Shown here: one piece after another, positions 1 through 64,000 of the stretch
Numbering within the stretch: position 1 is the first letter of the stretch
Layout: every line of letters begins with the position of its first letter
DNA from: Candidatus Pacearchaeota archaeon
Lineage (GTDB): Archaea > Nanobdellota > Nanobdellia > Pacearchaeales > UBA284
Direction: 5' to 3'
Length of the DNA: 64,000 nt
Assembly: GCA_026016245.1 (NCBI GenBank)
Contig: CP061211.1
Location: 567,285-631,284 of the forward strand
The notes under the pieces: model-generated
The model's database searches: none
Told to the model about the DNA's origin: nothing
Seen by the model: only the letters and a program-made list of their open reading frames with translations
Program-made: the position numbers and the translations under genes

Positions 1-247
1 GTTCATTAAAGTACATACAATCTCTTATGGCATCTTCACTGAATTCATCAACAATACCATTTGGGGCAACACACTCCATTATATTTCTAGCTACTGTGCT
101 TGCTTCAATATCACGCATATCATACTGCTTGGAATAGTGGGCTGTCACAACTGCAACCACCCCCCCAACAACAATAACTAATATGAGGAATTTGTGAAGC
201 CAGGTCACTGCATGTCCTGCCTGTGCTTTCTTATTTTTTATCTTCAT
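1..247 (-). CDS. Pilin-like small protein with class III signal peptide (partial, runs off the window start)
   Basis: ATG at 247 on the minus strand. N-terminus MKIKNKKAQAGHAVTWLHKFLILVIVVGGVVAVV is a basic stretch followed by a hydrophobic helix, like the neighbouring pilin-like ORFs. The frame stays open to position 1. Confidence 0.45.
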   Translation of the reverse strand, partial: MKIKNKKAQAGHAVTWLHKFLILVIVVGGVVAVVTAHYSKQYDMRDIEASTVARNIMECVAPNGIVDEFSEDAIRDCMYFNE

Positions 248-264
248 TTTTCTATTTTTTCATT

Positions 265-612
265 TTATCTTATATTTATAATCGTGAAAGCATCTTTTCT
301 TGAAAAATCCACATTATCCTTAAGATAACAATCATAGAAATAGCCTCTATCAAATTCCCCCTCTTTGACCACAACACCATTACCCTCTTTTTCTATACTT
401 ACTCTAGTATCATGCTCTATTATAATTCTTGTTCCTGGCTCAGCTGTTGATATAAGGAGACAAGTTTCTTTTGCAAGAACCTGTTTTTTCATTGCTATTC
501 CTGAAGCTTGATTACTGACCCATAAAGTGAGAATGATTATTATAGCTATGATGAAGATAAGAGTGAAGATAAATTCCCACCCAAGTTCAACACCTCTTTT
601 ATCTTTAAGCAT
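265..612 (-). CDS. Archaeal type IV pilin-like protein (class III signal peptide)
   Basis: N-terminus MLKDKRGVELGWEFIFTLIFIIAIIIILTLW: a KRG site followed by a hydrophobic helix, typical of a PibD/FlaK substrate. 115 aa. Confidence 0.55.
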   Translation of the reverse strand: MLKDKRGVELGWEFIFTLIFIIAIIIILTLWVSNQASGIAMKKQVLAKETCLLISTAEPGTRIIIEHDTRVSIEKEGNGVVVKEGEFDRGYFYDCYLKDNVDFSRKDAFTIINIR

Positions 613-633
613 TTTATCGAAAAAGTATCAGGA

Positions 634-1557
634 TTATGGAATACTCTCTATATTATTGCATACTGCACCTATTTCAGAAGCTTTCATAGGTGCAAGAATA
701 AGATGATAACAGCCTTCCCATTCTTCGTTACATTTTGAGGATACATATGAATTACCTATTATAGTTGATACTGCTTGTGTTCCTAATGCTGATCCAACAA
801 CAATAGCAACAACTATTGGATGTTTAAATGCTGTGCTGGCTACTTTTCCAATTAATCTTCCAGTAGTCCAAGGTCCAGTTGTTACCATACTTACTGCTCC
901 GAGCCCTGCTACTATTTTCAAATCATTTTTAAGAACTTCCCAATAACTTCTACCACGTATGCCCATATAAATAATTACATAATCTGAATCAGTTCTTATT
1001 TTTGGGGCCTCTATACCTACAGCAAGATCTTTATCTGCCTGGTCTGTGAAATATTCATAATAGGTTATGTTGCTAAGAGGAATCTTAGTTTGTACAAGAT
1101 AATTAAACATATCTATTTCCTTTACTTTTTCTTTAACATTATCATCGAACTTTATAGTAGTACAGATAACACAAGCTGATTTGGGGTAACCTGCTCCTGG
1201 AACAGCATAACTTTGCCAGATACTTTCACTAAAAAAATCCATTTCTCCCTCACCTAACATCCACCAACAGTCATACATCTGGTTTGCTATCTCTCTTTTG
1301 ATAAAGTTTTCATCTGTTGAGCTTATTTCTATATGCTGTGTTTTGCAATTTAATGGAATACCAGCAAGCTGTCCAGGTTGCAGGCCAGCTATCTCCTGAC
1401 TTCTTAGAATTACAGATTGATGACATGCCTCTTTATTGATTGTTTCCTCATAAGGAAAAATTTTCAGAAAATAAAAAAGTATTGCAGCAGTTATTATTAG
1501 AATCACAATACCTATAATAATGTTCTGGACTAAAGCCCCTTTTTTGTTTTTCATCAT
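634..1557 (-). CDS. Pilin-like N-terminus secreted protein (307 aa)
   Basis: N-terminus MMKNKKGALVQNIIIGIVILIITAAILFY (KKG then hydrophobic helix). The rest of the protein is unrecognised. Confidence 0.5.
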   Translation of the reverse strand: MMKNKKGALVQNIIIGIVILIITAAILFYFLKIFPYEETINKEACHQSVILRSQEIAGLQPGQLAGIPLNCKTQHIEISSTDENFIKREIANQMYDCWWMLGEGEMDFFSESIWQSYAVPGAGYPKSACVICTTIKFDDNVKEKVKEIDMFNYLVQTKIPLSNITYYEYFTDQADKDLAVGIEAPKIRTDSDYVIIYMGIRGRSYWEVLKNDLKIVAGLGAVSMVTTGPWTTGRLIGKVASTAFKHPIVVAIVVGSALGTQAVSTIIGNSYVSSKCNEEWEGCYHLILAPMKASEIGAVCNNIESIP

Positions 1558-1715
1558 CTTAATTTGTATTTTTATTTATATAAATTTTTATATTACCCCA
1601 TATCTCTTCAACAGATAAATTATCATACCTCCAATTATTGCAAAAAGTATTATTAAAAATAATATTTTGATTAGTGTTTCAACTGCCATGGCTTTCTTGT
1701 TTATTTTCTTTTTTA

Positions 1716-2810
1716 TCATATCAACTCCATTTTTGCCCTAATTTTTTCTGCATAAATACGTCCGGCAAATGTTGATGGGCATCCTGTAATTGTTAATGGT
1801 TCACAATTATTTCTTACTCCGCCAGAGCCAGTATTATATGCAGCTATCCCTAACCATTGATTTTGAAATTCAGCTATTCTTTCAGCAAGGAATCTTGTAC
1901 CAGCATCAATGTTTTTTATAGGATTAAATCTTTCATCTTCTTCTTTATTGCAATTTTCTGGATGTACTTTATTGCAAATTGATATTGAAGTTCTTTTTTC
2001 AGACATGCATGGAGAAAGCTGACTTATATCTTCTGTTCCATAGTCAGGCACAGAAAGACCGAGCAGCTTGGCTGTTTGTGGCATGATTTGCATTAGTCCC
2101 ACTTCACCATCACAACCTATTGCATCCTCAACAGATAGAGATTCCTGAATTATTATTGCTCTGATAATTTTTTCAAATTCCTCTTTGTTTGCAATATAAT
2201 TACTAAGTTGATATTGGCTGTAGTATTTTTCTACTATGCTCGCCAACTCGCTATCCCACTCCTTTGTTTTCATCTTATTATAAGCAAAATTAACATCTAC
2301 TTTTTCTTCCTCACTTAATTTTACCCCTACTACTGCAAGTTCTATCTTACTTACCTCATAATGATCTATTTGATGTGCAAGCCAGATATCCACAATTTCA
2401 ATCTTTATGTTAGCAGGCTTTTCTTCTTGTTTTAAAGGCAGTTCAATCACACGACAGAGTTTGCTTTCACATTTTTTCTTACAAACACAAAGAACATTTT
2501 TTTGGAATAATGTTGTAGGTTTTTGGAAATTCTCATTAATATTGTGTTGCTCATCAAAAGCAACTACATACCAGCCTTTAGGAGCTAAAAGAGTGTATCT
2601 TGCTACTTCAGCTTCTTCAAGGCTGTTTAGTTCTTGTATTAAACTATCTAGTGTTCCTTGTGCCTGCATTTCATCCTGTTTACCAAAATATGTTCTGAAA
2701 AGGATAGTGCTAGCATATAGGAGAATAAGGATAACAGCAATTGCAACTATTATTTCAATTATTTGTTTAAGCAAAAGCAAACCTCTTTTGTTCATAAAAG
2801 AAACATACAA
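1716..2810 (-). CDS. Pilin-like N-terminus fused to a lytic transglycosylase (SLT) domain
   Basis: N-terminus MNKRGLLLLKQIIEIIVAIAVILILL is a class III-like signal. The C-terminal part carries SLT family motifs: IIQESLSVEDAIGCDGEVGLMQIMPQTAKLLGL (the ES...GLMQIMP.TA box) and AAYNTGSGGV (the AYNAG box). Confidence 0.7.
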   Translation of the reverse strand: MYVSFMNKRGLLLLKQIIEIIVAIAVILILLYASTILFRTYFGKQDEMQAQGTLDSLIQELNSLEEAEVARYTLLAPKGWYVVAFDEQHNINENFQKPTTLFQKNVLCVCKKKCESKLCRVIELPLKQEEKPANIKIEIVDIWLAHQIDHYEVSKIELAVVGVKLSEEEKVDVNFAYNKMKTKEWDSELASIVEKYYSQYQLSNYIANKEEFEKIIRAIIIQESLSVEDAIGCDGEVGLMQIMPQTAKLLGLSVPDYGTEDISQLSPCMSEKRTSISICNKVHPENCNKEEDERFNPIKNIDAGTRFLAERIAEFQNQWLGIAAYNTGSGGVRNNCEPLTITGCPSTFAGRIYAEKIRAKMELI

Positions 2811-2842
2811 AGATATTATTTAAAATTTCTTGTTATTATTAC

Positions 2843-3021
2843 TACTGAACTTGTGTTGCGTTCCAAAGACCGAGAGCATTTTTAAGTTTTGCCATCAAAT
2901 CAGACATGAACTGCCTCATTGCTCCAGAGAAAATGAGGACAATAACAACAAGAACAATAATAGCAAGAATTATAATCACAATAGTATTGATTGAGAGTCC
3001 TACAGCCTTCTTGTTGCGCAT
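2843..3021 (-). CDS. Small pilin-like protein (59 aa, absent from the ORF track)
   Basis: Translation MRNKKAVGLSINTIVIIILAIIVLVVIVLIFSGAMRQF... The N-terminus is almost identical in pattern to the downstream ORF (KKAVELNVNTIIIVILAIL). Confidence 0.5.
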
Positions 3022-3026
3022 TTTGC

Positions 3027-3401
3027 TTACTTGCTTCTTATAGTTTCACACATGTCTGAAGTAAATCCTGCCCCTAGACATTCTTCCTCATCCAATGCTT
3101 TGATAAGATTGTTATCACAGTAGACTGGTAGGGTTCCTATAACTTCTCCATCTGACATTTCTCTTATTGTAAATTCATGTGTGCAAAAACTGGTTTTGTC
3201 TCCAGCGCTGCAATATAGAGTGCATGCATTCCTAGTCTGTTCTATGTCTGTTTGTGAATAGGCCCCAGGGATTGGTATGATCTTTTGCCAAAGTTGTTGT
3301 ATTCCTCCAGTAAAGTAAAGTGCAAGAATAACTAGAACAAGAATTGCAAGAATTACTATAATTATTGTATTAACGTTTAACTCAACAGCTTTCTTATTCA
3401 T
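3027..3401 (-). CDS. Archaeal type IV pilin-like protein
   Basis: N-terminus MNKKAVELNVNTIIIVILAILVLVILALYF (KKA then hydrophobic helix). 124 aa with several Cys in the C-terminal half. Confidence 0.55.
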   Translation of the reverse strand: MNKKAVELNVNTIIIVILAILVLVILALYFTGGIQQLWQKIIPIPGAYSQTDIEQTRNACTLYCSAGDKTSFCTHEFTIREMSDGEVIGTLPVYCDNNLIKALDEEECLGAGFTSDMCETIRSK

Positions 3402-3456
3402 TTTTTACCTCTTTTTATTTTTTTATTAAGTATGACTTGTTTTTAAAATTTTCTTT

Positions 3457-4047
3457 TTATTCAGCACATCTCTCAAGCTGAATTATGGGTGGTTTTTCAT
3501 AGCTTATCACAAAATAAAGCCCATCTTGTTTTTTGTAAAAGAAAGGACTTATAACATTAATTTCTTCACTCCACCATAAAGCACCTTTTTTTGACCCCTC
3601 TTGTTTAAACAATGGTGGCTCTTTACTGAAGTCAACAACTTTTTTTATTCTGTAAGGAACTTCTTGTTTTGTTTCGTAAAATATTGCAGAAATCTTCAGA
3701 TCACTTAGAGTAGTGCTTTTATAATCCTTATTTCCGTGAGTTAGTGTGATTTCTACAGCGCGCCCAGGTAATTCAGTAAAAACAAGGTTTGAATTCTGAA
3801 CAAAACTTGCTGGAAAATTAGGCAGGCCGTCACATACGCAATCATTATTCTGCAAAGAAAGACATTTGTCTATATTGCTGATAAGGACATCAAAATTATC
3901 TTCATTCTGCTGTTGCTGTTCTATGTTAAGCTTCCCCCCTCTTATTGCCGCATAGAGAGGATTGAAAAAACCAAGAAGTATAAGCACGACAACAGCTATT
4001 ACTATTACAGCGATTGAAGCTCTAATAATCTCCCATATTCCCATCAT
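3457..4047 (-). CDS. Pilin-like or secreted protein (196 aa)
   Basis: N-terminal hydrophobic helix MMGIWEIIRASIAVIVIAVVVLILLGFF. It lies inside the run of pilin-like genes. Confidence 0.4.
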   Translation of the reverse strand: MMGIWEIIRASIAVIVIAVVVLILLGFFNPLYAAIRGGKLNIEQQQQNEDNFDVLISNIDKCLSLQNNDCVCDGLPNFPASFVQNSNLVFTELPGRAVEITLTHGNKDYKSTTLSDLKISAIFYETKQEVPYRIKKVVDFSKEPPLFKQEGSKKGALWWSEEINVISPFFYKKQDGLYFVISYEKPPIIQLERCAE

Positions 4048-4055
4048 TTTTATTT

Positions 4056-4211
4056 CTACCTACCAAATCTCAAAAAAGCTTTGAGTTCTTCTAAAATATT
4101 TACCCCTCGTTTTTGTAAAACAAATATAAAGATTATGACAAGAGCAAGAACAACTAGTCCAATAACCCACCAGTTTATCTCGCTCCAGACCAAACCTCTT
4201 TTGTTTTTCAT
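4056..4211 (-). CDS. Small pilin-like protein (51 aa, absent from the ORF track)
   Basis: Translation MKNKRGLVWSEINWWVIGLVVLALVIIFIFVLQKRG... The KRG then hydrophobic helix matches a class III signal. Confidence 0.45.
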   Translation of the reverse strand: MKNKRGLVWSEINWWVIGLVVLALVIIFIFVLQKRGVNILEELKAFLRFGR

Positions 4212-4257
4212 CTAAACAAAAAGTTTTTTAACTTTAAAAATTTAATCTGAGTGAGGC

Positions 4258-5022
4258 TTGGGAAAGATGAACAGGTTATTGGCTATTTTTTTATCTTTAT
4301 CTACTGCTATTTCTCCAATTGCTCTAGCACAAGAATATCAGGGAATGAAGCTGGAACAAAGAATAAAGGATTTTAATGAGGTCATCAGAAGAAGGAATTT
4401 CTCAAATTATGATGTGCCTATAATTCATCTTCAAGTAGTTGATAAGGATTCTAAATGGCCTTTGGAAGATGCAAGAGTTGAATTAAAACATGAGGATAAG
4501 AGGATAACAGATGGTTATCCTGTCCCTGGAGATTATATGTATTATAATCCTTATAGATCCAAAACTGATGAAGAAGGAAATGTTATTTTTAGCGTGACTC
4601 CATGTCATGAAGAGGAAATAACAAGATTAGAAGTAAAGTGCCAAGGTTATTATCCAATTGATGTAGATTTTCCCTTGCTTAATCTTTTAGCACATATTAA
4701 TAACACTTTAAGTAACCCACTTCCAGACTCAATTGAGCAGAAGCTGGAATTTGAGTATGATTGGAATAATGCTACTGTTTTCCGTGTGTTTTATGAAAAC
4801 GCAAATGAATTTATAGAGAAGGTTTTGGGTGATGATATAGCAAGATATGATAGAGAGGCTAATAATATTTTTGGAAATAATTTTTATTCTTGGTATGTAA
4901 ATAGTCTTTTAGGAAAAAAACTTCCAACACCCCTAATGCCTCCAATAAAAGAGTTTCATATTCTTATTCCTGGCATAGTTGAAATGGAAAAAGTGCCAGA
5001 AAAGATAAAGATAGAGTATTAG
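4258..5022 (+). CDS. Secreted hypothetical protein
   Basis: Sec-type signal peptide MGKMNRLLAIFLSLSTAISPIALAQE. No recognisable domain. Confidence 0.45.
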   Translation: MGKMNRLLAIFLSLSTAISPIALAQEYQGMKLEQRIKDFNEVIRRRNFSNYDVPIIHLQVVDKDSKWPLEDARVELKHEDKRITDGYPVPGDYMYYNPYRSKTDEEGNVIFSVTPCHEEEITRLEVKCQGYYPIDVDFPLLNLLAHINNTLSNPLPDSIEQKLEFEYDWNNATVFRVFYENANEFIEKVLGDDIARYDREANNIFGNNFYSWYVNSLLGKKLPTPLMPPIKEFHILIPGIVEMEKVPEKIKIEY

Positions 5023-5031
5023 AAAGATAAA

Positions 5032-7206
5032 TCAGACCATGATTCCACCTACTGCTATTGTTGCGAGAGCAGCCAGAGCAATTATTGCAATGAATGCTGC
5101 TATTGTATAAAGTGTCATTCCTGTCAACAACATTTTTGCTTTTTCTGCTTTCTCTCCTAATCTATCTTCCCCTGATTCAATTGTAACAAGAGTTCCTGTT
5201 AAGATGAAAATTATCTCAATTATGTAAATACCAACAATGATTTGAAGCCAGTATGGTGGAATCATTTTAACAACATTAAACATAGTTGTTATTGTTCCTA
5301 CTGTTCCAAAACCAGCAAGAGTTTGTTCTCCGCTTAGTGCGCCCATCTGTAACATAGATTCAAGCCTTCCTAATATCATTGTAATCATTGCTGCTAATCC
5401 TACAACTATTGCAGCTAAAAGTGGAGCAAGAAAAGTCATATTACTTTTCATTCCAGTTGTAACATCAGCTAATAAATCTTTTAATCTTTCATTTACTTTG
5501 TGAATATTCTTGACATACTCACTTATAGCCATTAGTGCTCTGGCTGCAACACCAAGCCCTTTTTTCAAGCTCTCTATGAGAATTCTCATACTTGTTTTTA
5601 TCAGCTCAGATGGATAGTAATTGATAGCTCCTCTGCCTTTTCCAAACACAGCACGTTCAACAGACATTCCTGCTTGTCGTATATTCATGTTGACCATTGA
5701 GAAAAAGCCAGCTGTTGGTGTTCCTTTAAGGGAACTAGCAACTCTACCAAAAGCCATTTCAGCAGGAATTCCATCAGCAAGTCTATTGCCTAATTGAAAG
5801 ACACTTGAAGCAAACTCTTTTTCAAGTTTTTTTGTTTCTTTTCTAGTTCCAATCAATTTTCGTGTTTTTAGTTTGTATGCCATTATAAAGAAAATGGCTA
5901 TAGCTAGCGGGATAAATAAACTTAGAAGCAGAGCAAAAGGACCAAAAGGACCAACAGTTGTATTAGTTTCTGGATCAACTTTAAAGTCAAATATATTTTG
6001 ATTTCCTAAAAAACCCATTCCTAATTGATCAAAAGTATAATCAGCTGGAATATTTAGAACATCAGCTAATCCATATTGCATTAACAAAGGCAAAAGTCCT
6101 ATTAAGAGGAAGGGTAAAGCAATAAGAGCAGCGGTTGCATATGGCTTGTTTGATTTATAAAAGTGATAATTGGGGTTTTTCTCAAGTAGTTCTGTTTCAC
6201 CAAAACCACCAGGCCTTTTGGATAAAACACTGTTGGTCATGTAAAAGACAACAAATGGAACAAGAATATTGTAAAGCAGGGCAACATGATACCATTGTAT
6301 GGCTCCTTGTAATAATGTTGAAGCTAAAGGCAATAAAGCAAGACCAAGAGTTGGTAAGACAATGCCTAACATATAGACATTTGTTAGAGGGCTTTTAACA
6401 TCATGAGTGTAATGCAACATTTTTTCATAAACACCATCAAGAATAACTTCGAGAGCTTTTTCCAAGGTTTTTAATCTTCTTGCTTCTACTGGCTCATAAA
6501 GAGAAGATTCTATGAGATGGAAGGATTCTATAAATTCAAGATTATGCTCTCGCCAAGTCTCGAAATATGCATCCAAGGCATCTTTTATAGTGCTGTATTT
6601 TCCTGTCTCGACATTCCAGAAAATCTTTTTTAGGTCAAGAGAAAGAGGCGGCTGTAAGTGTCGGGATGCAAAATGGATTGCTCTTTCCAGGTTTGAGGAG
6701 TGTTTCATATAAACCACAATATAGAGAATGCATGGGACCATTTGGGAAGAGGCTTTTAGACACCATTTTTGTTCTAATCTACCAGGCAAGCCATTCAAGT
6801 AGTAGAAAAGGAAAAATGATATAAATAAGAGCAGGAGAAAAATTAAGAAAGGAAAAGTGTCTGTGAGTAAAAATACTGCTAATGAGATTAAGGTGGCAAG
6901 AATTATTATAATTATTAGTGAAAATACTGCCAAGCCAGCAGCCTCGCCTGGTTCAATGTCAAGATGTGCTCTTTCTATTGCCTTTCTTGTTTTCTCCTCG
7001 TCTTTTTTTGAAAGTTTTAACTTGATGATTCGGCCTATATTTTTGCAGGCACGCTCATAAGTGTTAAGAGGTGCGAGAGTTTCTCTTCTGAATTTTTTAT
7101 ATTCGTGAGAATAATCTGTAGGAGCTTCAGCAACCTCTGTCCTAAGTTCTCTTTCTATCTTAGCCTCAAACTCTTTTAGAAACTCCCTACCCTCTTTTCT
7201 TACCAT
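5032..7206 (-). CDS. Polytopic membrane protein, possibly a FlaJ/TadC-like (T2SS-F domain) pilus assembly platform
   Basis: 724 aa with many transmembrane helices and two soluble helical segments (...EMAFGRVASSLKGTPTAGFFSMVNMNIRQAGMSVERAV...) that resemble T2SF/TadC cytoplasmic domains. It sits next to the pilin-like cluster. No ATPase partner lies within the window. Confidence 0.4.
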   Translation of the reverse strand: MVRKEGREFLKEFEAKIERELRTEVAEAPTDYSHEYKKFRRETLAPLNTYERACKNIGRIIKLKLSKKDEEKTRKAIERAHLDIEPGEAAGLAVFSLIIIIILATLISLAVFLLTDTFPFLIFLLLLFISFFLFYYLNGLPGRLEQKWCLKASSQMVPCILYIVVYMKHSSNLERAIHFASRHLQPPLSLDLKKIFWNVETGKYSTIKDALDAYFETWREHNLEFIESFHLIESSLYEPVEARRLKTLEKALEVILDGVYEKMLHYTHDVKSPLTNVYMLGIVLPTLGLALLPLASTLLQGAIQWYHVALLYNILVPFVVFYMTNSVLSKRPGGFGETELLEKNPNYHFYKSNKPYATAALIALPFLLIGLLPLLMQYGLADVLNIPADYTFDQLGMGFLGNQNIFDFKVDPETNTTVGPFGPFALLLSLFIPLAIAIFFIMAYKLKTRKLIGTRKETKKLEKEFASSVFQLGNRLADGIPAEMAFGRVASSLKGTPTAGFFSMVNMNIRQAGMSVERAVFGKGRGAINYYPSELIKTSMRILIESLKKGLGVAARALMAISEYVKNIHKVNERLKDLLADVTTGMKSNMTFLAPLLAAIVVGLAAMITMILGRLESMLQMGALSGEQTLAGFGTVGTITTMFNVVKMIPPYWLQIIVGIYIIEIIFILTGTLVTIESGEDRLGEKAEKAKMLLTGMTLYTIAAFIAIIALAALATIAVGGIMV

Positions 7207-7343
7207 TATTCTTTTTACCTCTTTTTTCTTTCAACAACAAACAAGGAAAAAGATTATAAAAAGATTTCCAAAATATACAAAAAATATTTAAAGTAGAATA
7301 ATTTTTAACAATTAACTAAATAGTAAAAAATAAATTACAAAAG

Positions 7344-7637
7344 ATGGTATTGAAAATTCTAAGGGTAAGCGATGTGGTTGGGATGAAGATTTTTACTGAT
7401 TCTGGAGACTATCTAGGTATGGTAGAAGAAGCAAATGTTGTAGGTAATAAAGTAGATAGTTGGAGAGTAAAAATAGCTCGTGACAGTAATTTATCTGCAC
7501 TTCTTTCTGGTGCTCGTGGTTTGATAATCCCTCACCAATATGTTAAAGCAATAAGTGAAGTTTTGATAATAAGTAGAAGTGCTATTCCAGTAAGAGAAGA
7601 GATGAAAGAAGCTGGAGAGGCAACTTTATTAGAATAA
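7344..7637 (+). CDS. PRC-barrel domain protein
   Basis: SDVVGMKIFTDSGDYLGMVEEANV is the PRC barrel signature. 97 aa. Confidence 0.55.
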   Translation: MVLKILRVSDVVGMKIFTDSGDYLGMVEEANVVGNKVDSWRVKIARDSNLSALLSGARGLIIPHQYVKAISEVLIISRSAIPVREEMKEAGEATLLE

Positions 7638-7660
7638 ACCTAAGAACCTAAATTTTTAAG

Positions 7661-8152
7661 ATGGTTGCAGAAACTATTGGTATATTTGCACATCCTTTTT
7701 TCACTAATATTATTCTACCCTTTCTTCTTGTTTTTGTAGTTATTTATGCTATTTTAGAGAAGACTACTGTATTGGGCAAGGATAAGAGATATGCTAATCT
7801 TATTGTTGCTTTTGTTATAGGTTTTATGTTTATTGGTGCTCAGGCTTTGGTTGGCTTTACTATCAAACTCCTTCCATTAATTGCAGTCATGATAATAATC
7901 TTACTAGGTTATTTTTTGGTTTTTGGCTTTATTGGAATAGAAAAAAGTAAAGGTATGCAAATTGCTCTAGGAATATTATTTGGTATAGCTATCTTGGCAG
8001 CAGTATTCTGGGCAGCTGGAGTATTTGAGATGATAACACCATCTACATGGAGTCCTGATACAATAGCTATAATTGTTTTCCTTGTCATTTTTGGAGGAGC
8101 CATAGCCTTAGTGCTTGCAACTGCTCCAAAACCAAAACCAAAATCAACATAA
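7661..8152 (+). CDS. Small membrane protein, paralog 1 of 3
   Basis: 4-5 transmembrane helices. Shares the N-terminal pattern ...LLVFVVIYAILEKTTVLGKDKRYANLIVAFVIGF with the next two ORFs. Confidence 0.45.
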   Translation: MVAETIGIFAHPFFTNIILPFLLVFVVIYAILEKTTVLGKDKRYANLIVAFVIGFMFIGAQALVGFTIKLLPLIAVMIIILLGYFLVFGFIGIEKSKGMQIALGILFGIAILAAVFWAAGVFEMITPSTWSPDTIAIIVFLVIFGGAIALVLATAPKPKPKST

Positions 8153-8223
8153 ATATCAACGTAATTAAAAAGAAAAGTATATAAAACATAATCTTTTTAA
8201 TAAAATAGACAAAAGAGGATAAA

Positions 8224-8757
8224 ATGGTTGATGGATACGGTGGATGGTATGCGTGGACAGATCTTTATGGGATTATCCAGCAGTGGGAAGCATTTGGTGT
8301 ATTCACTATATTATTTCCTTTAGTTTTAGTATTTGCAGTTGTTTTTGCAATACTAGAAAAAGTAGATCTGTTCAAAAATAGAGGGGTTCATTTGCTTATA
8401 GCCCTGATTATAGGTTTCTTCACTGTGAGCAATCCTTATGTTGGTGGTTTTTTTATGTATTTCTTCTCAAATCTTGGAATAGGTGTGGCAATAATGCTTG
8501 CCTTAATTGTTTTGTTGGGAATAGCTTTAAAACCTGGAGAACAAGCATGGAAAGTTATTTTTGGAATTGTTGGAGGAGCAGTATTTTTAGTTATTCTAGC
8601 TAGGAGCGGAACATTCAAATGGATTTTTGGAGAGAATTTCTGGTACTGGATTCAGGCAAATAGTGCTTTGGTGGTTGTGGCTATAGTTGTCATTTTAATG
8701 ATAGTTGCTGTAATGACTGGAGTTAAAAAAGCACAAGTTAAAGGAAAAATAATCTAA
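8224..8757 (+). CDS. Small membrane protein, paralog 2 of 3
   Basis: ...LVLVFAVVFAILEKVDLFKNRGVHLLIALIIGFF is the same architecture as 7661-8152. Confidence 0.45.
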   Translation: MVDGYGGWYAWTDLYGIIQQWEAFGVFTILFPLVLVFAVVFAILEKVDLFKNRGVHLLIALIIGFFTVSNPYVGGFFMYFFSNLGIGVAIMLALIVLLGIALKPGEQAWKVIFGIVGGAVFLVILARSGTFKWIFGENFWYWIQANSALVVVAIVVILMIVAVMTGVKKAQVKGKII

Positions 8758-8778
8758 AGTAAAAGAGTAAAAAGTAAA

Positions 8779-9258
8779 ATGGTTGTGTTAGATTTAAGCG
8801 GAATGTCAACTTTCATCCCTGTATTTGGTTTTCTTCTTGTTTTTGTAGTTGTTTATGCATTATTAGGAAAGACAAAAGTTTTAGGAGACAATAGGTTTGT
8901 CCATATTCTTACTTCTTTTGCAATTGCTATAATCTTTCTTGTTTCAGCAAATGCAGTAGAATATGTTAGAGTTGTAACCCCTTGGTTTGCTGCCTTTGTT
9001 GTTTCTCTATTATTTATTGTTCTTGTCGTAAGTCTAATTAAAGGCGATATAGATAAGTTCTTTAAACCTGGTTTTGGATGGTTAATTGTCATAATTCTTA
9101 TAGCAGTGTTTGTATTCTCAGCAGTCTATGTTTTTGCTGATATCATAAATAAGTACATGGCTGGTCCAAAAGCTTTCTTGCTTCAGCCTACTGTGATTGG
9201 AATTATCGTGCTTATAGGAATCACAATACTTGCTTCTTGGCTTTTAACAAGAAAATAA
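8779..9258 (+). CDS. Small membrane protein, paralog 3 of 3
   Basis: ...LLVFVVVYALLGKTKVLGDNRFVHILTSFAIAIIFL is the same family as the two upstream ORFs. Confidence 0.45.
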   Translation: MVVLDLSGMSTFIPVFGFLLVFVVVYALLGKTKVLGDNRFVHILTSFAIAIIFLVSANAVEYVRVVTPWFAAFVVSLLFIVLVVSLIKGDIDKFFKPGFGWLIVIILIAVFVFSAVYVFADIINKYMAGPKAFLLQPTVIGIIVLIGITILASWLLTRK

Positions 9259-9277
9259 TTAAAATAAGAAGTTAAAA

Positions 9278-10645
9278 TTAAAACATCTTTCTGCCGAATT
9301 TCTTTGCCAGCTTTTGTAATGTCTTCTTATCAATCTGTCCTGTACCAAGGCCTTTCATTGCCTTGCTACTAGAAATAAATTCCTTCACAATTTTGTATTG
9401 CTTAATCATCTCTCTAATATCAGAAGTAGAAACACTGCTTCCTTTAGATATTCTTGCGATCCTGTTTGAATTTAATTTTTCAGGATTTTCCCTTTCTTCT
9501 TGTGTCATACTATCGATTGCAAATCTCCACTTCTTGAGCTTAGCTTCTTGAACATCAAACAAGTCAGGAACTTTTGCTTTAACTCCTCCAAGTCCAGGAA
9601 TCATATCTGCTATCTTTCCAAGCGGACCCATTGACTGCATTGCTTTGATTTGGTCATACAAATCAGTCAAAGTGAATTTTCCTTCCTCAATCCTTGTTTT
9701 AATTTTTTCCTTCTCTTTGTCTTCAACAGCAAGCTTTGCCTTTTCTAGTAAAGCTTTCAAATCACCCATTCCAAGTAATCTGGAAACAAAAGAACTTGGA
9801 TCAAAAATCTCTATATCTTGTAGTTTTTCTCCTGTTCCTATAAATACAACCTTGGCGTTAGTTTCAGAACAACTTGCTAATGCCCCACCACCTTTTGCTG
9901 TTCCATCCATTCTTGTTACAATAACACTATCAATTTTTCCAGCTTTATTGAATCCTTGAGCTTGGATTGAAGCAGATTTGCCAATATCAGCAGGCATAAC
10001 AAGAAAAACCAAATCAGGTTTAATTTCTCTATATAAAGCTTTTAATTCATTAATAAGAGCACTACTTAAAACATCTCTTCCTGCTGTGTCAATAATAACA
10101 AGATTATATTTGCTTAGCTTTTTTTCAAATTTTTTCCAGATCCTTCCAGATTGTTTGTCTTCCTTGTCAACAAAAGAAGGCAGCTTTGCTTTTAGAGCAA
10201 GCTGTTCAAGCTGTTCAGGAGCTGCAGGACGATGCACATCCAAACCTACTAAAGCTGTTTTAAATCCCCTCTTGCTATAATAAAAACCTAGCTTGGCTGC
10301 AGTAGTTGTTTTACCACAGCCATATAAACCTAATAACATGATTTTGAATGGCTTTTTCTTCTTATCCAACTTCACTTCATATTCTTCCTTACCAAGAATT
10401 TCAATAAGTTCATCATGAATCAATTTAATTAGCTGTTCTTTCTTCTCAAGACCAGCAACCTTTTCACTAGCTTTTTTCCTTATCTTTTCAATCAAGGAGA
10501 AAACAATTTTTGTATCAACATCTGCCTCAAGCAAGCTATATCTCAAATCCTTAATAATTTCTTCAGTAATCTTCTTGTCTACAAAAACAGCTCCAGCTAA
10601 TTTGGACATTGTTTTTTTCAGCACATTACCAAGTTTGTCTAGCAT
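9278..10645 (-). CDS. srp54: Signal recognition particle protein SRP54
   Basis: SRP54 N-domain, then G-domain motifs LLGLYGCGKTTTAAKLG and DTAGR, then a Met-rich C-terminal M-domain. 455 aa. Confidence 0.9.
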   Translation of the reverse strand: MLDKLGNVLKKTMSKLAGAVFVDKKITEEIIKDLRYSLLEADVDTKIVFSLIEKIRKKASEKVAGLEKKEQLIKLIHDELIEILGKEEYEVKLDKKKKPFKIMLLGLYGCGKTTTAAKLGFYYSKRGFKTALVGLDVHRPAAPEQLEQLALKAKLPSFVDKEDKQSGRIWKKFEKKLSKYNLVIIDTAGRDVLSSALINELKALYREIKPDLVFLVMPADIGKSASIQAQGFNKAGKIDSVIVTRMDGTAKGGGALASCSETNAKVVFIGTGEKLQDIEIFDPSSFVSRLLGMGDLKALLEKAKLAVEDKEKEKIKTRIEEGKFTLTDLYDQIKAMQSMGPLGKIADMIPGLGGVKAKVPDLFDVQEAKLKKWRFAIDSMTQEERENPEKLNSNRIARISKGSSVSTSDIREMIKQYKIVKEFISSSKAMKGLGTGQIDKKTLQKLAKKFGRKMF

Positions 10646-10715
10646 GCAAGAAAAAAGCTAGGAATATTTATAAAGTTTTATAAATATTGAAATTCTAAAT
10701 AAGAGTATAGAAAAA

Positions 10716-11585
10716 ATGAGGAAAATTTATTTGTTAATTTGTTTTATAATTCTATTATCCCTTTTTATAAGCGTTCAAGCAAATGAGAAATACACTTATC
10801 TTGATGTAACTTTACTAAACCAAGATCCATATCCAGCACAACCAGATAATTATGTTGACCTTATTTTTAAGATAGAGAATGAAGGAGGAAGTGAGGCAGA
10901 GGATGTCCTTGTGGAACTGCTTCCAGAGTATCCTTTTTCTCTTGACCCTGGTGTTAGTGCCATAAAGAGAATTGGTTTGATAAGAGGTTCACAGTATGGT
11001 GCGGAAGCTGTTTTTGTTAAATATAGAGTTAGAGTGGATAAGGATGCTATTGATGGAGAAAATGGGATAAAATTAAGATATATTTATAACACAGAAGGGA
11101 TATGGGACAAGTTCTTTGAAAAAGAATTTGATATTATGATAGATGATCCTAAAACAGATTTTGATATTGCTATTCAAGATTATTCTTCTGAAACAAATAG
11201 CTTGACAATTGCCATCTCAAACATAGGAGAGCAAGATGCAAATTCTGTTACAATAATACTTCCAGAACAAAGCTCAATAGATATTATAGGTTCAGATAGA
11301 GAGATTGTCGGAGGCATAGATGCTGATGATTACACTGTATCTTCCTTTAGAGTTATTCCTAGGGAAGATGCTGCTCTGATTGTAAGAATTGCTTATACAG
11401 ATTCTATAGGTGTAAGAAGAGAAGTTGAAAAAGCTGTGATATTCCATGCTTCAAAATATGAAAAAGAAGCTGATAAAGGAGCAGTTACAGATTATAGAGC
11501 TCTGATTTATATTGCTATCGGAGTGATAGGGATAATTATTATTTTTGTATTACTCAGAATTCTCAGAAAAAAAAGAAAAAAATAG
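10716..11585 (+). CDS. Secreted surface protein with C-terminal membrane anchor
   Basis: Signal peptide, then a CARDB-like IFKIENEGGSEAEDVLVELLP segment, then a C-terminal transmembrane helix with a basic tail (IGIIIIFVLLRILRKKRKK). Confidence 0.45.
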   Translation: MRKIYLLICFIILLSLFISVQANEKYTYLDVTLLNQDPYPAQPDNYVDLIFKIENEGGSEAEDVLVELLPEYPFSLDPGVSAIKRIGLIRGSQYGAEAVFVKYRVRVDKDAIDGENGIKLRYIYNTEGIWDKFFEKEFDIMIDDPKTDFDIAIQDYSSETNSLTIAISNIGEQDANSVTIILPEQSSIDIIGSDREIVGGIDADDYTVSSFRVIPREDAALIVRIAYTDSIGVRREVEKAVIFHASKYEKEADKGAVTDYRALIYIAIGVIGIIIIFVLLRILRKKRKK

Positions 11586-11593
11586 GTTAAAAA

Positions 11594-12829
11594 ATGAAAT
11601 TTGATGACTCACTGAAGTTTGCCTTAAATAATTTAACAACAAGAGGCTTGAGAAGCTGGTTAACTATTATTGGTGTTATTATTGGTGTTGCTGCTATAGT
11701 TGCCATAGTTTCAGTCGGACAGGGAATGCAAGAAACTATCTCAGCAGAGCTTGGAAGTCTTGGAGGAGATGTGGTTTTTGTTCTTGCAGGGTCTTCTTTT
11801 CAGATGGGTATTGCTCAAGCTGGATATGCTAGAGCAGCAGGAGAATTAGATGATAGAGATGTAAGAGTTATAGAGGCTGTAGAAGGGGTGTTACATGTTG
11901 CCCCAGACATTTTTGGTTTCGTAGAAGTGAGTTATCTGAAACAAAACAGGACCTTGTATATGTATGGGACGAATGAGAACTGGGCAAAAGTCAGAAGTAG
12001 TTTTAATATTGAATCAGGCAGATTTTTGAAGAGGGGGGATAGTGGTGTGGTTGTTTTAGGAAATACAATTGCAAAAGAAGCTTTTGATAAGGAAATTTTT
12101 GTGGGTTCTAATATAAAAATAGAGGGCGAATCTTTTAGAGTTATAGGAATTCTTGAGAAATTTGGGGGGTTTGGTTCAGATGAAGACCAGTCTGTTTATC
12201 TTACACTAGAGGATGCAGAACCTTACTCAGGAGGATTTGGTGTTGATAATTATTATGCTATAGAAGTAAAGGTAGATGCAGAGAGAGCAGAGGAAATTGC
12301 TGAAAAAATGAAGGAAAAACTAATGATCTCAAGACATGTTAATGAAGAAAATATTGATTTTACTGTTCTTACACCAAAAACAATAGCAGAGATGGTCTTT
12401 AGCATTATGAACACAATAAATCTTTTCCTTTACGGAATAGCTGCCATCTCTCTTGTTGTAGGAGCTGTTGGAATAGCTAATACAATGTTCACTTCAGTCA
12501 CAGAAAGAACTAGACAAATAGGAATTTTAAAATCCTTAGGAATGACAAATAAAGAAGTAATGAACCTTTTCCTTGTAGAATCTGCTCTTATTGGGTTAGT
12601 TGGAGGTATTCTTGGATTGTTTGTTGGTTTTATTATTTCTGGAACAATAGGTCAAATAGCAGCTTATTTCCTTAGAGGAGCAATGTTCAGAACATCTTTT
12701 ATTTCTATAACTCCTGGCCTTATAATCTTCGCCTTAGCATTTTCAGTTATCATAGGAGTTATCTCTGGAATATTCCCTGCAAGGAGAGCAGCTAAACTAC
12801 AACCAGTTGAAGCTTTGAGGTATGAATAA
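11594..12829 (+). CDS. ABC transporter permease, FtsX/MacB family
   Basis: N-terminal transmembrane helix LRSWLTIIGVIIGVAAIVAIVSVGQG, a large extracytoplasmic domain, and 3 C-terminal transmembrane helices ending ...VEALRYE (FtsX fold). Confidence 0.75.
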   Translation: MKFDDSLKFALNNLTTRGLRSWLTIIGVIIGVAAIVAIVSVGQGMQETISAELGSLGGDVVFVLAGSSFQMGIAQAGYARAAGELDDRDVRVIEAVEGVLHVAPDIFGFVEVSYLKQNRTLYMYGTNENWAKVRSSFNIESGRFLKRGDSGVVVLGNTIAKEAFDKEIFVGSNIKIEGESFRVIGILEKFGGFGSDEDQSVYLTLEDAEPYSGGFGVDNYYAIEVKVDAERAEEIAEKMKEKLMISRHVNEENIDFTVLTPKTIAEMVFSIMNTINLFLYGIAAISLVVGAVGIANTMFTSVTERTRQIGILKSLGMTNKEVMNLFLVESALIGLVGGILGLFVGFIISGTIGQIAAYFLRGAMFRTSFISITPGLIIFALAFSVIIGVISGIFPARRAAKLQPVEALRYE

Positions 12830-13502
12830 AATGAAAAAAGAAATACTTCACACAAAAAATTTAGTAAAACACTATTATTTGGATGGTGTGATTGTCAAAG
12901 CAATAAATGGTGTTACATTTAGTATTCCCAGAAACAAAATGACAGTTATAATTGGTCCTAGTGGTTGTGGAAAATCAACCCTGCTTCATTTAATAGGGCT
13001 TCTTGACAAACCAACAAGGGGAAAGATTTATTTTGACGGATATGATATTTCTAAATTAACTGAAACAAAACTTGCTAAACTGAGATTAAAAAAAATAGGT
13101 TTTGTCTTTCAATTTTTTAATCTACATCCTTTGCTTACAGCAGTAGAAAATGTTGAACTTCCTTTAACAATATCAAATGTTTCTCTAGCAGAAAGAAGAA
13201 AAAAAGCTCTAGAACTTTTAAAAATAGTTGGACTTAAAGAAAGAGCTGATCATTATCCAAATCAACTTTCAGGAGGTGAACAACAGAGGGTTGCAATAGC
13301 CAGGGCAATGTCAAATGATCCCGAGATTATTATGGCTGACGAACCTACTGGAAATCTTGACACAAAATCAGGAGATGATATTATGAGATTGCTAATAAAA
13401 TTAAGAGAAAAATCAACAGTCATAGTAATAACTCATGATGCAGATATAGCAAGAAGAGCAAATAAAACAATAAAATTAAGAGATGGAATAATAGTTAAGT
13501 AA
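12822..13502 (+). CDS. ABC transporter ATP-binding protein (MacB/LolD-like)
   Basis: Walker A GPSGCGKST, ABC signature LSGGEQQRVAIARA, Walker B IIMADEPTGNLD. The start overlaps the permease gene. Confidence 0.85.
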   Translation: MNKMKKEILHTKNLVKHYYLDGVIVKAINGVTFSIPRNKMTVIIGPSGCGKSTLLHLIGLLDKPTRGKIYFDGYDISKLTETKLAKLRLKKIGFVFQFFNLHPLLTAVENVELPLTISNVSLAERRKKALELLKIVGLKERADHYPNQLSGGEQQRVAIARAMSNDPEIIMADEPTGNLDTKSGDDIMRLLIKLREKSTVIVITHDADIARRANKTIKLRDGIIVK

Positions 13503-14544
13503 AAATACTTTTAATCAAATCATCTTTGTCAAATTTCTTTAAATCTCCATACTCCTGGCCTACACCTAAGAAAATTATTGGCTTTTTTGTCACATAGCTT
13601 ACAGAAATCATAGCTCCACCTTTCTCATCAACATCAGCTTTTGTCAAAATTATAGCATCAATTCCTATAGCTTCATGAAAAGCTTTAGCTTGGTCAATAG
13701 CATCATTACCAACTATAGCCTCACCAACAAAAACTTTCAAGTCTGGCTTGTTCACTCTAATAATCTTTTCCATCTCTCTCATCAAGTCAGCTTTAACATG
13801 GATTCTTCCAGCTGTATCAATCAAAACACAATCTATGCCTTGGGCTTTTGCATGGGCAATTGCATCAAAAGCAACTGCAGCAGGATCAGAACCATATTTA
13901 TGTTTTATAACTTTGACATCTAATTTTACTGCATGCTTTTCTAATTGTTCAATTGATGCTGCTCTGAAAGTATCACTTGCTGCTAACACAGAACTTAAAC
14001 CTTGCTTTTTTAGAAGATGAGAGATTTTTGCTATAGTTGTTGTTTTTCCACTTCCATTAATTCCAAAAAAGACAATTGTGTAAGGTTTTTCTTTTTTTAC
14101 TCTCTCTTTAATTTTCTCAACAAAATCAAAAGGCTCTATAAGAAGTTCATTTATGGCTTTCTTTAAACTATTTTCAATTTCCTTCTCAAGCTCTTTTCTT
14201 TTGATCTCTTTTCCAATAAGTTCTTTTTTCAATTCAGTTTTTAGAAATTCAATAGCTTCCATAGCCACATTATTTTCTATAAGAACCATTTCAAGTTCTG
14301 AGAAAAATTTATCAAAATTTTCTTCTTTTATCTTGGCCACTTTAGCTATTTTCATTAATTTTGTGAGAAGATTTTCTTTCTTTTCCTCAAGCTTCTCTTT
14401 TTTTTCTGGTTCTTTCTTTTCCTTTTTCTCAAGCCCTTTTATTTCTTTTTTTATCTCTTTCTCTTCCTTATCTGTTTGTTTTTCCAACTCTTGCTTTGTC
14501 TTTCCAAACACTTCCTTGATTTTTTTCTTGAGGAAACCAAACAT
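13495..14544 (-). CDS. ftsY: Signal recognition particle receptor FtsY
   Basis: Lys/Glu-rich N-terminus, then G-domain motifs FFGINGSGKTTTIAKI and DTAGR, then LTKADVDEKGG. Confidence 0.85.
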   Translation of the reverse strand: MFGFLKKKIKEVFGKTKQELEKQTDKEEKEIKKEIKGLEKKEKKEPEKKEKLEEKKENLLTKLMKIAKVAKIKEENFDKFFSELEMVLIENNVAMEAIEFLKTELKKELIGKEIKRKELEKEIENSLKKAINELLIEPFDFVEKIKERVKKEKPYTIVFFGINGSGKTTTIAKISHLLKKQGLSSVLAASDTFRAASIEQLEKHAVKLDVKVIKHKYGSDPAAVAFDAIAHAKAQGIDCVLIDTAGRIHVKADLMREMEKIIRVNKPDLKVFVGEAIVGNDAIDQAKAFHEAIGIDAIILTKADVDEKGGAMISVSYVTKKPIIFLGVGQEYGDLKKFDKDDLIKSIFT

Positions 14545-14555
14545 AAAGCGAAGAG

Positions 14556-15191
14556 GTGAGAAATATTAATAAATGTTACTTTACTAGGAAAAACATGAAA
14601 AAAGAAAAAAAGAGGAAAATATGCAAAATCTATTTGTTTAGGCATGGGCAGACTTATTATAACAGAGATGGTATCTTTACAGGGTTTGTTGATTCTAAAT
14701 TAACAAAAAGAGGTATAGAAGATGCAAAAATTGTTGCTGAAAGATTAAAAAATAAAAAATTTCAAGTTGCATTCCATACAAGACTTTCTCGTTCTAAAGA
14801 TACTTTAAAACAAGTATTGAAATATCATCCAGAATGTACGAGGTTGATTGAGGATGATAGGATGCTTGAAAGAAATTATGGAAAATTAAACACACATAGC
14901 CATTGGGAGATTGTCAGAAAGAAAGGACCTAAACAATATGATAAGTGGCACAGAGGATTTAACATCAGGCCACCAAAAGGAGAGTCTTTTGCTGATGTTG
15001 AAAGACGTGTAAGGGCTTTCTTAAAGGACCTTTTCAAATTCGTAAAAAAGGAAAGAGTTGATGTTGCAATATCAGCTCATGGTAACTCAATACGCTTAGT
15101 CAGAAAAATACTAGAAAAAGCATCAAAAGAAGAAACAGTGGGGTGGTTTATTCCTTATGATACCTACTTTGAATATAGTGTTAAATGTTAA
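14556..15191 (+). CDS. Histidine phosphatase (phosphoglycerate mutase family) protein
   Basis: LFRHGQTYYN is the RHG catalytic motif. AISAHGNSIR supplies the second His. The true start is probably the ATG at 14595. Confidence 0.65.
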   Translation: MRNINKCYFTRKNMKKEKKRKICKIYLFRHGQTYYNRDGIFTGFVDSKLTKRGIEDAKIVAERLKNKKFQVAFHTRLSRSKDTLKQVLKYHPECTRLIEDDRMLERNYGKLNTHSHWEIVRKKGPKQYDKWHRGFNIRPPKGESFADVERRVRAFLKDLFKFVKKERVDVAISAHGNSIRLVRKILEKASKEETVGWFIPYDTYFEYSVKC

Positions 15192-15250
15192 AATTTAGTT
15201 TAAGAACATTTTTAAATTCCTTATCATTGTCATATCATAGCTAGGGGAAA

Positions 15251-15826
15251 ATGATAACTTACCAGGAAATTTATGATATATTGAGAAATGAGAAGTATAA
15301 TGAAGCCCTCCAACAGCTTCCTAAGAAATTTCTATCTGAAATAGCTTCCTATCTTGCTGAGAAGAAAGATATTGTAAATAGGGAGCAAAAGAACAGTGAA
15401 TTGTTTTCAGATACAGTAAGGATGACAAGAAAACAATTAGATAATACTCTAGCTATAATAAAGGAGATTATTGCTATCAGAGAAAGAAAAATCCTGAATC
15501 TGGCTTTTACAGCTGCCCTGACTGGAATAAGCAAGAGAGATACAGAAAATCTGATGGAACATGAGAAAGATCTTTTTGAGATAACTGTAAAAAAGCTTGA
15601 GCAAAATCAAAAAATAATAACTGAAAAATTAAATGGGAAAATAAATGAAGAGAAGAAAGATTTAAAAAATATTCTCATTAGGTTTAAAGAAGATATCCCA
15701 GCCTTTCTTTCTGGGGAAGGCACTGAACTCGGACCTTTTAAGTCAGGAGATGTGGTGAATCTTCCTCAAGAGATAGCTGAAATTCTTTTAGGAGATGGAA
15801 AGGCTGCGATGGTTGAGGAAAAATGA
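15251..15826 (+). CDS. GINS complex subunit (Gins51/Sld5-Psf1 family)
   Basis: N-terminus ITYQEIYDILRNEKYNEALQQLPKKFLSEIASYL matches the GINS A-domain pattern (E..........LQ.LP.DFY......YL). Confidence 0.5.
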   Translation: MITYQEIYDILRNEKYNEALQQLPKKFLSEIASYLAEKKDIVNREQKNSELFSDTVRMTRKQLDNTLAIIKEIIAIRERKILNLAFTAALTGISKRDTENLMEHEKDLFEITVKKLEQNQKIITEKLNGKINEEKKDLKNILIRFKEDIPAFLSGEGTELGPFKSGDVVNLPQEIAEILLGDGKAAMVEEK

Positions 15827-16038
15827 AATGAGTGAAAAAATTGAAGACAAATAATAGATATATTGAGAAGAAACGAAGAATTAGAATCTCTTTCAATCTC
15901 AAAAGAACTAGGAGTAACTTATGATACTGCGTCAGAATATCTCAAGAAAATGACTAAAGAAGGGAAAATAGAAAGACGGGCTATAGGAAAGCCTTGGGTT
16001 TATTATTATAGACTAAATCATCAAAAGCCAATATTAGT

Positions 16039-16359
16039 ATGAAAGTTCCAAAAAAGACAAAAAGATATTGCAAGTTTTGTAAGAAACATACAGAGCACAA
16101 GATTAGCCAGGCAAAGGCAGGACATCAGAGGGGGGCATTAAAAAGAGGATCCCCTATAAGAGCAAAGAAAAGAGGTCTTGGAAGAGGATTAGGCAGCCAT
16201 GGAAAATGGCCTCCTAGTAAGCCTGCTGTGACAAAGTGGAAGAGAAAAACTAAAACCACAAAAAAGACAAATTTTGTTTATACATGCAAAGTTTGTGGAA
16301 AAAGCACCATACAAAAAAAAGGAACCAGGACATCAAGAGTCCAGTTTAAGGAGAAATAA
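16039..16359 (+). CDS. rpl44e: 50S ribosomal protein L44e
   Basis: YCKFCKKHTEHK...TCKVCGKS zinc-ribbon and the overall similarity to L44e. Confidence 0.8.
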   Translation: MKVPKKTKRYCKFCKKHTEHKISQAKAGHQRGALKRGSPIRAKKRGLGRGLGSHGKWPPSKPAVTKWKRKTKTTKKTNFVYTCKVCGKSTIQKKGTRTSRVQFKEK

Positions 16360-16360
16360 G

Positions 16361-16891
16361 ATGGCTATACAAAAGAAAAAATATTTTGATGTTAAGCTTA
16401 ATATTTTCAACACAACAATCCAGCTTCTGGCATTTAAGCCAGAGGATCTTGAAGGGAGAAACGTCAAGTTTGATTTAACAAAAATTCTGAAAGGAAAACA
16501 TTGTGAGGCTAATTATATAATAAAGAACAGAGATGGGAATCTTGTTGGTGAGATATATCAATTTAAGATTCAGCCCTCTTTTATCAGGAGATTGATTGGC
16601 CGAAATGTAAGCATTATTGAGGATTCTTTTTTATGCAAAGTGAAGGATGCTAATTTGAGAATAAAGCCTTTTCTTATTACAAGAAAAAAAGTGCATAGAT
16701 CTGTAAGAAAAGCGTTAAGGGATGAGGCAAAGAGATTTATAAAAAAGTTGGTGGAGAACAAGGACAAGGATAGTGTTTTCCAAGAAACAATTTTAGCTTC
16801 TATACAAAAACAGTTAAGCAAGAAATTGAAAAAAACATATCCCTTGGCAGTATGTGAGTTAAGAATTGTGAAAGTTGAAAAGGCCAAATAA
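16361..16891 (+). CDS. rps3ae: 30S ribosomal protein S3Ae
   Basis: 176 aa, basic. FIRRLIGRNVSIIED and the C-terminal KTYPLAVCELRIVKVEK resemble the S3Ae/S1e family. Start taken at the ATG at 16361, since the ORF-track start lies inside L44e. Confidence 0.6.
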   Translation: MAIQKKKYFDVKLNIFNTTIQLLAFKPEDLEGRNVKFDLTKILKGKHCEANYIIKNRDGNLVGEIYQFKIQPSFIRRLIGRNVSIIEDSFLCKVKDANLRIKPFLITRKKVHRSVRKALRDEAKRFIKKLVENKDKDSVFQETILASIQKQLSKKLKKTYPLAVCELRIVKVEKAK

Positions 16892-16908
16892 TTTTCTCAT
16901 TTAAAAAA

Positions 16909-18117
16909 ATGGTTGACTGGGCACAAATTTATAATCCTTTATTCTTTATTTTAGTTATTATCTTTCTTTATTGCTGTTATATTCTTTATTTTGCTCTTAC
17001 TGTCAGGAGAAAAAGAATAAAACACGAATATTTTCCTTATGTCTCTGTACTTGTTTATGCCAAGGATGCTGGAAATGTCATAAGAAGAAGAATTGAAAAT
17101 CTCATCAAACAGAATTATCCGAAGAATAAATATGAGATAATTATTTATGATAACGCCTCAAAAGATGAAACTCAAGAAATCTGTATGAAATACAAAAAAA
17201 AGAAGCTAATTAAATATCTAAGAAAAAAATTTGATAGAAAGGGCCCTCTTCTTGATCTAGCTATCAAAAAACTTGCTAAAGGAGAAATTTTGTTAATGAC
17301 TGATCCTGATGTTCTTGCTGAAAAAAATTGGATTCTAAACATAGTTCAACCTTTTAAGGATAAGAGTGTAGGAGCTGTTGCAGGAACTGTTCATTGCGGA
17401 AACTATTACAAAGGTATTATTCCATTAATGAGAGCAGTAGAAGATGAGTGGAGATTTGTTGCTCCAGTATTAAGAGATTCTGACACTGTTTTTAGTATAG
17501 GAGCAAATCAGGCTTTGAGAAGAGAGACATGGGAACAAACAAAATATGGGGGAAGCTTGCTTGATGATCTTGATATTATCTCGAGAATTATTGATAAGGG
17601 ATGGAAGGCTGTTGGATCTAGTGCAACAGGAACAGAAGAAGAAGTTGAAACCCCAGGACAGTATTGGAGGCAGAGGACAAGGTGGTACAAGGTTAATACT
17701 GCAGATTATTTTGGTGTAAGCAAGAAATGGAAAAAATTTCTTGAAAGTTTTCCTCATGTAATCCAGTTTTTTGCTCTTGTTTTATTAATAGTTTTTATCA
17801 TCTCTTTATCTATAACCTTCAATTATCTTATATGGTTCAGCATAATCAATTTTGTTTTAATGAATCTTGCCATGATTATCGCTTTTATAAAAATAAAGAC
17901 AGGAAAAGCATTTATTCCAGCAATACCTTTATTTCTTACTCTGGATACTATACTTTTTGGGACAACTTTATTTTGGGTGCACATACCAGGAAGATTTTTT
18001 CATTTAACAAAAGAAGTATGGCCATCTCTACAAGGAAGGTATTATCATGTTGGCTCAGAATTAAAGAAATGGTTTTTTGAATTTGAGGAGAAAGTCAAGG
18101 ATTACACAAAGATTTAA
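16909..18117 (+). CDS. Family 2 glycosyltransferase (integral membrane, QxxRW type)
   Basis: YDNASKDET and the DPD motif MTDPDV are followed by QYWRQRTRW (the Q(Q/R)xRW motif of processive GT2 enzymes). C-terminal transmembrane helices. Confidence 0.7.
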   Translation: MVDWAQIYNPLFFILVIIFLYCCYILYFALTVRRKRIKHEYFPYVSVLVYAKDAGNVIRRRIENLIKQNYPKNKYEIIIYDNASKDETQEICMKYKKKKLIKYLRKKFDRKGPLLDLAIKKLAKGEILLMTDPDVLAEKNWILNIVQPFKDKSVGAVAGTVHCGNYYKGIIPLMRAVEDEWRFVAPVLRDSDTVFSIGANQALRRETWEQTKYGGSLLDDLDIISRIIDKGWKAVGSSATGTEEEVETPGQYWRQRTRWYKVNTADYFGVSKKWKKFLESFPHVIQFFALVLLIVFIISLSITFNYLIWFSIINFVLMNLAMIIAFIKIKTGKAFIPAIPLFLTLDTILFGTTLFWVHIPGRFFHLTKEVWPSLQGRYYHVGSELKKWFFEFEEKVKDYTKI

Positions 18118-18271
18118 TAAATTATTGAAGAATTTTTTTATAGAAGGTAAAGTTTAAAAGTTTTCTGACCATCAACCACCCCCCTTAAATATTTCTTGCT
18201 GAAATCAAAAGATTTAAATAGTATAATACATAAATAAGTATATTAAGTATCATAAGTATAATAAAAAATAT

Positions 18272-18502
18272 TTGGAGAAAGAAAAAATGACAAACATGAC
18301 TTTGGCAATTCCAGAAGAGTTGCACCGCAGGATGAAGCAGTTCTCTGAAATAAGATGGGCAGAAATAGCTAGAAGGGCTATGGAAGAAAGGGCAAAAGAT
18401 CTTGAAGAAATGGAAAAAATTGCCTCTAAGAGCAAACTAACTAAAAAAGATGCCGCAATTCTGGCGAAAAAGATAAAAAGAGCTGCTGCCAAGAGATTTT
18501 AA
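18272..18502 (+). CDS. vapB: Antitoxin of VapBC-type toxin-antitoxin pair
   Basis: Small helical protein immediately upstream of, and overlapping by one nucleotide, the PIN-domain gene. Confidence 0.5.
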   Translation: MEKEKMTNMTLAIPEELHRRMKQFSEIRWAEIARRAMEERAKDLEEMEKIASKSKLTKKDAAILAKKIKRAAAKRF

Positions 18503-18921
18503 TGTTTATTGTTATAGATACGAATGTCTTTATTGCAGCTTTAATAAAAAATAGTTTGACTAGAGAGCTAATTTTAAATACAAAAGCCAGAATTCTATTC
18601 CCAGAATTAATTTTAGATGAGTTAAGAAATCATGAGCAGGAAATAATCAAAAAATCAGGCATTTCAAGACAGGAATATCTCTTTATTTTATCAAAGCTTT
18701 TAAAATATGTCATGGTTGTGCCTTCAGAACTATGTCTGCCCTTTAAGGAAAAAGCTAAAGAGATAATGGATAAAATAGACCCTGATGATAGTGTTTTTAT
18801 CGCAACTTCTTTAGCATTTGGCAAGTGCGTTATTTGGAGCGATGACAAACATTTTAAGAAACAAAAATTTGTAAAAATAATAACCACAAAAGACATGAGT
18901 AAGAATTATAAAAAGAGATAG
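18502..18921 (+). CDS. vapC: PIN-domain toxin VapC
   Basis: MFIVIDTNVFIAAL is the N-terminal PIN acidic motif. 139 aa. Confidence 0.7.
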   Translation: MFIVIDTNVFIAALIKNSLTRELILNTKARILFPELILDELRNHEQEIIKKSGISRQEYLFILSKLLKYVMVVPSELCLPFKEKAKEIMDKIDPDDSVFIATSLAFGKCVIWSDDKHFKKQKFVKIITTKDMSKNYKKR

Positions 18922-18957
18922 AAACTCTTAAATAATTTCTTGTTGTTATGGATATTA

Positions 18958-20814
18958 CTATGAAAATCTATTTAATATACGTTTGAATAAACCATCTCTT
19001 TTCCTTGTTTCCTTTGAAATATCTTCTTTAGGGATTCTACCAGATAGTTCTAATGTTTTAATATCTTTTAATTTGCTATTTAATTCATCTCCGAATTTAA
19101 TATCCTTTAGATTTAATCTTACTGTTTTATTACCTTTCCATTCATTCAATTCCAGTAGGTAAGCTATATGAATTTGTTTAGTGTTTTTGGAAATTTTGTC
19201 TAAAAAATGAGCCATCCGAAAACCTATGGCTTCTATTATGTTATTATAATTATCATAAAATTTAATTTTAAGATGTTTTTCTTTTAAGAGGTTGGGATAG
19301 TCGGTAAGGCTAAGATTTGTAGAATAGAAAATTGGTTTTGGATTGCCTATTCCAAAAGGAGGTAATTGATTTATTTCTTTAATTAAAGTAGGATTAATAT
19401 CAGCTAAATCTAACTTAGCATCAAGTTTTAGAATGGGCATAAACTGTTTGGAAGAAATTTTATTTTTTGCATATTTGCAAATCTGCTTTCTAAATTTTTT
19501 GATGTTTCTCTTATTAATTTTAATACCAATTGCCTGTTCATGTCCTCCATAATTTATTAATAGGTTCTTACATGAATCTACTGCTTTAAGAAGATGAAAA
19601 TTAGGAATACTTCGTCCAGATCCATATGCTCTGTCTTTTTCTATAGAGATTAGAATTGTTGGTTTATTATATATCTCAACAATACGAGAAGCTACAATTC
19701 CGATTATTCCTCTATGCCATCTTTCTTCTGCTAAAATAATACAATTTTCCTTATCAAGATTTATTTCTTTTTTTATCTTTAACAATGCTTTTTCTAATAT
19801 CTTTTCTTGAATAACTTGTCTACGTATATTTTGTTCATCAAGAATATAAGCTATTTCTTGGGCCTTATTTTCAGAATTTGTTTGAAGTAGTTCCATAGAT
19901 TTATCTGCTGTAGTTAAACGTCCTGCAGCATTTATTCTTGGCGCTAATCTAAAAGATATGTGTCCTGAATTGATTTCTTTCCCTCTAAGGCCTGAAACTT
20001 TGATTAAGGCTTTTAAACCAATATTTTCAGTTCTCATTAACTGCTTTAAACCATATTTAACAATTATTCTATTTTCTCCATCTAAAGGCACGATATCAGC
20101 TATTGTTCCAAGACAAACAAGATCTAAAAGAGAAATAATATTTAAACTGAGATTATATTTTTTTATTAAAACTTGTGCTACTTTAAATGCTATTCCTACC
20201 CCACTTAATTTTTTATATGGATAGTTGCATTTTTTTTGTTTGGGATTAATGATGGCTACTGCCTTAGGAAGTAATCCTATTTGTTCATGATGATCTGTAA
20301 CTATTACATCAATAGATTTCCTTTTAGCATACTTTATTTCTTTATTGGCGCTAATCCCACAGTCTACTGTAATAATTAAACCTACACCTTGTCTCCTTGC
20401 ATAATCTATACTTTTTTTATTTAGTCCATAACCTTCAATTAATCTATTTGGAAAATAATATATGATTTTTCCTCCAATTAATTTAATAATTTTTACTAGA
20501 ATAGCTGAAGCAGTTATTCCGTCAACATCATAATCACCAAACAACATTATTCTCTCTTTATTAGTTATTGCTTTCTCAATACGATTAATAGCTTTATTCA
20601 TATCTTTAAGTAAAAGAGGATTATGCATATCTTCAAAACGGCATCTAAGAAACTTTTCTGCTTCTTTAGAATCTATTATTCCCCTATTAGTAAGTAAAGT
20701 AGCAATTAATGGTGAAATACCTAATTTTTGAATAAGAATCTGGCTATGTTTTTCTCTAGATTGTCTAATATTCCATTCCTTTTGTATATATGGCATAAAT
20801 AAAATAGAACTCAA
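18958..20814 (-). CDS. recJ: Single-stranded-DNA-specific exonuclease RecJ (bacterial-type DHH-DHHA1)
   Basis: LFGDYDVDGITASAIL, ITVDCGIS and VIVTDHHE motifs. Confidence 0.8.
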   Translation of the reverse strand: MSSILFMPYIQKEWNIRQSREKHSQILIQKLGISPLIATLLTNRGIIDSKEAEKFLRCRFEDMHNPLLLKDMNKAINRIEKAITNKERIMLFGDYDVDGITASAILVKIIKLIGGKIIYYFPNRLIEGYGLNKKSIDYARRQGVGLIITVDCGISANKEIKYAKRKSIDVIVTDHHEQIGLLPKAVAIINPKQKKCNYPYKKLSGVGIAFKVAQVLIKKYNLSLNIISLLDLVCLGTIADIVPLDGENRIIVKYGLKQLMRTENIGLKALIKVSGLRGKEINSGHISFRLAPRINAAGRLTTADKSMELLQTNSENKAQEIAYILDEQNIRRQVIQEKILEKALLKIKKEINLDKENCIILAEERWHRGIIGIVASRIVEIYNKPTILISIEKDRAYGSGRSIPNFHLLKAVDSCKNLLINYGGHEQAIGIKINKRNIKKFRKQICKYAKNKISSKQFMPILKLDAKLDLADINPTLIKEINQLPPFGIGNPKPIFYSTNLSLTDYPNLLKEKHLKIKFYDNYNNIIEAIGFRMAHFLDKISKNTKQIHIAYLLELNEWKGNKTVRLNLKDIKFGDELNSKLKDIKTLELSGRIPKEDISKETRKRDGLFKRILNRFS

Positions 20815-20912
20815 TTAATTTTATATTTTTCTATTAGATAATGGTTTCTTCACATAAGGTCTCTTTTCAAATAAAAACCAAAAAACCTAAATAATTTCTC
20901 AATAACAAGGGC

Positions 20913-20930
20913 AAAGTTTAAAAGTTTTCT
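20913..20930 (+). promoter_or_regulatory. Putative archaeal BRE/TATA promoter of tRNA-Thr (AAAGTTTAAAAGTTTTCT)
   Basis: The TATA-like TTTAAAA is centred about 28 nt upstream of tRNA-Thr position 1. The identical 18-mer recurs at 18149-18166. Confidence 0.45.
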
Positions 20931-20947
20931 AACATAATTTATTTTAT

Positions 20948-21070
20948 GCCTCAGTAGCTCAGTTGGTAGAGCGGCGGTCTTGTAATAAAGAACCCAGGTT
21001 CTTTAAATTCCTAAAGAACAAGGGAAAACAAGAAAACCGTAGGTCGGGGGTTCGGATCCCCCCTGAGGCT
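20948..21070 (+). tRNA. tRNA-Thr(UGU) with an intron of about 50 nt after position 38
   Basis: Acceptor GCCTCAG/CTGAGGC, D arm GCTC-AGTTGGTA-GAGC, anticodon stem GCGGT/ACCGT with loop CTTGTAA, T arm GGGGG-TTCGGAT-CCCCC. About 50 nt are inserted 3' of the anticodon loop. Confidence 0.8.
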
Positions 21071-21107
21071 TTTGTTATATAGGTGTAAAGATTTTAGATA
21101 AGGGGAA

Positions 21108-21506
21108 ATGAGTAAAGTTTTATTTGTTTGTAAGGGAAATGTTGGAAGAAGTCAGATGGCTGAAGCTTTTTATAGTCATTTAGTAGGAAGAGGGGCTTAT
21201 AGTGCAGGTATCAAGGCAGTTACAGAATTAGTACACCCTCCAGAAGACGTAGTTGATATAATGTTAGAAGAAAATATAGATCTATCAAACCAAATAATCA
21301 AAAAATTAAATGAAGATATGGTGAGAAAAGCAGATAAAGTTATTATTATGTGCAAAAAAGAAATATATCCTTCTTATCTAAACAATTATTCTAATAAAGT
21401 TTTGTATTGGAATATAAAAGATCCAAGATACATGAATACAGATGAAAGAAGAAAAATCAGAGATATTATTAAAGAAAAAGTTCTTTCTCTTAATAGGAAG
21501 AGTTAA
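21108..21506 (+). CDS. Low molecular weight protein-tyrosine phosphatase / ArsC-like
   Basis: VLFVCKGNVGRSQMAE is the CX5R(S) P-loop. Confidence 0.75.
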   Translation: MSKVLFVCKGNVGRSQMAEAFYSHLVGRGAYSAGIKAVTELVHPPEDVVDIMLEENIDLSNQIIKKLNEDMVRKADKVIIMCKKEIYPSYLNNYSNKVLYWNIKDPRYMNTDERRKIRDIIKEKVLSLNRKS

Positions 21507-21579
21507 AAATTGCTGGTTTTTCAATACAGGATTTTTCTTGTAGCAAAATCTTTAAATATTCTTTCTTTTTTGTTTTGTT

Positions 21580-21972
21580 ATGATAAAAATTTATGAAATA
21601 CCATCAGATAAGTTAAGTGGAGTAAAAAATATTTTGGAAGCTCCTGAAAAAGTTGCAGGAGAACTTGATGTAGAGATTGAGAAAGAGGCTGGCAGGAAAG
21701 GAACAAAAGTAGAGAAGGCAAAAGAGTGGAAGATTAATGAATTCAAAAGAGCTGGCTATATTTTGAGAGATGGAAAAGCTTTAGGTTTTGAAGAAAAAGA
21801 ATCATATCTTTACATTGATGCTGATGAGGATTTTTTTAAAAGAAATGAAAAAATTTTGCTTGATGCTGGTGCAAAAGTACTTGAAGGGGAAAAATTTGAA
21901 CAAGTAAAGAAAAAAATCGAAAAAGCTGAACGCGAGGCTTCAGCTGGTGTTGGTTTTATTTTTGGAGGTTGA
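21580..21972 (+). CDS. Hypothetical protein
   Basis: ORF in an intergenic-free context. No motif recognised. Confidence 0.35.
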   Translation: MIKIYEIPSDKLSGVKNILEAPEKVAGELDVEIEKEAGRKGTKVEKAKEWKINEFKRAGYILRDGKALGFEEKESYLYIDADEDFFKRNEKILLDAGAKVLEGEKFEQVKKKIEKAEREASAGVGFIFGG

Positions 21973-22261
21973 TTTGAATGGGTATAACAAAAGGAATGCT
22001 GTCTAAATATCACCAAAATAAGGAAAAGATAGATTTGGAGATAAGAGATATTAGAAATGAGATTAATATGCATGGAACAGGAATTCTTTATGAAGAGGAT
22101 AGAGAGATAGAAGAAGCTGTAAAATTATTAACTGAGAAGCATTATGATAATAGTAAGAGTATAGATGGAAAAGTAGATTAAAAAAGAAAAAAATAGAAAG
22201 AAAAAGAGAGGAAAAGGATTTTAAATTGCTCTTTCTTATTTTTTATATTGGTTTTTATGTT

Positions 22262-22335
22262 GGGCCCGTGGTCTAGTGGTTACGACGTTGCTTTGACGTG
22301 GCAAAGATCCCAGGTTCGATCCCTGGCGGGCCCAC
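22262..22335 (+). tRNA. tRNA-Val(GAC)
   Basis: Acceptor GGGCCCG/CGGGCCC, anticodon stem TTGCT/GGCAA with loop TTGACGT, T arm CCAGG-TTCGATC-CCTGG. Confidence 0.8.
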
Positions 22336-22375
22336 TCATCATAGGATTTAAAAAAGGTAAGAGTTTTGTTAGAGA

Positions 22376-22711
22376 ATGGCAAAAAAAGGTGGTGACGAAG
22401 AAAAAATTTTTGCATTTCTTTGTTATTTGATTTCAATAATTGGTGTAGTGATTGTATTGGTTACAAAAAAAGACAGAAGCGACTTTAGTATCTATCATGC
22501 TAGACAGGGACTTGTTCTTTTTATAACTTGGATAATTGTTGCTATCCTATGGTCTATTTTAGGGTTAATACCTATTATTGGGTGGATTATAGGGTGGATA
22601 CTATGGATACTAGTGCTAGTATTATGGATAATTGGAATGGTTAATTCTTTGACAGGAAAGAAAGTTCCATTGCCAGTGATTGGTGGATTTGCAAAATCTT
22701 TCAAGTTTTAG
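22376..22711 (+). CDS. Small membrane protein (DUF4870-like, YHARQ motif)
   Basis: FLCYLISIIG...SIYHARQGLVLFI followed by transmembrane helices. Confidence 0.45.
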   Translation: MAKKGGDEEKIFAFLCYLISIIGVVIVLVTKKDRSDFSIYHARQGLVLFITWIIVAILWSILGLIPIIGWIIGWILWILVLVLWIIGMVNSLTGKKVPLPVIGGFAKSFKF

Positions 22712-22814
22712 TGTCATAAAGAGAAAAAAAGAAAACACAAAGTAAGATTTATATAGAGTTTTTTCCTCTCATCAAAAGAGAAGAGAGCTAAAAAAGAGGA
22801 GGGGCGCGCCTCAA

Positions 22815-24683
22815 ATGCAGCACAAGAAAGCACAAGTTACTATTTTTATAATAATTGCTGTACTTATTGTAGCTGTGGCTCTCTTCTCCTATTTTTTCAT
22901 CTTCAGACCGCCAGCAATTGTAATTCCTTCTGAAATTCAGCCTGTTGAAGCTTATCTTGTTGAGTGTGTTAGCGAGCAAGTTAAAGATGCTACAAGGATT
23001 GCTGGATTACAAGGAGGATATTTGGAAATGCCAGAGTTTGAACCTGGTTCTGAACAGCTTCCTTTTTCATCCCAGTTTGATTTTTTAGGAATACAAGTTC
23101 CTTATTGGTTTTATGTTTCTGGAAATAATCTAGCTAGGGAAAGAAAGCCTAGTTTGAAGGATATAGAAAAAGAGTTTGCTGATTATCTTAAAGAAAGAGT
23201 TGAGGAATGTAAGTTTGAGAGTTTTATTTTGCAAGGTTATGATATTGAAGTAGAAGGAAAGCCAGATATTGAAGTTAATATTAGAGCAAATTCAATTGAA
23301 ACATTAGTAAACTGGCCTATTGATATTAATTATAGAGATATTAATGTTCGAATTGTAGAACATAGGGTTAGTACTAAAACCAGTTTTGGCCAACTTTATG
23401 ATACTGCAAATAGAATTTTTGATAGTGAGCAGGAGAAGTTGTTTTTAGAGAATTATGCTCTTGATGTCTTAAGACTTTATGCTCCTACTACTGATATTGA
23501 ATTAAGTTGTGCTCCTAAAACCTGGTTTGTTAGTTCTGTTAGGGATGAGGTAAATAGTGCTCTTGAAGTTAATATCGCTGCTGTCAAGGTTTCTGGAACT
23601 TATTATGAATTAGACAGGAAAGAGGATGAGTATTTTGAGGTTGATGTTGGTGAGAGTATTGATGAGCAAGTGTATTTTCTTTATTTTAGGAATATGCCTC
23701 ATGTCTTTGAAGTTTGGCCTTCTGAAGATAATTTAATGGAAGCAGAACCTATTGGAACACAGCCTGGTCTTGGTATCTTAGGAACTTTAGGTTTGTGTTA
23801 TGTTCCTTATCATTTTGTCTATGATTTGAAATTCCCTGTTTTAGTTCAAGTGCTTAGGAATGGTGAGCTATTCCAGTTTCCTGTTGTGGTTGTAATTGAT
23901 AAAAATAGTATAAGAAATATGACTGCTGCTGAAACTCAGGAAATTGTGTTTGATTTATGTCAGCATAAAACACAGGAAGTTACAATATTCACTTATGATG
24001 AAAATACTCAGCCAATTGAGGCTAAGCTTGGATTTAAATGCTTTAATCAAATATGTGATTTAGGTAGGACAAGAATAGAGGGCAGTAAGGCTGTTCTTGA
24101 AACTAGAATACCCCAATGTTATAATGGATTTGTAGTAGCTAAGGCTGATGGTTATGTTACTAAAAAAGCTCCATCTCCAGGAATACAGACTTTTGTCATG
24201 AATGTATTCATGAGTCCTGAGCATGTTCTTGATTTAGAGGTTGGGGGATTGGGAAGCGGAGAGCATGCTACTGTAACTTTCACATCAGAAGATTATAGTG
24301 CTAGTGTTTATTATCCTGATCAAAAACAAATAATCTTGGCTGAAGGAATCTATAATGTATCAGTTTATTTGTTTAAAGAATCCTCAATTACTTTGGAATC
24401 TCAGAGAGTTGAAAAATGCATAGATGTTCCTGTTGGTGGTATTGGCGCTATATTTGGAATTATGCAAGAGCAATGTTTTGAGCTTGATGTGCCTCAAGAA
24501 ACTTATACTGATGTAATATTTGGAGGAGGTTTTGTTGAATTTTCTATAACTGAATCTGAATTAAGAGGAGCATCTAAAGTCAGCATTATAGCTCCTTCAT
24601 ATGATGTTCCAAAAAATCTGTTTGATTTAGGAGATGTTTATGGATTAATAGATGTCGGTGAAGTTCGAGTTTCAATAAAATGA
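22815..24683 (+). CDS. Membrane-anchored hypothetical protein, translationally coupled to the giant gene
   Basis: N-terminal transmembrane helix QVTIFIIIAVLIVAVALFSYFFIF. Its stop overlaps the next start in an ATGA at 24680-24683. Confidence 0.5.
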   Translation: MQHKKAQVTIFIIIAVLIVAVALFSYFFIFRPPAIVIPSEIQPVEAYLVECVSEQVKDATRIAGLQGGYLEMPEFEPGSEQLPFSSQFDFLGIQVPYWFYVSGNNLARERKPSLKDIEKEFADYLKERVEECKFESFILQGYDIEVEGKPDIEVNIRANSIETLVNWPIDINYRDINVRIVEHRVSTKTSFGQLYDTANRIFDSEQEKLFLENYALDVLRLYAPTTDIELSCAPKTWFVSSVRDEVNSALEVNIAAVKVSGTYYELDRKEDEYFEVDVGESIDEQVYFLYFRNMPHVFEVWPSEDNLMEAEPIGTQPGLGILGTLGLCYVPYHFVYDLKFPVLVQVLRNGELFQFPVVVVIDKNSIRNMTAAETQEIVFDLCQHKTQEVTIFTYDENTQPIEAKLGFKCFNQICDLGRTRIEGSKAVLETRIPQCYNGFVVAKADGYVTKKAPSPGIQTFVMNVFMSPEHVLDLEVGGLGSGEHATVTFTSEDYSASVYYPDQKQIILAEGIYNVSVYLFKESSITLESQRVEKCIDVPVGGIGAIFGIMQEQCFELDVPQETYTDVIFGGGFVEFSITESELRGASKVSIIAPSYDVPKNLFDLGDVYGLIDVGEVRVSIK

Positions 24684-27600
24684 GAAAAATGAAAAAAATA
24701 AATTTGGTTTTGGCAGTTTTGTTACTTGCAGTTTTATTTTCTGTTTTAATGGTTAGTGTTATGGCTCAACAACCTCCAATTGTCCCACCAGCTCCTGAAT
24801 TGCCTCTTGAGCAGATTCAAACACCCCCTGAATTTTACATGCAAGAGCCTCCAACACCTTATTTGTATCCTAATGCTGGTGTAACTCCTTGGTCTCATGT
24901 AGAATGGAGAGAGGGGTATTGCAATAAAACAGGGATGGATTTTCTTATTGAGATAGCTCCAGATGCATGCCAGCCTGCTATTGTTACTAGTGATCTTTTG
25001 GAAGAGCAAGATGTTCCTGTTTTATGTAGAATGACTGGGATAAAGATTAATCCAATAATACAAGTTCCATATATTAAGAGAATTATTCCTGCTGTTGAGA
25101 ATCGTTCTGATGGAATTAGTTATGTTAATTTCTTGCCTGCCCGTTATGCCCTAAGTTATTATGGTGATAGTGGACAGAAGAAGCCAGGTTTTGAGGGTGT
25201 CCCTACTATGAGTAATCTAGGATATTTATTAATAGTTTTGAAAAGACAGCCCTCTGAAAAGAAAATGCCTGAGAGTGTCAAGGCTGATATTTCTGTAAGA
25301 ATAATTTATGATATAGCCAGAACTTATGGGATTAATGAGAATCAGTTTGTATTGCCTTTATTAAGCCAGGAAGAATGGATCACTAACTACAAGAATTATG
25401 GTTTCTGGAGGGGCAAGGGTTATTTAAGGTTGCAGGAAATAGAGGGCAATAATAGAGCTAAAGTTGCTTTGTATACTATTCCAAGTGCAGCTCCTTTTGC
25501 TACTAGGGATCTTAGAGTGGGTATTGATCCTACAAAGAAAGATGAAGTTATGTTACCAGGATTTTATTGTGGTGCTGGTGTTAGTTTAAGATTAGATGAA
25601 ATTTCTATTCCAAAGAATAGAATTAGATTATTAGTTAATGGAAATGAACTTTTATTAGGAGAGGGAGAGCGTATTCAGGATTCAGGTTGTGTTGTTTTTA
25701 AAATTGAGCCTTCACCTTACACTTATGGAGGCAGTGCAGTAATAAGATGTGCTGCCACAGACAGAAAAGTTTTGACACTAAGTGATATTGAGGCAGATAT
25801 TAAAGTGGATGAAAGAGAAGAGAGAGTGAGTGTTGGTTCTAGAATTGTTGCTGAAAAAGATAACAAGAAGAATTATTTTTATGTTGGCTATCTTGGCAAG
25901 GAGTATTTGAAAGAAGGTATGGATAATTTTATGATTTTATTTTCTGGAAAAAATGCAGAAAGTCCTTTGAGTGAGGGGGCTGTTAAAAAAACAACTGAAA
26001 CAATACACTCTTATATTAAATCACTAAGAGGAGAGGCATTAGAGGCTTTGCCTTCAACAACATGGAATTTACAATTAAGGGAAGCTCTTCAGAAAATATA
26101 TCCAGATACTGCTAGGCAAGTCACTAACTTTTATGTTTCTAAGAAAGGTGTCTCAAATGGAATAGGCAGTCTAGGCACAAAGATAAATATTATTGATATG
26201 AGGGGGCCTAAGCAAGTTCTTTATTCAAGTGATGTTGAGGCTGTTTATAAGGACGCTATACAGCACTATCGTGATATTGCTCATGCTTACTCTGTTGAGC
26301 AGCATCCTGAGGGAATGTATTATGGTGTAATGGCTCTAAGTTCTGCAGCAGACTTGGCTTCTGAATTGCATAAGGAAATTGATGAAGTTGATTTGTTGAG
26401 AGAGCTTATTGATAAATATTCAGATTCTAGTGAGCTTGAAATTATTGCAGAGGTTGAGGAGGCAAGAGAGAGATTGAGGAGAGTTGTTTCCTTGAGTGGA
26501 GATAATTCTGCTATGTTCTCCAGACCAAGTGGAAATTATTTTATGCAGATGGTGTCAGTTGAAAAACCCTCTCTTGCAGTGCAGTCAGCTGAGATGGAGA
26601 TTAATGATGTGAGAGGAACTTATGGTATTGATGATATTATTGATGGCTGGCAGATTGAAGATATAACTGATATTGGCGTTGTTTTCAAGAATCTGACCAA
26701 AACTTCTGAGAGAGAGACTGTTTCAATAGGCAAAGTTGTTTATTTTGGACAGACAAGAGTTAAGGTTTTGGATATTACAATAAAAAGGGAGGCAAAAGTA
26801 ACTATATTGCCTTTTGAACGTGAGCGAGAGACTGAGACTAATTTCAGTATTCAGATAGGTATTGAGAAAAGAGCAATACAATTGAGTCCTGAAAAAACAA
26901 GAGAGATGATTGCAGGTCTTGATAAAACTATTAGTAAGTTTGAGAGTGTAAGAGATAAGTTAGGGGATGTTGTTAGTGTGTGGAAGAAAGCATGTTATGT
27001 TGGCGCTAGTGCTTTATGGGTAAAGAATTTTGTTACTGGCCTTAGTGGAGAAGCTCTTGCAAGAAAAAAAGTTATGCAAAGATGGACAATCATATGTTCA
27101 GATGAAGGTTATAGAAAAAGTATAGGAGCTGTCAGTATTTCAGATTGTTATAGAATAAAAGAAGATGCAATTAATAAAGATATAAATTTGATGAAAAATT
27201 CTCTCAGTAAAGCGAATTCATTTGTAAAGGATGTTAAAGAGAGTGAGGGAGTTACAAAGACTGGTGGGTTATTTGGATTATCTAAGACAGTTGATGAAAA
27301 TGAGTTCATGAAAGTTGCTAACAAAACTTTCTCTTCTGAACTTAAAGGAATAGGAGATATTCATCAACAAAAACAACTTAGAAAGATAGCAGTTTCAGAT
27401 GGCCCTATTATTTATCAGGGAAAGAGATATGAGAGCATTAACAAATTAATAGAAGATATTGGAATTCAGACATTTGAAGAAAGGAAAAATGAGTATGCTG
27501 AAATTGAGAATAGGTTTGTGAATACTGCGAAGATTACCGAGAATATAAGTTATTTGCATCAGAAAAGCCAGTTGTTTAAGAATGATATTAAGGAACTTCA

Positions 27601-30600
27601 TTTGACTCTTGAAATTTATAATGAATGCAAAAAGAAAACTCAAAGTGATATTGAAGATTCAGCCTTGTGTAAAGAAGCTTTGACAGGAACTTATGGAAAA
27701 CTTAGTGGTTATGCTAATGTTCTTGAAGAGGGAACTGCGCAAGAGGCTTTGAAAGATGTTTTAGGGTTAGATGCAGTGGTTGTTGTTCCAGAAAAACGTA
27801 ATATTATCAAATCTCCAATCTATACATTAAAGAATTTTCCTAAATTGCAACCAAAGCTAGAAGAAAGTGGTGATACTAGATTTACTTATTTCTATCACAC
27901 TGCAAATTATTATATTGCTGTTGTTGAATCAACTGGAGATGGAAAATTTGCAATCAAAACCCTTTATAATATTGAAAAATTAGGAACAGAAGATATTAAA
28001 GTTGTTGAGAAGTTCACAAGTCCTGAATTATCTGGAAAACTTGGGGATTTGGGTATTTCTCATGTTGAAGAAATTGATATAACTTTATGTAATAATAATG
28101 AGATTAAAAACCCTTACAGGAATGAAATTAAATTCTGGGAAACAGGGCCTTACAAAGATTTTGTTGCTTTAATGCCAATAGATAGAAGAACAGGATGGTA
28201 TCTGGCAACTACTTATACAGGTTTAGAAGGTGCTTTGGTTGCATGGAAAGAATCTGGTGATATAAATGTGTTCTGGATTTGTAATGTTGGTCAGGATGGA
28301 ATTCCTAATTTTGATTTCAGCCAGGGAGCTAGTGGTGATGATTGTTGTACTCAGGTTGCATTGATTACAGGAGCAGAGCCAGAGATTCCACCTTTAACTG
28401 CATCTGGCTCTAGAGAAATTGTTAAGAGGGCCAAAGATTGTGCTAAGCAAGCCATAACAGATTACTCCCAAGGCAAGAGGAGGATAGAGACTAAGTGTGG
28501 GGACTTTGTCTTGGCAAAGCCACCTTCTGCCAGGCCTGCTATGCAGTGCGAAGATTTCATGAGTCCTAGTGATTGCAGAATCATGTTTAATCTATGCGAT
28601 CCTGTTATGTGTCCTTCATCTAGATGTGATCTTGGTGGAAGAATGCCTGTTGATGATGTGGTTGCTTCTGGTGTAATAGGAAGCTTGATGTTGTGCTTGC
28701 CTAATTGGGAAGATGGTCGGGGAGTATTAGTTCCTATATGTTTGACTGGGGTTCATGCTGGTTTAGATAATTTCATAACAATACTAAAATCAGGGAGAGA
28801 TTGTTTGCAAGAACAGTTAGAGACTGGGAAAACAATAGGGATATGTGATGAGATAATGTCAATATATAAGTGTGAGTTTTTTTGGAGACAGCTTGATCCT
28901 TTTATCAGGGCAGGAATTCCGGCATTAACTGAGAGTTTCACAGGAAGAGGAGGAGGGGAGTATGCTTTATTTAGTGAATCCTGGAAACAAGGCACTAATG
29001 CTTTGAGATATTGGAGTGATTATTATGAACAAACATCAAATCAAGCATTTAAGGCAAGAAGCACTGCCCAAATTGGAACTGAGATATGTAAGAGGTTTAT
29101 TTCTGGGACATATCCAACTCAAGCACAGTTCTGGGAGCAAGTGAGTAAGCCTGAATCCCCAACGCAAGCAATGGCATGGTTTGATGAAACTCAAATGGGT
29201 GGACCAAGTCCTGAAAGCCATTATAAAGTATTTTTCCATATATTTGCTGGACGCGATCAGGGAGTTTATTATAGTGTTTATCTAAGAAGCCCTTCTGCTC
29301 CTGGCTATTATCAGCCGCCTCCTCAGTACATGATTCCAAATGGATTTGGTTATCTTCCAGCAGGTGAGTATATTAGCATGACACCTGACTTTACTGCCCC
29401 TAGTGGTTATAAGGAGGTTTGTATCAGGTTGAATGAGAAAGAGATTTGTGGTTTTGGCCAGGCAACAACAAATTTTGCAATAGAGGAGCTTCAGAATTAT
29501 TATCTTAAAAAACAGGCTGCAGAAGATGTAAGCACAGCTCAAGAATGTGTGAGTGGAAAGCCAACAATAATTCCTACTGCTACACTGAACATACAATCAG
29601 CTGTTGAGCATGCTTTAGAGCCAGCCATTTATAGAAGAGGGATTATCAGAAGATGTTCTACTTTAAATCCAGGATTAAATACAGAGCCAGATAGATGGAA
29701 GAGGATTGGTTATTGTGATAGTGAAAGTGTTGGCTGCTGGCTTGATACTAAAAGTGTTGAAGGAGCAGTAAGTGATTTAGGAATAAGGGAAGATATTATG
29801 GAAGAGGCTGAGCAAAAAAACATTGCTCATGCTATTGAAAAATATGGCTATGATAAACTTGAAGACAGCCAGAGCAATCTTATAAAAAATGAACCAAAAA
29901 TTCTGGATATTGAAAAAACAGTTACTGAATTTATCAACAAAGTGAATTTAATGATAGAAGATGAGTTTAAGGCAGAGAAAAAAGATCTTGAAAAAGAGAT
30001 TGAGAATATAGACAAGATAGAGATTCAACCTCTTATAATAACATTCAGAGAAATAAGCAAAAAATGTGCAAGAAGTGAGGAGAAAGCAAGAGCAGATTGG
30101 GCAATTGCAAAAATACTTGGATTAAGAGCTAGGTTATATGCACTACCAGGAATTTATGAAGTTGAAAAAAAATTAAAAGAGGAAGAAATTCCTGTGGAGA
30201 TTAGAGATACTCTTGGCTTGCTGGACTGGCCTGTTCCTTTAGGTTATGATATTATAAGTTATTATGGTGAACCTCGCTTTGGTTATGAGCATACTGGTAT
30301 TGATATCGGGGGAGCAGGAACTGAAGGATATGATATTGTAGCAGCTGCAAGCGGAAAAATTGTTAAAACAATTGATGGGTGTAAGGTTAGTGACTGTGAA
30401 AACTGTGTAACTGAAATTTGTGATACTGAAGGTTGCAGGAGAAGTAAGGTTGGTAAATCAGGTAACATGATTGTGATTGAGCATGAGTATAGTGGTAGAA
30501 AAATATACTCTCTTTATATGCATCTAAAAGAAAATAGTGTTGTTGTTAAAGTAGGAGATAATGTTAAGAGGGGTGAAAAAATAGCTGAAGTCGGCAAGAC

Positions 30601-32368
30601 TGGGAATGCTTGTGGTACTCCTCCTCATTTACATTTTGAAGTTAGGTTAAAAAGATATTCTGATGACAAGAATCCTTTATGTTTCTTTTCTGCTGCAACA
30701 CTTTCAAAAGTGGATTTACCTCTCGGAAAATATGATGCTGAGGAATGCAAGAAAATCCAGAATGAATTCAAATTTGGAGTTGAAATAAAAGAAATAAGAG
30801 AATGCAAAAATATTCCTCTTAGAGACCAATGTTTATTACGAATAGATATATGTTATTGGGATTCTGCTGATTTAAAATGTAGGGGCTGTCCAGATAAATG
30901 TGAAGGTTCTAGAGAAAGTTTTTGGGATCCTTTTTGGAATGATCCTAATCTCATGTTCAAAACAAAAAATGATTGTGAGGATAATAATTGTGCTTTAGAT
31001 TGTTTATGGTCAGATAAAGATAATAAATGTAAAAGTATAAGTGATGAATATGTTAGGGATAAAGTAAATAAAATAGATTTAATGACAGCTGATGAGATAA
31101 AAAAGCTAAAGGAAATAGTTGAGAGAAATAAAAACAAGTTAAGTCAAGCAGATACATGGCTTAGTATTATAAATAGAAAACTTGCTGAGATTGAGCCGCA
31201 AATAACTGAAATTATTTTATATTCCTCTGTAAATAATGGAGATTTTGACAGAAGTAATAAATTGGTTGATTATGATGATAGAGTTGAGATTTGCGCTGTT
31301 CTGGAAATTGGAGGAAAGCTTTACTCTGGCAGGAGTTTAAGCACATCTATAAAGGGATATGAAGGTCCAAAACCTATATTCAGATGGTATAATATTATTC
31401 CTTATTATCAACCAGAGTATGGTGATTCAGGAGAGACTTATGAGTTGTATCTTTATGAAGGAGGAAGAAAAGATCTCTTGCAATATAGTCAACAACAAAT
31501 TAGTGGTAATGATTGGTGTGTTTATGCTAATGGAAATGTAGGAACTTATCAGTATAGGGTTGAGACTGATGATTCTTCATCTTTAGGAAGAGCAGCTACA
31601 TTAGCAGATAAGATTGAGTATGAGAGAAAATACATGAATTGGGGAATAAATTTTAACAAGTATGATGGTTACTGGCACACACTTTTACAACCAGCTGCTG
31701 TTAAGACTGCTGGCATTAGTACAGATGTGCACAGAATAAGTAGAAAGTCAGATGCTAGGACTTGCATAGAAAAAGATTATAGCTATTATGATAAAAGATG
31801 TAGGTTTATTGCAACACTAGAATCTTTTAAAAATGTTCCTTTTGCTTATGGATGTGCTTATTATGAAGATGAACAGAATAAGGTTGAACATCTGGCAAAG
31901 AATTTTGTTGCTATTGATTGTATTAATTTAATGATTGGAGCTTTAGATTCTATGTATCCAGATACTTATGAGTTTTCACCAAAAATATATTTTGATGATT
32001 TTATAAGAGATTATACAACAATTAAGTATGGAATAGAAAAATGGCCTCTAGAATCTGTTCTTGGAATTAATATGTTTTTTGATAAAGATGAAGAGCTTAA
32101 TGTTGAACCAGGAGATATCTTGTTTGTGTGGAGAGAAGGTAAGGGTTATACACATACTTTTGTAATTTATGAAGATAAAGGAGAAAAAGGAATTTTTGAT
32201 GAAGATGATATTATGGTTTATGCTAGTAGAAATTGTCCTGGAAGTGAGCCTAAGAATAAAGAAAGCAAGATACTATACAATGGCCAGCTATGTTATGCAC
32301 CAATAGGAAGATACAAAGATGACCCTAACTTTAAATTTACTTTAGTAAAAATAAAAAATTTAGAATAA
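24680..32368 (+). CDS. Giant secreted protein (2562 aa) with an M23 peptidoglycan endopeptidase domain, a Cys-rich module and a C-terminal NlpC/P60-like region
   Basis: Signal/transmembrane LVLAVLLLAVLFSVLMVSVMA. M23 motifs YEHTGIDIGG, GNMIVIEHEYSG..YSLYMHL, GEKIAEVGKTG and PPHLHFEV (nt 30200-30650). Cys-rich run CRGCPDKCEG...CEDNNCALDC. The terminal 150 aa carry AIDCINLMIGAL ... GDILFVWREGKGYTHTFVIY, a Cys...His arrangement like papain-fold NlpC/P60/CHAP. Confidence 0.75.
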   Translation: MRKMKKINLVLAVLLLAVLFSVLMVSVMAQQPPIVPPAPELPLEQIQTPPEFYMQEPPTPYLYPNAGVTPWSHVEWREGYCNKTGMDFLIEIAPDACQPAIVTSDLLEEQDVPVLCRMTGIKINPIIQVPYIKRIIPAVENRSDGISYVNFLPARYALSYYGDSGQKKPGFEGVPTMSNLGYLLIVLKRQPSEKKMPESVKADISVRIIYDIARTYGINENQFVLPLLSQEEWITNYKNYGFWRGKGYLRLQEIEGNNRAKVALYTIPSAAPFATRDLRVGIDPTKKDEVMLPGFYCGAGVSLRLDEISIPKNRIRLLVNGNELLLGEGERIQDSGCVVFKIEPSPYTYGGSAVIRCAATDRKVLTLSDIEADIKVDEREERVSVGSRIVAEKDNKKNYFYVGYLGKEYLKEGMDNFMILFSGKNAESPLSEGAVKKTTETIHSYIKSLRGEALEALPSTTWNLQLREALQKIYPDTARQVTNFYVSKKGVSNGIGSLGTKINIIDMRGPKQVLYSSDVEAVYKDAIQHYRDIAHAYSVEQHPEGMYYGVMALSSAADLASELHKEIDEVDLLRELIDKYSDSSELEIIAEVEEARERLRRVVSLSGDNSAMFSRPSGNYFMQMVSVEKPSLAVQSAEMEINDVRGTYGIDDIIDGWQIEDITDIGVVFKNLTKTSERETVSIGKVVYFGQTRVKVLDITIKREAKVTILPFERERETETNFSIQIGIEKRAIQLSPEKTREMIAGLDKTISKFESVRDKLGDVVSVWKKACYVGASALWVKNFVTGLSGEALARKKVMQRWTIICSDEGYRKSIGAVSISDCYRIKEDAINKDINLMKNSLSKANSFVKDVKESEGVTKTGGLFGLSKTVDENEFMKVANKTFSSELKGIGDIHQQKQLRKIAVSDGPIIYQGKRYESINKLIEDIGIQTFEERKNEYAEIENRFVNTAKITENISYLHQKSQLFKNDIKELHLTLEIYNECKKKTQSDIEDSALCKEALTGTYGKLSGYANVLEEGTAQEALKDVLGLDAVVVVPEKRNIIKSPIYTLKNFPKLQPKLEESGDTRFTYFYHTANYYIAVVESTGDGKFAIKTLYNIEKLGTEDIKVVEKFTSPELSGKLGDLGISHVEEIDITLCNNNEIKNPYRNEIKFWETGPYKDFVALMPIDRRTGWYLATTYTGLEGALVAWKESGDINVFWICNVGQDGIPNFDFSQGASGDDCCTQVALITGAEPEIPPLTASGSREIVKRAKDCAKQAITDYSQGKRRIETKCGDFVLAKPPSARPAMQCEDFMSPSDCRIMFNLCDPVMCPSSRCDLGGRMPVDDVVASGVIGSLMLCLPNWEDGRGVLVPICLTGVHAGLDNFITILKSGRDCLQEQLETGKTIGICDEIMSIYKCEFFWRQLDPFIRAGIPALTESFTGRGGGEYALFSESWKQGTNALRYWSDYYEQTSNQAFKARSTAQIGTEICKRFISGTYPTQAQFWEQVSKPESPTQAMAWFDETQMGGPSPESHYKVFFHIFAGRDQGVYYSVYLRSPSAPGYYQPPPQYMIPNGFGYLPAGEYISMTPDFTAPSGYKEVCIRLNEKEICGFGQATTNFAIEELQNYYLKKQAAEDVSTAQECVSGKPTIIPTATLNIQSAVEHALEPAIYRRGIIRRCSTLNPGLNTEPDRWKRIGYCDSESVGCWLDTKSVEGAVSDLGIREDIMEEAEQKNIAHAIEKYGYDKLEDSQSNLIKNEPKILDIEKTVTEFINKVNLMIEDEFKAEKKDLEKEIENIDKIEIQPLIITFREISKKCARSEEKARADWAIAKILGLRARLYALPGIYEVEKKLKEEEIPVEIRDTLGLLDWPVPLGYDIISYYGEPRFGYEHTGIDIGGAGTEGYDIVAAASGKIVKTIDGCKVSDCENCVTEICDTEGCRRSKVGKSGNMIVIEHEYSGRKIYSLYMHLKENSVVVKVGDNVKRGEKIAEVGKTGNACGTPPHLHFEVRLKRYSDDKNPLCFFSAATLSKVDLPLGKYDAEECKKIQNEFKFGVEIKEIRECKNIPLRDQCLLRIDICYWDSADLKCRGCPDKCEGSRESFWDPFWNDPNLMFKTKNDCEDNNCALDCLWSDKDNKCKSISDEYVRDKVNKIDLMTADEIKKLKEIVERNKNKLSQADTWLSIINRKLAEIEPQITEIILYSSVNNGDFDRSNKLVDYDDRVEICAVLEIGGKLYSGRSLSTSIKGYEGPKPIFRWYNIIPYYQPEYGDSGETYELYLYEGGRKDLLQYSQQQISGNDWCVYANGNVGTYQYRVETDDSSSLGRAATLADKIEYERKYMNWGINFNKYDGYWHTLLQPAAVKTAGISTDVHRISRKSDARTCIEKDYSYYDKRCRFIATLESFKNVPFAYGCAYYEDEQNKVEHLAKNFVAIDCINLMIGALDSMYPDTYEFSPKIYFDDFIRDYTTIKYGIEKWPLESVLGINMFFDKDEELNVEPGDILFVWREGKGYTHTFVIYEDKGEKGIFDEDDIMVYASRNCPGSEPKNKESKILYNGQLCYAPIGRYKDDPNFKFTLVKIKNLE

Positions 32369-32389
32369 AAATAAAATTTTTATTAATTT

Positions 32390-32788
32390 TTAGTAATCAA
32401 TGTCAGGAGTGTAATTATTAGATTGAGGAACATCTGATTGTGGCCATACTGGGCCTTTCTCTTCTTGTCTAGGTTGAACTGGTGGTTGATAAGGTGGAGT
32501 TGGTTGATATGATGTATGTTCAGGATGTACTTTTTTGTATGCTTTTTCTACGTTTTCTTCCCAGATACCATGCATTTTACCAAATACTTCAAAAAGATCT
32601 TCTTTCTGTTCTATTAATTCACTAACAGTAAGGTCATCAATTGTTCTGACAGCTTTAACAGGTTCTTTAGGTTCAGAAGCAGCTCCTTTATTTCCAAAAA
32701 GAAAATATCCAAAACTAAGAGTTGCAATAGCAGTTAGAGCATAAGGTAAAATCTTTTTTGCTTTTTTCTTTATTTCATAAGTATCCAT
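32390..32788 (-). CDS. Hypothetical membrane protein with a Pro/Gln-rich tail
   Basis: Transmembrane helix ILPYALTAIATLSFGYFLF. C-terminal TPPYQPPVQP. Confidence 0.4.
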   Translation of the reverse strand: MDTYEIKKKAKKILPYALTAIATLSFGYFLFGNKGAASEPKEPVKAVRTIDDLTVSELIEQKEDLFEVFGKMHGIWEENVEKAYKKVHPEHTSYQPTPPYQPPVQPRQEEKGPVWPQSDVPQSNNYTPDIDY

Positions 32789-32884
32789 TTTGTTTCAACA
32801 CCTCATGATTATATTTTTTATAAGAATAAGACCTTTTTAAATCTTTCGTTTGTAGTCACTAAGCAATGAAGACAAAATATAATA

Positions 32885-32968
32885 TGCGGGAGACAGGATT
32901 CGAACCTGCGTAGGGACTAACCCACCAGGTCCTAAGCCTGGCCCGTTTGACCACTCCGGCACTCCCGC
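32885..32968 (-). tRNA. tRNA-Leu(UAG), long variable arm
   Basis: Reverse complement reads GCGGGAG-T-GCCG-GAGTGGTCAAACG..., anticodon stem CCAGG/CCTGG with loop CTTAGGA, long variable arm, T arm CAGG-TTCGAAT-CCTG, 3' TCTCCCGC. Confidence 0.8.
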
Positions 32969-33042
32969 ATACTTTTTTAATGTATTAAGGATTTTTAAAA
33001 TTATCGAGAATAAACAAGCTAAAATTTAGAAAATATTTGGAT

Positions 33043-33285
33043 TTAAGATGTTGCAGGTGCTGGAGAAATATAAGTTATTGTGTTTCCTCTGATAAATGCC
33101 AGTCCAATGTTTCTTTTGATCTCTCCTTTTTCTAGTTCTTTTGTATTGTCCAAAACAATATTAATGTGTATGTCAAAAGCTAGAAGTTTTCCAACAACTT
33201 GGCTACCATTTTCTAAGTTTACAAGTATCTCTTTTCCTTTTGACTGATTCAATAAATCCAAAGGTCTTTCGATTCCGTTAACCAT
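33043..33285 (-). CDS. Sm-like archaeal protein (SmAP/LSm)
   Basis: PLDLLNQSKGKEILVNLENGSQVVGKLLAFDIHINIVLDN is the Sm1/Sm2 pattern. Confidence 0.75.
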   Translation of the reverse strand: MVNGIERPLDLLNQSKGKEILVNLENGSQVVGKLLAFDIHINIVLDNTKELEKGEIKRNIGLAFIRGNTITYISPAPATS

Positions 33286-33382
33286 TTTGTTATTTCGCTT
33301 TTAAAGTTTTTAAATCTTTTGTTCTTCGTCGGAAAAAATTAATAAAAGAAAGTTATTTAAATATCCTACCTGTTTATTTTTC

Positions 33383-33757
33383 ATGACAACAAAACGGGGC
33401 AAAAAAATAAGTGGTGGAAGATATAGAAAGAGAAGGAAGAGAAAGGCATATGAGGCAGTGGCAAAACCCAGGGTAGTTTTATTGGGTGAAGAAAAAAAGA
33501 AGAAGATAAGAATAACTGGTGGCAAAATAAAAATTATTTTATTAAGGACAAATAGGGTAAATGTGATGGATCCTAAGACACATAAAGCAAAGAGTGTACA
33601 GATAAAAAATGTTATTGATGTTCCTAGCAACAAGTTCCTTGCAAGAAAAAATATTTTGATGAAAGGGGCAGTGATAGATACAGAGGCAGGGAAAGCAAAA
33701 ATAACAAACAGGCCAGGTCAGGAAGGTTGTGTGCAAGCTGTTCTTTTAAGTGATTAG
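33383..33757 (+). CDS. rps8e: 30S ribosomal protein S8e
   Basis: ISGGRYRKRRKRK...VMDPKTHKAKSV...NRPGQEGCVQAVLL matches the S8e family. Confidence 0.75.
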   Translation: MTTKRGKKISGGRYRKRRKRKAYEAVAKPRVVLLGEEKKKKIRITGGKIKIILLRTNRVNVMDPKTHKAKSVQIKNVIDVPSNKFLARKNILMKGAVIDTEAGKAKITNRPGQEGCVQAVLLSD

Positions 33758-33845
33758 AAAGTTTTAAAAAGCTGAATAGTAAGATTTATAAAGTTTTTTT
33801 CTTTTTATTTATAAAGCTTTTGTTATTATTTTAAGTGACAAAAAA

Positions 33846-34790
33846 ATGCCAACTCGATATATTAAAAAATGCCCAGAATGTGGTTCTGTTAATTTGATTT
33901 ATGATGAACAAAAAGGTGAATTGATTTGTAGTAAATGCGGATTAGTTATTGAAGAGAAAATGATTGACCTTGGTCAGGAATGGAGGCAGTTTGAAGAAGG
34001 GGGGAAGAAAGGTAGAGGAGGAGCTCCTTTAAGTTTGCAGAAATTTGATCAAGGACTTACAACTAATGTTGGCGAGGTGAGTGATATTTATCAGCTTGGT
34101 TCTGAAAAAAGAATAAGGAAATTTTTCAGATTAAAGAAGTGGCAGGAGAGAGTAAGTACGAGCATTGAGAGGAATTTAAGATTAGCCATGGCTGAATTAA
34201 GAAGAGTGGCCTCATTTTTGAGCTTGCCAAATTTTGTTAAAGAGGAGGCTTCTAGAATTTACAATATTGTTTTACAAAGAGGACTTGTTAGAGGCAGGAG
34301 TATGGAGAGTGTGGTTTCTGCTTGTATTTATGCTGCTTGCCGTTCTTACAATATACCAAGAACATTGGATGAAATTTCAGCGGCAAGTGATGTTGAGAGG
34401 AAGGAGATTGGCAGGACTTATAGATTTATTACAAGAAAACTCAAATTGAAGATAATCCCTAGTAATCCTAAAGACTATATCTCAAGATTTGCTAGCATTC
34501 TTCATTTATCGCCTAAAACCCAGAATGATTCCCTGAAAATTCTAAAGAAAGCTGAAGCTTCTGAGCTTACAAGTGGGAGAGGCCCAGCAGGAATCGCAGC
34601 TGCTGCATTATATGTTTCTGCTTTGTTAAATGATGAAAAGAAAACACAAAGAGAGGTGGCTGATGTTGCTGGCATTACAGAAGTTACAATTAGGAATCGT
34701 TACAAAGAGCTGCTTGAGAAGTTAGGAATGGAAGAGAAACTGAAGATAAAGGAAGCAGAATCTAGAGAAAAGAAAAAGAAAGGCAAATAA
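33846..34790 (+). CDS. tfb: Transcription initiation factor IIB (TFB)
   Basis: N-terminal zinc ribbon CPECGS...CSKCG, B-reader segment, two cyclin-fold repeats. Confidence 0.9.
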   Translation: MPTRYIKKCPECGSVNLIYDEQKGELICSKCGLVIEEKMIDLGQEWRQFEEGGKKGRGGAPLSLQKFDQGLTTNVGEVSDIYQLGSEKRIRKFFRLKKWQERVSTSIERNLRLAMAELRRVASFLSLPNFVKEEASRIYNIVLQRGLVRGRSMESVVSACIYAACRSYNIPRTLDEISAASDVERKEIGRTYRFITRKLKLKIIPSNPKDYISRFASILHLSPKTQNDSLKILKKAEASELTSGRGPAGIAAAALYVSALLNDEKKTQREVADVAGITEVTIRNRYKELLEKLGMEEKLKIKEAESREKKKKGK

Positions 34791-34799
34791 TACAAACAA

Positions 34800-35699
34800 T
34801 CAAAGTTTAATTCTCATAAAATCTTCTGCAAGTTCACTTTTCTTGAATACTTTTTTTGCTTCATTAAGGACAGGTCTTGGATCTTTAGCATATCTCTGAG
34901 AAAGATGTATTAGTATCAGTCTTTTTGACCTTGCTTTTTTTGCTATTGTTGCTGCTTGTTTTGCTGTTAGATGCCCTCGTTCCTTTGCTTTATCCAAATG
35001 CATTGATTCGAGAAATGTTGACTCACTGACAAGAAGATCAGTGTCTTTAGCGACTTTTATACAATTTTTATTAAATAGAGTATCAACTATGAAAGCTATC
35101 TTTCTTCCTTTTTTGATTTTTGTAGCGTCTCTTGCCCTAATTCTTCTGCCTTTGAATGTTATGCTCTTTCCTTGCTGAAGTTTTCCTAGAAGAGGGCCAG
35201 GTCTCATCCCAAGTTTTTTTATGAAATTAATATCTATTCTTCTTTTGTCTTTCTCGATAAATCTGTAGGCAAGGCAAGGAATGAAATGTTTCATCTTATA
35301 TGCTTCTATGTAAAAATCTTTAGCATCTATTATTTTTCCATCTCTGTTTATTTCATGTACTTCTGTTTTTATCCTCTGCTTAAAAATAAAAATTTTAAGT
35401 AGTAGGTCCATAAATCTTTTTGTTCCTTTTGGCCCATAAATCTTTAGAGTCTTGCTGTAATTATTAAGGGTAAATGTCTGAAGCAAACCAGGAAGGCCGA
35501 GAATATGATCTCCATGCCAATGACTAATTAAAATTCTTGTTATGCTCATCGGGCTTATCCTGGCTATCTTGAACTGCCTTTGTGTTCCCTCTCCGCAATC
35601 TATTAGGATATTTTCATTCTTGTATTTTAGAAGCATGGCTAACTGACTCCTTTTTGCTGTCGGAGTTGCCTCACTTGTTCCTAAAAATATAACTTCCAT
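34800..35699 (-). CDS. rnz: Ribonuclease Z (tRNA 3' processing, metallo-beta-lactamase fold)
   Basis: MEVIFLGTSEATPT...LIDCGEGTQRQ...ISHWHGDHILGLPGLL, which contains the HxHxDH motif. Confidence 0.8.
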   Translation of the reverse strand: MEVIFLGTSEATPTAKRSQLAMLLKYKNENILIDCGEGTQRQFKIARISPMSITRILISHWHGDHILGLPGLLQTFTLNNYSKTLKIYGPKGTKRFMDLLLKIFIFKQRIKTEVHEINRDGKIIDAKDFYIEAYKMKHFIPCLAYRFIEKDKRRIDINFIKKLGMRPGPLLGKLQQGKSITFKGRRIRARDATKIKKGRKIAFIVDTLFNKNCIKVAKDTDLLVSESTFLESMHLDKAKERGHLTAKQAATIAKKARSKRLILIHLSQRYAKDPRPVLNEAKKVFKKSELAEDFMRIKL

Positions 35700-35795
35700 G
35701 CTAGAAAGAGCTTTTTAAGATTTTTAATTGTTTTTGTTGATGATAATAATGAGGGAGTTAATAAAGTTTAAAAAGAAAAACATGTTCTAAAGGAT

Positions 35796-36419
35796 ATGCC
35801 TATTAAGAAAAAGGAGAAGATAAAAAAGATAAGAAGGAAGACAACAAAAAAGAAAACACCAAAGAAGACAATAAAGAAAACAAAAAAGAAAAAAGGAAAT
35901 TCTAAAGTCTTTAAAGCTTTGGTTATTGGAAGAAGGGTTGTTAGTGAAGACAAGAAAGCTCTAGATTTATATGGAAAGAGTTATTTTGGCCAGGTTACTG
36001 GAGGTAAGGTTTATTATTCTTTTGTAGAAGCTGCTTATTTGATTGATAAAGGAAAGATTAATATTTATGAGGGGAGGAAAAAATTAAATTTTGATAAGTT
36101 TGTTAACAAAGCCAGAAGCCTTGAAAAAAACTTCTGGACCAGATTTTCTGTTTTTAGAGATATTCGTAATAGAGGTTATATTATAAGGACTGCTCTGAAG
36201 TTTGGAGCAGATTTCCGGATTTATGACCGGGGGGTTAAGCCTGGAAAAGAGCATGCAAGATGGATTTTATTTCCAGTTTATGAATCCTCTAGTTTAACAT
36301 GGCATGAATTTACTGCCAAGAGTAGAGTCGCTCATAGTACGAGAAAAAAATTACTTATAGGGATTGTTGATGAAGAGGGTGATGTGACTTATTATGAAGT
36401 AAATTGGGTAAAGCCTTGA
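35796..36419 (+). CDS. endA: tRNA-splicing endonuclease (EndA) with a Lys-rich N-terminal extension
   Basis: C-terminal catalytic region YIIRTALKFGADFRIYDRGVKPGKEHARWILFPV matches the EndA pattern (K.G.DF.vY ... H). Confidence 0.6.
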   Translation: MPIKKKEKIKKIRRKTTKKKTPKKTIKKTKKKKGNSKVFKALVIGRRVVSEDKKALDLYGKSYFGQVTGGKVYYSFVEAAYLIDKGKINIYEGRKKLNFDKFVNKARSLEKNFWTRFSVFRDIRNRGYIIRTALKFGADFRIYDRGVKPGKEHARWILFPVYESSSLTWHEFTAKSRVAHSTRKKLLIGIVDEEGDVTYYEVNWVKP

Positions 36420-36426
36420 TTCTGAT

Positions 36427-37323
36427 ATGGAAGGAAAAAATACCTTGAATAATTTAAAAGAAAAGAAAAAAGTTATTCTAGGAATTATAGAAAATAAAGG
36501 CCCTTCTTTGCCTAGTGCGATTTCTAGAAAGATAGGGGTTTCTTTATTATTAACTTCTGCTTTGCTGAGTGATATGAGGGCTGATAAGAGTTTGAGATTA
36601 AGCAGGCTAAAGATTGGTGGTTCGCCTCTTTATTATATACAGGGACAAGAAGGACAGCTTGAGAATTTTATAAAGCATTTGCAGCCTAAAGAAAGAGGGG
36701 CTTTTGAGCTGCTTAAGAAAAAACAAGTTATTGATGAGGAAAAAGTTGAACCAGCTTATAGGGTGGCTTTTAGTAATATGAAAGATTTTGCTTTTCCTTT
36801 ATATGTCAAGATTAATAATTCTGAAAAAATATTCTGGCGTTTCCATTCTATAAGTCAGGAAGATGCCTCAAAGAGAATATCAGAGCTGCTAAAGGAAAAA
36901 CACAAACCAAAACCACCAAAAATAGAAAAGGAAAAAGAAAAAATAGAGAAAAAACCAACAGAAGAAAAGAAGGAAGAAAAGACTGAAATACAAAAAATAA
37001 AGAAAAGAATTAGGGGAAGCAAGGAAGAATTTAGAAAGAAGGTTTTTTCTTGGTTGGATGCAAAAGACCTTCATATTATAGAGGAACTTGATGCTGAAGA
37101 TGCTTTTTGCACAGTTTCTACAAAATCAGAGATTGGCTATCTCAATTTTCTGGTTGTGGCAAAAAAGAAAAAAATAATCAATGAGGCTGATCTGAGTTTA
37201 GCATATCAAAAAGGCCAGCAAGCTAAGATGCTTGTTCTATTCTTGACTACAGGGAAGCTTACCAAAAAAGCGCAATCTTATATAGGGAATTTGGGCAAGT
37301 TTATTATCGTAAATTCTTTATGA
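36427..37323 (+). CDS. Hypothetical protein: N-terminal winged-helix-like, C-terminal restriction-endonuclease-like region
   Basis: ISRKIGVSLLLTSALLSDMRADKSLRL...GSPLYYIQG looks like a wHTH. The C-terminal ...VVAKKKKII...LFLTTGKL resembles an Mrr-like fold. Assignment is weak. Confidence 0.35.
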   Translation: MEGKNTLNNLKEKKKVILGIIENKGPSLPSAISRKIGVSLLLTSALLSDMRADKSLRLSRLKIGGSPLYYIQGQEGQLENFIKHLQPKERGAFELLKKKQVIDEEKVEPAYRVAFSNMKDFAFPLYVKINNSEKIFWRFHSISQEDASKRISELLKEKHKPKPPKIEKEKEKIEKKPTEEKKEEKTEIQKIKKRIRGSKEEFRKKVFSWLDAKDLHIIEELDAEDAFCTVSTKSEIGYLNFLVVAKKKKIINEADLSLAYQKGQQAKMLVLFLTTGKLTKKAQSYIGNLGKFIIVNSL

Positions 37324-37480
37324 TTCTTTATGAAAAATTTAAAATTATTAAATGATGTGAGGGAAAGCTTAATGGATGTAGGAGTAAAATGTTCTAGAAT
37401 TACTAAAAATAATTCTATTTATATTACTAAAAAAAAGAGATAGAAAACTTTTTTAAATTGGTTGGATTTAAGAATGATAA

Positions 37481-37503
37481 GCATCTTAATTCTATTAAGA
37501 TGC
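37481..37503 (+). promoter_or_regulatory. Perfect 10-bp inverted repeat (GCATCTTAAT-TCT-ATTAAGATGC), 8 nt upstream of tRNA-Gln
   Basis: Palindrome read directly from the sequence. The TATA-like TTTAAAT lies about 57 nt upstream of the tRNA. Confidence 0.4.
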
Positions 37504-37511
37504 TTGAGAAT

Positions 37512-37620
37512 AGCCCGGTAGTGTAGTGGTCAAATTCTCTAAATAAAAATTTTATTTATAGAAGACTAAGCATCCAAGGCTTTGGACCTTGAGACCCAGG
37601 TTCGAATCCTGGCCGGGCTA
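37512..37620 (+). tRNA. tRNA-Gln(UUG) with a predicted non-canonical intron of about 36 nt in the D-loop
   Basis: Acceptor AGCCCGG/CCGGGCT, D stem GTGT..GCAT, anticodon stem CAAGG/CCTTG with loop CTTTGGA, T arm CCAGG-TTCGAAT-CCTGG. About 36 nt (ATTCTCTAAATAAAAATTTTATTTATAGAAGACTAA) are inserted between the D-loop AGTGGTCAA and the 3' D-stem strand. Confidence 0.7.
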
Positions 37621-37662
37621 TACTATATAAAAGTTTAAAAATAAAACAAGAATTAGAATAAG

Positions 37663-38064
37663 ATGGCAACACTTTACGGAAAAGGCAGGGGCAAGGCAGG
37701 AAGTCATGCTCCTAAAGCTGAAAAACCTTATTGGTTTAGCATGAAGCCTGAAGAAGTTGAGAAACTTATTGTTGATTTGGCTAAGAAAGGAACAAATCCT
37801 GTTAAAATAGGCCTCATTCTTAGAGACAATTATAGTGTTCCTAGTGTGAAAACTGTAACTGGAAAGAAAATTAAGAAAATTCTTGAGGAGAAAGGGATTG
37901 AGGTAGAGCCATATGAAATTATAGCCTTAGAAAAAAGAGTCAGGGAATTAAAGAGACATCTAGCAAAGAATAAGAAAGACATGAGAGCTAAGAGAGGATT
38001 ACAATTGAGTGAAGCGAAAATAAGAAGACTCAAGAAATATAAGAAAAAAGAGAAAAAAACATAG
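37663..38064 (+). CDS. rps15: 30S ribosomal protein S15 (uS15/S13e)
   Basis: GKGRGKAGSHAPK...IGLILRDNYSVPSVKTVTGKKI...RGLQLSEAKIRRLKKY. Confidence 0.8.
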   Translation: MATLYGKGRGKAGSHAPKAEKPYWFSMKPEEVEKLIVDLAKKGTNPVKIGLILRDNYSVPSVKTVTGKKIKKILEEKGIEVEPYEIIALEKRVRELKRHLAKNKKDMRAKRGLQLSEAKIRRLKKYKKKEKKT

Positions 38065-38106
38065 CTTAGCAATACTCTGGCTGGGGGCTGAGCTAATTAT
38101 TAGATT

Positions 38107-39507
38107 TTGAAGATGAATTTAGTTAGTAGTATTGAAAAAAACATAAAAAGAGCTTCTGAGAAATTCAAAAAGATTTTTCCTAAAGAAGGCATTATTAGAA
38201 TTGTGACCCATCTTGATACAGATGGTTTGACTTCTGCTGCTATTTTAACTATGGTATTGATTAAAAATGGCCAGGAGTTTTGGATTACTATAGTAAAGCA
38301 GCTTGAGGAATCTATTTTTGAAAATTTGAAGCAGGAGGCATCAAAACAAAAATGGAAGGCTTTATTATTTTTGGATCTTGGTTCAGGTAATTTAGGGGAG
38401 ATTAAAAAAATAACTAAAGAACCTATTTTTATAATAGACCATCACGAGATTGAGGCTTCTTTTGAGAGTTATATTGAAGAGGAGAATTTTTATTTCATTA
38501 ATCCTTTGAGTGAAAAAATAAGTGCTGCTGGCTTATGTTATTTATTTGCTAAAGGTCTTGGCAGCGAGAAGAAACTTGCGCAATTTGCTGTTCTTGGGAT
38601 GATAGGAGATATCCTTGACAAATCAATTGGTAAATTAAATAATCTCATATTGAACGATGCTAAAGATAGTGGAATGAAGGTTAAAAGAGGGCTTACAGTT
38701 TTTTCAGCAATGAGACCTTTACATAAGGCACTTGAATTCAGTTCTAGTGTTTACATACCTGGTGTGACAGGAAATTTTAATGGTTCTCTTGGAATGCTGA
38801 GAGAGATAGGTATTAACGCTAAAAAAGCAAGAAGGTGGAGGACTTTAATGGACTTGAATGACGAAGAGGTTTCAAGACTTATTACTGCCATACTTGTAAG
38901 GAGAGTTAATGATGGAAGAGGGCAGGATATTATTGACAATATTTATTTGATAAAAATAGCAAATCAGATATGGGATGCCAGAGAAGTTAGTACTATGCTG
39001 AATGCTTGTGGTAGATTAAATTATGGTGGTTTAGCTTTATCTTTCCTTCTTGGTTCCAGAGAGGCTAGAGAGGAGGTAGAGAATGTTTACAGCCAGTACA
39101 AGCATCTCATTATTAAAGCCCTGAATTGGATAGAGGGGGCGAAAAAAATTCAAGGAAGTAATTATATTATTGTTAATGCAAGATCAAACATAAAAGACAC
39201 GATTATAGGGACTGCCATGTCTATTCTTTCATCTTCTTTTATTTATTCTAAAGGAACTATCTTAATTGGAATGGCATACAGACCTGACAGCAAGATTAAG
39301 ATTTCTGCGAGAATTGTTAGGGATGGTGAAAAAAAATGTGATGTTAATCTAAACAAAATTTTGAGTCCTGTTATTAAAGCCATTGGAGGAGAAGTTGGAG
39401 GACATCCAAGGGCTGCAGGCGCCCTTATTTCTCAAGATAAGGAAAAGGTTTTTCTTGAATTAATAGAAAAAGAAATGAATGCTCATGAACTGAGCATTAA
39501 GATTTAA
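38107..39507 (+). CDS. DHH-family phosphoesterase (archaeal RecJ/GAN-like)
   Basis: VTHLDTDGLTSAAIL and IIDHHEIE motifs, plus a DHHA1-like C-terminal GGHPRAAGA. It follows rps15, as in many archaea. Confidence 0.7.
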   Translation: MKMNLVSSIEKNIKRASEKFKKIFPKEGIIRIVTHLDTDGLTSAAILTMVLIKNGQEFWITIVKQLEESIFENLKQEASKQKWKALLFLDLGSGNLGEIKKITKEPIFIIDHHEIEASFESYIEEENFYFINPLSEKISAAGLCYLFAKGLGSEKKLAQFAVLGMIGDILDKSIGKLNNLILNDAKDSGMKVKRGLTVFSAMRPLHKALEFSSSVYIPGVTGNFNGSLGMLREIGINAKKARRWRTLMDLNDEEVSRLITAILVRRVNDGRGQDIIDNIYLIKIANQIWDAREVSTMLNACGRLNYGGLALSFLLGSREAREEVENVYSQYKHLIIKALNWIEGAKKIQGSNYIIVNARSNIKDTIIGTAMSILSSSFIYSKGTILIGMAYRPDSKIKISARIVRDGEKKCDVNLNKILSPVIKAIGGEVGGHPRAAGALISQDKEKVFLELIEKEMNAHELSIKI

Positions 39508-39525
39508 AAAGCCCTAAGACTTTTT

Positions 39526-39726
39526 TTGAAAATGAAGATAATGAAACAAATAAGGACAACAAAAAGCAAGTTTATTAGAGTGAGATGTCCAAAATGTAAC
39601 TCTGAACAAGCAATATTTGGAAAAGCTACAACAAAAGTAAAATGCTTGAAGTGTGGCCAACAACTTACAAAACCAACTGCAAGCAAAGCTAAAATAAAGG
39701 CCAAAGTTCTAGAGGTTTTTAAATAA
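39526..39726 (+). CDS. rps27e: 30S ribosomal protein S27e
   Basis: C4 zinc finger VRCPKCNSEQAIF...VKCLKCGQ. Confidence 0.75.
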   Translation: MKMKIMKQIRTTKSKFIRVRCPKCNSEQAIFGKATTKVKCLKCGQQLTKPTASKAKIKAKVLEVFK

Positions 39727-39740
39727 AATTTAATGATAAA

Positions 39741-40382
39741 ATGATAGTTTTAGATATAGAAACAAGTGGAGTAGATTTTCTAAAGTGTGGGATTTGGCAG
39801 ATAGGTGCTGTTGATTTAAAAAATCCAAAAAATCAATTTCTAGAAGAAAGCAGAATAGATAATGAAGATATAGTAACAGAAGGCTCTATGAAAGTTACAG
39901 GAAAAACAGAAGAAGAGATGAGAGACGAAAATAAGCAGATACAGAAAGAATTATTAGAGAGGTTTTTTGATTGGTGTAAAAAAGCTAAGATTAAGAATTT
40001 TATATGTCAGAATCCGCAATTTGATACAACCTTTTTAAAATTAAAAGCTTCAAAATATGGATTAGAGTATCCTTTTCATCATAGGGCTTTTGATACACAT
40101 AGTATTGCATCATTAAAATATAAACAAGTCAAAGGAAAATTTCTAATTGAAGAAAGTAATGGGCAATTTTGTAGTGGATTAACTTTCACAAAAATAATTG
40201 AATTTTGTGGTGTAGAAGATAAAAGAAGATTAATGAAAGATGGAGAGATTGTTAAAGAAGGCTCTCCTCATAATGCTTTAACAGATGCTAAGCTTACAGC
40301 AGAGTGTTTTTCAAGAATTGTTAATGGAAAAAATCTTTTAGAAGAATTTAAAAAATTTCCAATTCCTAAATATTTAAAATGA
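39741..40382 (+). CDS. DEDDh 3'-5' exonuclease (DnaQ-like)
   Basis: MIVLDIETSG is Exo I. CQNPQFDTTFL is Exo II. SPHNALTDAKLTAE is Exo III with His. Confidence 0.7.
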   Translation: MIVLDIETSGVDFLKCGIWQIGAVDLKNPKNQFLEESRIDNEDIVTEGSMKVTGKTEEEMRDENKQIQKELLERFFDWCKKAKIKNFICQNPQFDTTFLKLKASKYGLEYPFHHRAFDTHSIASLKYKQVKGKFLIEESNGQFCSGLTFTKIIEFCGVEDKRRLMKDGEIVKEGSPHNALTDAKLTAECFSRIVNGKNLLEEFKKFPIPKYLK

Positions 40383-41146
40383 ACAATAAAGAATTTCCAG
40401 AAGAAGGAGAAATTTTGTTAGGGACAGTTGAAAGAGTAGTTAGAACAAATGTTTTTGTAAAGTTGGATGATTATGGTAAAGAAGGAGTTATGTCTTTTAG
40501 TGAGGTTTCCCCAGGTAGAATTAGAAATATAAGAAAATATGTTGTTCCTGGCCAAAAAATAGTCTGTAAGGTTTTGAGGGTTGATGAGGCTAGAAATCAT
40601 ATTGACTTATCATTAAGAAGGGTAAGCACAAGAGAAAAGAAAGAAGTTCTTGAAATACACAAGAGGGGCAAGGATGCGCTGGCAATGATGGGTGTTATTG
40701 TGAAAGAAAAGAAAAAACTAGATGAGCTTGTTGATAAGATAAAAGAAAAATTTGGTTTAGGAGAATTTTTAGAAGAATTAATGGCCAAGGTAGGAGAACC
40801 AAAGGAAAGTCTTTCTATGTTAAAAAAGGTAGGTTTTAGTGATGAAGAAGCTAATAGACTCTTGAAGCTGATTTCTGAAAAAATAAAAGAGAGAAGGGTG
40901 AAAGTCAAAGAAAAAATATCTTTGAGCAGTGAGGCTGAGGATGGAGTTGAGATAATTAAAAAAATTCTTGGCGAGGCAGAGAAGAAGGCAGAGGTTAGTT
41001 ATTTAGGAGCGTCTTATTATTCTCTTACAATAGAAGATAAGGATTATAAGGAAGCAAATAAAAAGTTAAAAAATATTCTAGATAATATAGAGAGAATGGC
41101 AAAAGAATTTAAATGTAATTTTAAACATCTAAAGGAGAAAAAGTAA
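40379..41146 (+). CDS. Translation initiation factor 2 alpha subunit (aIF2-alpha)
   Basis: N-terminal S1 domain EGEILLGTVERVVRTNVFVKLDDYGKEGVMSFSEVS...IDLSLRRV, then a helical domain. Confidence 0.8.
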   Translation: MNNKEFPEEGEILLGTVERVVRTNVFVKLDDYGKEGVMSFSEVSPGRIRNIRKYVVPGQKIVCKVLRVDEARNHIDLSLRRVSTREKKEVLEIHKRGKDALAMMGVIVKEKKKLDELVDKIKEKFGLGEFLEELMAKVGEPKESLSMLKKVGFSDEEANRLLKLISEKIKERRVKVKEKISLSSEAEDGVEIIKKILGEAEKKAEVSYLGASYYSLTIEDKDYKEANKKLKNILDNIERMAKEFKCNFKHLKEKK

Positions 41147-41147
41147 A

Positions 41148-41306
41148 ATGAAGCAAGTCAAATGTATAAGTTGTGGAAAAGAGCTGAGTAAAGGAGGAGT
41201 TATTTTAAAATGTCCTTCCTGCGGCAAGAAAACTATTGTGAGATGTGATCATTGCCGTAAAGTAGGAGTTAAATATAAATGTGATTGTGGTTTTGAAGGT
41301 CCATAA
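41148..41306 (+). CDS. Zn-ribbon protein (52 aa, absent from the ORF track)
   Basis: MKQVKCISCGKEL...KCPSCGKKTIVRCDHCRK...KCDCG has four CxxC pairs. It sits in the position commonly seen before aEF-1beta. Confidence 0.55.
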   Translation: MKQVKCISCGKELSKGGVILKCPSCGKKTIVRCDHCRKVGVKYKCDCGFEGP

Positions 41307-41316
41307 AAAAAGAAAA

Positions 41317-41589
41317 ATGGCGATGGCTATCCTTAAACTTAAGATAATGCCTAAATCCCCTGATACAGATTTAGGGAAGATAAAAATAGAGATAGAAGAG
41401 AGAGCTAAGAGATTTGATGCAAAAGTTCATTCTTCTGAGGAACAACCTATTGCTTTTGGCCTTAAGGCTTTGATAGTAACACTTGCATGGCCAGAAGAGA
41501 AAAGCACAGAGGGTGGGGTAGAAGAATTTTTACATATAGAAGAGATTAGCAGTATTGATGTTATTGATTATAGAAGGGCATTTGGTTAA
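41317..41589 (+). CDS. Elongation factor 1-beta (aEF-1beta)
   Basis: MAMAILKLKIMPKSPDTDLGKIKIEIE...PIAFGLKALIV. Start taken at the ATG at 41317. Confidence 0.8.
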   Translation: MAMAILKLKIMPKSPDTDLGKIKIEIEERAKRFDAKVHSSEEQPIAFGLKALIVTLAWPEEKSTEGGVEEFLHIEEISSIDVIDYRRAFG

Positions 41590-41601
41590 GATTAATCAAA
41601 A

Positions 41602-42264
41602 ATGGATGAAAAAGAAATAGAAAAATTAAGAAAAAAAATTTTAGAACAGGTAGAAAGGCTACCAGAAGAGCAAGCCTCCTCTTTGAGAGAACAGATTAAG
41701 AGCGCAAGTCCTCAAGAGCTGGAGAATTTTTTAAAACAACAAATGGTTCGAGGAGATGAGGGCGAGTGTTTTTTCTGCCAGCTTGTTTCTGGTAAAGTTG
41801 AAACAGTGAGGATATATGAGGATGCTGATATTTTATGTATTCTAGATATCTATCCTGCAAATCCTGGACATATGATTGTTATACCAAAAAAACATTTTCA
41901 GTTTATGCATGAAATCCCTGATGCTCTTCTGAAAAAGATATTTATTTTTATTAAAACAATAGAGCCTATACTCCTTGATACTACTAAAGCACATGGTTTA
42001 AGCATTTATATTGCCCAAGGACAGGGAGCTGGTCAGAAAGTAAAACATTTTTCTGTAAATCTTATTCCTAGATTTGAAGGTGATAATATTAATTTTGAAT
42101 GGCAAAGAAAAAAAGTTTCTAAAGATGAATTAGAAAAGCTTGGTAAAAAGATAAGGGAAAAAAGCGAGGGAATTGTAAGGGGGGAGCAGGAAAAAAAGGA
42201 GAAAGAAAAAGAATTGGAAGAGGCTGAAAAGATGATGAAGCATGTTAAGGAAAGAGTGCCTTAG
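41602..42264 (+). CDS. HIT-family-like hydrolase with a Glu/Lys-rich tail
   Basis: GECFFCQLVSGKVETVRIYEDADILCILDIYPANPGHMIVIPKKH is the HIT N-terminal core. The histidine triad looks degenerate (VKHFSVNL). Confidence 0.5.
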   Translation: MDEKEIEKLRKKILEQVERLPEEQASSLREQIKSASPQELENFLKQQMVRGDEGECFFCQLVSGKVETVRIYEDADILCILDIYPANPGHMIVIPKKHFQFMHEIPDALLKKIFIFIKTIEPILLDTTKAHGLSIYIAQGQGAGQKVKHFSVNLIPRFEGDNINFEWQRKKVSKDELEKLGKKIREKSEGIVRGEQEKKEKEKELEEAEKMMKHVKERVP

Positions 42265-43154
42265 ATTCCAAACAAGTAATGTATTATTATAAATAATAAA
42301 TCACCCACAAACAGGCTGCATATTAAAGCTATGAGGAAGACTGGTACAAAAGGCAGGCCGTATTTGATTGTAATTTTCTTTTTTGATTTTCTAAGCAGCT
42401 GAATGTCTTTCTTACTTAAACCATGAATGCTTGGCTTGATCATTTTATTCTTTATTTTTACAGATTCAATTATCCAGTCTCCTTCACTGAGCTTGCTTGC
42501 TGGAACTTTTCTGATCATTGCTGAATTTTCTGCAGCTTTGATGAAAGAGTAAAGTAAGGGCAGGATTAAGAATACTATAAATGGAATGAAAAACCAGCTT
42601 TTATCAAATAAACTTAATGTTAAGGCGATGGCAGCTATAAGCCAGGAGATAGTTCTGAAAAATCTTATTCTTTTGAATGTTTTTTGGAATTCCATGCCAA
42701 ATGTTTTATTTCTAATTGCTGAGAAGATACTGAAGAAAAGTCCATAAATAGAACCTATGAAAAATATGTTAATTAGGAAAATGAGAAGAAAAGGCTCATT
42801 GAATGATCCTAGTGAATAAACCTGAAAATGTGATGCAAAAATTGGTTGTGTTGCAAAAACCACAGAAAGGGCCATCAAAAGTTTGGCATCCCCTCCCCCA
42901 AATATTCTAGTATAATAGAAGAGATGCGCTAAAAGGTAAAAGATTGCAAATGCAGCTAGGGCATACCAAAAATATGGGGCTTGTTTTTCCATAATTGCTG
43001 CAAGGGCCCTTACTGCAAATGCTATAAAAATTAAACTAAAACTTAGCCAGTTTGGCACCTCCCTCTTTCTTAAATCAGTTACAGAGGCTGTGATTAGCCA
43101 TAAAAAGGCGATAGATACTAACAAAATATCAGAAATGAAAATTATATCTGCCAT
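42261..43154 (-). CDS. Prepilin/preflagellin peptidase (A24 family, PibD/FlaK-like)
   Basis: First catalytic Asp box ASVTDLRKREVPNWL. Second GGGDAKLLMALS. N-terminal polytopic helices. An extended C-terminal domain is present. Confidence 0.8.
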   Translation of the reverse strand: MADIIFISDILLVSIAFLWLITASVTDLRKREVPNWLSFSLIFIAFAVRALAAIMEKQAPYFWYALAAFAIFYLLAHLFYYTRIFGGGDAKLLMALSVVFATQPIFASHFQVYSLGSFNEPFLLIFLINIFFIGSIYGLFFSIFSAIRNKTFGMEFQKTFKRIRFFRTISWLIAAIALTLSLFDKSWFFIPFIVFLILPLLYSFIKAAENSAMIRKVPASKLSEGDWIIESVKIKNKMIKPSIHGLSKKDIQLLRKSKKKITIKYGLPFVPVFLIALICSLFVGDLLFIIIHYLFGI

Positions 43155-43365
43155 CTTTTTCCTTGTTTTTAATCTTTCTTTCTTTTTTTCAGTGTTCTTA
43201 GTGGTCCACCTTTCTTATAGACTCTATATCTTCTTTTCTTTTTTAAATGTTTTTTGCTTTTTCTTTGTTCAGGAACTGCGTATTGCATTGTAAGGGAAAG
43301 GTTTTAAAATTTAAAAATTTTAGTATTTTTATCATAAAGAGGAAAAGAGAGGATAATGGTATAAT

Positions 43366-44700
43366 ATGGTGATTTGGGTTTTCATTATTGCTGGAGCCAT
43401 ACTTGGCGCAATACTTTTAGGTGCTGGCAAGCCAGGGGGAAGAGTTTCTTACACTATGGGTGATATATTTAATGCTAGTATTGGTGCTGCTATTCCTGGT
43501 TTAATAATAGGGGGTGTTATTGGAGTTTTGCTTAGCCTTTTTGCTATCTATGACCTTGGTTTTAGTGGCTTGCTTGCCACTTTAATTCTAGGTGTTGTTG
43601 GCGCTTTTGGTCTTGGCTTGCTTTTTTTTGTTTTCACTGCTGTTGTCAAGGGTCTTTCTAATTTAATTGGTGAGAGAGGTGCGAGAATTATTACTGGGCT
43701 TCTTGCAGGGGCTGTGATCGGTGCTATATTTGGTTTATTCTTTTCACCGCTTGGAGTTACTATAATGCCTGAGTATTTGAAATTTGCAGATCCTTTGAAA
43801 GAGACTGTTGTTGATGGCTTGGAAGAGCTTGCGAAGTTTAGGCACTGTCTTTATGCTGATCCAAGATGCCCTTTCTTTGTTTCCTGGGAAGATCCAAATG
43901 TGCAATCAATTGTTGAGGAATTTAATGTGAAAGTGGATTTCTCTGAAAGAAGAATCCTTCCAGATAATACTATAAATCTTCTTGTATCATTATCTGTTCG
44001 AAATCCTGAGTTTGCAGAGCTTCATATTAAGCCCAAATGTTTTTTCAAAAAAGACAAAGAAAGAGAGCTTATTGTTGAGAGAATGGGGAGTTATGCTTTT
44101 GGCGATGAATTTGTTTTTGGGACCACATCACCTGGGCAAGAACTGCATACAACTTTTAGATGCATAGGAGAGATTCCAGAAGCTGCTGATAAAAATATCT
44201 ATAGTGAGTATGTTGTTGTGGAATTAGAAAGGCCTGTGGGTGTAAAAACAATCTGGCCAGTGTGGATAGGAGAACAGCCAAGAATGGGAATTGTCAGGAG
44301 TGAGATGAAATTCAATGCTCCTTATATTGTTGCTCTTGGAAGCAATAATGACATGCCTTTTGAAGAAGGCAAGGAATATGATTTTCAGCTGACAATTAAA
44401 AGAAAAGAAAAAGGAGCTAAGCTGAAAGAAATAGAAACAATAAACGTGAAATTCCCTGAGGATGTCTTGGCAAGCTGTGATAATTTTGAAGGAATAGATC
44501 ATGAATTTGAGTTAAGCGATTATGATTATGATTCTTTAAAAAATATTGCACAGTATGAAAAAGAGTACGATAAATTTATATTCCCTTGTGGACTTTATGT
44601 TGTGAGTGCTCCAAAAGAGGCTGTGATGGCGCCTTTTGAGCTCGAAGCTTATTACAGAGTTTATTCAGATTATTCAATTAGGATAATCAAATCACCTTAA
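43366..44700 (+). CDS. Membrane protein with Gly-rich helices and a soluble C-terminal domain
   Basis: Transmembrane helices rich in G/A/I/L, then about 250 aa of soluble sequence. No motif recognised. Confidence 0.45.
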   Translation: MVIWVFIIAGAILGAILLGAGKPGGRVSYTMGDIFNASIGAAIPGLIIGGVIGVLLSLFAIYDLGFSGLLATLILGVVGAFGLGLLFFVFTAVVKGLSNLIGERGARIITGLLAGAVIGAIFGLFFSPLGVTIMPEYLKFADPLKETVVDGLEELAKFRHCLYADPRCPFFVSWEDPNVQSIVEEFNVKVDFSERRILPDNTINLLVSLSVRNPEFAELHIKPKCFFKKDKERELIVERMGSYAFGDEFVFGTTSPGQELHTTFRCIGEIPEAADKNIYSEYVVVELERPVGVKTIWPVWIGEQPRMGIVRSEMKFNAPYIVALGSNNDMPFEEGKEYDFQLTIKRKEKGAKLKEIETINVKFPEDVLASCDNFEGIDHEFELSDYDYDSLKNIAQYEKEYDKFIFPCGLYVVSAPKEAVMAPFELEAYYRVYSDYSIRIIKSP

Positions 44701-44706
44701 AATAAA

Positions 44707-45639
44707 ATGAAAAAGAGGAAAACTATAGTTGAGATTATTTGTATTATCTTAATATTATTGTTGGTTTTTTTTCTTGTTTCTGGTCAGGAAGGTTGTCAAT
44801 TGCCAGGACAAGGGCCCAAGGCAGAAAAAACTGGAATTGATTACCAGCTTATTAGCGGGATTGATTATTTAAGTGCTGGGAAATTGTTAGAACAAGGAGA
44901 GAGTTTCTATGTTGGCATTAAAATAGAAAATTATGATGAAACACCAAGGACAGGACAGATATGTATTAGGGATAATATAGCTGACACTTTTGGGGGCATT
45001 TCTAGCGAAGGGTTTGGTGAATGTAAGTTTTTCAGTATTCGTGCTGCTGATGTCATCAAAAAAGAAGTCTCAACTATCTGGGGCAAGCAGATTAAGGAGG
45101 AAGTAACCCCTGGAGCAACAGAAATTTATTTTCCTGAAGCAGCAGAATATAGCTATTATAGCCTGCCTTCTTTAGTAAAACCATATTCTGGATTGCTTTT
45201 TGTTTCTTTACAATACAGGGAGACAACACAAGCAACAGGAACAGTTACAGTTCCTGGTCCTGAACAGCCAGCCTTAAGTCAAGAACCAGCACCTATAGCA
45301 ATCTCTGTGGTCAAGTCTATACATAAAAGACAGGATGGCTATAAAGTTGATTTTGAGATCTTACTGAAAAAACAGCAGAAAGCAAAAATTTTCTCCCATG
45401 ATTTTATCCAGGAGAATGTAACTTACTTTAGAGCTGAAATGGTTCCACAAACTTTGGCTTGCACAGTTTCAGGACAGCCTATTACAGGATTAGTTGAGTT
45501 TGAAAACGAAAGGCTTATAAAATGTTCAAGTCTTATTTATACAACAACCCAACAAAGTTATCCTCTTGTGATAACTCTTGATTATGGGGTTGCTCTAGAA
45601 AAGAGTTATCCTTTTGGTATTGAAACAGAAGGTGAATAA
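44707..45639 (+). CDS. Secreted hypothetical protein, paralog A
   Basis: Signal/transmembrane IICIILILLLVFFLVSGQEGCQ. Similar length and cleavage-region pattern to the next ORF. Confidence 0.45.
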   Translation: MKKRKTIVEIICIILILLLVFFLVSGQEGCQLPGQGPKAEKTGIDYQLISGIDYLSAGKLLEQGESFYVGIKIENYDETPRTGQICIRDNIADTFGGISSEGFGECKFFSIRAADVIKKEVSTIWGKQIKEEVTPGATEIYFPEAAEYSYYSLPSLVKPYSGLLFVSLQYRETTQATGTVTVPGPEQPALSQEPAPIAISVVKSIHKRQDGYKVDFEILLKKQQKAKIFSHDFIQENVTYFRAEMVPQTLACTVSGQPITGLVEFENERLIKCSSLIYTTTQQSYPLVITLDYGVALEKSYPFGIETEGE

Positions 45640-45692
45640 AAAAGAAAAAGAAAGATTGTGAAAAAAAGAAAAAAAGAGGAAAAAAAGGAAAG

Positions 45693-46601
45693 ATGAAATT
45701 TGATATTAATTTTTTTCTAGTTTTTTTACTTTTAGCTGTCTTAGTTTTAGCCAGTGGTCAGATGGGTTGTCCTCAGGAAGAGGAAGTAGAGTTTAATACA
45801 ACTGCCCTTATCATGAATTTTGTTGAAAATGCCCCTCCAAATGAACTTGTCACTGGATTGAAATATCCCATTTATGTTGATATAAAGAATCTTGGAGGAT
45901 ATGATGTTCCTAAGGGAGCAGCACATTTTTATCTAAGTGGAATCGGGGATAATTTAGAGAATGTGCAGACTCATGTCCAGAATGTTAATTTTTTGAATAA
46001 GAGAACTGGAACACAGGAAGGCGGTCAGGAAAGAATCAGCTTTGCTACAGAGGCAGAGCCTTGGAAAACCCTACCAGCCCCTTTTAATTTAAACATTCAG
46101 ATAGATTCTTGTTACAGTTATGCTACAATAACCCAAACAAGTATCTGTGTTGGAAAGGGAAATACTATCTGTAGTATAAGTGGAGAAAAAATTGAAACAG
46201 GAAGCAATTCTGCTGCTCCGATACAAATCTCTAGCTTGACAGAGAGCATGACAGGGAATAAACTGTTTGTCACATTTAGAATAGAGAATAAAGGCTTAGG
46301 AGAGGTTTATCTGCCTAATACTGATTGTGATAAGTTACAAGCACAAGATATAAATGAAAAATTAAAACAGAATCAGGTTGAGATATCAATAAGGGTAGAG
46401 GAAGGAGTTACTTGCAGGCTTCAACAATCAACAGAACCTTATGGAACTATAGATGCTCTTGACGGCATTACTTCTATCGGGCAGGTAACATGTCAGAAAG
46501 TTATAGAGGGCGCTGAATCACACTTGTCTCCTTTTGAAATAGTTCTTTCATACAAATACAGAGAAAAAATATCAAAGAGCATAACAATATTGCCAGAGTG
46601 A
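45693..46601 (+). CDS. Secreted hypothetical protein, paralog B
   Basis: Signal/transmembrane FFLVFLLLAVLVLASGQMGCPQ. Paralogous to 44707-45639. Confidence 0.45.
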   Translation: MKFDINFFLVFLLLAVLVLASGQMGCPQEEEVEFNTTALIMNFVENAPPNELVTGLKYPIYVDIKNLGGYDVPKGAAHFYLSGIGDNLENVQTHVQNVNFLNKRTGTQEGGQERISFATEAEPWKTLPAPFNLNIQIDSCYSYATITQTSICVGKGNTICSISGEKIETGSNSAAPIQISSLTESMTGNKLFVTFRIENKGLGEVYLPNTDCDKLQAQDINEKLKQNQVEISIRVEEGVTCRLQQSTEPYGTIDALDGITSIGQVTCQKVIEGAESHLSPFEIVLSYKYREKISKSITILPE

Positions 46602-46910
46602 TCATTCAATCATTTCTATTTCTACATTAACATCTTTAGGGATAGGCATTCTCATTATGCTATGAAGAACACGTTCATCAGCAGGCATGTCAATCAGCCT
46701 TTTATGAATTCTCATTTCATATTTATCAAAAGTAGCTTTACCATCGCCGCAAGGGCTTTTTCTCGTAGTAATCTTTAATTTTTTAGTTGGCAAAGGCACA
46801 GGACCTCTAATTATAATACCAGCCTTAGAACTAATCTCTTTAATATTATTTATTAATTCATTCAACTTATTTATATCTATACTTGCTAGCTTAATCCTTG
46901 TTCGTGCCAT
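46602..46910 (-). CDS. rps10: 30S ribosomal protein S10 (uS10)
   Basis: IRGPVPLPTKKLKITTRKSPCGDGKATFDKYEMRIHKRLIDM matches the S10 core. Confidence 0.8.
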   Translation of the reverse strand: MARTRIKLASIDINKLNELINNIKEISSKAGIIIRGPVPLPTKKLKITTRKSPCGDGKATFDKYEMRIHKRLIDMPADERVLHSIMRMPIPKDVNVEIEMIE

Positions 46911-46993
46911 AAAAGACCTTGAGTGTGGATAATATAAAAATCTTGCGTTCCATGATTTTAGAAAAACTTTAAAAAAACCAAATCCTTCTAAAA

Positions 46994-49900
46994 TTGATGT
47001 TAAAAGAGGATAATAGTAAAATCAACAAAGTAACTGCAATAATTTTTTTTATTGTGTTAATTGGACTAGTCTTTTTTATGTTCTTCATAAAACCTGTAAT
47101 CACTGCAAAAGCCATAGCTTTAGAAAAAGAATTTTTTATGCCAAATGAAAAAATCAAAGGGAATTTTACTCTGATTTTAAAAGAGGGCGAACTTATCCCT
47201 TCAAATACAAAAATTCTTATAGAATTGGATGGACAGCAACAAAGAGAGCTCACTATCAAGGAATTTATTGAACTTAGTAATCTTGATATAGAAGAAGAGC
47301 AGGGAGGTTTTTTTATACCTAAGACTAGAATTTCTGGGGCTGGCTTTGGATATGGAAAAGCAGGGCATTATGTAGTTTATCCAGATGTTGATTTTCAATT
47401 AAAAATTATCTCTCCAACAGAAGAAGAAGTAACAGAGATAGAAGAGCCAACAGAAGAAAGTACTGAAGAAAATATTACAGAACAAAACATAACTGAACAA
47501 AACATAACAGAAGAAAATAAGACAGAAGTTCCAGAAGAAAACATCACTGAAATTAAAGAAGAACCTACAGAAGAAGCAACAGAAGCAGAAGAAGAGCCAG
47601 CAGAAGAAGAGAATTCAGGAGAAAATGAAAATCTAGAAGAAGATGTTATAAACTCATTGTCTATTTTTGCTATCTTAAATAAATTTTTCAGTTTTTGGGG
47701 GGCATTTACAATAGTTGAAGAAAGTGGCAATGTAAAAATTATAGAAGCATCTTGTTCTTTGGATGAGCCATTTTATTATGAGTTAGGAGAGGGGGAGCAA
47801 GCAGAACTTATGGAAGGAAGTGTAAGAATAGATGGAGAAATTGTTAGAGATAATAAGGTTGATATTGATATTAAGGACGATGTTTTAACTGTTTCAACAG
47901 ATTATTTTGAAAGCTATGAAGGTTTTGGTGAGGCTTATCTTGGTGATGATTATGAAATCACCCTTAATTTAAATGTTCTTGATTTAAATATTGAAAAAGA
48001 AGGAACCCATACCTTAACTATAACTTTGGTTTATGAAGATGAAGAGTTAATGAATGCTAGTGAAGAAATTGAAGTGAAGCCAGAGAGTATAACAATTAAG
48101 ATTATTGATAAAGATGGAAATATTGAAGATGAAATTTTGGCTAGTTCTACAAAAATAAAAATAAAGATTAGGAAGATTGTTGTGGGGGGAGAGGAAGAGC
48201 ATGAAATTGAAATTGAAGATAATGTGATAAGTATAACTGGTGCAGCGATAATAGAAACTAAACAAGCACTGCCAGAATCTGAAATTATTTTTATTGATTT
48301 TCCAGACAACACAATTATCCAAATAGATGAACCAACAATCGAGCAAAAAGCTAAGGGTTTTGCAACAGAGGTTTTTGCTATAGAACCAGGCTCTGAGATT
48401 GAGATTGAAACTGCAACAATAACTCTTGAAAAATTTACAAGTGATACCATAGCTTCAATTTTATATTGTGAAGATTGGAATATTAATAATTTTAATTGTG
48501 ATGGCAACTGGATGAATTCTGGTTTAGAATTTTTAGATAATGGTACACATATAAGTTTTGAGACAGATCATTTTACTGCTTACATTGGAGCTGGAAATAT
48601 GACTTGCCCTTATTTTGCAAATGACAGTGTTATTTTAGTTGAAAGTGTTGCTTGCAATGGAACAGCTTTTATTATAAACAGCAGTAATGTTGAGATAGAT
48701 TGCCAAGGCCATACAATTAATTATTCTGCCACAACCTTAGGATATGGTATTAATAATACAGCTGGTTTTGACAATGTTACAATAAAAAATTGCATAATCA
48801 AACAAACTAATTTTAGTATAGCTTATGCTTATGGAATTTATTTAAAAAATGGAATTGTAAATATTACCATACATAATAATACCATTTTAACTTATGCTTA
48901 TGCAAGTTATGCTATATATCAAACACTTCCTTACACTGGCTCAGACAATATAACTGTTACTGACAATATTGTAAATGGGGGAATAAATCTGGGATATGTA
49001 CCAAATTGTACAGTTACTGGAAATAATGTAACTAATAGTTCATTTGTGGTGGGTGGTTCAGGGGACAGCCCTTATTGCCAAATTACAGACAATAATGTTA
49101 GTGGGGGAGATGCTTATTTTTCTGGGCCCTATCATAATATAGAAGATAATAATTTTTATGACATAGGATCTGTTATGATAGATGGGAGCCATATTTATTT
49201 TTCAGACAATTATATTTCTAGTAGTACAGATTCAGGAGATGGTACTTTAATTTTAGACTCATCAAGCATTACGAATAATACAGTATATAGCAATATAATC
49301 GTGACTTCAGGTGATGATGATAATGATGCTGTTTATCTTGATGGTGCTAATGACACAAACTTCAGTTATAATAATATAACCACTGATTGTGTTGATTGTG
49401 ATGGGATTGTGTGGGAATATCCTAAGGTCTTCAATTTGGCTTATAATAATATAACCACTAATGGAAATAACAGTTTTGGCTTAATGCTTTCATATGCTTA
49501 TAGTGATGTTAAAAATATAACTAATAATACAATAAAGACTTATGGGGCTAGTTCTGGGGGGATCTATTTGGAGACCACTTTAAATTATGATGGCCCTAGC
49601 AAGAATGTTTTTAGAAATAATATAATAGAGACTGCAAAAGGAATTGCATTTAATTTTTCAGAAGATTGTAATGATCCTTATGATGGTCATCCAAGTGATA
49701 TTGATACAAGCAATACAGCTGAAGGAAAGCCAATTTATTATTATTGCAATACAACAAGCACTTTAATACAAGACCTAGATGCTGGGCAGATTCTTTTTGG
49801 TCCTGTTGCAAATGATCCAAATATTGTTTTAGAGAATGTTTCAGCAGAAGATGGTATTTTTGTTTCTGATGGTGTCAGTAATTTGATAATAAGAGATTCT

Positions 49901-52900
49901 ACAATAGACACATCAAATCAAGAAAAAGTTGCTGGGATATATATATATTGGGGAGATAATATTAATATTTCTAATAATAATTTGATAAATAATTATTATG
50001 GTGTTTTTCTATCTGGCAGTTCTAATAATATAACCTCAAATAATATATCTAATAATGAATATGGTATTTTATTGAAGGGGAGTTCATATAGTTATATTTT
50101 ATCTAATATAATGGATTCAAATACAATCCATATTTTATTAAATTCAACTTTAGGAGGTCATATTGAGAGTTCTAACACAGTCTCCTTAAACAATCTTTCT
50201 GGAGGAGATTATGGGATTTATTTAAGTGATGAAGAAAATAATGATTTTGAAAACAATAAGATAGAAAATACTGATTATGGAATTTATATTTATGGAACTG
50301 TTTCAGAGCAAATAGGAGCCAATGCTTTTACAAACAATAATGTAAGTAATAGTTCTGTTTATGATTTTTATTTATATTATGTAAATACTCCTGGTTTTGG
50401 AAATGATCCTGTAATTAATTTAACAACAGGAAATGTGATGTCAAGTTTTGAGGCTTGGAATATTGCCTTAAAAAATACGACAAGCCCTGCTGCTGATCCT
50501 AGTGGATATGATAATATAAGTAAATATTTGAATATAACAAACAATTCAGCTGATTCTTGGGTATTTTTGAATATAAGTTATAATGAATCTGCTTTAGGAG
50601 ATATAAATGAATCAAGTTTGGAAATATGGAAGCATAATGGCTCATGGCATAATACTACTTTTTATACAACAAGCGGGGTAAATGAAGCTAGTGATTATGT
50701 TTTTGCTAACATTACCTCTTTCAGTATTTTTGCTCCTTTTGTAAAAAGCACAGGAGGTGATATAGATTCTTGCCAAATTCTTAATGAATCAGGAACTTAT
50801 ACACTTAATCAATCTGTTTCATCAAGCGGAACTTGTTTCACGATAGAAAATAATAGCATAACTCTTGATTGTGATGGATATACAATAAATTATTCAGCAA
50901 CAGAAAAAGGTTATGCAATAAACAACACTAATGGATTTGATAACGTGACAATAAAGAATTGTAATATAAAACAAACTTCAAGTTCTTATACACATGCTTA
51001 TGCGATATACTATAATAATAGTGTTAATAGCACAATATATAATAACATAATAACGACTTCAGGAACCTTTGGTTGGGTAATTTATCTTACTACAACCTCA
51101 AGCTTTAATATAACTAATAATAATATAACAACTTTAGGAGGAGATGGTGATGCAGTTTATCTTTTTTCGAGCTCAAATAATAACTTAACTAATAATAATA
51201 TAACAACTTTTGGGAGTGGTGGTTATGCACTTATTCTTTCCACAAACTCGAGTTTTAACAATCTAAATAATAATACAATTACAACTAATGGACCCGAGAG
51301 TTGGGGAATTCATCTTGCTTCAAACTCAAGCTTTAACACATTAATCAACAATACAATAAATGTAACGACAAACCCAGATGACAAAATAGCACTATATATT
51401 GATGGAAGCCATCATAATGTTATAGATGGTGGTTCAATCAGTGTAACATCATCCAATAATCAATATGCTTCTGTTTTAATTACTAGAAGTGATAACAATA
51501 TTATAAAGAACTCCTATATCTTCAGCGATTCAACTTATGGTCTTAGAGTTTATTGGACCGGAACAGGTAATACAACAATATACAATACAATAATCAATTC
51601 AACATGGGGCCCTGACATTATATACGACAACGATGTTGGTGGCTGGACAAATCTGACTAATTGTTCTTTTAATAAAAGTGATGTTTCATTTGGCTCAGGC
51701 TCAACTGGCTTAATAAATGTGAAATGGTATGTAGATGTCTATGTTAACAACACTTTTGGATATCCTATTTACTTAGCTCAAGTAGATTTAGTAGATACAA
51801 ACGGTAATACAGAAACAGCTATGACAAACACTTCAGGCTATACAGAAAGAGCAAATGTTACAGAATATTATCAAAATGCTACTGGAAGCTATACTTATAA
51901 TAACTATACTGCAAAAGCTTCTAAGACAGGATATTATGATTCAAGCAAACAAGTTAATTTAACAACAAATGCAATCAGGGATGATAATACGCAAGTTGTT
52001 TTAACTTTAACAAAACACTCTGGCGGCGGAGGCGGCGGAGGAACAGGTTATTGTGGTGATAATGCTTGTGATCCAGATGAAAATTGTTATAATTGTCCTG
52101 AAGATTGTGGAGAATGTTGTGGGAATAATATATGTGAGCCATTATATGGAGAAGATTATACAAACTGCTGGAAAGACTGCTGTTATCCAGAAGGAATAGA
52201 GATGCCTGTCCTGCCAAACAGAACTTGCTGTGCAAATTTAAATCGAGGAATAATTTATGATATGGGTTGTGTTGCTAATCAGAATGACCAGTGTGAAGGA
52301 TGTGAGCTTATCGGAAGTGTTGTTTGTGTAAATTGTGGTAATAATATCTGTGGTTTAGGTGAGAATTATTGTAATTGTCCTGAAGATTGTGTTGAAGCAA
52401 TATTAGATTGTTCACAACTACCTCCTTTGTTTGTAAATATTGAATGGGATTGGTGGCCAATAACTCCTCAAACAAAACTAAACTGGTATCAGATGCCCTC
52501 CCCAGATATAGAATTGTTAAGAACTGAAGTTTATAGTGCAGATAAATGTATAGGAAGTGAATGTAATTTTGTGTTAGAAGAAGTTGTTAATGCTCCGGCA
52601 AGTGAATGGTCAGCACATGTTTCTGAAAGACTTAAATTTTTCACAATTATAGGAAAAACAAAACTAGGCCAAGGAGAGTGTAAGCCTGAATATTATGAGC
52701 AGGGTGTTGGTAATAGCAATAAACCAGGATGGTATAATGCTTGTACTTTAGAGCTTTTAAAAGAAGAGACTTTAATGGTTGCAGAGCCAAGAGCTTATTG
52801 TTGTTATCCTGAAGCTGATAGTGAGGGTTGGTATAATGTTCAATGTGATCAGGTGAAGATACCAGAAAATTTAATAAGATATTCTGATTGTGAGGAAGGA

Positions 52901-53563
52901 GAGTATGCTTTATTATGTGATCAGACAAGTGATATTCTTGTAAAATTCACGCAAGATCTTGTTCATAATAAACAGATTGGAAGAGGAGAACAAGGTCAGA
53001 ACACTAGTGTTAATTGGATAGTTTATATGCCTTTTGAAAATATCACTAATAACACAGATTACTTGCTTAAGATTGGAGATATCGTGGATTATGTTGCTTA
53101 TTGGGATGCAGAAAAACAAAAACAATTAGGAAGTGCTAGAGGTTATAAGGCAGGAATCCCATTAATAACTACAGGTGCTTTTGAACTTGAATCAGGAAGG
53201 CCTTACTTTGTTTCTTCAAGTGAAAAAACAGATAGGATAACCTGGGTTGGAAGAATTCCTGAGCATGTTACTTTCCACTTAAAATATGTGCCTGGAACTT
53301 TTAGTGAAAATTATATGTCCTTACCTTTAGATACTTTTTTAAAGAAAGCAGTTGATATTTGTGATGCTTTAGGTCTAGGAGATGATGGGAGTGTTGCTAC
53401 TTGGGATCCAATAACACAAAAATATGTTAACGAGGAAGCATCAAGGTGTGGGTTTATTAGAAGCCCCATTGGGGGAAATAGTGCGCTTAATTTTGATTTA
53501 AATCCTGGACAAGTTTATGAAGTTGCAGGGTTAGAACAAGATATAACTTGGAAACAAGAATAA
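46994..53563 (+). CDS. Giant surface protein (2189 aa) with parallel beta-helix repeats and C-terminal Cys-knot-rich modules
   Basis: Signal/transmembrane AIIFFIVLIGLVFFMFFI. An acidic linker rich in E/T/N. Dozens of NNITT/NxT-containing beta-helix rungs (...NNTITTNG..., ...NNNITTFGSGG...). Two copies of the module C..L...G.Y.LN...C..I.N..ITLDCDG(H/Y)TINYSA. A Gly8 linker. CGDNACDPDENCYNCPEDCGECCGNNICE-type Cys-rich domains. Confidence 0.7.
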   Translation: MMLKEDNSKINKVTAIIFFIVLIGLVFFMFFIKPVITAKAIALEKEFFMPNEKIKGNFTLILKEGELIPSNTKILIELDGQQQRELTIKEFIELSNLDIEEEQGGFFIPKTRISGAGFGYGKAGHYVVYPDVDFQLKIISPTEEEVTEIEEPTEESTEENITEQNITEQNITEENKTEVPEENITEIKEEPTEEATEAEEEPAEEENSGENENLEEDVINSLSIFAILNKFFSFWGAFTIVEESGNVKIIEASCSLDEPFYYELGEGEQAELMEGSVRIDGEIVRDNKVDIDIKDDVLTVSTDYFESYEGFGEAYLGDDYEITLNLNVLDLNIEKEGTHTLTITLVYEDEELMNASEEIEVKPESITIKIIDKDGNIEDEILASSTKIKIKIRKIVVGGEEEHEIEIEDNVISITGAAIIETKQALPESEIIFIDFPDNTIIQIDEPTIEQKAKGFATEVFAIEPGSEIEIETATITLEKFTSDTIASILYCEDWNINNFNCDGNWMNSGLEFLDNGTHISFETDHFTAYIGAGNMTCPYFANDSVILVESVACNGTAFIINSSNVEIDCQGHTINYSATTLGYGINNTAGFDNVTIKNCIIKQTNFSIAYAYGIYLKNGIVNITIHNNTILTYAYASYAIYQTLPYTGSDNITVTDNIVNGGINLGYVPNCTVTGNNVTNSSFVVGGSGDSPYCQITDNNVSGGDAYFSGPYHNIEDNNFYDIGSVMIDGSHIYFSDNYISSSTDSGDGTLILDSSSITNNTVYSNIIVTSGDDDNDAVYLDGANDTNFSYNNITTDCVDCDGIVWEYPKVFNLAYNNITTNGNNSFGLMLSYAYSDVKNITNNTIKTYGASSGGIYLETTLNYDGPSKNVFRNNIIETAKGIAFNFSEDCNDPYDGHPSDIDTSNTAEGKPIYYYCNTTSTLIQDLDAGQILFGPVANDPNIVLENVSAEDGIFVSDGVSNLIIRDSTIDTSNQEKVAGIYIYWGDNINISNNNLINNYYGVFLSGSSNNITSNNISNNEYGILLKGSSYSYILSNIMDSNTIHILLNSTLGGHIESSNTVSLNNLSGGDYGIYLSDEENNDFENNKIENTDYGIYIYGTVSEQIGANAFTNNNVSNSSVYDFYLYYVNTPGFGNDPVINLTTGNVMSSFEAWNIALKNTTSPAADPSGYDNISKYLNITNNSADSWVFLNISYNESALGDINESSLEIWKHNGSWHNTTFYTTSGVNEASDYVFANITSFSIFAPFVKSTGGDIDSCQILNESGTYTLNQSVSSSGTCFTIENNSITLDCDGYTINYSATEKGYAINNTNGFDNVTIKNCNIKQTSSSYTHAYAIYYNNSVNSTIYNNIITTSGTFGWVIYLTTTSSFNITNNNITTLGGDGDAVYLFSSSNNNLTNNNITTFGSGGYALILSTNSSFNNLNNNTITTNGPESWGIHLASNSSFNTLINNTINVTTNPDDKIALYIDGSHHNVIDGGSISVTSSNNQYASVLITRSDNNIIKNSYIFSDSTYGLRVYWTGTGNTTIYNTIINSTWGPDIIYDNDVGGWTNLTNCSFNKSDVSFGSGSTGLINVKWYVDVYVNNTFGYPIYLAQVDLVDTNGNTETAMTNTSGYTERANVTEYYQNATGSYTYNNYTAKASKTGYYDSSKQVNLTTNAIRDDNTQVVLTLTKHSGGGGGGGTGYCGDNACDPDENCYNCPEDCGECCGNNICEPLYGEDYTNCWKDCCYPEGIEMPVLPNRTCCANLNRGIIYDMGCVANQNDQCEGCELIGSVVCVNCGNNICGLGENYCNCPEDCVEAILDCSQLPPLFVNIEWDWWPITPQTKLNWYQMPSPDIELLRTEVYSADKCIGSECNFVLEEVVNAPASEWSAHVSERLKFFTIIGKTKLGQGECKPEYYEQGVGNSNKPGWYNACTLELLKEETLMVAEPRAYCCYPEADSEGWYNVQCDQVKIPENLIRYSDCEEGEYALLCDQTSDILVKFTQDLVHNKQIGRGEQGQNTSVNWIVYMPFENITNNTDYLLKIGDIVDYVAYWDAEKQKQLGSARGYKAGIPLITTGAFELESGRPYFVSSSEKTDRITWVGRIPEHVTFHLKYVPGTFSENYMSLPLDTFLKKAVDICDALGLGDDGSVATWDPITQKYVNEEASRCGFIRSPIGGNSALNFDLNPGQVYEVAGLEQDITWKQE

Positions 53564-54427
53564 TTAATGAATAATCTTTATTGATTTCATAATTGTTTTT
53601 TCTGAATCTTCTGGTTTAAATTTCACAAAATAATGTCCTTGTGGCAAGTCCCCGGTATAAACTTTATTTCCCTTTACTTCTTTTACTTGACTTCCAATCA
53701 TATTATAAATATTAATTTTCCCAGATTGATTTAAATAGAAAAATTCATTAGCAGGATTTGGTCTAACATTTAACTTATCAACTTTTACTTTTTTTTCTAA
53801 ATTTTCTTTTATACTTACAGTATCAAGATTAAAACTTGCTAAAGTGTCAGCATCAAGGAATCTATGTTGAACTTCTCCTTTTGTAATTCCATATTTTCCT
53901 GGTGCTGCAGCTTCAATAACTACGGTGTCTTCATCAACTAATCCTAAAGTAGAAGCATCGAAATAAATTTCATATGCCCAACTTGAAGAAGTTATATCAA
54001 ATCTTCCATAAAGAGTATCTAAACCATCTTGTTTGAAACATTTTGCATCAACACTATCTATTCCGCCATCAGTAACATCTCTCACTGAAATTCCATAACC
54101 GCCAACAAATGCTGTTGGTTGTAAAGTAAAATTTCCTCTACAAAACCATTTTAAATAAGAAGTATCTGAAGGGGCATCAAACCTAACTAATCCACTATCT
54201 CCAGGAGAAACTCCCCATGCGTCTGGAACTGTCTTTACCCAGTAATTGGGAACAATCTGTCCAACCATTGTTTTTGCACTATCTAAACTATTAGGTTTGA
54301 AAAAAGTAACATTAGCGCTATCAGGGTAAGCCCACCCATCAAAGTTAGGTAAAGCATCAGCCAACTTAGGCAAGAGAAAAGTAACTCCAGCTAAGAATAA
54401 TGTTAATAAAGTGCTTTTTAATCCCAT
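53564..54427 (-). CDS. Secreted protein with a C-terminal domain resembling a Por/T9SS-type sorting domain
   Basis: Signal peptide LLTLFLAGVTFLLPKLADA. The last 70 aa (VRPNPANEFFYLNQSGKINIYNMIGSQVKEVKGNKVYTGDLPQGHYFVKFKP) match the Por_Secre_tail pattern (PNPA...iynm.G..v......dls.l..G.Yfvk). Confidence 0.5.
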   Translation of the reverse strand: MGLKSTLLTLFLAGVTFLLPKLADALPNFDGWAYPDSANVTFFKPNSLDSAKTMVGQIVPNYWVKTVPDAWGVSPGDSGLVRFDAPSDTSYLKWFCRGNFTLQPTAFVGGYGISVRDVTDGGIDSVDAKCFKQDGLDTLYGRFDITSSSWAYEIYFDASTLGLVDEDTVVIEAAAPGKYGITKGEVQHRFLDADTLASFNLDTVSIKENLEKKVKVDKLNVRPNPANEFFYLNQSGKINIYNMIGSQVKEVKGNKVYTGDLPQGHYFVKFKPEDSEKTIMKSIKIIH

Positions 54428-54530
54428 GTTTTTTTCAGGCCAATATGATATTTAAAGCTTTTGGTTTTACTACTTTTTAGGGGTTTCTTTTAGATATCTA
54501 CGAAAAATATTTATACCATGTAAGCTTATA

Positions 54531-54746
54531 ATGAAAATGGCTATGGAGAAAAAAACCCTTTTAGAAACAGAAAAAGAAAAAGCTTCACTAATTGGAAAAA
54601 TAGATAATAAGATGGCTTTTGATAATGAACATTGCAGTTGTCAATGTGCCTGTGATTGTGTTTGTATATGTGATTGTGATACATATGATTCCTTAAAACA
54701 AAATAAAGAAAAAGCTCTTGAAAAAAATTATTGGAAATATTCTTAA
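54531..54746 (+). CDS. Cys-rich candidate RiPP precursor peptide (71 aa)
   Basis: A polar/helical leader-like half (MKMAMEKKTLLETEKEKASLIGKIDNK), then the core HCSCQCACDCVCICDCDTYD with eight Cys alternating with single residues. It lies 25 nt upstream of a radical SAM/SPASM gene. Confidence 0.55.
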   Translation: MKMAMEKKTLLETEKEKASLIGKIDNKMAFDNEHCSCQCACDCVCICDCDTYDSLKQNKEKALEKNYWKYS

Positions 54747-54771
54747 TTGAGGGTAAGGGGGGAGATTTAAA

Positions 54772-56175
54772 ATGAAATTTAAATTATTTAGAAATCTCTA
54801 TTTTAAAAAAGTTAATTCTGATTATTGGGGAGTTTATCATCCATTTAATGAATATAAAATAATTTTTATTTCCTCTGATTTAAAAGCTGAACTTAAAAAA
54901 TTCCAAAATTCTGGAGAAATATTGGAAAATAATCCTTTTAAGAACGAATTAGAAAAATTAAAAAAAGAATATTTTTTAGTTCCAGAATTATTTAATCATA
55001 CAAAACCTATACAAACTATTAGAGAAGGATTACCAAAAAAACCAAGTATAGGATTATTATATCTTCTTTTAACAGATTCATGTAATTTAAATTGTAGTTA
55101 TTGTGCTATTGAAGAAAATTTAGAGAGTCTTTGTAAAAATTCTAAATTAAGAGCAAAGAACATGAGTATAAAAACTTGTGATAATGCAATTGATTTTTAT
55201 GTTATGTGTAAAGATGATAAATTACCAGAACATCGTGTGATATTTTATGGAGGAGAACCATTATTAAATGAAAAAGTTTTTAGACATGCTGTTTCTAGAT
55301 TGAGAAGTGAAGAAAAAAAAGGAAATTTAAAAAATTTGGGGATGGTCATGAATACTAATGCAACAAAAGTAAATGAAGAAATTGCAGAATTCTTTGCTAA
55401 AAATAAAATAAGCCCAGCAGTCTCATTAGATGGTTATAAAGAAATTCATGATTCTCAGAGAAAAAACTTAAGAGGAAAAGGAAGTTACGATGAAACTATA
55501 AGAGGATATAAATTATTTCAAAAGCATGGTATTCAACCGGGAATATCCTGTACAATTACAAAAAATAATATTGGAAAACTAGAAGAAATCGCAGAATTTT
55601 TTGTTGATAATCTTAATCCAAATGGAATTGGTTTTAATCTTTTACTTGATTTTAAAGATAAAATTAATCCTTTAGCAGTTTCTGTTAAAAAAGCAACTAA
55701 AGCAATGTTAAAAAGTTTTGAATTTTTAAGAGAAAAAGGTGTTTTTGAAGAAAGAGTTATGAGGCGTCTTGGAAAAATAATTAAAAAAGAAATGCATCTA
55801 AAAGATTGTGCTGGTTATGGTAGACAAGTTGTTGTTGCACCTGATGGAAGAATCGGTCCATGTCAGATAGCAATGGCTGCAGATTATCCTTCACCAGGAA
55901 ATGTCAATGATTCTAAAATGTTTGATCCCAATGATAATGAATTGTTCTTAGAATGGAATAAAAGAACAGCATTCAATATGTCTCAGTGTGAAGATTGCAG
56001 TTTTATAACAATCTGTGGAGGAGGATGTGCATATCAGTCTTATATAAAAACAGGAAATATATGGCAAGTTGATAAAAGAATATGTGAACATTGTAAGGAA
56101 TTAATAGATTGGGTTATTGATGATTTATGGAAAACTAAACAAAAAAATATTCAATATGAGACCAGATTGGGATAA
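54772..56175 (+). CDS. Radical SAM / SPASM-domain peptide-modifying enzyme
   Basis: CNLNCSYC is the Cx3Cx2C [4Fe-4S]/SAM cluster. FYGGEPLL. VSLDGYKEIHDSQR is the SPASM/twitch family box. The C-terminal CEDCSFITICGGGC matches the SPASM signature CxxCx5Cx3C. The N-terminal 85 aa before the rSAM core could be an RRE-like leader-binding domain. Confidence 0.8.
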   Translation: MKFKLFRNLYFKKVNSDYWGVYHPFNEYKIIFISSDLKAELKKFQNSGEILENNPFKNELEKLKKEYFLVPELFNHTKPIQTIREGLPKKPSIGLLYLLLTDSCNLNCSYCAIEENLESLCKNSKLRAKNMSIKTCDNAIDFYVMCKDDKLPEHRVIFYGGEPLLNEKVFRHAVSRLRSEEKKGNLKNLGMVMNTNATKVNEEIAEFFAKNKISPAVSLDGYKEIHDSQRKNLRGKGSYDETIRGYKLFQKHGIQPGISCTITKNNIGKLEEIAEFFVDNLNPNGIGFNLLLDFKDKINPLAVSVKKATKAMLKSFEFLREKGVFEERVMRRLGKIIKKEMHLKDCAGYGRQVVVAPDGRIGPCQIAMAADYPSPGNVNDSKMFDPNDNELFLEWNKRTAFNMSQCEDCSFITICGGGCAYQSYIKTGNIWQVDKRICEHCKELIDWVIDDLWKTKQKNIQYETRLG

Positions 56176-56749
56176 AGTTTATAAGAAAGGCCCCCATTGG
56201 GAAAGAAAACATTCTAAAGCAATAGAAGATTTTGTTAGATATTTAGAAAAAAGAGACAAAGTTCTTGATCTTGGCTGTGGGTCGGGCCGCGATGTTGTTT
56301 TTCTTGCTAGGAATGGATTTGATGTTTATGGAATAGATATCTCTAAAGAAGCAATTAAAAAAGCAAGAAATAAAATTAAAGAAAAAGGTTTGAAAGCTTA
56401 TTTTGATGTAGGAGATTTAACTGCCTTGAAATTTGAAAACAATTTTTTTGATGCTATTTATTCTAATGCTGTTTTAAATTTCACACTACTTCAAGAAAGT
56501 TGTTCTGAAATCTATAGAATATTGAAAAAAGATGGCTTAGCATATCTTATATTTCTTTTAGATTACATTCCTTTATTTAATGATGGTAAGAATAAAGAGG
56601 ATCATTCGTTTTATCCAGAAGATTTGATTTTACAAACTTATAAAAATTCAAAATTCAATATAATCTATAGCAAGAAATTCCTTTCACTAGATCTTGGGGG
56701 AGAAAAACCACATAAACATAATATTTTGAACTTGCTTTTAAAAAAATGA
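56156..56749 (+). CDS. Class I SAM-dependent methyltransferase
   Basis: VLDLGCGSGRDVVFLARNGFDVYGIDIS is motif I (GxGxG). Downstream motifs follow. The start overlaps the rSAM gene. Confidence 0.75.
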   Translation: MRPDWDKVYKKGPHWERKHSKAIEDFVRYLEKRDKVLDLGCGSGRDVVFLARNGFDVYGIDISKEAIKKARNKIKEKGLKAYFDVGDLTALKFENNFFDAIYSNAVLNFTLLQESCSEIYRILKKDGLAYLIFLLDYIPLFNDGKNKEDHSFYPEDLILQTYKNSKFNIIYSKKFLSLDLGGEKPHKHNILNLLLKK

Positions 56750-57510
56750 GGGGATTGCCGAAAATAGAATTTAAATTAGCATCTTTTAAATATAATTATC
56801 AAATTCTAAATTATTTTGTTTTTCATAAATCTCCAAAAATTAGAAAAAGAATTCTGAATGTTTATCCTGAATTAAGAAAAATTTATTCTATCAAAAAAAA
56901 TACAGAAAGAGATAAATTTATTAGAGAATTTTGTAAGAGACAATCATCAAAAAATTCTAAAGCAATAATGAAGAAAAAAGAAATTATCGATAAAGAATGG
57001 AGGAAAATACATACACCATTTATGAAGGCATTGAGCAAAGTTTTAGAAATAAAATGGCCCAACACAAAGATAATAGGTTATCTTTCAATAGTTCCAGTTT
57101 ATCCTAGACATCTCAATAATTGGAGTTTTTCTTTTTATTATAAAGAAAATACTAAAGGCATTATTGCTGTAATAGCACACGAAATATCCCATTTTTTATA
57201 TTTCAAAAAATTCAAAGAACTTTTTCCAAAAATCAATAAGAGAAGGTATGATATTCCTTATATAGAATGGTATCTTAGTGAAATGCTTGCTCCAATAATT
57301 TTAGCACATCCAAAAATCAAAAAAATAATTGGAAAGCGAATACAAAGAGGTTATATTTTGAGAAAAAGAGAAAAATTATTATATAGAAAACTTCTTTTAC
57401 TTTATAAAGATAGTTTGAAAAATAGAGAACCTTTTTCAGAATTCTTAAAGAAAACTTATAGATTAGTCAAAAGAATAAATAGAGGCTTTGTGGTTAAAGG
57501 CTTCCCATAA
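56746..57510 (+). CDS. Hypothetical protein with an HExxH motif (putative zinc metallopeptidase)
   Basis: IAVIAHEISHFLYF. The start overlaps the methyltransferase stop in an ATGA (translational coupling). Confidence 0.4.
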   Translation: MRGLPKIEFKLASFKYNYQILNYFVFHKSPKIRKRILNVYPELRKIYSIKKNTERDKFIREFCKRQSSKNSKAIMKKKEIIDKEWRKIHTPFMKALSKVLEIKWPNTKIIGYLSIVPVYPRHLNNWSFSFYYKENTKGIIAVIAHEISHFLYFKKFKELFPKINKRRYDIPYIEWYLSEMLAPIILAHPKIKKIIGKRIQRGYILRKREKLLYRKLLLLYKDSLKNREPFSEFLKKTYRLVKRINRGFVVKGFP

Positions 57511-57556
57511 ATTTTCTTCTCAAAACCTTTTTAAATCCACTAAGCATATAATAATA

Positions 57557-57988
57557 ATGGCAAAAAAGAGGAAAGCAAAAAGAAAGAAAGTTAAAACTAG
57601 AAGAAAAGTTAGAAGAGTGAAAACTAGGGCAAGGGCAAAAAGAGTGGCAGTAACAAAAGCACCTACAACAGTGCAATCAGCTTACACACTTTGTGTTGCA
57701 GGCGGAATAATTGTATTGATAGCTGGAGTTCTTGCTTTGTTTTTCAGCAGTGTATTTGCATTGACACAGATAGCAGGAACCCTTATTGACCATATAATTA
57801 GTTTGATATGTGGTGCTGTGTTGTTGATTACAGCATCATCAATTAAGAAAAGTCCAAAAAGCGCAGCAATTATAACTTTATTGTTTGGAGTTATTGCATT
57901 GATCTTTCCACCACACGGATTTATTGTTGGTCCAATCTTATCTTTGATAGGATCAGTAATATTGCTAGTAAGAAGAAGATTAGAATAG
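57557..57988 (+). CDS. Membrane protein with an Arg/Lys-rich N-terminus and 3 transmembrane helices
   Basis: MAKKRKAKRKKVKTRRKVRRVKTRARAKR, then helices (IIVLIAGVLALFF..., LICGAVLLITA..., IITLLFGVIALIF...). Start chosen at 57557 to avoid overlapping the upstream gene. Confidence 0.45.
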   Translation: MAKKRKAKRKKVKTRRKVRRVKTRARAKRVAVTKAPTTVQSAYTLCVAGGIIVLIAGVLALFFSSVFALTQIAGTLIDHIISLICGAVLLITASSIKKSPKSAAIITLLFGVIALIFPPHGFIVGPILSLIGSVILLVRRRLE

Positions 57989-57997
57989 AATTAAAAA

Positions 57998-59137
57998 TTA
58001 TTTCAGGAATTTAATTATTTCAGGAATTCTTAGAAGTTTTTCTTTTCCTGTTTTCATATTTCTTAGTTTAATTTTTCCTTTTTTGATCTCTTCTGCTCCT
58101 ATGAAAATTACAAAAGGAATTTTTTGTTTATTTGCATAATCCAGAGCTTTAGAAATTTTATCCATAATAAAACAAGATATATTTCTTTTCCTTAACTGTT
58201 CTGCAATTTTAATTGCTTCTTTCTCTTGTTTGATTGAAATAATAAGACATTTGATATTTTCAACTTTTATTTTTGTTATAGTACTTAATCTTTCTAGACC
58301 AAAAGAAATTCCTGTGCTTTGGATTCCATTGATAATATAAGAACCTCCCCCACCTATGCTTTCCTTAATCTTTTTCACTTTTATTTCAAAGACACTTCCG
58401 TTATAATAAGCCAAGCCGCGAGCAAGACTAGATAAGAATTTAACTTTTACGCCATAATTTTTGCAATATCTCTCTAACTCTTGAATTTCTTTGTATGCCT
58501 TATATTTCTTAAAGAAAGATTCAGGTTTTTTGAATAAAGTAAGGAGATTTTCTGCTTTGTATTTTTTCAGATTTTTCCTTACTTCTTGTTCTGAGAGCTT
58601 GTCTAATTTGTCTATTTCCTTAATAACCTGTTCTTTTTTCTTTATTCCTTCTTTTTCCAAAATTTCATTTATTAATTTTCTATTGTTTATGTAGATTTCA
58701 GTATCTATTTCCAATTCTTTTAGAATTTCTGAGAATAATTTAAGAATTTCAGCTTCATCTTTAGTTGTTGAGCCTATTACATCAACATCACACTGAGTAA
58801 ATTCCCTAAATCTAGCTTTTGATACTGGTTCATCCCTAAAAACTTCCCCGATTTGATATCTTCTATAAGGTAATTTTTTGTTTTTCGCCAGTCTTTTAAG
58901 CTGGAATGTTAATTCATATCTTAAAGCCAGCTTTCTTTTTCCCTTATCTTGAAGCTTGAAAATATCACTTATGATTTCATCTTCTCCTGCTTTTACAAAT
59001 TTTTCATACTCAATAACTGGAGTTTCAGCTGGAAGAAAGCCATAGGATTTGAATTTTTTTATTATGATTTCCTTGATTGCTTGTCTTTTCAGAGCTTCTT
59101 CTTCTGAAAAATCACGAAAGCCTTTTACTGTTTCCAT
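57998..59137 (-). CDS. hisS: Histidyl-tRNA synthetase (compact, 379 aa)
   Basis: GFRDFSEEE, LRYELTFQLKR, YQIGEVFRDEP and FREFTQCDVDVIG are class II motifs 1-2 and the HisRS signatures. A C-terminal anticodon-binding-like segment is present. Confidence 0.75.
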   Translation of the reverse strand: METVKGFRDFSEEEALKRQAIKEIIIKKFKSYGFLPAETPVIEYEKFVKAGEDEIISDIFKLQDKGKRKLALRYELTFQLKRLAKNKKLPYRRYQIGEVFRDEPVSKARFREFTQCDVDVIGSTTKDEAEILKLFSEILKELEIDTEIYINNRKLINEILEKEGIKKKEQVIKEIDKLDKLSEQEVRKNLKKYKAENLLTLFKKPESFFKKYKAYKEIQELERYCKNYGVKVKFLSSLARGLAYYNGSVFEIKVKKIKESIGGGGSYIINGIQSTGISFGLERLSTITKIKVENIKCLIISIKQEKEAIKIAEQLRKRNISCFIMDKISKALDYANKQKIPFVIFIGAEEIKKGKIKLRNMKTGKEKLLRIPEIIKFLK

Positions 59138-59170
59138 TTTATTTTTTACTTACCTCCTTTTTGCTTGGAG

Positions 59171-59243
59171 GGTGGTAGCTGGGAATCGGACCCAGACCAC
59201 TCGGGCCACAGCCGAGCATACAGACCACTATACGACTACCACC
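59171..59243 (-). tRNA. tRNA-His(GUG) with a genome-encoded G-1
   Basis: Reverse complement reads G-GTGGTAG...CTCGG-CTGTGGC-CCGAG...CTGGG-TCCGATT-CCCAG-CTACCAC-C. The 8-bp acceptor stem with G-1:C73 is diagnostic for His. Anticodon GTG. The D-arm pairing is not fully resolved by eye. Confidence 0.7.
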
Positions 59244-59613
59244 ATATTTAATTTTAGTGATTGTGGCATTAAAAATCTTTTGAGAAATACAAGCACAGCT
59301 AGAGAAATTTATTCTAGTGATGAATAAACCTCCAGGAGATTTTCATTGTAAAGATTAAAAAGGGAAAAATATTTATAAACTTTTTGTATTAATGGAAAAG
59401 ATGATTCATAATAATCAAAATCGTGTAATAGGAATGCTAAAAGACATGTATGGTGATTCTTATAAAGATGAATTTTATTTTGAACAAAAACCAAAAAGGA
59501 CAATGGGCTATAATGGAATAATAAAAGATAGGCCACCGAAAAATCTTACAGAAGCTGTCAGAGATTCCAAAGAATTTTATAAAAATAATTTTGGAATAGA
59601 AGAATTTATTTAA

Positions 59614-60414
59614 CTATTCCTCTTTAAACATCCAGCTAAAGAAATTTTTTCCTTTTTCCTCTGGCAGCCTTTTCTTTTCCCCTATTTTCATTGTTTTCTG
59701 TTTTTCTTCTCTCATTCCTATTATTTTTTCAGCCAATCTTTCATATGCTCTGGCTGACTTACTTTCTGGATGTGTATGGATTACTGCATCTCTTAGCATC
59801 AAGCTTTCCCTGACAGCATCATCTTCAGGAATTTTTGCTATCAGTGGCTTTTCTAGCAGTATTTTTATTTCCTTGACTGAAAGCTCTCTTTTATCTTTCC
59901 TTATCCTGTTAAGAATTATTGATATCTTTTTGTTCATTCTTTCTGCAATCTTTATTGTCTTTAATGCATCTGTAATAGCATGAGTCTCTGGGTTTGTTAC
60001 AATAAAGAGCTCGTCAGCAATTTGAAATGGCATCAAAGCCTCACTTCCTAGACCAGCAGCTGAGTCTATGATAATAAAGTCAGAATAATTTTTCATTTCC
60101 TGGATTACTTGATTAAATTTTTCTGGCTCTATATTTTTTAAGTCTTTAAGGGATAGCGAAGCTGGGACTATTTTTGTTCCTGAATGATGCTCGTAAATAG
60201 ATTCATAGATATCTTTTTTTCCTTGGAGTACATGATTTAAAGTTATTGGAATGACTGGGGCTCCAAGATTTATGGCTATGTTTGGAGTTATTAGGTTGCT
60301 ATCAACGAGAATGACCTCCTTGCCTAACTTGTTTAAAGCTGAGGCAAGGTTTATTGCAGTAATTGTTTTCCCAACACCCCCCTTTCCTGAGCTTATTACT
60401 ATGACCTTAGCTAT
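59614..60414 (-). CDS. MinD/ParA-family P-loop ATPase (apparent non-ATG start)
   Basis: In-frame N-terminus (I)AKVIVISSGKGGVGKTITAINLASAL carries the deviant Walker A motif. It continues through MKNYSDFIIIDSAAGLGSEAL (Walker B) to 59614. The only start-like codon in the right place is ATA at 60414-60412, where MinD proteins have M-A-K. Confidence 0.65.
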   Translation of the reverse strand: MAKVIVISSGKGGVGKTITAINLASALNKLGKEVILVDSNLITPNIAINLGAPVIPITLNHVLQGKKDIYESIYEHHSGTKIVPASLSLKDLKNIEPEKFNQVIQEMKNYSDFIIIDSAAGLGSEALMPFQIADELFIVTNPETHAITDALKTIKIAERMNKKISIILNRIRKDKRELSVKEIKILLEKPLIAKIPEDDAVRESLMLRDAVIHTHPESKSARAYERLAEKIIGMREEKQKTMKIGEKKRLPEEKGKNFFSWMFKEE

Positions 60415-60441
60415 TTTTACCTCTTTTTTCTTCTTATTTTC

Positions 60442-60888
60442 TTATTTCTTTTTTGCCCCATATGAGTGGCATAACTTTATAAAATCATTAAGAGTCTCAT
60501 TCCATTCCTTGAGTTTGTCCATATTAATTTCTATTTCCCTGCCAGAATTTATAACTCTGACAGTCACGTTTTTTCTGAACTCATGCTCGCGAATTTTTTC
60601 GAGCATTGGGATACGCCTGAAGAAAGCATACATATCCATCACTCTCACTATGAGGTCATCTTTGTAAGCATCCCTAATAGCGAGTTCTCTAGCTTTTGGA
60701 GCAACAGGAATCTCTCTTATTGCTTTTGATTTTTTTGCCCTTCTCAAAAGCAGCTCCATACATCTATCAACCATCCTTTCCCATCTATTTATCAGATTAA
60801 GAATAACATCTCCTGTTTTAGTGTATTTAAGAGAAACATAAAAAAGATGTTCAGCCATCTTCTTTTCTCGTTCTATTTCATTTAACAT
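60442..60888 (-). CDS. Hypothetical helical protein
   Basis: 148 aa with no recognisable motif. Weakly similar in pattern to the next ORF. Confidence 0.35.
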   Translation of the reverse strand: MLNEIEREKKMAEHLFYVSLKYTKTGDVILNLINRWERMVDRCMELLLRRAKKSKAIREIPVAPKARELAIRDAYKDDLIVRVMDMYAFFRRIPMLEKIREHEFRKNVTVRVINSGREIEINMDKLKEWNETLNDFIKLCHSYGAKKK

Positions 60889-60956
60889 CTTAGAAATATC
60901 TTCTTTCCTCTTTTTACTCGCTTAAGAGGATAATATGTTATTTATATTTATCGTTT

Positions 60957-61424
60957 TTAAATAAGAGGCTTGTTAATTATTGCCTTTATTTTTTTTAAAA
61001 TGACCTTTAACATATTCAGATATTTCTTTAGCTGTTCTAAACCAATAGACTCTGTTCTTAGATTGTTTGACATTATAACCAATCTGTCTTTTCTAGTAAA
61101 CTCAAAACTGCTCTCTTTGTGTTTCTCCATTATTCCAAAAAGCTCTTTCAGAATTTCTATTTCTTCTGTACTGATATTAAAACGGCTGGCGCATCTTTCT
61201 CTAAAAATATCAAATTTCCTTTCCTGATAAGATCTTATCCTCTTGTACATATATTCATACTGTAATGTTGCTTCTATGATATTGTTGGCTATATTGTAAA
61301 GTTGCTCAATAACTTTCTTCAGAAGCAAATTTTCTTTTATGAGGGGATATGTTATGTAGATCATATGGTCGACTGTTCTTAATGAATGCTCAGTCTTATC
61401 AAGAAGTTCATTTATATCAGCCAT
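60957..61424 (-). CDS. Hypothetical helical protein
   Basis: 155 aa with no recognisable motif. Confidence 0.35.
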   Translation of the reverse strand: MADINELLDKTEHSLRTVDHMIYITYPLIKENLLLKKVIEQLYNIANNIIEATLQYEYMYKRIRSYQERKFDIFRERCASRFNISTEEIEILKELFGIMEKHKESSFEFTRKDRLVIMSNNLRTESIGLEQLKKYLNMLKVILKKIKAIINKPLI

Positions 61425-61693
61425 TATTTCTTTCTTCTCCTCGTAAGATATAGAAAGAGGCTATCTATAAATATTTTTTTATTTTAGAATGATAAATTAA
61501 ATCAGAAAAAAAGCCTTAAGGCAATCTCAAAAAATATTACTAGAATGATGAGCAAGATGACGAATTCTGGCTTTATCTGAAACTTGCTCTTGTATTCTTC
61601 AAAATATCTGACCAAACCTCCAGAAGAGGCTGGCACTCTTAATTGTTCTACCATTTTCAAGATTAGTAATTAGTCAAGATATAAAAAACTTTC

Positions 61694-62263
61694 TCAAACA
61701 GTTTTTACCATGACCACGTCTAGATTATTATCATCATAAAGACATTCCTCAAATAAGGGTTTATAACCATGCCACAAAAGAAATTTTGCTAAATCTTTTC
61801 TTTCTTTTCTAAAATCTAAGATAATTAGGTTTAATCCCTTAGCTTTTGTTGCTTTCTCAACCTGTTTTATTAAAAAAGAAGCCACGCCCTCTCTTCTGAA
61901 TCCTTCTTTTACTCTCATATTTTTAAAGTGCAAAGTATTAGGTAATTGAGATTCTTTGGTTGCTTGGTAAATAGCATTTCCAACTAACTCCCAAGAATCT
62001 TTATTATGTTGTCTATAAAAAGCAAGTATTGCTTTTTTCCAGTTATCTTCTATTTCAGGAATGCATATTTTTTCAACCCAATCTTTATAGCCAGGATAAT
62101 TCATTGGATAAGAAAGTAAAAATGTTTTCAGAAGTTTCAATTCTTTTTCATCACCAAGATTTCCAAAATAAAAATCTCCCATTTCCCCTAGCCTAAAAAG
62201 AGGTAGCCAACAATAGGCCACTTTCTGTAGTTCCTCTTTCCCCTTAAGGAAAGAAACGAACAT
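61694..62263 (-). CDS. GNAT-family N-acetyltransferase
   Basis: VKEGFRREGVASFLIKQVEKATKAKGLNLIIL is the acetyl-CoA binding motif A region (R.G.G..L). Confidence 0.6.
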   Translation of the reverse strand: MFVSFLKGKEELQKVAYCWLPLFRLGEMGDFYFGNLGDEKELKLLKTFLLSYPMNYPGYKDWVEKICIPEIEDNWKKAILAFYRQHNKDSWELVGNAIYQATKESQLPNTLHFKNMRVKEGFRREGVASFLIKQVEKATKAKGLNLIILDFRKERKDLAKFLLWHGYKPLFEECLYDDNNLDVVMVKTV

Positions 62264-62768
62264 GCTAACATCTGACTAAGCGTCTCGAAGACTTGCACCA
62301 GCCAAGATAGCCGTGCTCAAAATCTTAAGATTTTGGCACGCCTTGTTTGTCACCAAACTTCGGCGTTTCATCAAATCTCTTGTTTCATAGTTTAGCGCAA
62401 GCATCATAACGCACGAAAATCAAAGATTTTCGGCGCGCCAAAAATCATAAGATTTTTTAGCGCTCCACAAGAGCTGTGTCGTTTCTGTGCCAGAGCTATG
62501 CCTTTCAGCATGTCTCTCGCGAGACTGACTACTTCCTCATTAGAAAACCAAGGTTTTCCAATACCTTTCCTTTTCTAGTGAGGGGTGTGTGGACCTTCCT
62601 CTATCCCTCGAAAGAGACGGAAAGTTAGCTAATTAGCTACCTCAATAATATGAAGCAAGAAGAATTTAAAAAGGTTTTTATGACTTACTTCTGTCTTCTT
62701 AAACAAAAAATTTATAAAGGTTTTTTTATTACTCCTTATGAATAAAAAGAGGTAAGATGAAAAGAGCT
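62264..62768. ncRNA. GC-enriched non-coding island with three AAAATC/GATTTT hairpins. Candidate structured RNA or regulatory element; strand unknown
   Basis: No ORF longer than 60 aa in any frame. Local GC is clearly above the flanking sequence. Hairpins at 62313-62339 (GTGCTCAAAATCTT/AAGATTTTGGCAC), 62414-62432 (CGAAAATC-AAA-GATTTTCG) and 62435-62463 (GCGCCAAAAATC-ATAA-GATTTTTTAGCGC), plus GTCTC-TCGC-GAGAC at 62512-62525. Confidence 0.35.
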
Positions 62769-64000
62769 ATCTTAGTATTTGTTATAATTTTTCTTGCTTT
62801 TATTAGTCTGAATCTTGTTAGTGCAGCAACAAATGTTAGTCAATGCATGAATCTAACAAATGAGTCAGAAATTTATACTTTAAATCAACCTATTAATATA
62901 ACTGGGGGTGATTGCCTTGTAATTAAAAATAATTCAATAGTGTTAGACTGTCAGGGACATAATATAACTGTTAATGGGGCAGACGACAAGGATTGGCGTG
63001 CTGTTGATAATGAGCAGGGTTATGATAATATAACTGTTAAGAACTGTACATTTTCACAAAACTTCACAGGACCAACAGAAGAAGGAGAAGGACAATATGC
63101 AATTGGTTTTATAAATTCTATAAACTCAACGATTTTTAATAATACATTTGAAGTTTCTGGGATTTTCTTTGGGAATTCAAGTAATGCTAATATAACTTCA
63201 AATACTCTAAATTATTCAGGTGGTTCAGCTCCAATTTCTTTGTTCTCTGGTTCAAATTCAAGTGTTGTGGAGAATAATAATATTACAACTACTGGCTTAG
63301 GAATTTTGGTCGAAGCTTCATCAAGTATTAACATTAGTTCGAATACTATTACTTCTTCTGGTGAAAATCAGAGTGTAATTGGTATTGGTTCTTCATCAAA
63401 CATTAGTGTTGATTTAAATACTATAATAATTTCTGGTACTAATGCAACAGGGATTGTATTAGTTATGGCTACGACTGATACAAATATAACTACAAATAAT
63501 ATTACATCTTCTGGTATTGGAGCAGCTGGAATTGGTGTAGTCGATAACTCAGATTCAAATCTTTTATATAATAATACAATTACAACTTCTAATGATACTG
63601 CATTTGGGATTATGTTGGACGGAGTAAGTAGCACTAATATTATAAATAATACTATAACTACCAGTCATACTTCTTCAGATGGAATACATAGCGAGGATTC
63701 TAATTCAACTATCATATTTAATAATACAGTAAAAACCGAAGGTAATGAGTCAGACGGAGTTTTTATTTTCAATGGTTTATCTAATAGTATAACTAATAAT
63801 ACATTTAATACAACAGGATATGCTTTCGGTGTAGGGGGTCCAACCTGTGATTATTATAACCATACTGTAACAGATAATACAGAGCAAGGAGAAAAGATTT
63901 TATATTATTTTGATAATGATTCAATAACAATAGAAGATCAAACCTTTGGGGAATTAATCGTAACTTGTTCTAATAATATAACAATAGACAACGTATCAGT
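62769..64000 (+). CDS. Secreted parallel beta-helix repeat protein (partial, continues past the window end)
   Basis: Signal peptide ILVFVIIFLAFISLNLVSA. The module CMNLTNESEIYTLNQPINITGGDCLVIKNNSIVLDCQGHNITV is homologous to the two modules in the 2189-aa protein. NNNITTTG/NTITSSG beta-helix rungs. Confidence 0.65.
   Translation, partial: MLVFVIIFLAFISLNLVSAATNVSQCMNLTNESEIYTLNQPINITGGDCLVIKNNSIVLDCQGHNITVNGADDKDWRAVDNEQGYDNITVKNCTFSQNFTGPTEEGEGQYAIGFINSINSTIFNNTFEVSGIFFGNSSNANITSNTLNYSGGSAPISLFSGSNSSVVENNNITTTGLGILVEASSSINISSNTITSSGENQSVIGIGSSSNISVDLNTIIISGTNATGIVLVMATTDTNITTNNITSSGIGAAGIGVVDNSDSNLLYNNTITTSNDTAFGIMLDGVSSTNIINNTITTSHTSSDGIHSEDSNSTIIFNNTVKTEGNESDGVFIFNGLSNSITNNTFNTTGYAFGVGGPTCDYYNHTVTDNTEQGEKILYYFDNDSITIEDQTFGELIVTCSNNITIDNVS

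What the first reader, a model, noticed from the sequence alone, without database searches (positions are those of the whole stretch)
1..4211. Tandem array of seven or more small class-III-signal (pilin-like) genes, two missing from the ORF track
Consecutive minus-strand ORFs at 1-247 (partial), 265-612, 634-1557, 1716-2810, 2843-3021, 3027-3401, 3457-4047 and 4056-4211 all start with a short basic motif (KRG, KKG or KKA) followed directly by a hydrophobic helix of about 20 residues. Two of them (59 and 51 aa) fall under the ORF-track threshold and are near-duplicates in pattern (KKAVGLSINT versus KKAVELNVNT). A 724-aa polytopic protein with T2SS-F-like soluble segments is adjacent at 5032-7206, and an A24 prepilin peptidase (TDLRKREVPNWL, GGGDAKLL) is at 42261-43154. 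Together these make a type-IV-pilus-like surface filament system with a diversified set of minor and major pilins.
Basis: partly seen in the sequence, partly recalled or inferred. Interest (0 to 1): 0.65.

Follow-up and report, generated by a model that had tools for sequence, protein, structure and literature searches.

The report
Archaeal pilus operon with wall-cutting pilin
A tiny symbiotic archaeon (Pacearchaeota) carries a conserved 11-gene operon for a type-IV-pilus-like filament in which one pilin-like subunit is fused to an enzyme that cuts bacterial cell walls, hinting that these archaea use the filament to attack or attach to bacteria.

Summary
The array is real. The 196-aa ORF (3457-4047) lacks the motif here and in all seven orthologous loci read.

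The window is from a Candidatus Pacearchaeota MAG. On the source contig the array runs to 11 genes. A T2SSE ATPase lies about 5 kb past the last array gene, about 6 kb beyond window position 1.

Gene order is conserved across DPANN genomes. In 38 of 80 species-level loci the ATPase lies within 1.5 kb of the homologue of the 724-aa protein.

That protein has no sequence match to T2SSF. Its model does contain a domain with the GspF/PilC cytoplasmic fold. The A24 peptidase has both catalytic Asp motifs.

The main addition concerns gene 5 (1716-2795). Its model shows a 56-residue N-terminal helix and a β-sheet, followed by an SLT lytic transglycosylase. Relatives keep the pilin module but carry glucosaminidase, amidase, M15/VanY peptidase or 3D domains, or no enzyme.

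Best reading: a type-IV-filament machine that presents exchangeable peptidoglycan hydrolases, probably against bacteria. It is a new variant of a known kind. No filament, cleavage or enzyme activity was tested.

The parts
4056..4211 (-). Array gene 1. A 51-aa class-III-signal protein (MKNKRG|LVWSE...) with a conserved C-terminus, FLRFGR.
   Evidence: Orthologues of 51-58 aa with the motif and the FLRFG[RG] end were read in L003, L004, L006, L007 and L009. Homologues were found in most of the 80 surveyed loci.
3457..4047 (-). Array gene 2. A 196-aa protein with an uncleaved-type N-terminal anchor (MMGIWEIIRASIAVIV...). It has no class III motif and is an accessory membrane protein rather than a pilin.
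   Evidence: The motif is absent in all seven orthologous loci read.
3027..3401 (-). Array gene 3. A 124-aa pilin-like protein and the candidate major subunit. The helix TIIIVILAILVLVILALYFTGG is nearly invariant, there are five invariant Cys, and this is the only gene in the array with a strong AAGAGGT ribosome-binding site after a 55-nt spacer.
   Evidence: The family has 41 members, all unnamed or named 'hypothetical protein', none with a Pfam domain. Every member whose source names an organism is from Pacearchaeota.
2842..3021 (-). Array gene 4. A 59-aa pilin-like protein of Flp-like size, an N-terminal paralogue of gene 3, with a conserved C-terminal GLWNA[TS] sequon.
   Evidence: 44% identity to gene 3, E 1e-4. 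Flp1_like 20.1 bits, below the cutoff of 33.5..
1716..2795 (-). Array gene 5. A 359-aa modular pilin. Its parts are a class III signal (MNKRG|LLLLKQIIE), a pilin module (helix 3-58 and β-strands 64-149, with four conserved Cys) and an SLT/GH23 lytic transglycosylase (about residues 160-359; motifs ES, GLMQ, AYNTG).
   Evidence: Pfam SLT 2.3e-22. Alignment. AlphaFold2 model, pLDDT 81. PDB profile hit to Slt70, 1.5e-10. Foldseek hits to MltD, Slt70 and MltE. Domain swapping in relatives.
1588..1719 (-). Array gene 6. Its class III motif is not conserved across loci.
   Evidence: The motif is present in the window, L007, L008 and L009. It is absent in L003, L004 and L006, where a stop codon lies directly upstream.
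634..1557 (-). Array gene 7. A 307-aa pilin-like protein (MMKNKKG|ALVQNIIIG...) with a second hydrophobic region near the C-terminus and a conserved end, C-x-N-I-E-S-I-P.
   Evidence: It is the array family detected in the largest number of the 80 loci.
265..612 (-). Array gene 8. A 115-aa pilin-like protein (MLKDKRG|VELGWEF...).
1..247 (-). Array gene 9, 5' part only (MKIKNKKA|QAGHAVTWL...). It is 151 aa on the source contig. Genes 10 (138 aa) and 11 (266 aa) follow outside the window, then RPA, RadA, and the T2SSE ATPase at L001:16553-18844.
5032..7206 (-). A 724-aa polytopic membrane protein, the probable assembly platform. It belongs to a DPANN-specific family with no sequence-level T2SSF match.
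   Evidence: More than 4000 homologues, no Pfam domain, and some JGI names of 'TadB'. Model pLDDT 79. Foldseek domain hits to OutF, EpsF and PilC: probability 0.97-1.0, target-normalised TM 0.68-0.74. The ATPase lies within 1.5 kb in 38 of 80 loci.
4258..5022 (+). An oppositely oriented 254-aa (251 aa from the ATG) secreted protein with an ordinary Sec-type signal (…SPIALA|QE). It sits between the platform gene and the array. It is a variable passenger, absent in L009, and membership in the system is uncertain.
42261..43154 (-). A 297-aa class III signal (prepilin) peptidase of family A24, with both catalytic aspartates.
   Evidence: Pfam Peptidase_A24 5e-17, with a weak Arc_PepC hit. Motifs VTD27LRKREVP and FGGGDAKLL. 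The same HIT-gene/A24 pairing occurs in L008.

Best explanation
The locus encodes an archaeal type-IV-filament (pilus-like) machine of a DPANN-specific kind.

Inferred steps:
1. Nine or ten small proteins are inserted into the membrane with their basic 4-9-residue leader on the cytoplasmic side.
2. The A24 aspartic peptidase (42261-43154) removes the leader after the G/A.
3. The freed hydrophobic helices are assembled into a filament by the 763-aa T2SSE ATPase, encoded about 6 kb beyond window position 1, acting through the 724-aa polytopic platform (5032-7206).

Proposed roles:
- Gene 3 (124 aa) is the most likely major subunit, with its truncated paralogue gene 4.
- The other positionally conserved families (genes 1, 5, 7-11) act as minor or priming/tip subunits.
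- Gene 5 is a modular pilin. A canonical helix-plus-β-sheet pilin module carries an SLT lytic transglycosylase. In related genomes the same module carries a glucosaminidase, a MurNAc-L-Ala amidase, an M15/VanY peptidase or a 3D domain, or no enzyme.
- The filament therefore most likely presents a peptidoglycan-cutting enzyme on or at the end of the fibre. This would let a wall-less, host-dependent archaeon bind and locally open the sacculus of a bacterial partner or prey.

Shown here:
- the sequence motifs and their conservation;
- the domain content;
- the predicted fold of gene 5;
- the gene neighbourhoods.

Inferred only:
- leader cleavage;
- polymerisation;
- which subunit is major;
- tip location of gene 5;
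- peptidoglycan as the substrate, and a bacterium as the target.
For: Signal geometry
- G and A interchange at -1 between orthologues.
- In the gene-5 family, 119 of 167 N-termini read K[KR][GA] or RRG.
- The criteria come from PMC4371748.

Machinery
- A24 peptidase with both catalytic Asp.
- T2SSE ATPase on the same contig.
- The platform candidate has a domain with the GspF/PilC cytoplasmic fold.
- It lies within 1.5 kb of the ATPase in 38 of 80 species-level loci, and next to at least four array-family ORFs in 59 of 80.

Operon structure
- Spacers are -4 to 55 nt.
- The gene order is the same in six further loci whose proteins are about 40-70% identical to the window's.

Gene 5
- AlphaFold2 model at pLDDT 81: helix 3-58, then eight β-strands, then the SLT domain.
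- SLT catalytic motifs are invariant.
- Slt70 is the best PDB relative, 1.5e-10.
- The N-terminal module has 449 representatives at 50% clustering.
- The 87 hits of 200 residues or more among the best 150 carry SLT (18), Glucosaminidase (7), 3D (4), Amidase_2 (2), M15/VanY (2) and Lysozyme_like (1).
- The amidase and M15 variants occupy the same slot in equivalent arrays.

Other peptidoglycan-directed genes
- A 2562-aa ORF in the same window carries Peptidase_M23.
- Large SLT proteins are already reported for Pacearchaeota and Woesearchaeota (PMC8204110).
Against: - None of the pilin-like proteins matches a Pfam, NCBIfam or PDB pilin family above threshold.
- The platform has no sequence similarity to T2SSF and no detectable internal repeat.
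- In this genome the ATPase and the peptidase are not adjacent to the array.
- Only 7 of the 57 gene-5 homologues in the 80-locus survey carry a recognised hydrolase. 35 are the pilin module alone and 15 have unidentified extensions. The enzyme is therefore a clade-specific add-on, not part of the core function.
- GH23 also includes a chitinase, so the SLT domain alone does not prove peptidoglycan is the substrate.
- Several mature N-termini carry charged residues or a 9-13-residue spacer before the hydrophobic core (genes 9 and 10), unlike textbook pilins.
- There are no expression, proteomic or imaging data.
Confidence: 0.7

Rival explanations
1. A bindosome-like or pseudopilus surface display system rather than a long pilus. 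The class III signals and the ATPase/platform pair serve to extract these proteins and anchor them in a short cell-surface assembly. This would parallel the Sulfolobus sugar-binding proteins and bacterial T2SS pseudopili. The hydrolase would then work at the archaeal surface at the contact site, not on an extended fibre.
For: - Many subunit families occur in similar numbers, and no major pilin is proven. The locus has nine to ten different pilin-like families and only one candidate major subunit.
- Archaeal type-IV-filament machineries that present functional proteins carrying class III signals are known (preprint 10.64898/2026.04.22.720090; PMC3047682 abstract).
- Gene 2 and gene 6 are conserved membrane proteins without a conserved motif, so they look like accessory base components.
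Against: - Gene 3 has the extreme helix conservation and the strong ribosome-binding site expected of a polymerising major subunit.
- The gene-5 model has a full-length 56-residue α1 helix, as in filament-forming pilins.
- Nothing in the sequence distinguishes a short filament from a long one.
Confidence: 0.18
2. A DNA-uptake (competence-like) or DNA-exchange filament. The array is functionally tied to the RPA-like and RadA genes that follow it. The pilus would capture or import DNA, with the hydrolase helping to reach it. This would resemble bacterial Com pili or the Sulfolobus Ups pili.
For: - RPA-like and RadA genes directly follow the array in the source contig and in 34 of the 80 surveyed loci.
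- A PDDEXK nuclease follows them in L001 and L006.
- Ups pili serve DNA exchange and repair (PMC11823120 abstract).
Against: - These genomes are highly syntenic overall. SRP54, PRC-barrel and other housekeeping genes are equally conserved neighbours, so adjacency alone is weak evidence.
- No DNA-binding pilin, ComEC-like or Ced-like channel was seen in the window or in L001.
Confidence: 0.08
3. These are ordinary Sec signal peptides or signal anchors. The ORFs would be unrelated small secreted or membrane proteins whose basic N-terminus plus hydrophobic stretch only mimics a class III signal, and the clustering would be incidental.
For: - No pilin family hit is above threshold.
- Gene 2, and gene 6 in some loci, are indeed plain anchors.
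- FlaFind and SignalP could not be run.
Against: - G or A sits at -1 in nearly every orthologue read, with G/A exchange, and K/R at -2 in all but one (KLG for gene 1 in L004), across nine families.
- The hydrophobic stretches are helix-length, 19-32 residues, and no A-x-A site follows them. The true Sec signal of the neighbouring 254-aa protein (…SPIALA|QE) looks different.
- The array is linked to the ATPase and platform across DPANN genomes.
- The gene-5 model has a pilin fold.
Confidence: 0.03

Closest known systems
Archaeal type IV pilus / type-IV-filament loci, for example the 11-gene Epd pilus cluster of Methanococcus maripaludis (TFF system 1) and the clades catalogued by Makarova et al. 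2016
   Same: - A secretion ATPase, a polytopic platform and an A24 class III signal peptidase.
- An operon of one major and several (five or more) minor pilin-like genes with [KR][GA] processing sites (PMC4858521; PMC4371748; preprint 10.64898/2026.04.22.720090).
   Different: - None of the nine pilin-like families, nor the platform, matches a described family by sequence.
- There is one 724-aa platform gene, not two.
- The peptidase is a 297-aa protein, not the much larger EppA type.
- Gln at +1 occurs only in genes 9 and 10.
- One subunit carries a peptidoglycan hydrolase. Neither census mentions such subunits.
Modular type IV pilins of bacteria (PilB and PilC of Streptococcus sanguinis; Raynaud et al. 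2021)
   Same: A small N-terminal pilin module is joined to a grafted functional module. The grafted module varies between relatives, and the arrangement predicts presentation on the filament, probably at its tip (PMC8179133; model; domain survey).
   Different: - The signal here is the archaeal class III type, not the IPR012902 N-methylation motif.
- The grafted modules are cell-wall hydrolases rather than adhesin or lectin modules. A text search of that paper found no occurrence of peptidoglycan, hydrolase or transglycosylase, although it does mention one peptidase-type module (IPR030392).
Large extracellular SLT-domain proteins of Pacearchaeota and Woesearchaeota (Castelle et al. 2021; Vigneron et al. 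2022)
   Same: The same lineages, the same GH23/SLT catalytic domain, and the same inference that the target is bacterial murein (PMC8204110; PMC9723730).
   Different: - Those are proteins of up to about 3000 aa, and the papers report no link to pili.
- This is a 359-aa protein with a class III signal and a pilin module, sitting at a fixed slot in a pilin operon, with the catalytic domain exchanged among at least five hydrolase families.
Machine-associated and virion-associated peptidoglycan hydrolases. These include specialised lytic transglycosylases of bacterial T4SS/T3SS/pilus systems, and phage T7 gp16 and tape-measure lysins.
   Same: An SLT-type domain is attached to a structure that has to cross a sacculus. 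The profile of the gene-5 family hits T7 gp16 and a phage tape-measure protein in the PDB, and EtgA appears weakly in Foldseek.
   Different: In bacteria the enzyme opens the producer's own wall so the machine can assemble (my own knowledge). Archaea are not known to make murein, so here the wall must belong to another cell, as with phage lysins.
Sulfolobus bindosome (class III signal on sugar-binding proteins)
   Same: Functional, non-structural proteins carry class III signals and depend on a type-IV-filament-like ATPase/platform pair (PMC3047682 abstract).
   Different: The cargo there is a set of substrate-binding proteins for ABC transporters. It is not a cell-wall hydrolase, and it is not encoded inside a multi-pilin operon.

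Membership tests
Archaeal type IV filament (T4P-like) system | Subunits carry a class III signal: a charged residue at -2, G/A/S at -1, and a processing site that precedes a hydrophobic domain of about 20 residues. | tested here: met
   Met by genes 1, 3, 4, 5, 7, 8 and 9 in the window and by genes 10 and 11 on L001. Conserved in orthologues with G/A exchange. Not met by gene 2. Variable for gene 6. This was a rule-based check only; FlaFind and SignalP were not available.
Archaeal type IV filament (T4P-like) system | A class III signal peptidase (A24 aspartic protease) with two catalytic Asp, the second in a GxGD motif. | tested here: met
   ORF 42261-43154: Pfam Peptidase_A24 5e-17, above the cutoff. 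D27 lies in VTDLRK and the second Asp in GGGDAKLL.
Archaeal type IV filament (T4P-like) system | A secretion ATPase of the T2SSE/VirB11 superfamily encoded with the system. | tested here: met
   Not in the window. It is on the same contig at L001:16553-18844 (763 aa, T2SSE 40.4 bits against a cutoff of 24.9, Walker A GTRSSGKTS). It lies within 1.5 kb of the platform homologue in 38 of 80 loci.
Archaeal type IV filament (T4P-like) system | A polytopic platform protein of the GspF/PilC/TadC/FlaJ (T2SSF) family. | tested here: inconclusive
   By sequence, not met. There is no Pfam T2SSF hit for the protein or for 29 relatives at E<=10, no PDB profile hit and no internal repeat. By fold and context, supportive. 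Foldseek matches one domain to OutF 5nbg, EpsF 2vmb and PilC 2whn (probability 0.97-1.0, target-normalised TM 0.68-0.74). Some JGI entries name it 'TadB'. ATPase adjacency is conserved.
Archaeal type IV filament (T4P-like) system | Subunits are cleaved and polymerise into a filament. | not testable with these tools
   Needs N-terminal mass spectrometry, cryo-ET or filament proteomics.
Bacterial type IV pilins / pseudopilins (N-methylation motif, G|F/M-x-x-x-E) | A Pfam/NCBIfam prepilin N-terminal cleavage/methylation domain, Phe or Met at +1, and Glu at +5. | tested here: not met
   The only hit is a sub-threshold NCBIfam match for the 59-aa ORF (18 bits against a cutoff of 86). Residue +1 is L, V, A, Q or G. 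Glu at +5 occurs only in gene 1.
Flp/Tad pilins | An Flp-family domain and an associated TadB/TadC pair. | tested here: not met
   The 59-aa ORF scores 20.1 bits against Flp1_like, below the cutoff of 33.5. There is no T2SSF hit for the platform. Only its size (mature length about 54 aa) resembles Flp.
SLT / GH23 lytic transglycosylases (domain of gene 5) | An SLT domain above the curated threshold, with the catalytic Glu-Ser and the GLMQ and AYNxG motifs. | tested here: met
   Pfam SLT 79.2 bits against a cutoff of 21.3. E218-S219, G230/G233 (of GLMQ) and Y320 (of AYN) are invariant in all 17 aligned relatives, including one glucosaminidase variant. Slt70 is the best PDB hit at 1.5e-10. Foldseek hits MltD, Slt70 and MltE at probability about 1.0. 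Enzyme activity and substrate were not tested.
Modular pilins (pilin module plus grafted functional module) | An N-terminal pilin fold (a long α1 helix packed on a β-sheet) linked to a separable, exchangeable functional domain. | tested here: met
   AlphaFold2 model: helix 3-58, strands 64-149 (pLDDT about 90), then the SLT domain at 162-358. The same module occurs alone (about 150-180 aa) or fused to SLT, Glucosaminidase, 3D, Amidase_2 or M15/VanY. The model is a prediction. No structural match of the pilin module to a solved pilin was obtained.
Epd pilus / TFF system 1 | Two platform genes, a dedicated large EppA-type peptidase, and Gln at +1 of the subunits. | tested here: not met
   There is a single 724-aa platform gene. 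The peptidase is a 297-aa protein. Gln at +1 occurs only in genes 9 and 10 of this genome. KKGQ does appear in gene 3 of the distant locus L008, and in gene 1 of L007.

The most novel reading that the evidence does not exclude
Gene 5 is a tip pilin that works as an exchangeable 'warhead'. The DPANN filament would carry a peptidoglycan hydrolase to the surface of a bacterial cell and breach its wall. The bond specificity (glycan, amide or peptide) would be swapped between lineages as in phage lysins. That would be direct molecular evidence that many Pacearchaeota and Woesearchaeota live on bacteria rather than on archaea. It might also be coupled to uptake of host DNA or nucleotides, given the conserved RPA/RadA neighbours.
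Probability: 0.3. Interest if true: 0.8.

Novelty: new variant of a known kind. Interest (0 to 1): 0.6.

Why it matters
Pacearchaeota and Woesearchaeota are abundant, uncultivated, host-dependent archaea whose hosts are unknown. Known DPANN hosts are archaea.

A pilus operon is present in at least 597 species-level genomes. Its fifth subunit repeatedly acquired different peptidoglycan-specific hydrolases.

This gives a concrete, testable mechanism for physical interaction with bacteria. It also supplies marker genes for finding the partners.

It extends the 'modular pilin' idea to archaea and to enzymatic, wall-degrading cargo. Finally, it defines about ten unannotated protein families and a platform family with no Pfam domain or sequence-level match to known platform families, all of which current type-IV-filament censuses would miss.

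Tried and rejected
- Sequence-level identification of the 724-aa protein as T2SSF failed. Pfam on the protein and on 29 relatives at E<=10, NCBIfam and a profile against PDB sequences gave nothing relevant. The weak DUF2207_C and VIT1 hits, and one NCBI 'VIT1/CCC1' name, look spurious.
- hhalign of its N- and C-halves found no internal repeat. The alignment diversity was low (Neff 1.9).
- A profile of the gene-3 family against PDB gave only noise.
- Foldseek of the gene-5 model was dominated by the SLT domain and returned no pilin match.
- The sigma-70 promoter and terminator scan is not applicable to an archaeon and was not above shuffles.
- I first counted 12 array genes. Recounting against the gene calls gives 11.
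- I considered gene 6 a pilin, then downgraded it because three loci lack the motif and have a stop codon directly upstream.
- I considered gene 2 a pilin with a degenerate signal, then rejected that because no orthologue has the motif.
- I considered whether inverted arrays that keep RPA/RadA attached show functional linkage. I rejected this, because those loci are explained by inversion of the platform gene alone.
- Searches of the paper library found no paper describing Pacearchaeota pilin clusters, and the two archaeal T4P/TFF censuses do not mention peptidoglycan-hydrolase pilins.

Full report
**Source and setting**

The window is archaeal.
- Two of its five tRNAs carry introns and were found only by Rfam (20948-21070 and 37512-37620).
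- It encodes TFIIB, a tRNA-splicing endonuclease, SRP54 and FtsY.
- GC content is about 33%.
- The 724-aa protein is 100% identical to a protein of a Candidatus Pacearchaeota MAG, on a 710-kb contig.

The window is therefore from a DPANN archaeon.

**The observation**

Seven of them begin with a 4-7-residue basic leader ending in K[KR][G/A]. An uncharged stretch of 19-32 residues follows.

Three corrections are needed.
- The 196-aa ORF (3457-4047) starts MMGIWEIIRA and has no such motif. Neither do its orthologues in seven other loci.
- The near-duplicate N-termini belong to the 59-aa and 124-aa ORFs (44% identity, E 1e-4), not to the two short ORFs.
- A further 43-aa ORF (1588-1719, NKKA|MAVETLIK) was missed. 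Its motif is present in only four of seven loci.

The gene-5 start is the ATG at 2795, as in all orthologues.

A mechanical scan of the 240 ORFs of at least 40 aa in the window gave 11 positives, seven of them in the first 4.2 kb.

Conservation is stronger evidence than that count. Every ORF, including the 51-, 59- and 43-aa ones, has a positional orthologue in other genomes.

**Extent of the array**

The source contig (L001) shows that the array continues past window position 1.
- The partial ORF is 151 aa.
- It is followed by a 138-aa gene (NKKA|QAGE) and a 266-aa gene (NKKA|GVF).

That makes 11 tightly packed, co-directional genes, with spacers of -4 to 55 nt.
- Nine have a conserved class III-type start (genes 1, 3, 4, 5, 7-11).
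- One never has it (gene 2).
- One has it variably (gene 6).

An RPA-like gene, RadA and a PDDEXK nuclease come next, then two coiled-coil genes. A 763-aa T2SSE ATPase with a Walker A motif follows.

**The machinery**

The A24 peptidase at 42261-43154 is confirmed.
- Pfam gives 5e-17.
- Both catalytic aspartates are present (VTD27LRK and GGGD).

The 724-aa protein is harder to place.
- It belongs to a family of more than 4000 proteins. Wherever a source names an organism, it is a DPANN lineage or simply 'archaeon'. No member has a Pfam domain.
- It gives no T2SSF signal by Pfam in 29 members at E<=10, nor by a PDB profile.
- Its two halves show no detectable similarity.
- Its AlphaFold2 model (pLDDT 79, pTM 0.76) has no global match to a solved structure. 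One domain does match the cytoplasmic domains of OutF, EpsF and PilC, with probability 0.97-1.0, target-normalised TM 0.68-0.74 and rmsd about 2.9 Å.

Genomic context adds independent support.
- A scan of one genome per species found relatives in at least 597 genomes. The 80 loci kept are labelled Pacearchaeota, Woesearchaeota, Nanoarchaeota/Nanoarchaeia or simply 'archaeon'.
- In those 80 loci the T2SSE ATPase lies within 1.5 kb of this gene in 38. In 31 of them it is directly upstream and co-directional.
- At least four array-family ORFs lie within 9 kb in 59 of the 80.

The commonest arrangement, and by inference the ancestral one, is ATPase, platform, array, RPA, RadA. In the window's clade the ATPase sits on the far side of RadA. 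An ATPase/platform pair followed by pilin genes is the hallmark of archaeal type IV pilus loci (PMC4858521).

I therefore accept the protein as the platform on fold and context. I record family membership by sequence as not shown.

**Are these class III signals?**

Published criteria require G/A/S at -1, a charged residue at -2 for archaeal peptidases, and a processing site that precedes the hydrophobic domain (PMC4371748).
- All nine families meet these criteria.
- At -1, G and A interchange between orthologues. K/R stays at -2 in all but one orthologue read (KLG for gene 1 in L004). This pattern is not expected for a mere signal anchor.
- The neighbouring 254-aa protein offers an internal contrast. 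It has an ordinary Sec signal with an A-x-A site after a short hydrophobic region.

FlaFind and SignalP could not be run.

**Gene 5**

ORF 1716-2795 carries an SLT domain (Pfam 2.3e-22).
- The E-S, GLMQ and AYNxG motifs are invariant.
- Slt70 is its best solved relative (1.5e-10). Phage T7 gp16 and a tape-measure lysin are also hit.

Its model (pLDDT 81) has three parts:
- a 56-residue N-terminal helix;
- an eight-stranded β region at pLDDT about 90, holding four conserved cysteines;
- the helical SLT domain.

This is the lollipop architecture of a type IV pilin with an enzyme grafted on.

A search with the first 200 residues against 1.84 billion cluster representatives gave 449 hits. Their lengths are bimodal: about 150-180 aa, or 280-400 aa.

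Of the 87 hits of 200 residues or more among the best 150:
- 18 carry SLT;
- 7 carry Glucosaminidase;
- 4 carry a 3D domain;
- 2 carry Amidase_2 (3e-32);
- 2 carry Peptidase_M15/VanY;
- 1 carries Lysozyme_like;
- the rest have no Pfam domain.

One search confirmed these assignments on cluster representatives.

The variants occupy the same slot in equivalent arrays.
- The glucosaminidase variant P0138 is in L002 and L003.
- The amidase variant P0249 is in L007.
- The M15 variant P0224 is in L008.
- In L009 the slot holds a 157-aa module with no enzyme.

In the 80-genome survey, 57 loci have a gene-5 homologue:
- 35 are the module alone;
- 7 carry a recognised hydrolase;
- 15 carry unidentified extensions.

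The core component is thus a minor pilin that repeatedly acquired cell-wall hydrolases of different bond specificity. The amidase and D-Ala-D-Ala-type peptidase domains act on bonds specific to murein. That argues the substrate is bacterial peptidoglycan rather than chitin, even though GH23 includes a chitinase.

**Other subunits**

Gene 3 (124 aa) has an almost invariant helix across 20 relatives of 41-100% identity, and five invariant Cys.
- It is the only array gene preceded by a strong AAGAGGT site and a long AT-rich spacer.
- I propose it as the major subunit. This is an inference.

Gene 4 is its truncated paralogue. It has a conserved C-terminal N-x-S/T sequon and is absent from the more distant loci L007 and L008.

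Gene 1 ends in a conserved FLRFGR. Gene 7 ends in C-x-N-I-E-S-I-P.

None of these families has any annotation or domain.

**Mechanism and rivals**

The best-supported reading is a type-IV-filament machine whose filament or surface assembly presents a peptidoglycan hydrolase to a bacterial cell.

Three observations fit this.
- Large SLT proteins are already reported in these lineages and interpreted as acting on bacterial walls (PMC8204110, PMC9723730).
- Archaeal peptidoglycan hydrolases have been shown experimentally to kill bacteria (PMC12352652).
- A 2562-aa ORF with a Peptidase_M23 domain lies in this same window.

The rivals are:
- a short bindosome- or pseudopilus-like display structure, which sequence cannot distinguish from a long pilus;
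- a DNA-uptake role, suggested by the RPA/RadA neighbours, though these genomes are syntenic throughout;
- ordinary Sec signals, which the evidence above makes unlikely.

**Comparison and novelty**

The locus works like an archaeal type IV pilus system and like bacterial modular pilins (PMC8179133). It fails the sequence-based membership tests for bacterial pilins, Flp pilins, T2SSF and the Epd system.

Two archaeal T4P/TFF censuses contain no mention of peptidoglycan or transglycosylase. My library searches found no paper describing pilin clusters in Pacearchaeota.

I rate it a new variant of a known kind. The pilin array itself is an expected kind of feature. The conserved 11-gene architecture and the exchangeable hydrolase-bearing pilin are the new parts.

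All functional statements remain predictions. Nothing about cleavage, polymerisation, enzyme activity or target organism was tested.

Noticed in passing
window 22815-24683 and 24680-32368 (+): A 2562-aa ORF carries a Peptidase_M23 (lysostaphin-type peptidoglycan endopeptidase) domain at residues 1870-1991 and has a Sec-type signal. The 622-aa ORF just upstream overlaps it by 4 nt, has no Pfam hit, and begins MQHKKA|QVTIFIIIAVLIVAVALF. That is another class-III-like N-terminus outside the array. Together they may be a second peptidoglycan-directed surface system.
   Followed up: partly
L001:12164-15017, and 34 of the 80 loci L010-L089: An RPA-like OB-fold gene and RadA directly follow the last array gene in most loci with enough downstream sequence. 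A PDDEXK nuclease follows them in L001 and L006. This could be general synteny, or a hint of a link between the filament and DNA uptake or recombination.
   Followed up: partly
window 7344-9258 (+): A PRC-barrel protein (97 aa) is followed by three similar-sized small polytopic membrane proteins (163, 177 and 159 aa) with no Pfam family, possibly paralogues. They lie divergently next to the platform gene, and the same four genes are found there in L002-L004 and L009. Function unknown.
   Followed up: no
L029, L036, L041, L044, L047, L051, L059, L062, L075, L081; and L001, L004, L006: Two rearrangements of the core locus were seen. In about ten species only the platform gene is inverted relative to the ATPase and the array. 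In the window's clade the ATPase, together with a 240-aa membrane protein, lies beyond RadA rather than upstream of the platform.
   Followed up: partly
window 20948-21070 and 37512-37620 (+); 35796-36419 (+): Two tRNA genes of 123 and 109 nt, presumably intron-containing, are found by Rfam but missed by ARAGORN. A tRNA-splicing endonuclease gene lies between them.
   Followed up: no
window 53564-54427 (-): A 287-aa ORF has a Por_Secre_tail (bacterial T9SS C-terminal sorting) domain (1.1e-7), which is unexpected in an archaeon. It lies next to a 2189-aa NosD/β-helix giant ORF (46994-53563). Another β-helix ORF runs off the window end (62757-64000).
   Followed up: no
window 9278-10645 (-) and 13495-14544 (-): SRP54 and an FtsY-type SRP receptor both lie within 10 kb of the array, with a MacB/FtsX-ABC transporter pair between them. 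SRP54 keeps this position in L003, L004 and L009. Bacterial prepilins are SRP-dependent (PMC4371748), but this is probably coincidental synteny.
   Followed up: no
P0047: One close homologue of the 724-aa platform candidate is named 'VIT1/CCC1 transporter family protein' at NCBI. Only 3 of 29 relatives give a weak VIT1 hit (best 2.8e-4), so this looks like an over-annotation.
   Followed up: partly
window 1-8000: GC skew is negative over 1-6000 and positive from about 6000 onward. The change roughly tracks the shift from mostly minus-strand to mostly plus-strand genes near 7.2-7.3 kb. I did not examine whether this marks a replication origin or terminus.
   Followed up: no

Follow-up and report, generated by a model that had tools for sequence, protein, structure and literature searches.

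The window, by which we mean the whole 64-kb stretch of DNA that was analysed, encodes near its start a 359-residue protein (the stalk-SLT protein) composed of three parts: the leader MNKRG with a hydrophobic helix, a stalk predicted to consist of a 56-residue helix and a beta domain, and a C-terminal SLT domain. The deposited identical protein (P0001, 359 aa, on a contig of 710,724 bp) is named ‘MAG: lytic transglycosylase domain-containing protein [Candidatus Pacearchaeota archaeon]’. The open reading frame as called by program spans 1716-2810 (-), but the TTG at 2810 is rejected as an extension made by the ORF caller; the true start is the ATG at 2795, since MNKRG, or a point close to it, is where stalk-bearing homologs start, and 359 aa is also the length of the identical deposited protein. 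The layout of the gene is given below; the AF2 models of the protein have pLDDT values of 84 and 87.

1716-2795 (-): stalk-SLT gene, 359 aa, with the stop codon at 1716-1718 and the start ATG at 2793-2795
2781-2795 (-): leader MNKRG, a putative class III (prepilin-type) signal in which R occupies -2 and G occupies -1
2622-2789 (-): residues 3-58, a predicted continuous alpha-helix (AF2), the first half of which is the hydrophobic domain (LLLLKQIIEIIVAIAVILILLYASTILF)
2346-2621 (-): residues 59-150, the beta-rich globular part of the stalk with four Cys (AF2 and alignment)
2211-2345 (-): residues 151-195, a Glu/Lys-rich linker and helices, the least conserved segment (AF2 and alignment)
1719-2210 (-): residues 196-359, the SLT head (GH23, family-1 lytic transglycosylase; Pfam and motifs), with the codon of the catalytic E218 at 2142-2144 and, separating motifs II and III, an insertion of about 45 aa that contains Cys

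The pilus locus and its surroundings

The original prediction placed this gene within a cluster of pilin genes, and the co-oriented flanking genes, which share its class III-type N-terminus, bear this out. Eleven open reading frames in the window fit the rule applied ([KR][KR][GA] within the first 12 residues, followed by a hydrophobic 15-mer), and eight of these fall inside positions 1-4211, all on the (-) strand. The genes of the cluster, together with two further pilus-related genes of the window, are as follows (a slash marks the predicted end of the leader).

1-247 (-): 5' part of a 151-aa pilin-like gene (KNKKA/QAGH...), continuing past the window edge
265-612 (-): 115-aa pilin-like protein, MLKDKRG/VELG...
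634-1557 (-): 307-aa pilin-like protein, MMKNKKG/ALVQ...
1588-1719 (-): 43-aa pilin-like protein, ..NKKA/MAVE.., its start overlapping the stop of the SLT gene by 4 bp
2842-3021 (-): 59-aa protein, MRNKKA/VGLS..., among the shortest pilin-like genes and just upstream of the SLT gene, with a weak Flp1_like match
3027-3401 (-): 124-aa pilin-like protein, MNKKA/VELN...
3457-4047 (-): 196-aa protein, conserved in the locus, whose N-terminus forms a hydrophobic helix
4056-4211 (-): 51-aa pilin-like protein, MKNKRG/LVWS...
5032-7206 (-): 724-aa polytopic membrane protein, probably a TadB/TadC-type pilus platform
42261-43154 (-): Peptidase_A24 prepilin (class III signal) peptidase; the A24 match (E=5e-17) passes its cut-off, that to FlaK_Arch (2.5e-10) does not

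Beyond the start of the window lie two further pilin-like genes, of 138 and 266 aa, so that the operon, read across the window and locus L001, comprises the 724-aa membrane gene, a divergent gene for a secreted 251-aa protein, genes of 51, 196, 124 and 59 aa, the stalk-SLT gene, and genes of 43, 307, 115, 151, 138 and 266 aa. The intergenic gaps are small, and the stalk-SLT gene sits in mid-operon among about 11 genes with a similar N-terminus, of which the 59-aa protein is, by its sequence, a candidate major pilin. Downstream of the operon, L001 contains RPA, RadA, a PD-(D/E)XK nuclease and two small genes, and then a 763-aa T2SSE ATPase, 7.6 kb from the SLT gene, whose best NCBIfam matches (FlaI, TadA and BasE) are all below their cut-offs. 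The 724-aa membrane protein has no match in Pfam, NCBIfam or PDB; it has more than 4213 homologs, and 6 of 120 among the matches listed were named ‘Flp pilus assembly protein TadB’ by JGI. In another related locus (L007), a single small gene (90 aa) separates the TadB-like membrane gene from the T2SSE ATPase, and the ATPase, the platform and the prepilin peptidase are all found within 17 kb. The stalk gene thus shares its genomic setting with genes for a PilB-type ATPase, a probable platform and a prepilin peptidase, and the gene order around it is kept in homologs at 68%, 43% and 37% identity.

Several other genes accompany the locus. Immediately after the pilin-like genes come RPA-like and RadA genes in each of the seven loci long enough to show them (L001 14347-17200; L002 and L004-L008), including the rearranged L007 and L008, and in three of these (L001, L002 and L004) the PD-(D/E)XK nuclease is also found there; the linkage may be housekeeping synteny or a hint of a connection with DNA uptake. 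On the strand opposite to the platform gene, four small genes at 7344-9258 (+), encoding a 97-aa PRC-barrel protein, a 163-aa membrane protein and proteins of 177 and 159 aa, and the gene for the 251-aa protein, which carries a Sec signal (4258-5022 (+)), are kept beside it in most related loci (L001, L002, L003 and L005), the 251-aa gene being absent from L006; their products may belong to the machinery as accessory components. In L001 and L005, synteny with the pilus locus is also seen for a MacB/FtsX-type ABC exporter pair adjoining a CARDB-like protein (11594-13502 (+) and 10716-11585 (+)).

Further features lie elsewhere in the window. A second predicted secreted murein hydrolase is encoded in the same 64 kb, namely a giant protein of 2562 aa (24680-32368 (+)) that has a Sec-type signal peptide and, at residues 1870-1991, a Peptidase_M23 domain (E=2e-17) in which the HxxxD and HxH motifs are intact. 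The stop of the preceding gene (22815-24683 (+)), whose 622-aa product has a class III-like beginning, MQHKKA/QVTIFIIIAVLIV, overlaps the start of this M23 gene. Another giant open reading frame, of 2189 aa with NosD/right-handed beta-helix repeats, occupies 46994-53563 (+), and similar beta-helix genes adjoin the pilus locus in L006. A 287-aa protein at 53564-54427 (-) carries a Por_Secre_tail domain (type IX secretion C-terminal sorting domain, E=1e-7), which is a Bacteroidota-type signal in an archaeal genome. Two over-long tRNAs, of 123 nt (20948-21070 (+)) and 109 nt (37512-37620 (+)), were found by Rfam and missed by ARAGORN and therefore probably contain introns; a tRNA-intron endonuclease gene (35796-36419 (+)) lies between them.

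The SLT head and the pilin-like stalk

That the protein ends in an SLT-family catalytic region, as predicted from its motifs, was confirmed by alignment with the Pfam SLT model (PF01464), which matches at 79.2 bits (E=2.2e-22, cut-off 21.3), the match being split in two by the insertion, and which leaves the catalytic Glu and the core motifs in place. In the phmmer alignment, E218-S219 (IIQES) pairs with TRQES of Pseudomonas aeruginosa Slt, and the residue opposite E218 is the one mutated in the Slt E503Q entry 6fcq. All four family-1 motifs (ES; GLMQ.MP; AYN.G; the motif-IV Tyr) are invariant or nearly so among the 18 SLT-headed members of the family, with E218, S219, G233, Q236, M238, P239, A319, Y320, G323 and Y348 present in every one and N321 in 15 of 18. 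The modelled head is helical and is matched by Foldseek with Slt70 (1sly, E=4e-5), Slt, MltD, MltE and MltC, all with probability 1.00, as well as with a Ralstonia GH23 chitinase and goose lysozyme; the predicted fold is the goose-lysozyme-like alpha-helical one. The SLT assignment is real and far beyond chance. Outside its own family the head lacks close relatives (the best match scores 35 bits), which indicates that the fusion is old rather than a recent transfer.

Two pairs of cysteines in the head are gained or lost together: across 16 members, C228 and C263 are both present in six and both missing in ten, C274 and C282 are both present in eight and both missing in eight, and neither pair is ever represented by a single residue. 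This pattern suggests disulfides that would stabilise the head outside the cell, and fits an exported protein. Two open reading frames depart from the usual arrangement of the SLT head. P0294, on another Pacearchaeota contig (18.8 kb), is a 185-aa head-only SLT frame with 73% identity to the head described here and may be a split gene or have a mis-called start; P0007, on a 2.7-kb contig, has an SLT head behind an unrelated, non-hydrophobic N-terminus and is possibly a chimera or the product of a frameshift.

At the other end of the protein, the original prediction of a pilin-type N-terminus agrees with the published definition of class III signals (PMC4371748), in which a charged residue at -2 and G, A or S at -1 precede a hydrophobic domain: the leader reads MNKR-G/LLLL..., with R at -2, G at -1 and the hydrophobic domain next. 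Among 16 stalk sequences K3 never varies, R4 is kept in at least 90%, and -1 is always occupied by G or A. The predicted stalk (AF2, pLDDT 87) consists of a helix from residue 3 to residue 58 followed by eight strands, which is the arrangement of a long helix, of about 50 aa, and a beta domain expected of a pilin, and the start of the helix has polar residues and a variable spacer. Four cysteines of the stalk (C103, C105, C109 and C114) are present in all 16 full-length SLT-family members, and in a wider stalk family of 149 members C103 never varies and each of the other three is kept in at least 90%; this C-x-C-x3-C-x4-C cluster (residues 103-114) could form two disulfides or a metal site.

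Neither Pfam (E<0.1) nor NCBIfam (E<1) has a curated pilin or archaellin model that matches the stalk-SLT protein, and a comparison of the predicted stalk with solved pilin structures gave no significant match and no solved relative of the beta part. The IPR012902 motif, Gly followed by F/M-T-L-x-E, is likewise not present: the residues after the Gly are LLLLKQIIE, with Glu at +9 rather than +5. Lacking FTLxE, the protein would function like a modular pilin and yet lie outside the set defined by IPR012902.

A stalk family with exchangeable heads

A search of 1.84 billion representative proteins with a stalk-only profile (A2) recovered 1443 clusters at E<=1e-3, 248 of them at E<=1e-10. In the best 149 of the 1443 clusters the lengths are bimodal, 68 of the 149 being stalk-only (about 150-200 aa) and 78 carrying a head of at least 80 aa, and a Pfam scan of the same best 149 found seven families only, all of them murein hydrolases:

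SLT: 19
Glucosaminidase: 7
Amidase_2: 5
3D: 4
VanY: 3
Peptidase_M15: 3
Phage_lysozyme2: 1

The same picture emerged when the heads were clustered by BLAST and representatives were scanned; in 38 of the 78 headed representatives the head has no match in Pfam, PHROGs or PDB. The original prediction called for a search for the same fusion in related genomes, and it is indeed found there, the same stalk bearing SLT and other murein-hydrolase heads; all named members of the stalk family belong to Pacearchaeota or Nanoarchaeia.

The stalk is an autonomous module and a stable component of the locus. A headless version (P0020), present on at least 24 contigs, one of them 90 kb long, and therefore not a truncation, is found in exactly the same slot of the same locus. 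A glucosaminidase version (P0018) occupies the same slot of the same locus, and an Amidase_2 version (P0064) and a VanY/M15 version (P0058) are found at the corresponding position of a partly rearranged locus. In two relatives (P0008 and P0010), the stalk is 62-68% identical to that of the protein described here and the head 34-35%, a gap that indicates module exchange. The stalk is thus found alone or with a head, and of all segments the linker is the least conserved, an organisation that corresponds to that of modular pilins, in which a pilin module is joined through a linker to a C-terminal functional module. Judged from these comparisons, the stalk has on repeated occasions acquired enzymes that are unrelated in fold but share a substrate.

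The probable target of the heads and their proposed display

The original prediction took the host to be an archaeon of the kind that has no murein of its own, and this assignment holds. The window contains genes for TFB, S3Ae, S8e, S15/S13N, GINS51, tRNA-intron endonuclease and eIF2-alpha, with RadA just outside, at a GC content of about 33%, and no genes for murein synthesis (Mur, PBP) were seen in the window or its flanks. In the literature, archaea are taken to lack murein (PMC10117817), and murein transglycosylases are described as ‘normally absent in Archaea’ (PMC8204110).

The proposal that the enzyme is aimed at bacterial murein emerges considerably strengthened, since the same stalk bears at least five unrelated murein-hydrolase folds in its relatives. 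MurNAc-L-Ala amidases and D-Ala-D-Ala peptidases recognise the chemistry of bacterial murein and not that of pseudomurein or chitin. Alternative heads specific for MurNAc-L-Ala and D-Ala-D-Ala, in an archaeon not known to have murein, point to the bacterial wall as the substrate, and the enzyme is very probably exposed at the surface and active on foreign murein. The GH23 family also includes chitinases and goose-type lysozymes, and the Foldseek matches to the Ralstonia chitinase and to goose lysozyme could be read as a sign that the head acts on chitin or on an archaeal or eukaryotic GlcNAc polymer; this is highly improbable in view of the family-1 lytic transglycosylase motifs and the best fold matches (Slt70, Slt, MltD and MltE), and the swappable murein-specific heads dispose of it, the amidase and D-Ala-D-Ala peptidase heads having no counterpart for chitin. 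In bacteria, lytic transglycosylase genes in pilus and secretion clusters commonly open the producer's own wall. By analogy with VirB1, BfpH, R64 PilT, EtgA and FlgJ, the head might then be dedicated to assembly, remodelling the wall of its own cell for passage of the pilus, and the top NCBIfam match of the protein is a flagellar assembly lytic transglycosylase, although far below its cut-off. We give this explanation very little credence: the organism is archaeal and archaea are not known to make murein (PMC10117817; PMC8204110), Mur and PBP genes were not seen in the window or flanks, headless orthologs in the same slot imply that the head is dispensable for the locus, and amidase and VanY/M15 heads are untypical as space-makers.

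How the head is displayed is a separate matter. Because the stalk matches neither a pilin model nor, significantly, a pilin structure, the chief and still live rival is that of a membrane-anchored ecto-enzyme, in which the helix serves as a signal anchor, or as a pilin-like anchor that is cleaved yet retained in the membrane, the stalk acts as a spacer keeping the hydrolase clear of the archaeal surface, the protein never enters a filament, and the head acts on bacterial walls at cell-cell contacts or on wall debris. The polar residues and variable spacer in the early helix would suit such an arrangement, membrane-associated pilins can function unassembled (PMC4371748), and a full set of glycan-, amide- and peptide-cleaving heads would serve equally for the digestion of muropeptides as food. 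We nevertheless consider it unlikely, because the gene strictly keeps its slot within a tightly packed operon whose genes are of class III type, the predicted continuous helix of 56 residues far exceeds the needs of an anchor, and the headless stalk is kept in the slot, which argues for a structural role of the stalk in the machinery. The reading that we moderately favour is that of a modular pilin-like protein by which exchangeable heads that cut the cell wall are presented to bacteria; handling of the stalk-SLT protein by the pilus machinery, with display on a filament, is on balance the somewhat better supported mode of presentation.

For this modular pilin-like protein, the following sequence of events may be envisaged. 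The SRP/Sec pathway would insert the stalk-SLT protein into the membrane, the A24 peptidase would remove the leader, and the type IV pilus-like machinery (ATPase and platform) would extract the stalk from the membrane. The protein would then most likely stand at the tip of a filament of small pilins, as has been proposed for bacterial modular pilins (PMC8179133), a position in which the bulky head fits best. On contact of the filament or the cell surface with a bacterium, whose wall would be the substrate, the SLT head would cleave MurNAc-GlcNAc bonds by the non-hydrolytic reaction characteristic of lytic transglycosylases, which yields 1,6-anhydroMurNAc, and so make a local opening in the sacculus, and the opening might serve attachment, access to the bacterial membrane, or lysis with release of nutrients. 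Exchange of heads would adapt the tool to the walls of different hosts.

Relation to known systems and implications

Modular type IV pilins have been described in bacteria, as PilB and PilC of Streptococcus sanguinis (Raynaud et al., 2021; PMC8179133). They resemble the stalk family in presenting many alternative modules on one type of carrier, predicted peptidase modules having been noted among these, but they are defined by the IPR012902 G/FTLxE methylation motif and their characterised modules are adhesins (PMC8179133), whereas the carrier described here is archaeal and all of its identifiable modules are murein hydrolases. No SLT, lysozyme or glucosaminidase entries were found in the accessible part of the supplementary files of that study. 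The Sulfolobus bindosome provides an archaeal case of class III signals on non-pilin cargo (PMC4371748), in which functional proteins other than pilins carry a prepilin-type signal, as predicted for the stalk-SLT protein, and assembly relies on PilB/PilC-type machinery; its cargo, however, consists of solute-binding proteins for uptake rather than enzymes directed against other organisms, and these proteins have no separate conserved stalk module bearing exchangeable heads. SLT-family enzymes encoded in pilus or secretion clusters (VirB1, BfpH, R64 PilT, EtgA and FlgJ) share that genomic setting, but their target is the sacculus of the cell that makes them, and they are Sec substrates of the periplasm or lipoproteins rather than pilin fusions, whereas the producer of the stalk-SLT protein has no known murein.

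Among enzymes directed at bacterial walls, the secreted peptidoglycan hydrolases Woldo and Danwoldo, shown to kill bacteria in work on haloarchaea (Strock et al., 2025; PMC12352652), are like the stalk family archaeal enzymes against bacterial murein, one of them a glucosaminidase. They combine catalytic and peptidoglycan-binding domains, and Sec or Tat are the only signal classes reported (PMC12352652), whereas the stalk-SLT protein has no recognised binding domain and would rely on its prepilin-type N-terminus and stalk for export and display. Murein-type lytic transglycosylases in Pacearchaeota and Woesearchaeota, with a proposed action on bacterial walls, have also been published (PMC8204110; PMC9723730; PMC10936187), among them fam00969 (Castelle et al., 2021, PMC8204110; Vigneron et al., 2022, PMC9723730), which comprises large extracellular proteins of up to about 3000 aa with no described link to pili. 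These share lineages, the family of the catalytic domain and the proposed target with the stalk-SLT protein, which differs from them in its length of 359 aa, its pilin-like stalk and its place within a pilus locus. The novelty of the original prediction is accordingly more limited than it suggests: an SLT enzyme in these archaea and its proposed use against bacterial walls had already been reported (PMC8204110; PMC9723730; PMC10936187). A pilin-like carrier in a conserved pilus locus with interchangeable murein-hydrolase heads appears to be new, as it was not found in the literature searched; fusions of this kind are absent from two recent preprints (on archaeal type-4-filament systems and on Nanobdellota genomes) and from a census of archaeal type IV pili published in 2016.

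Together with this, the locus extends the principle of modular pilins to archaea and to enzymatic cargo, and surveys of archaeal peptidoglycan hydrolases that report only Sec or Tat signals, or that require a binding domain, could miss the stalk-borne class. It also offers experimental handles in the form of recombinant heads, anti-stalk antibodies and the type of head as a predictor of the type of host wall.

Pacearchaeota and Woesearchaeota are among the most abundant uncultured archaea. For their hosts and lifestyle, and for the question whether bacteria can sustain any DPANN archaeon, the locus turns a vague hint, the presence of a murein transglycosylase, into a defined and testable device, with one conserved carrier in a pilus operon. 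A broader and rather improbable reading would make Pacearchaeota and related Nanoarchaeia contact-dependent exploiters of bacteria, equipped with a pilus-like filament whose exchangeable enzymatic tip, a ‘drill bit’ in the form of a glycan, amide or peptide cutter, is matched to the wall of the host. The apparatus may also acquire released DNA or nucleotides, which these nucleotide-scavenging cells need, as is suggested by the RPA and RadA genes that invariably follow the locus. If true, the reading of these archaea as contact-dependent exploiters would make this the first cross-domain predation or uptake machine described in archaea.

Follow-up and report, generated by a model that had tools for sequence, protein, structure and literature searches.

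[quoted passage not shown] During export, the bacterial CTD is recognised from the periplasmic side, and T9SS bacteria carry tens of tail-bearing genes per genome. To our knowledge, no bacterial-type outer membrane is expected in DPANN archaea, and we know of no cultivated member of the Pacearchaeota and of no identified host. Large extracellular proteins of Pacearchaeota and Woesearchaeota were proposed by Castelle et al. (2021) to mediate attachment to bacterial cell walls, and bacterial hosts have been proposed for the small-genome Pacearchaeota (PMC8204110). A T9SS-type tail is mentioned neither in that paper nor in its supplementary tables, and a search for literature joining T9SS or Por_Secre_tail with DPANN, Pacearchaeota, WOR-3 or archaea returned no relevant paper.

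Here we describe a gene in a 64-kb stretch of DNA (the window, meaning the whole stretch analysed) from a 710,724-bp contig that carries the NCBI label "Candidatus Pacearchaeota archaeon". Its 287-aa product is 100% identical to an NCBI entry named [quoted passage not shown], and is laid out as a signal peptide, an all-beta N-region, a linker and a T9SS type A CTD:

53564..54427, minus strand: the family gene, with an ATG start, encoding 287 aa (from the ORF list)
53564-53566, minus strand: its stop codon
53567..53764, minus strand: T9SS type A CTD (Por_Secre_tail), residues 222-287, assigned by HMMs and PDB matches, with motifs PNP, Y..G, GxYF and a terminal K
53765..53818, minus strand: conserved linker, residues 204-221 (TVSIKENLEKKVKVDKLN), with the family consensus VGIKENLEKK in the 21-member alignment
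53819..54349, minus strand: N-region, residues 27-203, all-beta with a GIDSVDAKC motif, assigned from the AF2 model and homologues
54350..54427, minus strand: signal peptide, residues 1-26 (MGLKSTLLTLFLAGVTFLLPKLADAL), assigned by inspection, with the AxA-type cleavage motif ADA/LP
54449..54456, minus strand: archaeal TATA-box-like element TTTAAATA, read from the sequence, 21 nt upstream of the ATG

Like the T9SS cargo of Bacteroidota, among which are the Flavobacterium johnsoniae substrates 8glj_D and 8glk_D and the ice-binding protein 5uyt_A, the 287-aa protein combines an N-terminal Sec signal peptide with a CTD of ~65-75 residues that has the same motifs and the same extreme C-terminal position and may also have their Ig-like beta-sandwich fold. 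It differs in its archaeal host, in the absence of any T9SS gene from the ~74 kb examined, in the number of tail-bearing genes (one or two per locus in the archaeal family) and in the likely role of the tail, which we infer to be a docking module and not an outer-membrane export signal. Archaeal PGF-CTERM/archaeosortase signals are likewise conserved C-terminal modules on secreted archaeal surface proteins, but the 287-aa protein has no PGF-type motif, C-terminal hydrophobic helix or basic tail. Its C-terminus (GHYFVKFKPEDSEKTIMKSIKIIH) closes with KSIKIIH after a beta-strand and contains no hydrophobic helix, and the combination of short motif, hydrophobic helix and basic residues that distinguishes archaeosortase-type signals is not found in it. 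The proteins of Castelle et al. (PMC8204110) come from the same lineage, are secreted or surface-located and have bacterial ancestry, and the window also encodes SLT and M23 murein hydrolase domains. Those proteins, however, are defined by a murein transglycosylase domain, whereas this one is small, non-enzymatic by fold and carries a T9SS-type tail.

The original prediction, made from the sequence alone, had noted that the last 70 residues fit the Por_Secre_tail pattern and had suggested a search with TIGR04183 and PF18962. Both curated HMMs matched significantly and above their cut-offs: PF18962 (Por_Secre_tail, Pfam) with E=1.1e-7 and 32.4 bits (gathering cut-off 27 bits), over residues 223-280 and profile positions 3-71 of 75, and TIGR04183 (NCBIfam) with E=4.9e-7 and 29.6 bits against a cut-off of 23 bits, over residues 223-284 of 287. 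A weak match to a T9SS DNase model was the only other NCBIfam hit. A profile built from four family tails and run against the PDB matched the C-terminus of 5uyt_A (E=1.2e-6), 8glk_D (E=4e-4) and 8glj_D (E=7e-3, titled [quoted passage not shown]), and the matched chains are T9SS CTDs. Tails with 30-46% identity to this one also occur in unrelated proteins, 101 of 119 of which have the tail at their very end. Within the 21-member family alignment, Y241, G245, G264, Y266 and K284 are near-invariant and PNP is common, and the CTD motifs are also seen in residue-level alignments to 5uyt, 8glk and 8glj. The original observation is confirmed: the tail is a true homologue of type A T9SS CTDs, and the secreted protein that carries it is encoded by an archaeal genome. 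The description "Bacteroidetes-style" holds for the motif type and not for the lineage, the only named bacteria that share the N-domain being WOR-3 (Caldifarciminota) and not Bacteroidota.

Inspection of the N-terminus (MGLKSTLLTLFLAGVTFLLPKLADA/LP) suggests a Sec signal peptide, with a K-containing n-region, a hydrophobic core and the AxA site ADA/LP; AF2 predicts a helix at residues 5-17, and the hydrophobic core and a PK(L/E/Q)A(D/K/N)A motif are conserved in the family alignment. No Pfam family was found for the N-region (residues 27-203). In an AF2 model of the protein made with the 21-sequence alignment (pLDDT 85), most of the N-region exceeds pLDDT 90, and it is probably composed of two beta-sandwich sub-domains. 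Foldseek of this model against the PDB returned solely tandem Ig/FN3-type proteins, all with TM<0.25. Homologues of the N-region occur in the archaeal family and in four bacterial proteins (P0022, P0033, P0058 and the one at locus L003). The linker is probably flexible, as its pLDDT is low (58-63), and is shared with a WOR-3 homologue (VGTKENLEKK) and with a tandem paralogue at locus L002.

The neighbouring genes had been judged archaeal, and the window indeed carries a set of archaeal markers:

15251-15826: GINS51
16274-16891: ribosomal protein S3Ae
33846-34790: TFIIB/TFB
38107-39507: DHH-CID GAN/RecJ-like protein
40379-41146: eIF2-alpha

Two tRNA matches in the window are 109 and 123 nt long and thus intron-containing, and RadA and an RPA-like protein adjoin the window just outside it. 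The family gene has the composition of its contig: its GC content of 0.326 is close to the 0.330 averaged over the contig, and its codon usage, which the original prediction had proposed to compare with the contig average, is mid-range and not foreign. In the 103-bp divergent intergenic region upstream of the gene, a purine-rich stretch (AAAAGC) precedes the TATA-like element, which from its canonical archaeal promoter geometry may well be functional. None of the T9SS machinery (SprA/Sov, PorV, PorU, GldK/L/M/N or PorK/L/M/N) was found in the ~50 ORFs scanned in the window or in the ~10-kb left flank, which together cover ~74 kb of the 710-kb genome.

The family was revealed by an exhaustive HMMER search. 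Word-indexed searches had yielded 34 candidates and one match with a tail-only profile, and only 7 proteins with the 21-member profile; a locus search with a 5-sequence alignment gave no more than 2 loci from genomes and 3 from metagenomes. Grouped at 50% identity, the family falls into at least 25 clusters; the architecture is constant, and the tail invariably closes the protein (21/21 aligned members). For most members the domain of life is inferred from flanking genes. Loci L007/8 and L013 are archaeal by ribosomal L15e and archaeal Nre, L004 carries the NCBI label Pacearchaeota, and L005/6 share three further genes with the window at 32-52% identity; assignment is uncertain for L001, L010 (labelled "Paceibacterota") and L014. 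Family identities range from 22 to 49% with archaeal synteny kept. This divergence, together with the native GC and codon usage and the archaeal TATA box, contradicts a recent or sporadic import. P0027 has a tail like that of P0004 on a different body, in a context (L016) that points to neither archaea nor bacteria, and an S8 protease in L014 ends in the same class of tail.

Selection acts on the tail. Between the window gene and its orthologue in L002, dN/dS is 0.13-0.15 for the tail and 0.20 for the N-region; purifying selection on the tail is thus no weaker than on the N-region. The tandem paralogue in L002 keeps the signal peptide (55% identity), the linker and the tail, while its N-region has diverged beyond recognition; the "address" parts of the protein are therefore its conserved parts.

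The family gene lies between a giant gene convergent to it and a cluster divergent from it:

46994..53563, plus strand: 2189-aa giant surface protein, convergent, with Pfam matches to NosD (81 bits) and Beta_helix (80 bits)
52562..53563, plus strand: C-terminal "partner" domain of the giant, ~residues 1857-2189, ending DITWKQE, assigned by homology
54531..57510, plus strand: divergent cluster of a 71-aa Cys-rich peptide, a radical-SAM/SPASM peptide maturase, a methyltransferase and a 254-aa protein (Pfam, NCBIfam)

The giant has a TM anchor at its N-terminus, contains NosD/right-handed beta-helix repeats as well as Cys-rich modules, and carries a conserved domain at its C-terminus; no nucleotide separates its stop codon from that of the family gene (TAA/TTA). 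The C-terminal partner domain has no match in Pfam, NCBIfam or PDB sequences. Homologous domains form the C-terminus of the gene convergent to the family gene in L002 (41% identity), L005/6 (36%), L007/8 (30%), L013 (32%) and L014 (33%) and, as partial matches, in L004 (47% over 133 aa) and L010 (36% over 163 aa); in L001 the homologue (38%) is one gene removed. The family gene is thus paired with this domain at nine loci, which are all the non-bacterial loci examined and include four lineages shown to be archaeal, and the domain is absent from the bacterial locus L003. The strongest association found for the tail protein is with the archaeon's own giant surface protein. Because the two genes are convergent, they are not co-transcribed; their pairing could reflect co-regulation or a shared pathway. 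On the other side, the rSAM gene is kept beside the family gene in three lineages, with homologues in L007/8 and L004, and the methyltransferase is next to the family gene also in L007. Next to the rSAM genes of L007, L008 and L004, no Cys-rich precursor peptide resembling the one at 54531-54746 was found.

Outside the archaea, a full-length homologue occurs in the WOR-3 MAG contig JALVOT010000005.1 (L003:9968-10876), which also encodes LonA and a GWxTD protein. It resembles the 287-aa protein in its signal peptide, GIDSVDAKC N-region, VGTKENLEKK linker and tail (30% identity over the full length), and differs in its bacterial context and in having neither a convergent partner gene with the giant's C-terminal domain nor an rSAM neighbour. 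P0058 is an N-domain-only protein from WOR-3 MAGs. P0022 and P0033 share the N-domain and the type A tail with the 287-aa protein but are longer (892-1017 aa), with additional CARDB and Kelch (propeller) modules between them (N-domain, CARDB, Kelch and Por_Secre_tail); a bacterial context is confirmed for P0033, which lies on a clearly bacterial contig (L012), and not for P0022. A rough NJ tree places the WOR-3 homologue as sister of a single archaeal clade, which does not polarise the direction of transfer of the whole protein or of the N-domain. Since the tail family is overwhelmingly bacterial and the N-domain also occurs in bacteria, an old inter-domain transfer of a gene of bacterial origin appears to be the best reading. 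The horizontal acquisition put forward in the original prediction is thus partly supported, by the bacterial relatives of both N-domain and tail, though not as a recent event and, by the NJ tree, without a direction for the whole protein. The search for a donor of the N-terminal part led to WOR-3 (L003, P0058), with the same reservation on direction.

We consider it probable, on balance, that the protein descends from a bacterial T9SS cargo, has become a stable, Sec-exported archaeal surface protein, and has had its tail exapted as a docking module together with the giant. The ancestor would have been a T9SS cargo with an N-terminal beta-sandwich region and a type A CTD. Following its ancient transfer across domains, the family would have been stable and vertically inherited, diversifying within the Pacearchaeota lineage. 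Transcription from the archaeal TATA promoter would probably give a leaderless mRNA, and Sec export would be followed by cleavage of the signal peptide between ADA and LP, as the sequence suggests. The mature protein of ~260 aa is predicted (pLDDT 85) to consist of beta-sandwich modules, the flexible conserved linker and the tail. The tail is unlikely to be a signal for translocation across an outer membrane of its own cell, because no T9SS gene was found in the ~74 kb examined and no outer membrane is expected in DPANN. Selection has nevertheless maintained it, presumably as a folded Ig-like docking or anchoring module. Given the gene pairing, its likeliest docking context would be the N-terminally membrane-anchored beta-helix giant, with which it may physically interact, and tail protein and giant would together form part of the archaeon's cell-surface attachment apparatus.

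The tail could instead be a true sorting signal of an archaeal system, read by an archaeal protease or transpeptidase that couples cargo to the S-layer or to glycans, in the manner of PorU or archaeosortase. The L002 paralogue, with its signal peptide, linker and tail retained on a wholly diverged cargo region, fits such a system; the conserved linker at the boundary of cargo and tail resembles a processing site, and other proteins of the family loci share the tail class, as does the L014 S8 protease. However, the neighbourhood of the family gene shows no conserved candidate for a processing enzyme, and with one tail protein in the 64-kb window and one or two per related locus the numbers are far below those of T9SS bacteria. 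On our analysis this reading is rather unlikely.

A second alternative looks outward, to a host. As an episymbiont or parasite of a T9SS bacterium (WOR-3 or a related lineage), the archaeon would display the CTD so that it docks on PorV/SprA or the attachment complex, tethering the cell, or its giant adhesin, to the host surface. All type A recognition motifs are kept in the tail under strong purifying selection, which is equally expected if the tail engages the T9SS components of another organism; these motifs, however, also make up the core of the folded structure. Past gene exchange, and hence contact, with WOR-3 bacteria is indicated by their full-length homologue and their relatives of the N-domain. 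Peptidoglycan-degrading domains are encoded in the window:

1716-2810: SLT transglycosylase

The M23 peptidase domain lies inside a 2562-aa giant, one of two window proteins of >2000 aa. These domains, and the bacterial hosts proposed for small-genome Pacearchaeota (PMC8204110), make the bacterial-associated lifestyle of the original prediction plausible. Against docking on a host, the CTD is recognised in bacteria from the periplasm, so that binding from outside is hypothetical, and the strongest genomic association of the gene is with an archaeal protein and nothing bacterial. We regard host mimicry as improbable, and the suggestion of the original prediction that the archaeon exploits a host's secretion or attachment machinery as unsupported. 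Its specific form, in which the tail protein sits at the tip of the giant beta-helix adhesin and docks on the CTD-binding components (PorV/SprA, attachment complex) of a T9SS host such as WOR-3, is given equally little credence.

Finally, the tail might be a generic Ig-like or FlgD_ig-like beta-sandwich, resembling Por_Secre_tail by convergence or very distant ancestry, an outcome that the original prediction had named, along with the lack of a TIGR04183 match, as one that would speak against it. The fold is simple, and the only other Pfam match of the 287-aa protein is a weak one to a TcfC E-set domain (12.6 bits). Giant proteins with 5-25 internal tail-like copies (P0016, P0024 and others) align to the same part of the profile, with faint matches to FlgD_ig and Por_Secre_tail; considered as archaeal repeats, they were rejected and judged generic Ig repeats because their contexts look bacterial and their matches are faint and of FlgD_ig type. 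In the 287-aa protein, by comparison, PF18962 and TIGR04183 both exceed their trusted cut-offs, the best PDB matches are genuine T9SS CTDs, and neither FlgD_ig (PF13860) nor other Ig-like families match even at E<=10 in Pfam, whereas the tail of an L014 subtilase matches FlgD_ig at 39.8 bits. Every family member ends in this module, and the nearest full-length and N-domain bacterial relatives have classic T9SS cargo architecture. A generic beta-sandwich is accordingly very improbable and largely refuted.

Mis-assembly or mis-binning of a bacterial gene or fragment into an archaeal contig, which the bacterial-type domain and the labelling of family member P0014 as a CPR bacterium might suggest, deserves hardly any weight, as the gene lies between archaeal genes inside a 710-kb contig with native GC and codon usage and an archaeal TATA box, and the recurrence of the same gene order in independent JGI, ENA, NCBI and Logan assemblies refutes it.

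A conserved and selected archaeal family, in a setting where no T9SS machinery was found, indicates that the sorting domain can be exapted outside its secretion system. For annotation, the name "T9SS type A sorting domain-containing protein" on an archaeal protein is not evidence of type IX secretion. The family is a trace of ancient gene exchange between Pacearchaeota and bacteria resembling WOR-3, and the shared genes hint at which lineage might be a host or donor. Combined with the beta-helix giant's partner domain, the tail protein offers a testable candidate for an attachment apparatus. Host-docking mimicry, if true, would provide the first molecular handle on how, and to which bacteria, Pacearchaeota attach.

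The window ORF 53564–54427 (– strand) is present and encodes a 287-aa product, residues 222–287 of which are the stretch that the original prediction read as a T9SS-type tail and proposed to check by profile search. Both searches were positive, with matches to PF18962 Por_Secre_tail in Pfam (residues 223–280, E = 1.1e-7, 32.4 bits, cut-off 27) and to TIGR04183 in NCBIfam (residues 223–284, E = 4.9e-7, 29.6 bits, cut-off 23) that exceed the curators' thresholds, so the assignment was correct. The best PDB matches of a four-tail family profile are also T9SS C-terminal domains (CTDs): the C-terminus of 5uyt_A, 8glk_D, and 8glj_D, which its depositors named [quoted passage not shown]. A missing TIGR04183 match or a generic beta-sandwich would have spoken against the prediction, and neither was encountered. 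With the cut-offs of both curated CTD models exceeded, T9SS CTDs as best structural matches and no Pfam match of the window protein to FlgD_ig or PKD-type families, a generic beta-sandwich unrelated to T9SS is very improbable; judged by homology, the tail belongs to the type A CTD family. A Sec signal peptide is predicted, by inspection only, at the N-terminus (MGLKSTLLTLFLAGVTFLLPKLADA/LP).

TFB, eIF2-alpha, a DHH-CID GAN-type protein, GINS51 and ribosomal S3Ae on the contig, together with RadA and an RPA-like protein just outside the left end of the window, uphold the archaeal surroundings claimed for the gene. Two tRNAs, uncalled by ARAGORN in bacterial mode, have match lengths that presumably imply introns, and a canonical archaeal TATA box precedes the tail gene:

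20948–21070, + strand, tRNA, full-length Rfam match of 123 nt
37512–37620, + strand, tRNA, full-length Rfam match of 109 nt
54449–54456, TATA box TTTAAATA, 21 nt upstream of the tail-gene ATG

The GC content of the tail gene is 0.326 vs. a contig mean of 0.330, and its GC3 is 0.160 vs. 0.237 (SD 0.052). Its synonymous-codon distance from other genes, a further check proposed, lies mid-distribution. The gene and the same neighborhood recur in independent JGI, ENA, NCBI, and Logan assemblies. The tail gene is neither a recent import nor an artefact; misassembly in particular is scarcely conceivable given the native composition, the TATA box, and this recurrence. An identical protein on a 710,724-bp contig is annotated by NCBI as [quoted passage not shown], and the bare observation of the tail is thus already public.

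The family profile, run exhaustively with HMMER against 1.84 billion representatives, gave 2155 matches at E ≤ 1e-3. The full architecture is found in ~25 clusters at 50% identity, and the N-region alone is shared with a few proteins; the other matches are to the tail only, at the C-termini of unrelated proteins. In an alignment of 21 members, the signal peptide is followed by an N-region of ~180 aa bearing the motif GIDSVDAKC, then by a conserved linker (VGIKENLEKK) and by a tail with the classic PNP, Y..G, GxYF, and K motifs, which forms the extreme end of every member. The AF2 model built from this alignment is all-beta and confident (mean pLDDT 84.8; N-region mostly >90, linker 58–63, tail 70–90), and a Foldseek search of the PDB returned only tandem Ig/FN3-type proteins with low TM-scores, suggesting a string of beta-sandwich modules without an enzymatic fold.

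Tail-like sequences also occur in other arrangements. In locus L014, on a contig of 50% GC, a 1000-aa subtilase (Peptidase_S8; 3786–6788, + strand) adjoins the family gene and its partner; its C-terminus matches FlgD_ig (39.8 bits) and, weakly, Por_Secre_tail. An 87-aa ORF there (3468–3728, + strand) is almost tail alone (E = 2e-15, family tail HMM) and is possibly a gene fragment. Two proteins from the profile search, P0016 (L011:8001–18215, 3404 aa) and P0024 (L009:8001–13016, 1671 aa), contain ~25 and ~11 evenly spaced internal tail-profile modules, respectively, at a spacing of ~120–125 aa, with faint FlgD_ig and Por_Secre_tail Pfam matches. P0016 also has a dockerin, and both genomic contexts look bacterial.

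When the window gene is compared with its 84%-identical orthologue in L002, dN/dS is lowest in linker and tail (0.13–0.15), intermediate in the N-region (0.20), and highest in the signal peptide (0.46), at a dS of ~0.35–0.40, indicating that the sites are unsaturated. L002 also encodes a tandem paralogue:

L002:1999–2904, + strand, tandem paralogue of the family gene, ORF called as 439 aa with a likely start at M139

The paralogue has a 55% identical signal peptide and retains linker and tail (E = 1.5e-12 with a local HMM; TIGR04183 22.5 bits vs. a cut-off of 23; undetected by Pfam). Its N-region is fully diverged, with no similarity recognizable by BLAST, a pattern of two conserved "address" ends and a middle that can change freely. 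By these substitution patterns, the tail is a working part of the protein in the archaeon, maintained by selection.

The stop codons of the tail gene and of a convergent gene for a 2189-aa giant surface protein (46994–53563, + strand) abut directly (TAA/TTA, 53561–53566). The giant is anchored by an N-terminal TM segment and contains NosD/beta-helix repeats and Cys-rich modules; its C-terminal domain matches no known family in Pfam, NCBIfam, or, by sequence, the PDB. A homologue of this domain ends the convergent gene in L002 (41% identity), L005/L006 (36%), and L007/L008 (30%), and lies in the same position in L004 (47%, 133 aa), L013 (32%), L014 (33%), and L010 (36%, 163 aa); in L001 it is one gene removed (38%). 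The N-terminal parts of the partners vary, with lengths from ~400 to 2189 aa. No partner-domain gene lies beside the family gene in the bacterial locus L003. The pairing is kept although the family diverges to 24% identity, and it is the strongest clue to function. We infer from it that the tail protein acts together with, and probably binds, the C-terminal domain at the distal end of the membrane-anchored giant.

Upstream of the giant, three consecutive genes (43366–46601, + strand) encode membrane or secreted proteins of 444, 310, and 302 aa without Pfam or NCBIfam matches, adjoining a prepilin peptidase gene (42261–43154, – strand). Their order is conserved in L005/L006 (32–52% identity), and the signal sequences of the 310- and 302-aa proteins end in SGQxGC, a possible lipobox. 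The trio may be part of the giant's surface apparatus. On the other side of the tail gene lies a radical-SAM cluster in this ~0.7-Mb DPANN genome:

54531–57510, + strand, candidate RiPP cluster

Its 71-aa peptide contains eight alternating cysteines (HCSCQCACDCVCICDCD); the other genes encode a radical-SAM/SPASM peptide maturase, a SAM methyltransferase, and a 254-aa protein without an assigned role. The maturase has a CX2CX5CX3C motif and is closest in NCBIfam to maturases of the FibroRumin and PapB ranthipeptide types, with no match reaching its equivalog cut-off. The window, L007/L008, and L004 each have a radical-SAM/SPASM gene that diverges from the family gene; no similar Cys-rich peptide was found beside those of L007/L008 and L004.

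Leaving aside L001, L014, and L010, which may be archaeal or bacterial, the archaeal loci besides the window are L007/L008 and L013 (ribosomal L15e, archaeal Nre), L004 (NCBI label Pacearchaeota), L005/L006 (three further window genes in common, 32–52% identity), and L002, which lacks a marker of its own and is counted for its 84%-identical orthologue. L010 (P0014; 2–3635, – strand) is labelled "Candidatus Paceibacterota bacterium", with SpvB and RHS/YD-shell toxin genes in addition to the convergent NosD/beta-helix partner typical of the family; either the bin has been mislabelled (Pacearchaeota vs. Paceibacterota) or the gene pair also occurs in CPR bacteria.

Among bacteria, a full-length homologue (30% identity) is encoded in L003, a contig of a WOR-3 (NCBI: Caldifarciminota) MAG that also carries LonA and a GWxTD protein, and P0058, from WOR-3 MAGs, has the N-domain only. 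In P0022 and P0033, the N-domain is joined to CARDB, a Kelch propeller, and a tail that matches Por_Secre_tail strongly, the P0033 locus being unmistakably bacterial (Pol III delta, YceG, RuvX, UvrA, Mur ligase, QueA). Both modules occur in bacteria within architectures typical of T9SS cargo, and the tail family is overwhelmingly bacterial, which makes a bacterial origin the best reading. In a rough NJ tree, one archaeal clade has the WOR-3 sequence as its sister, a placement that fits one transfer, whichever its direction. The predicted horizontal acquisition from bacteria is supported, with an ancient date and subsequent domestication; the partner lineage identified by name among bacteria is WOR-3 rather than Bacteroidota.

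Among ~50 scanned window ORFs and in the left flank, together ~10% of the genome, no T9SS machinery family was found; within that part the protein lacks the machinery of a functional T9SS substrate, and a single window ORF carries the tail. DPANN archaea are not expected to have an outer-membrane translocon. With moderate confidence, we favor an ancient transfer of a bacterial T9SS cargo gene to archaea, where it would now be a vertically inherited family of Sec-exported surface proteins in Pacearchaeota, its CTD exapted for docking or anchoring, most likely within a complex that includes the giant beta-helix surface protein. Recognition of the tail by an archaeal processing or anchoring system yet to be identified is a less probable explanation. 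Rather unlikely is the exploitation of host machinery that the original prediction had raised as a possibility, with the tail mimicking T9SS cargo and engaging the CTD-binding machinery of a bacterial host, for which the occurrence of the family in both the archaeon and WOR-3 and two murein hydrolase domains in the window speak:

1716–2810, – strand, SLT lytic transglycosylase, 79 bits
24680–32368, + strand, Peptidase_M23 domain at residues 1870–1991 of a 2562-aa giant

Such domains in an archaeal genome fit the published idea that Pacearchaeota interact with bacterial cell walls (PMC8204110). Also in favor of mimicry is the proposal in the same paper that Pacearchaeota with small genomes live as episymbionts of bacteria. 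An SLT gene is present in L001 too.

Literature searches, including the supplementary tables of PMC8204110, found no paper discussing an archaeal T9SS-tail protein. The combination seen in this family appears undescribed: a T9SS-type CTD kept under selection where no T9SS was found, gene-paired with a giant adhesin-like protein.
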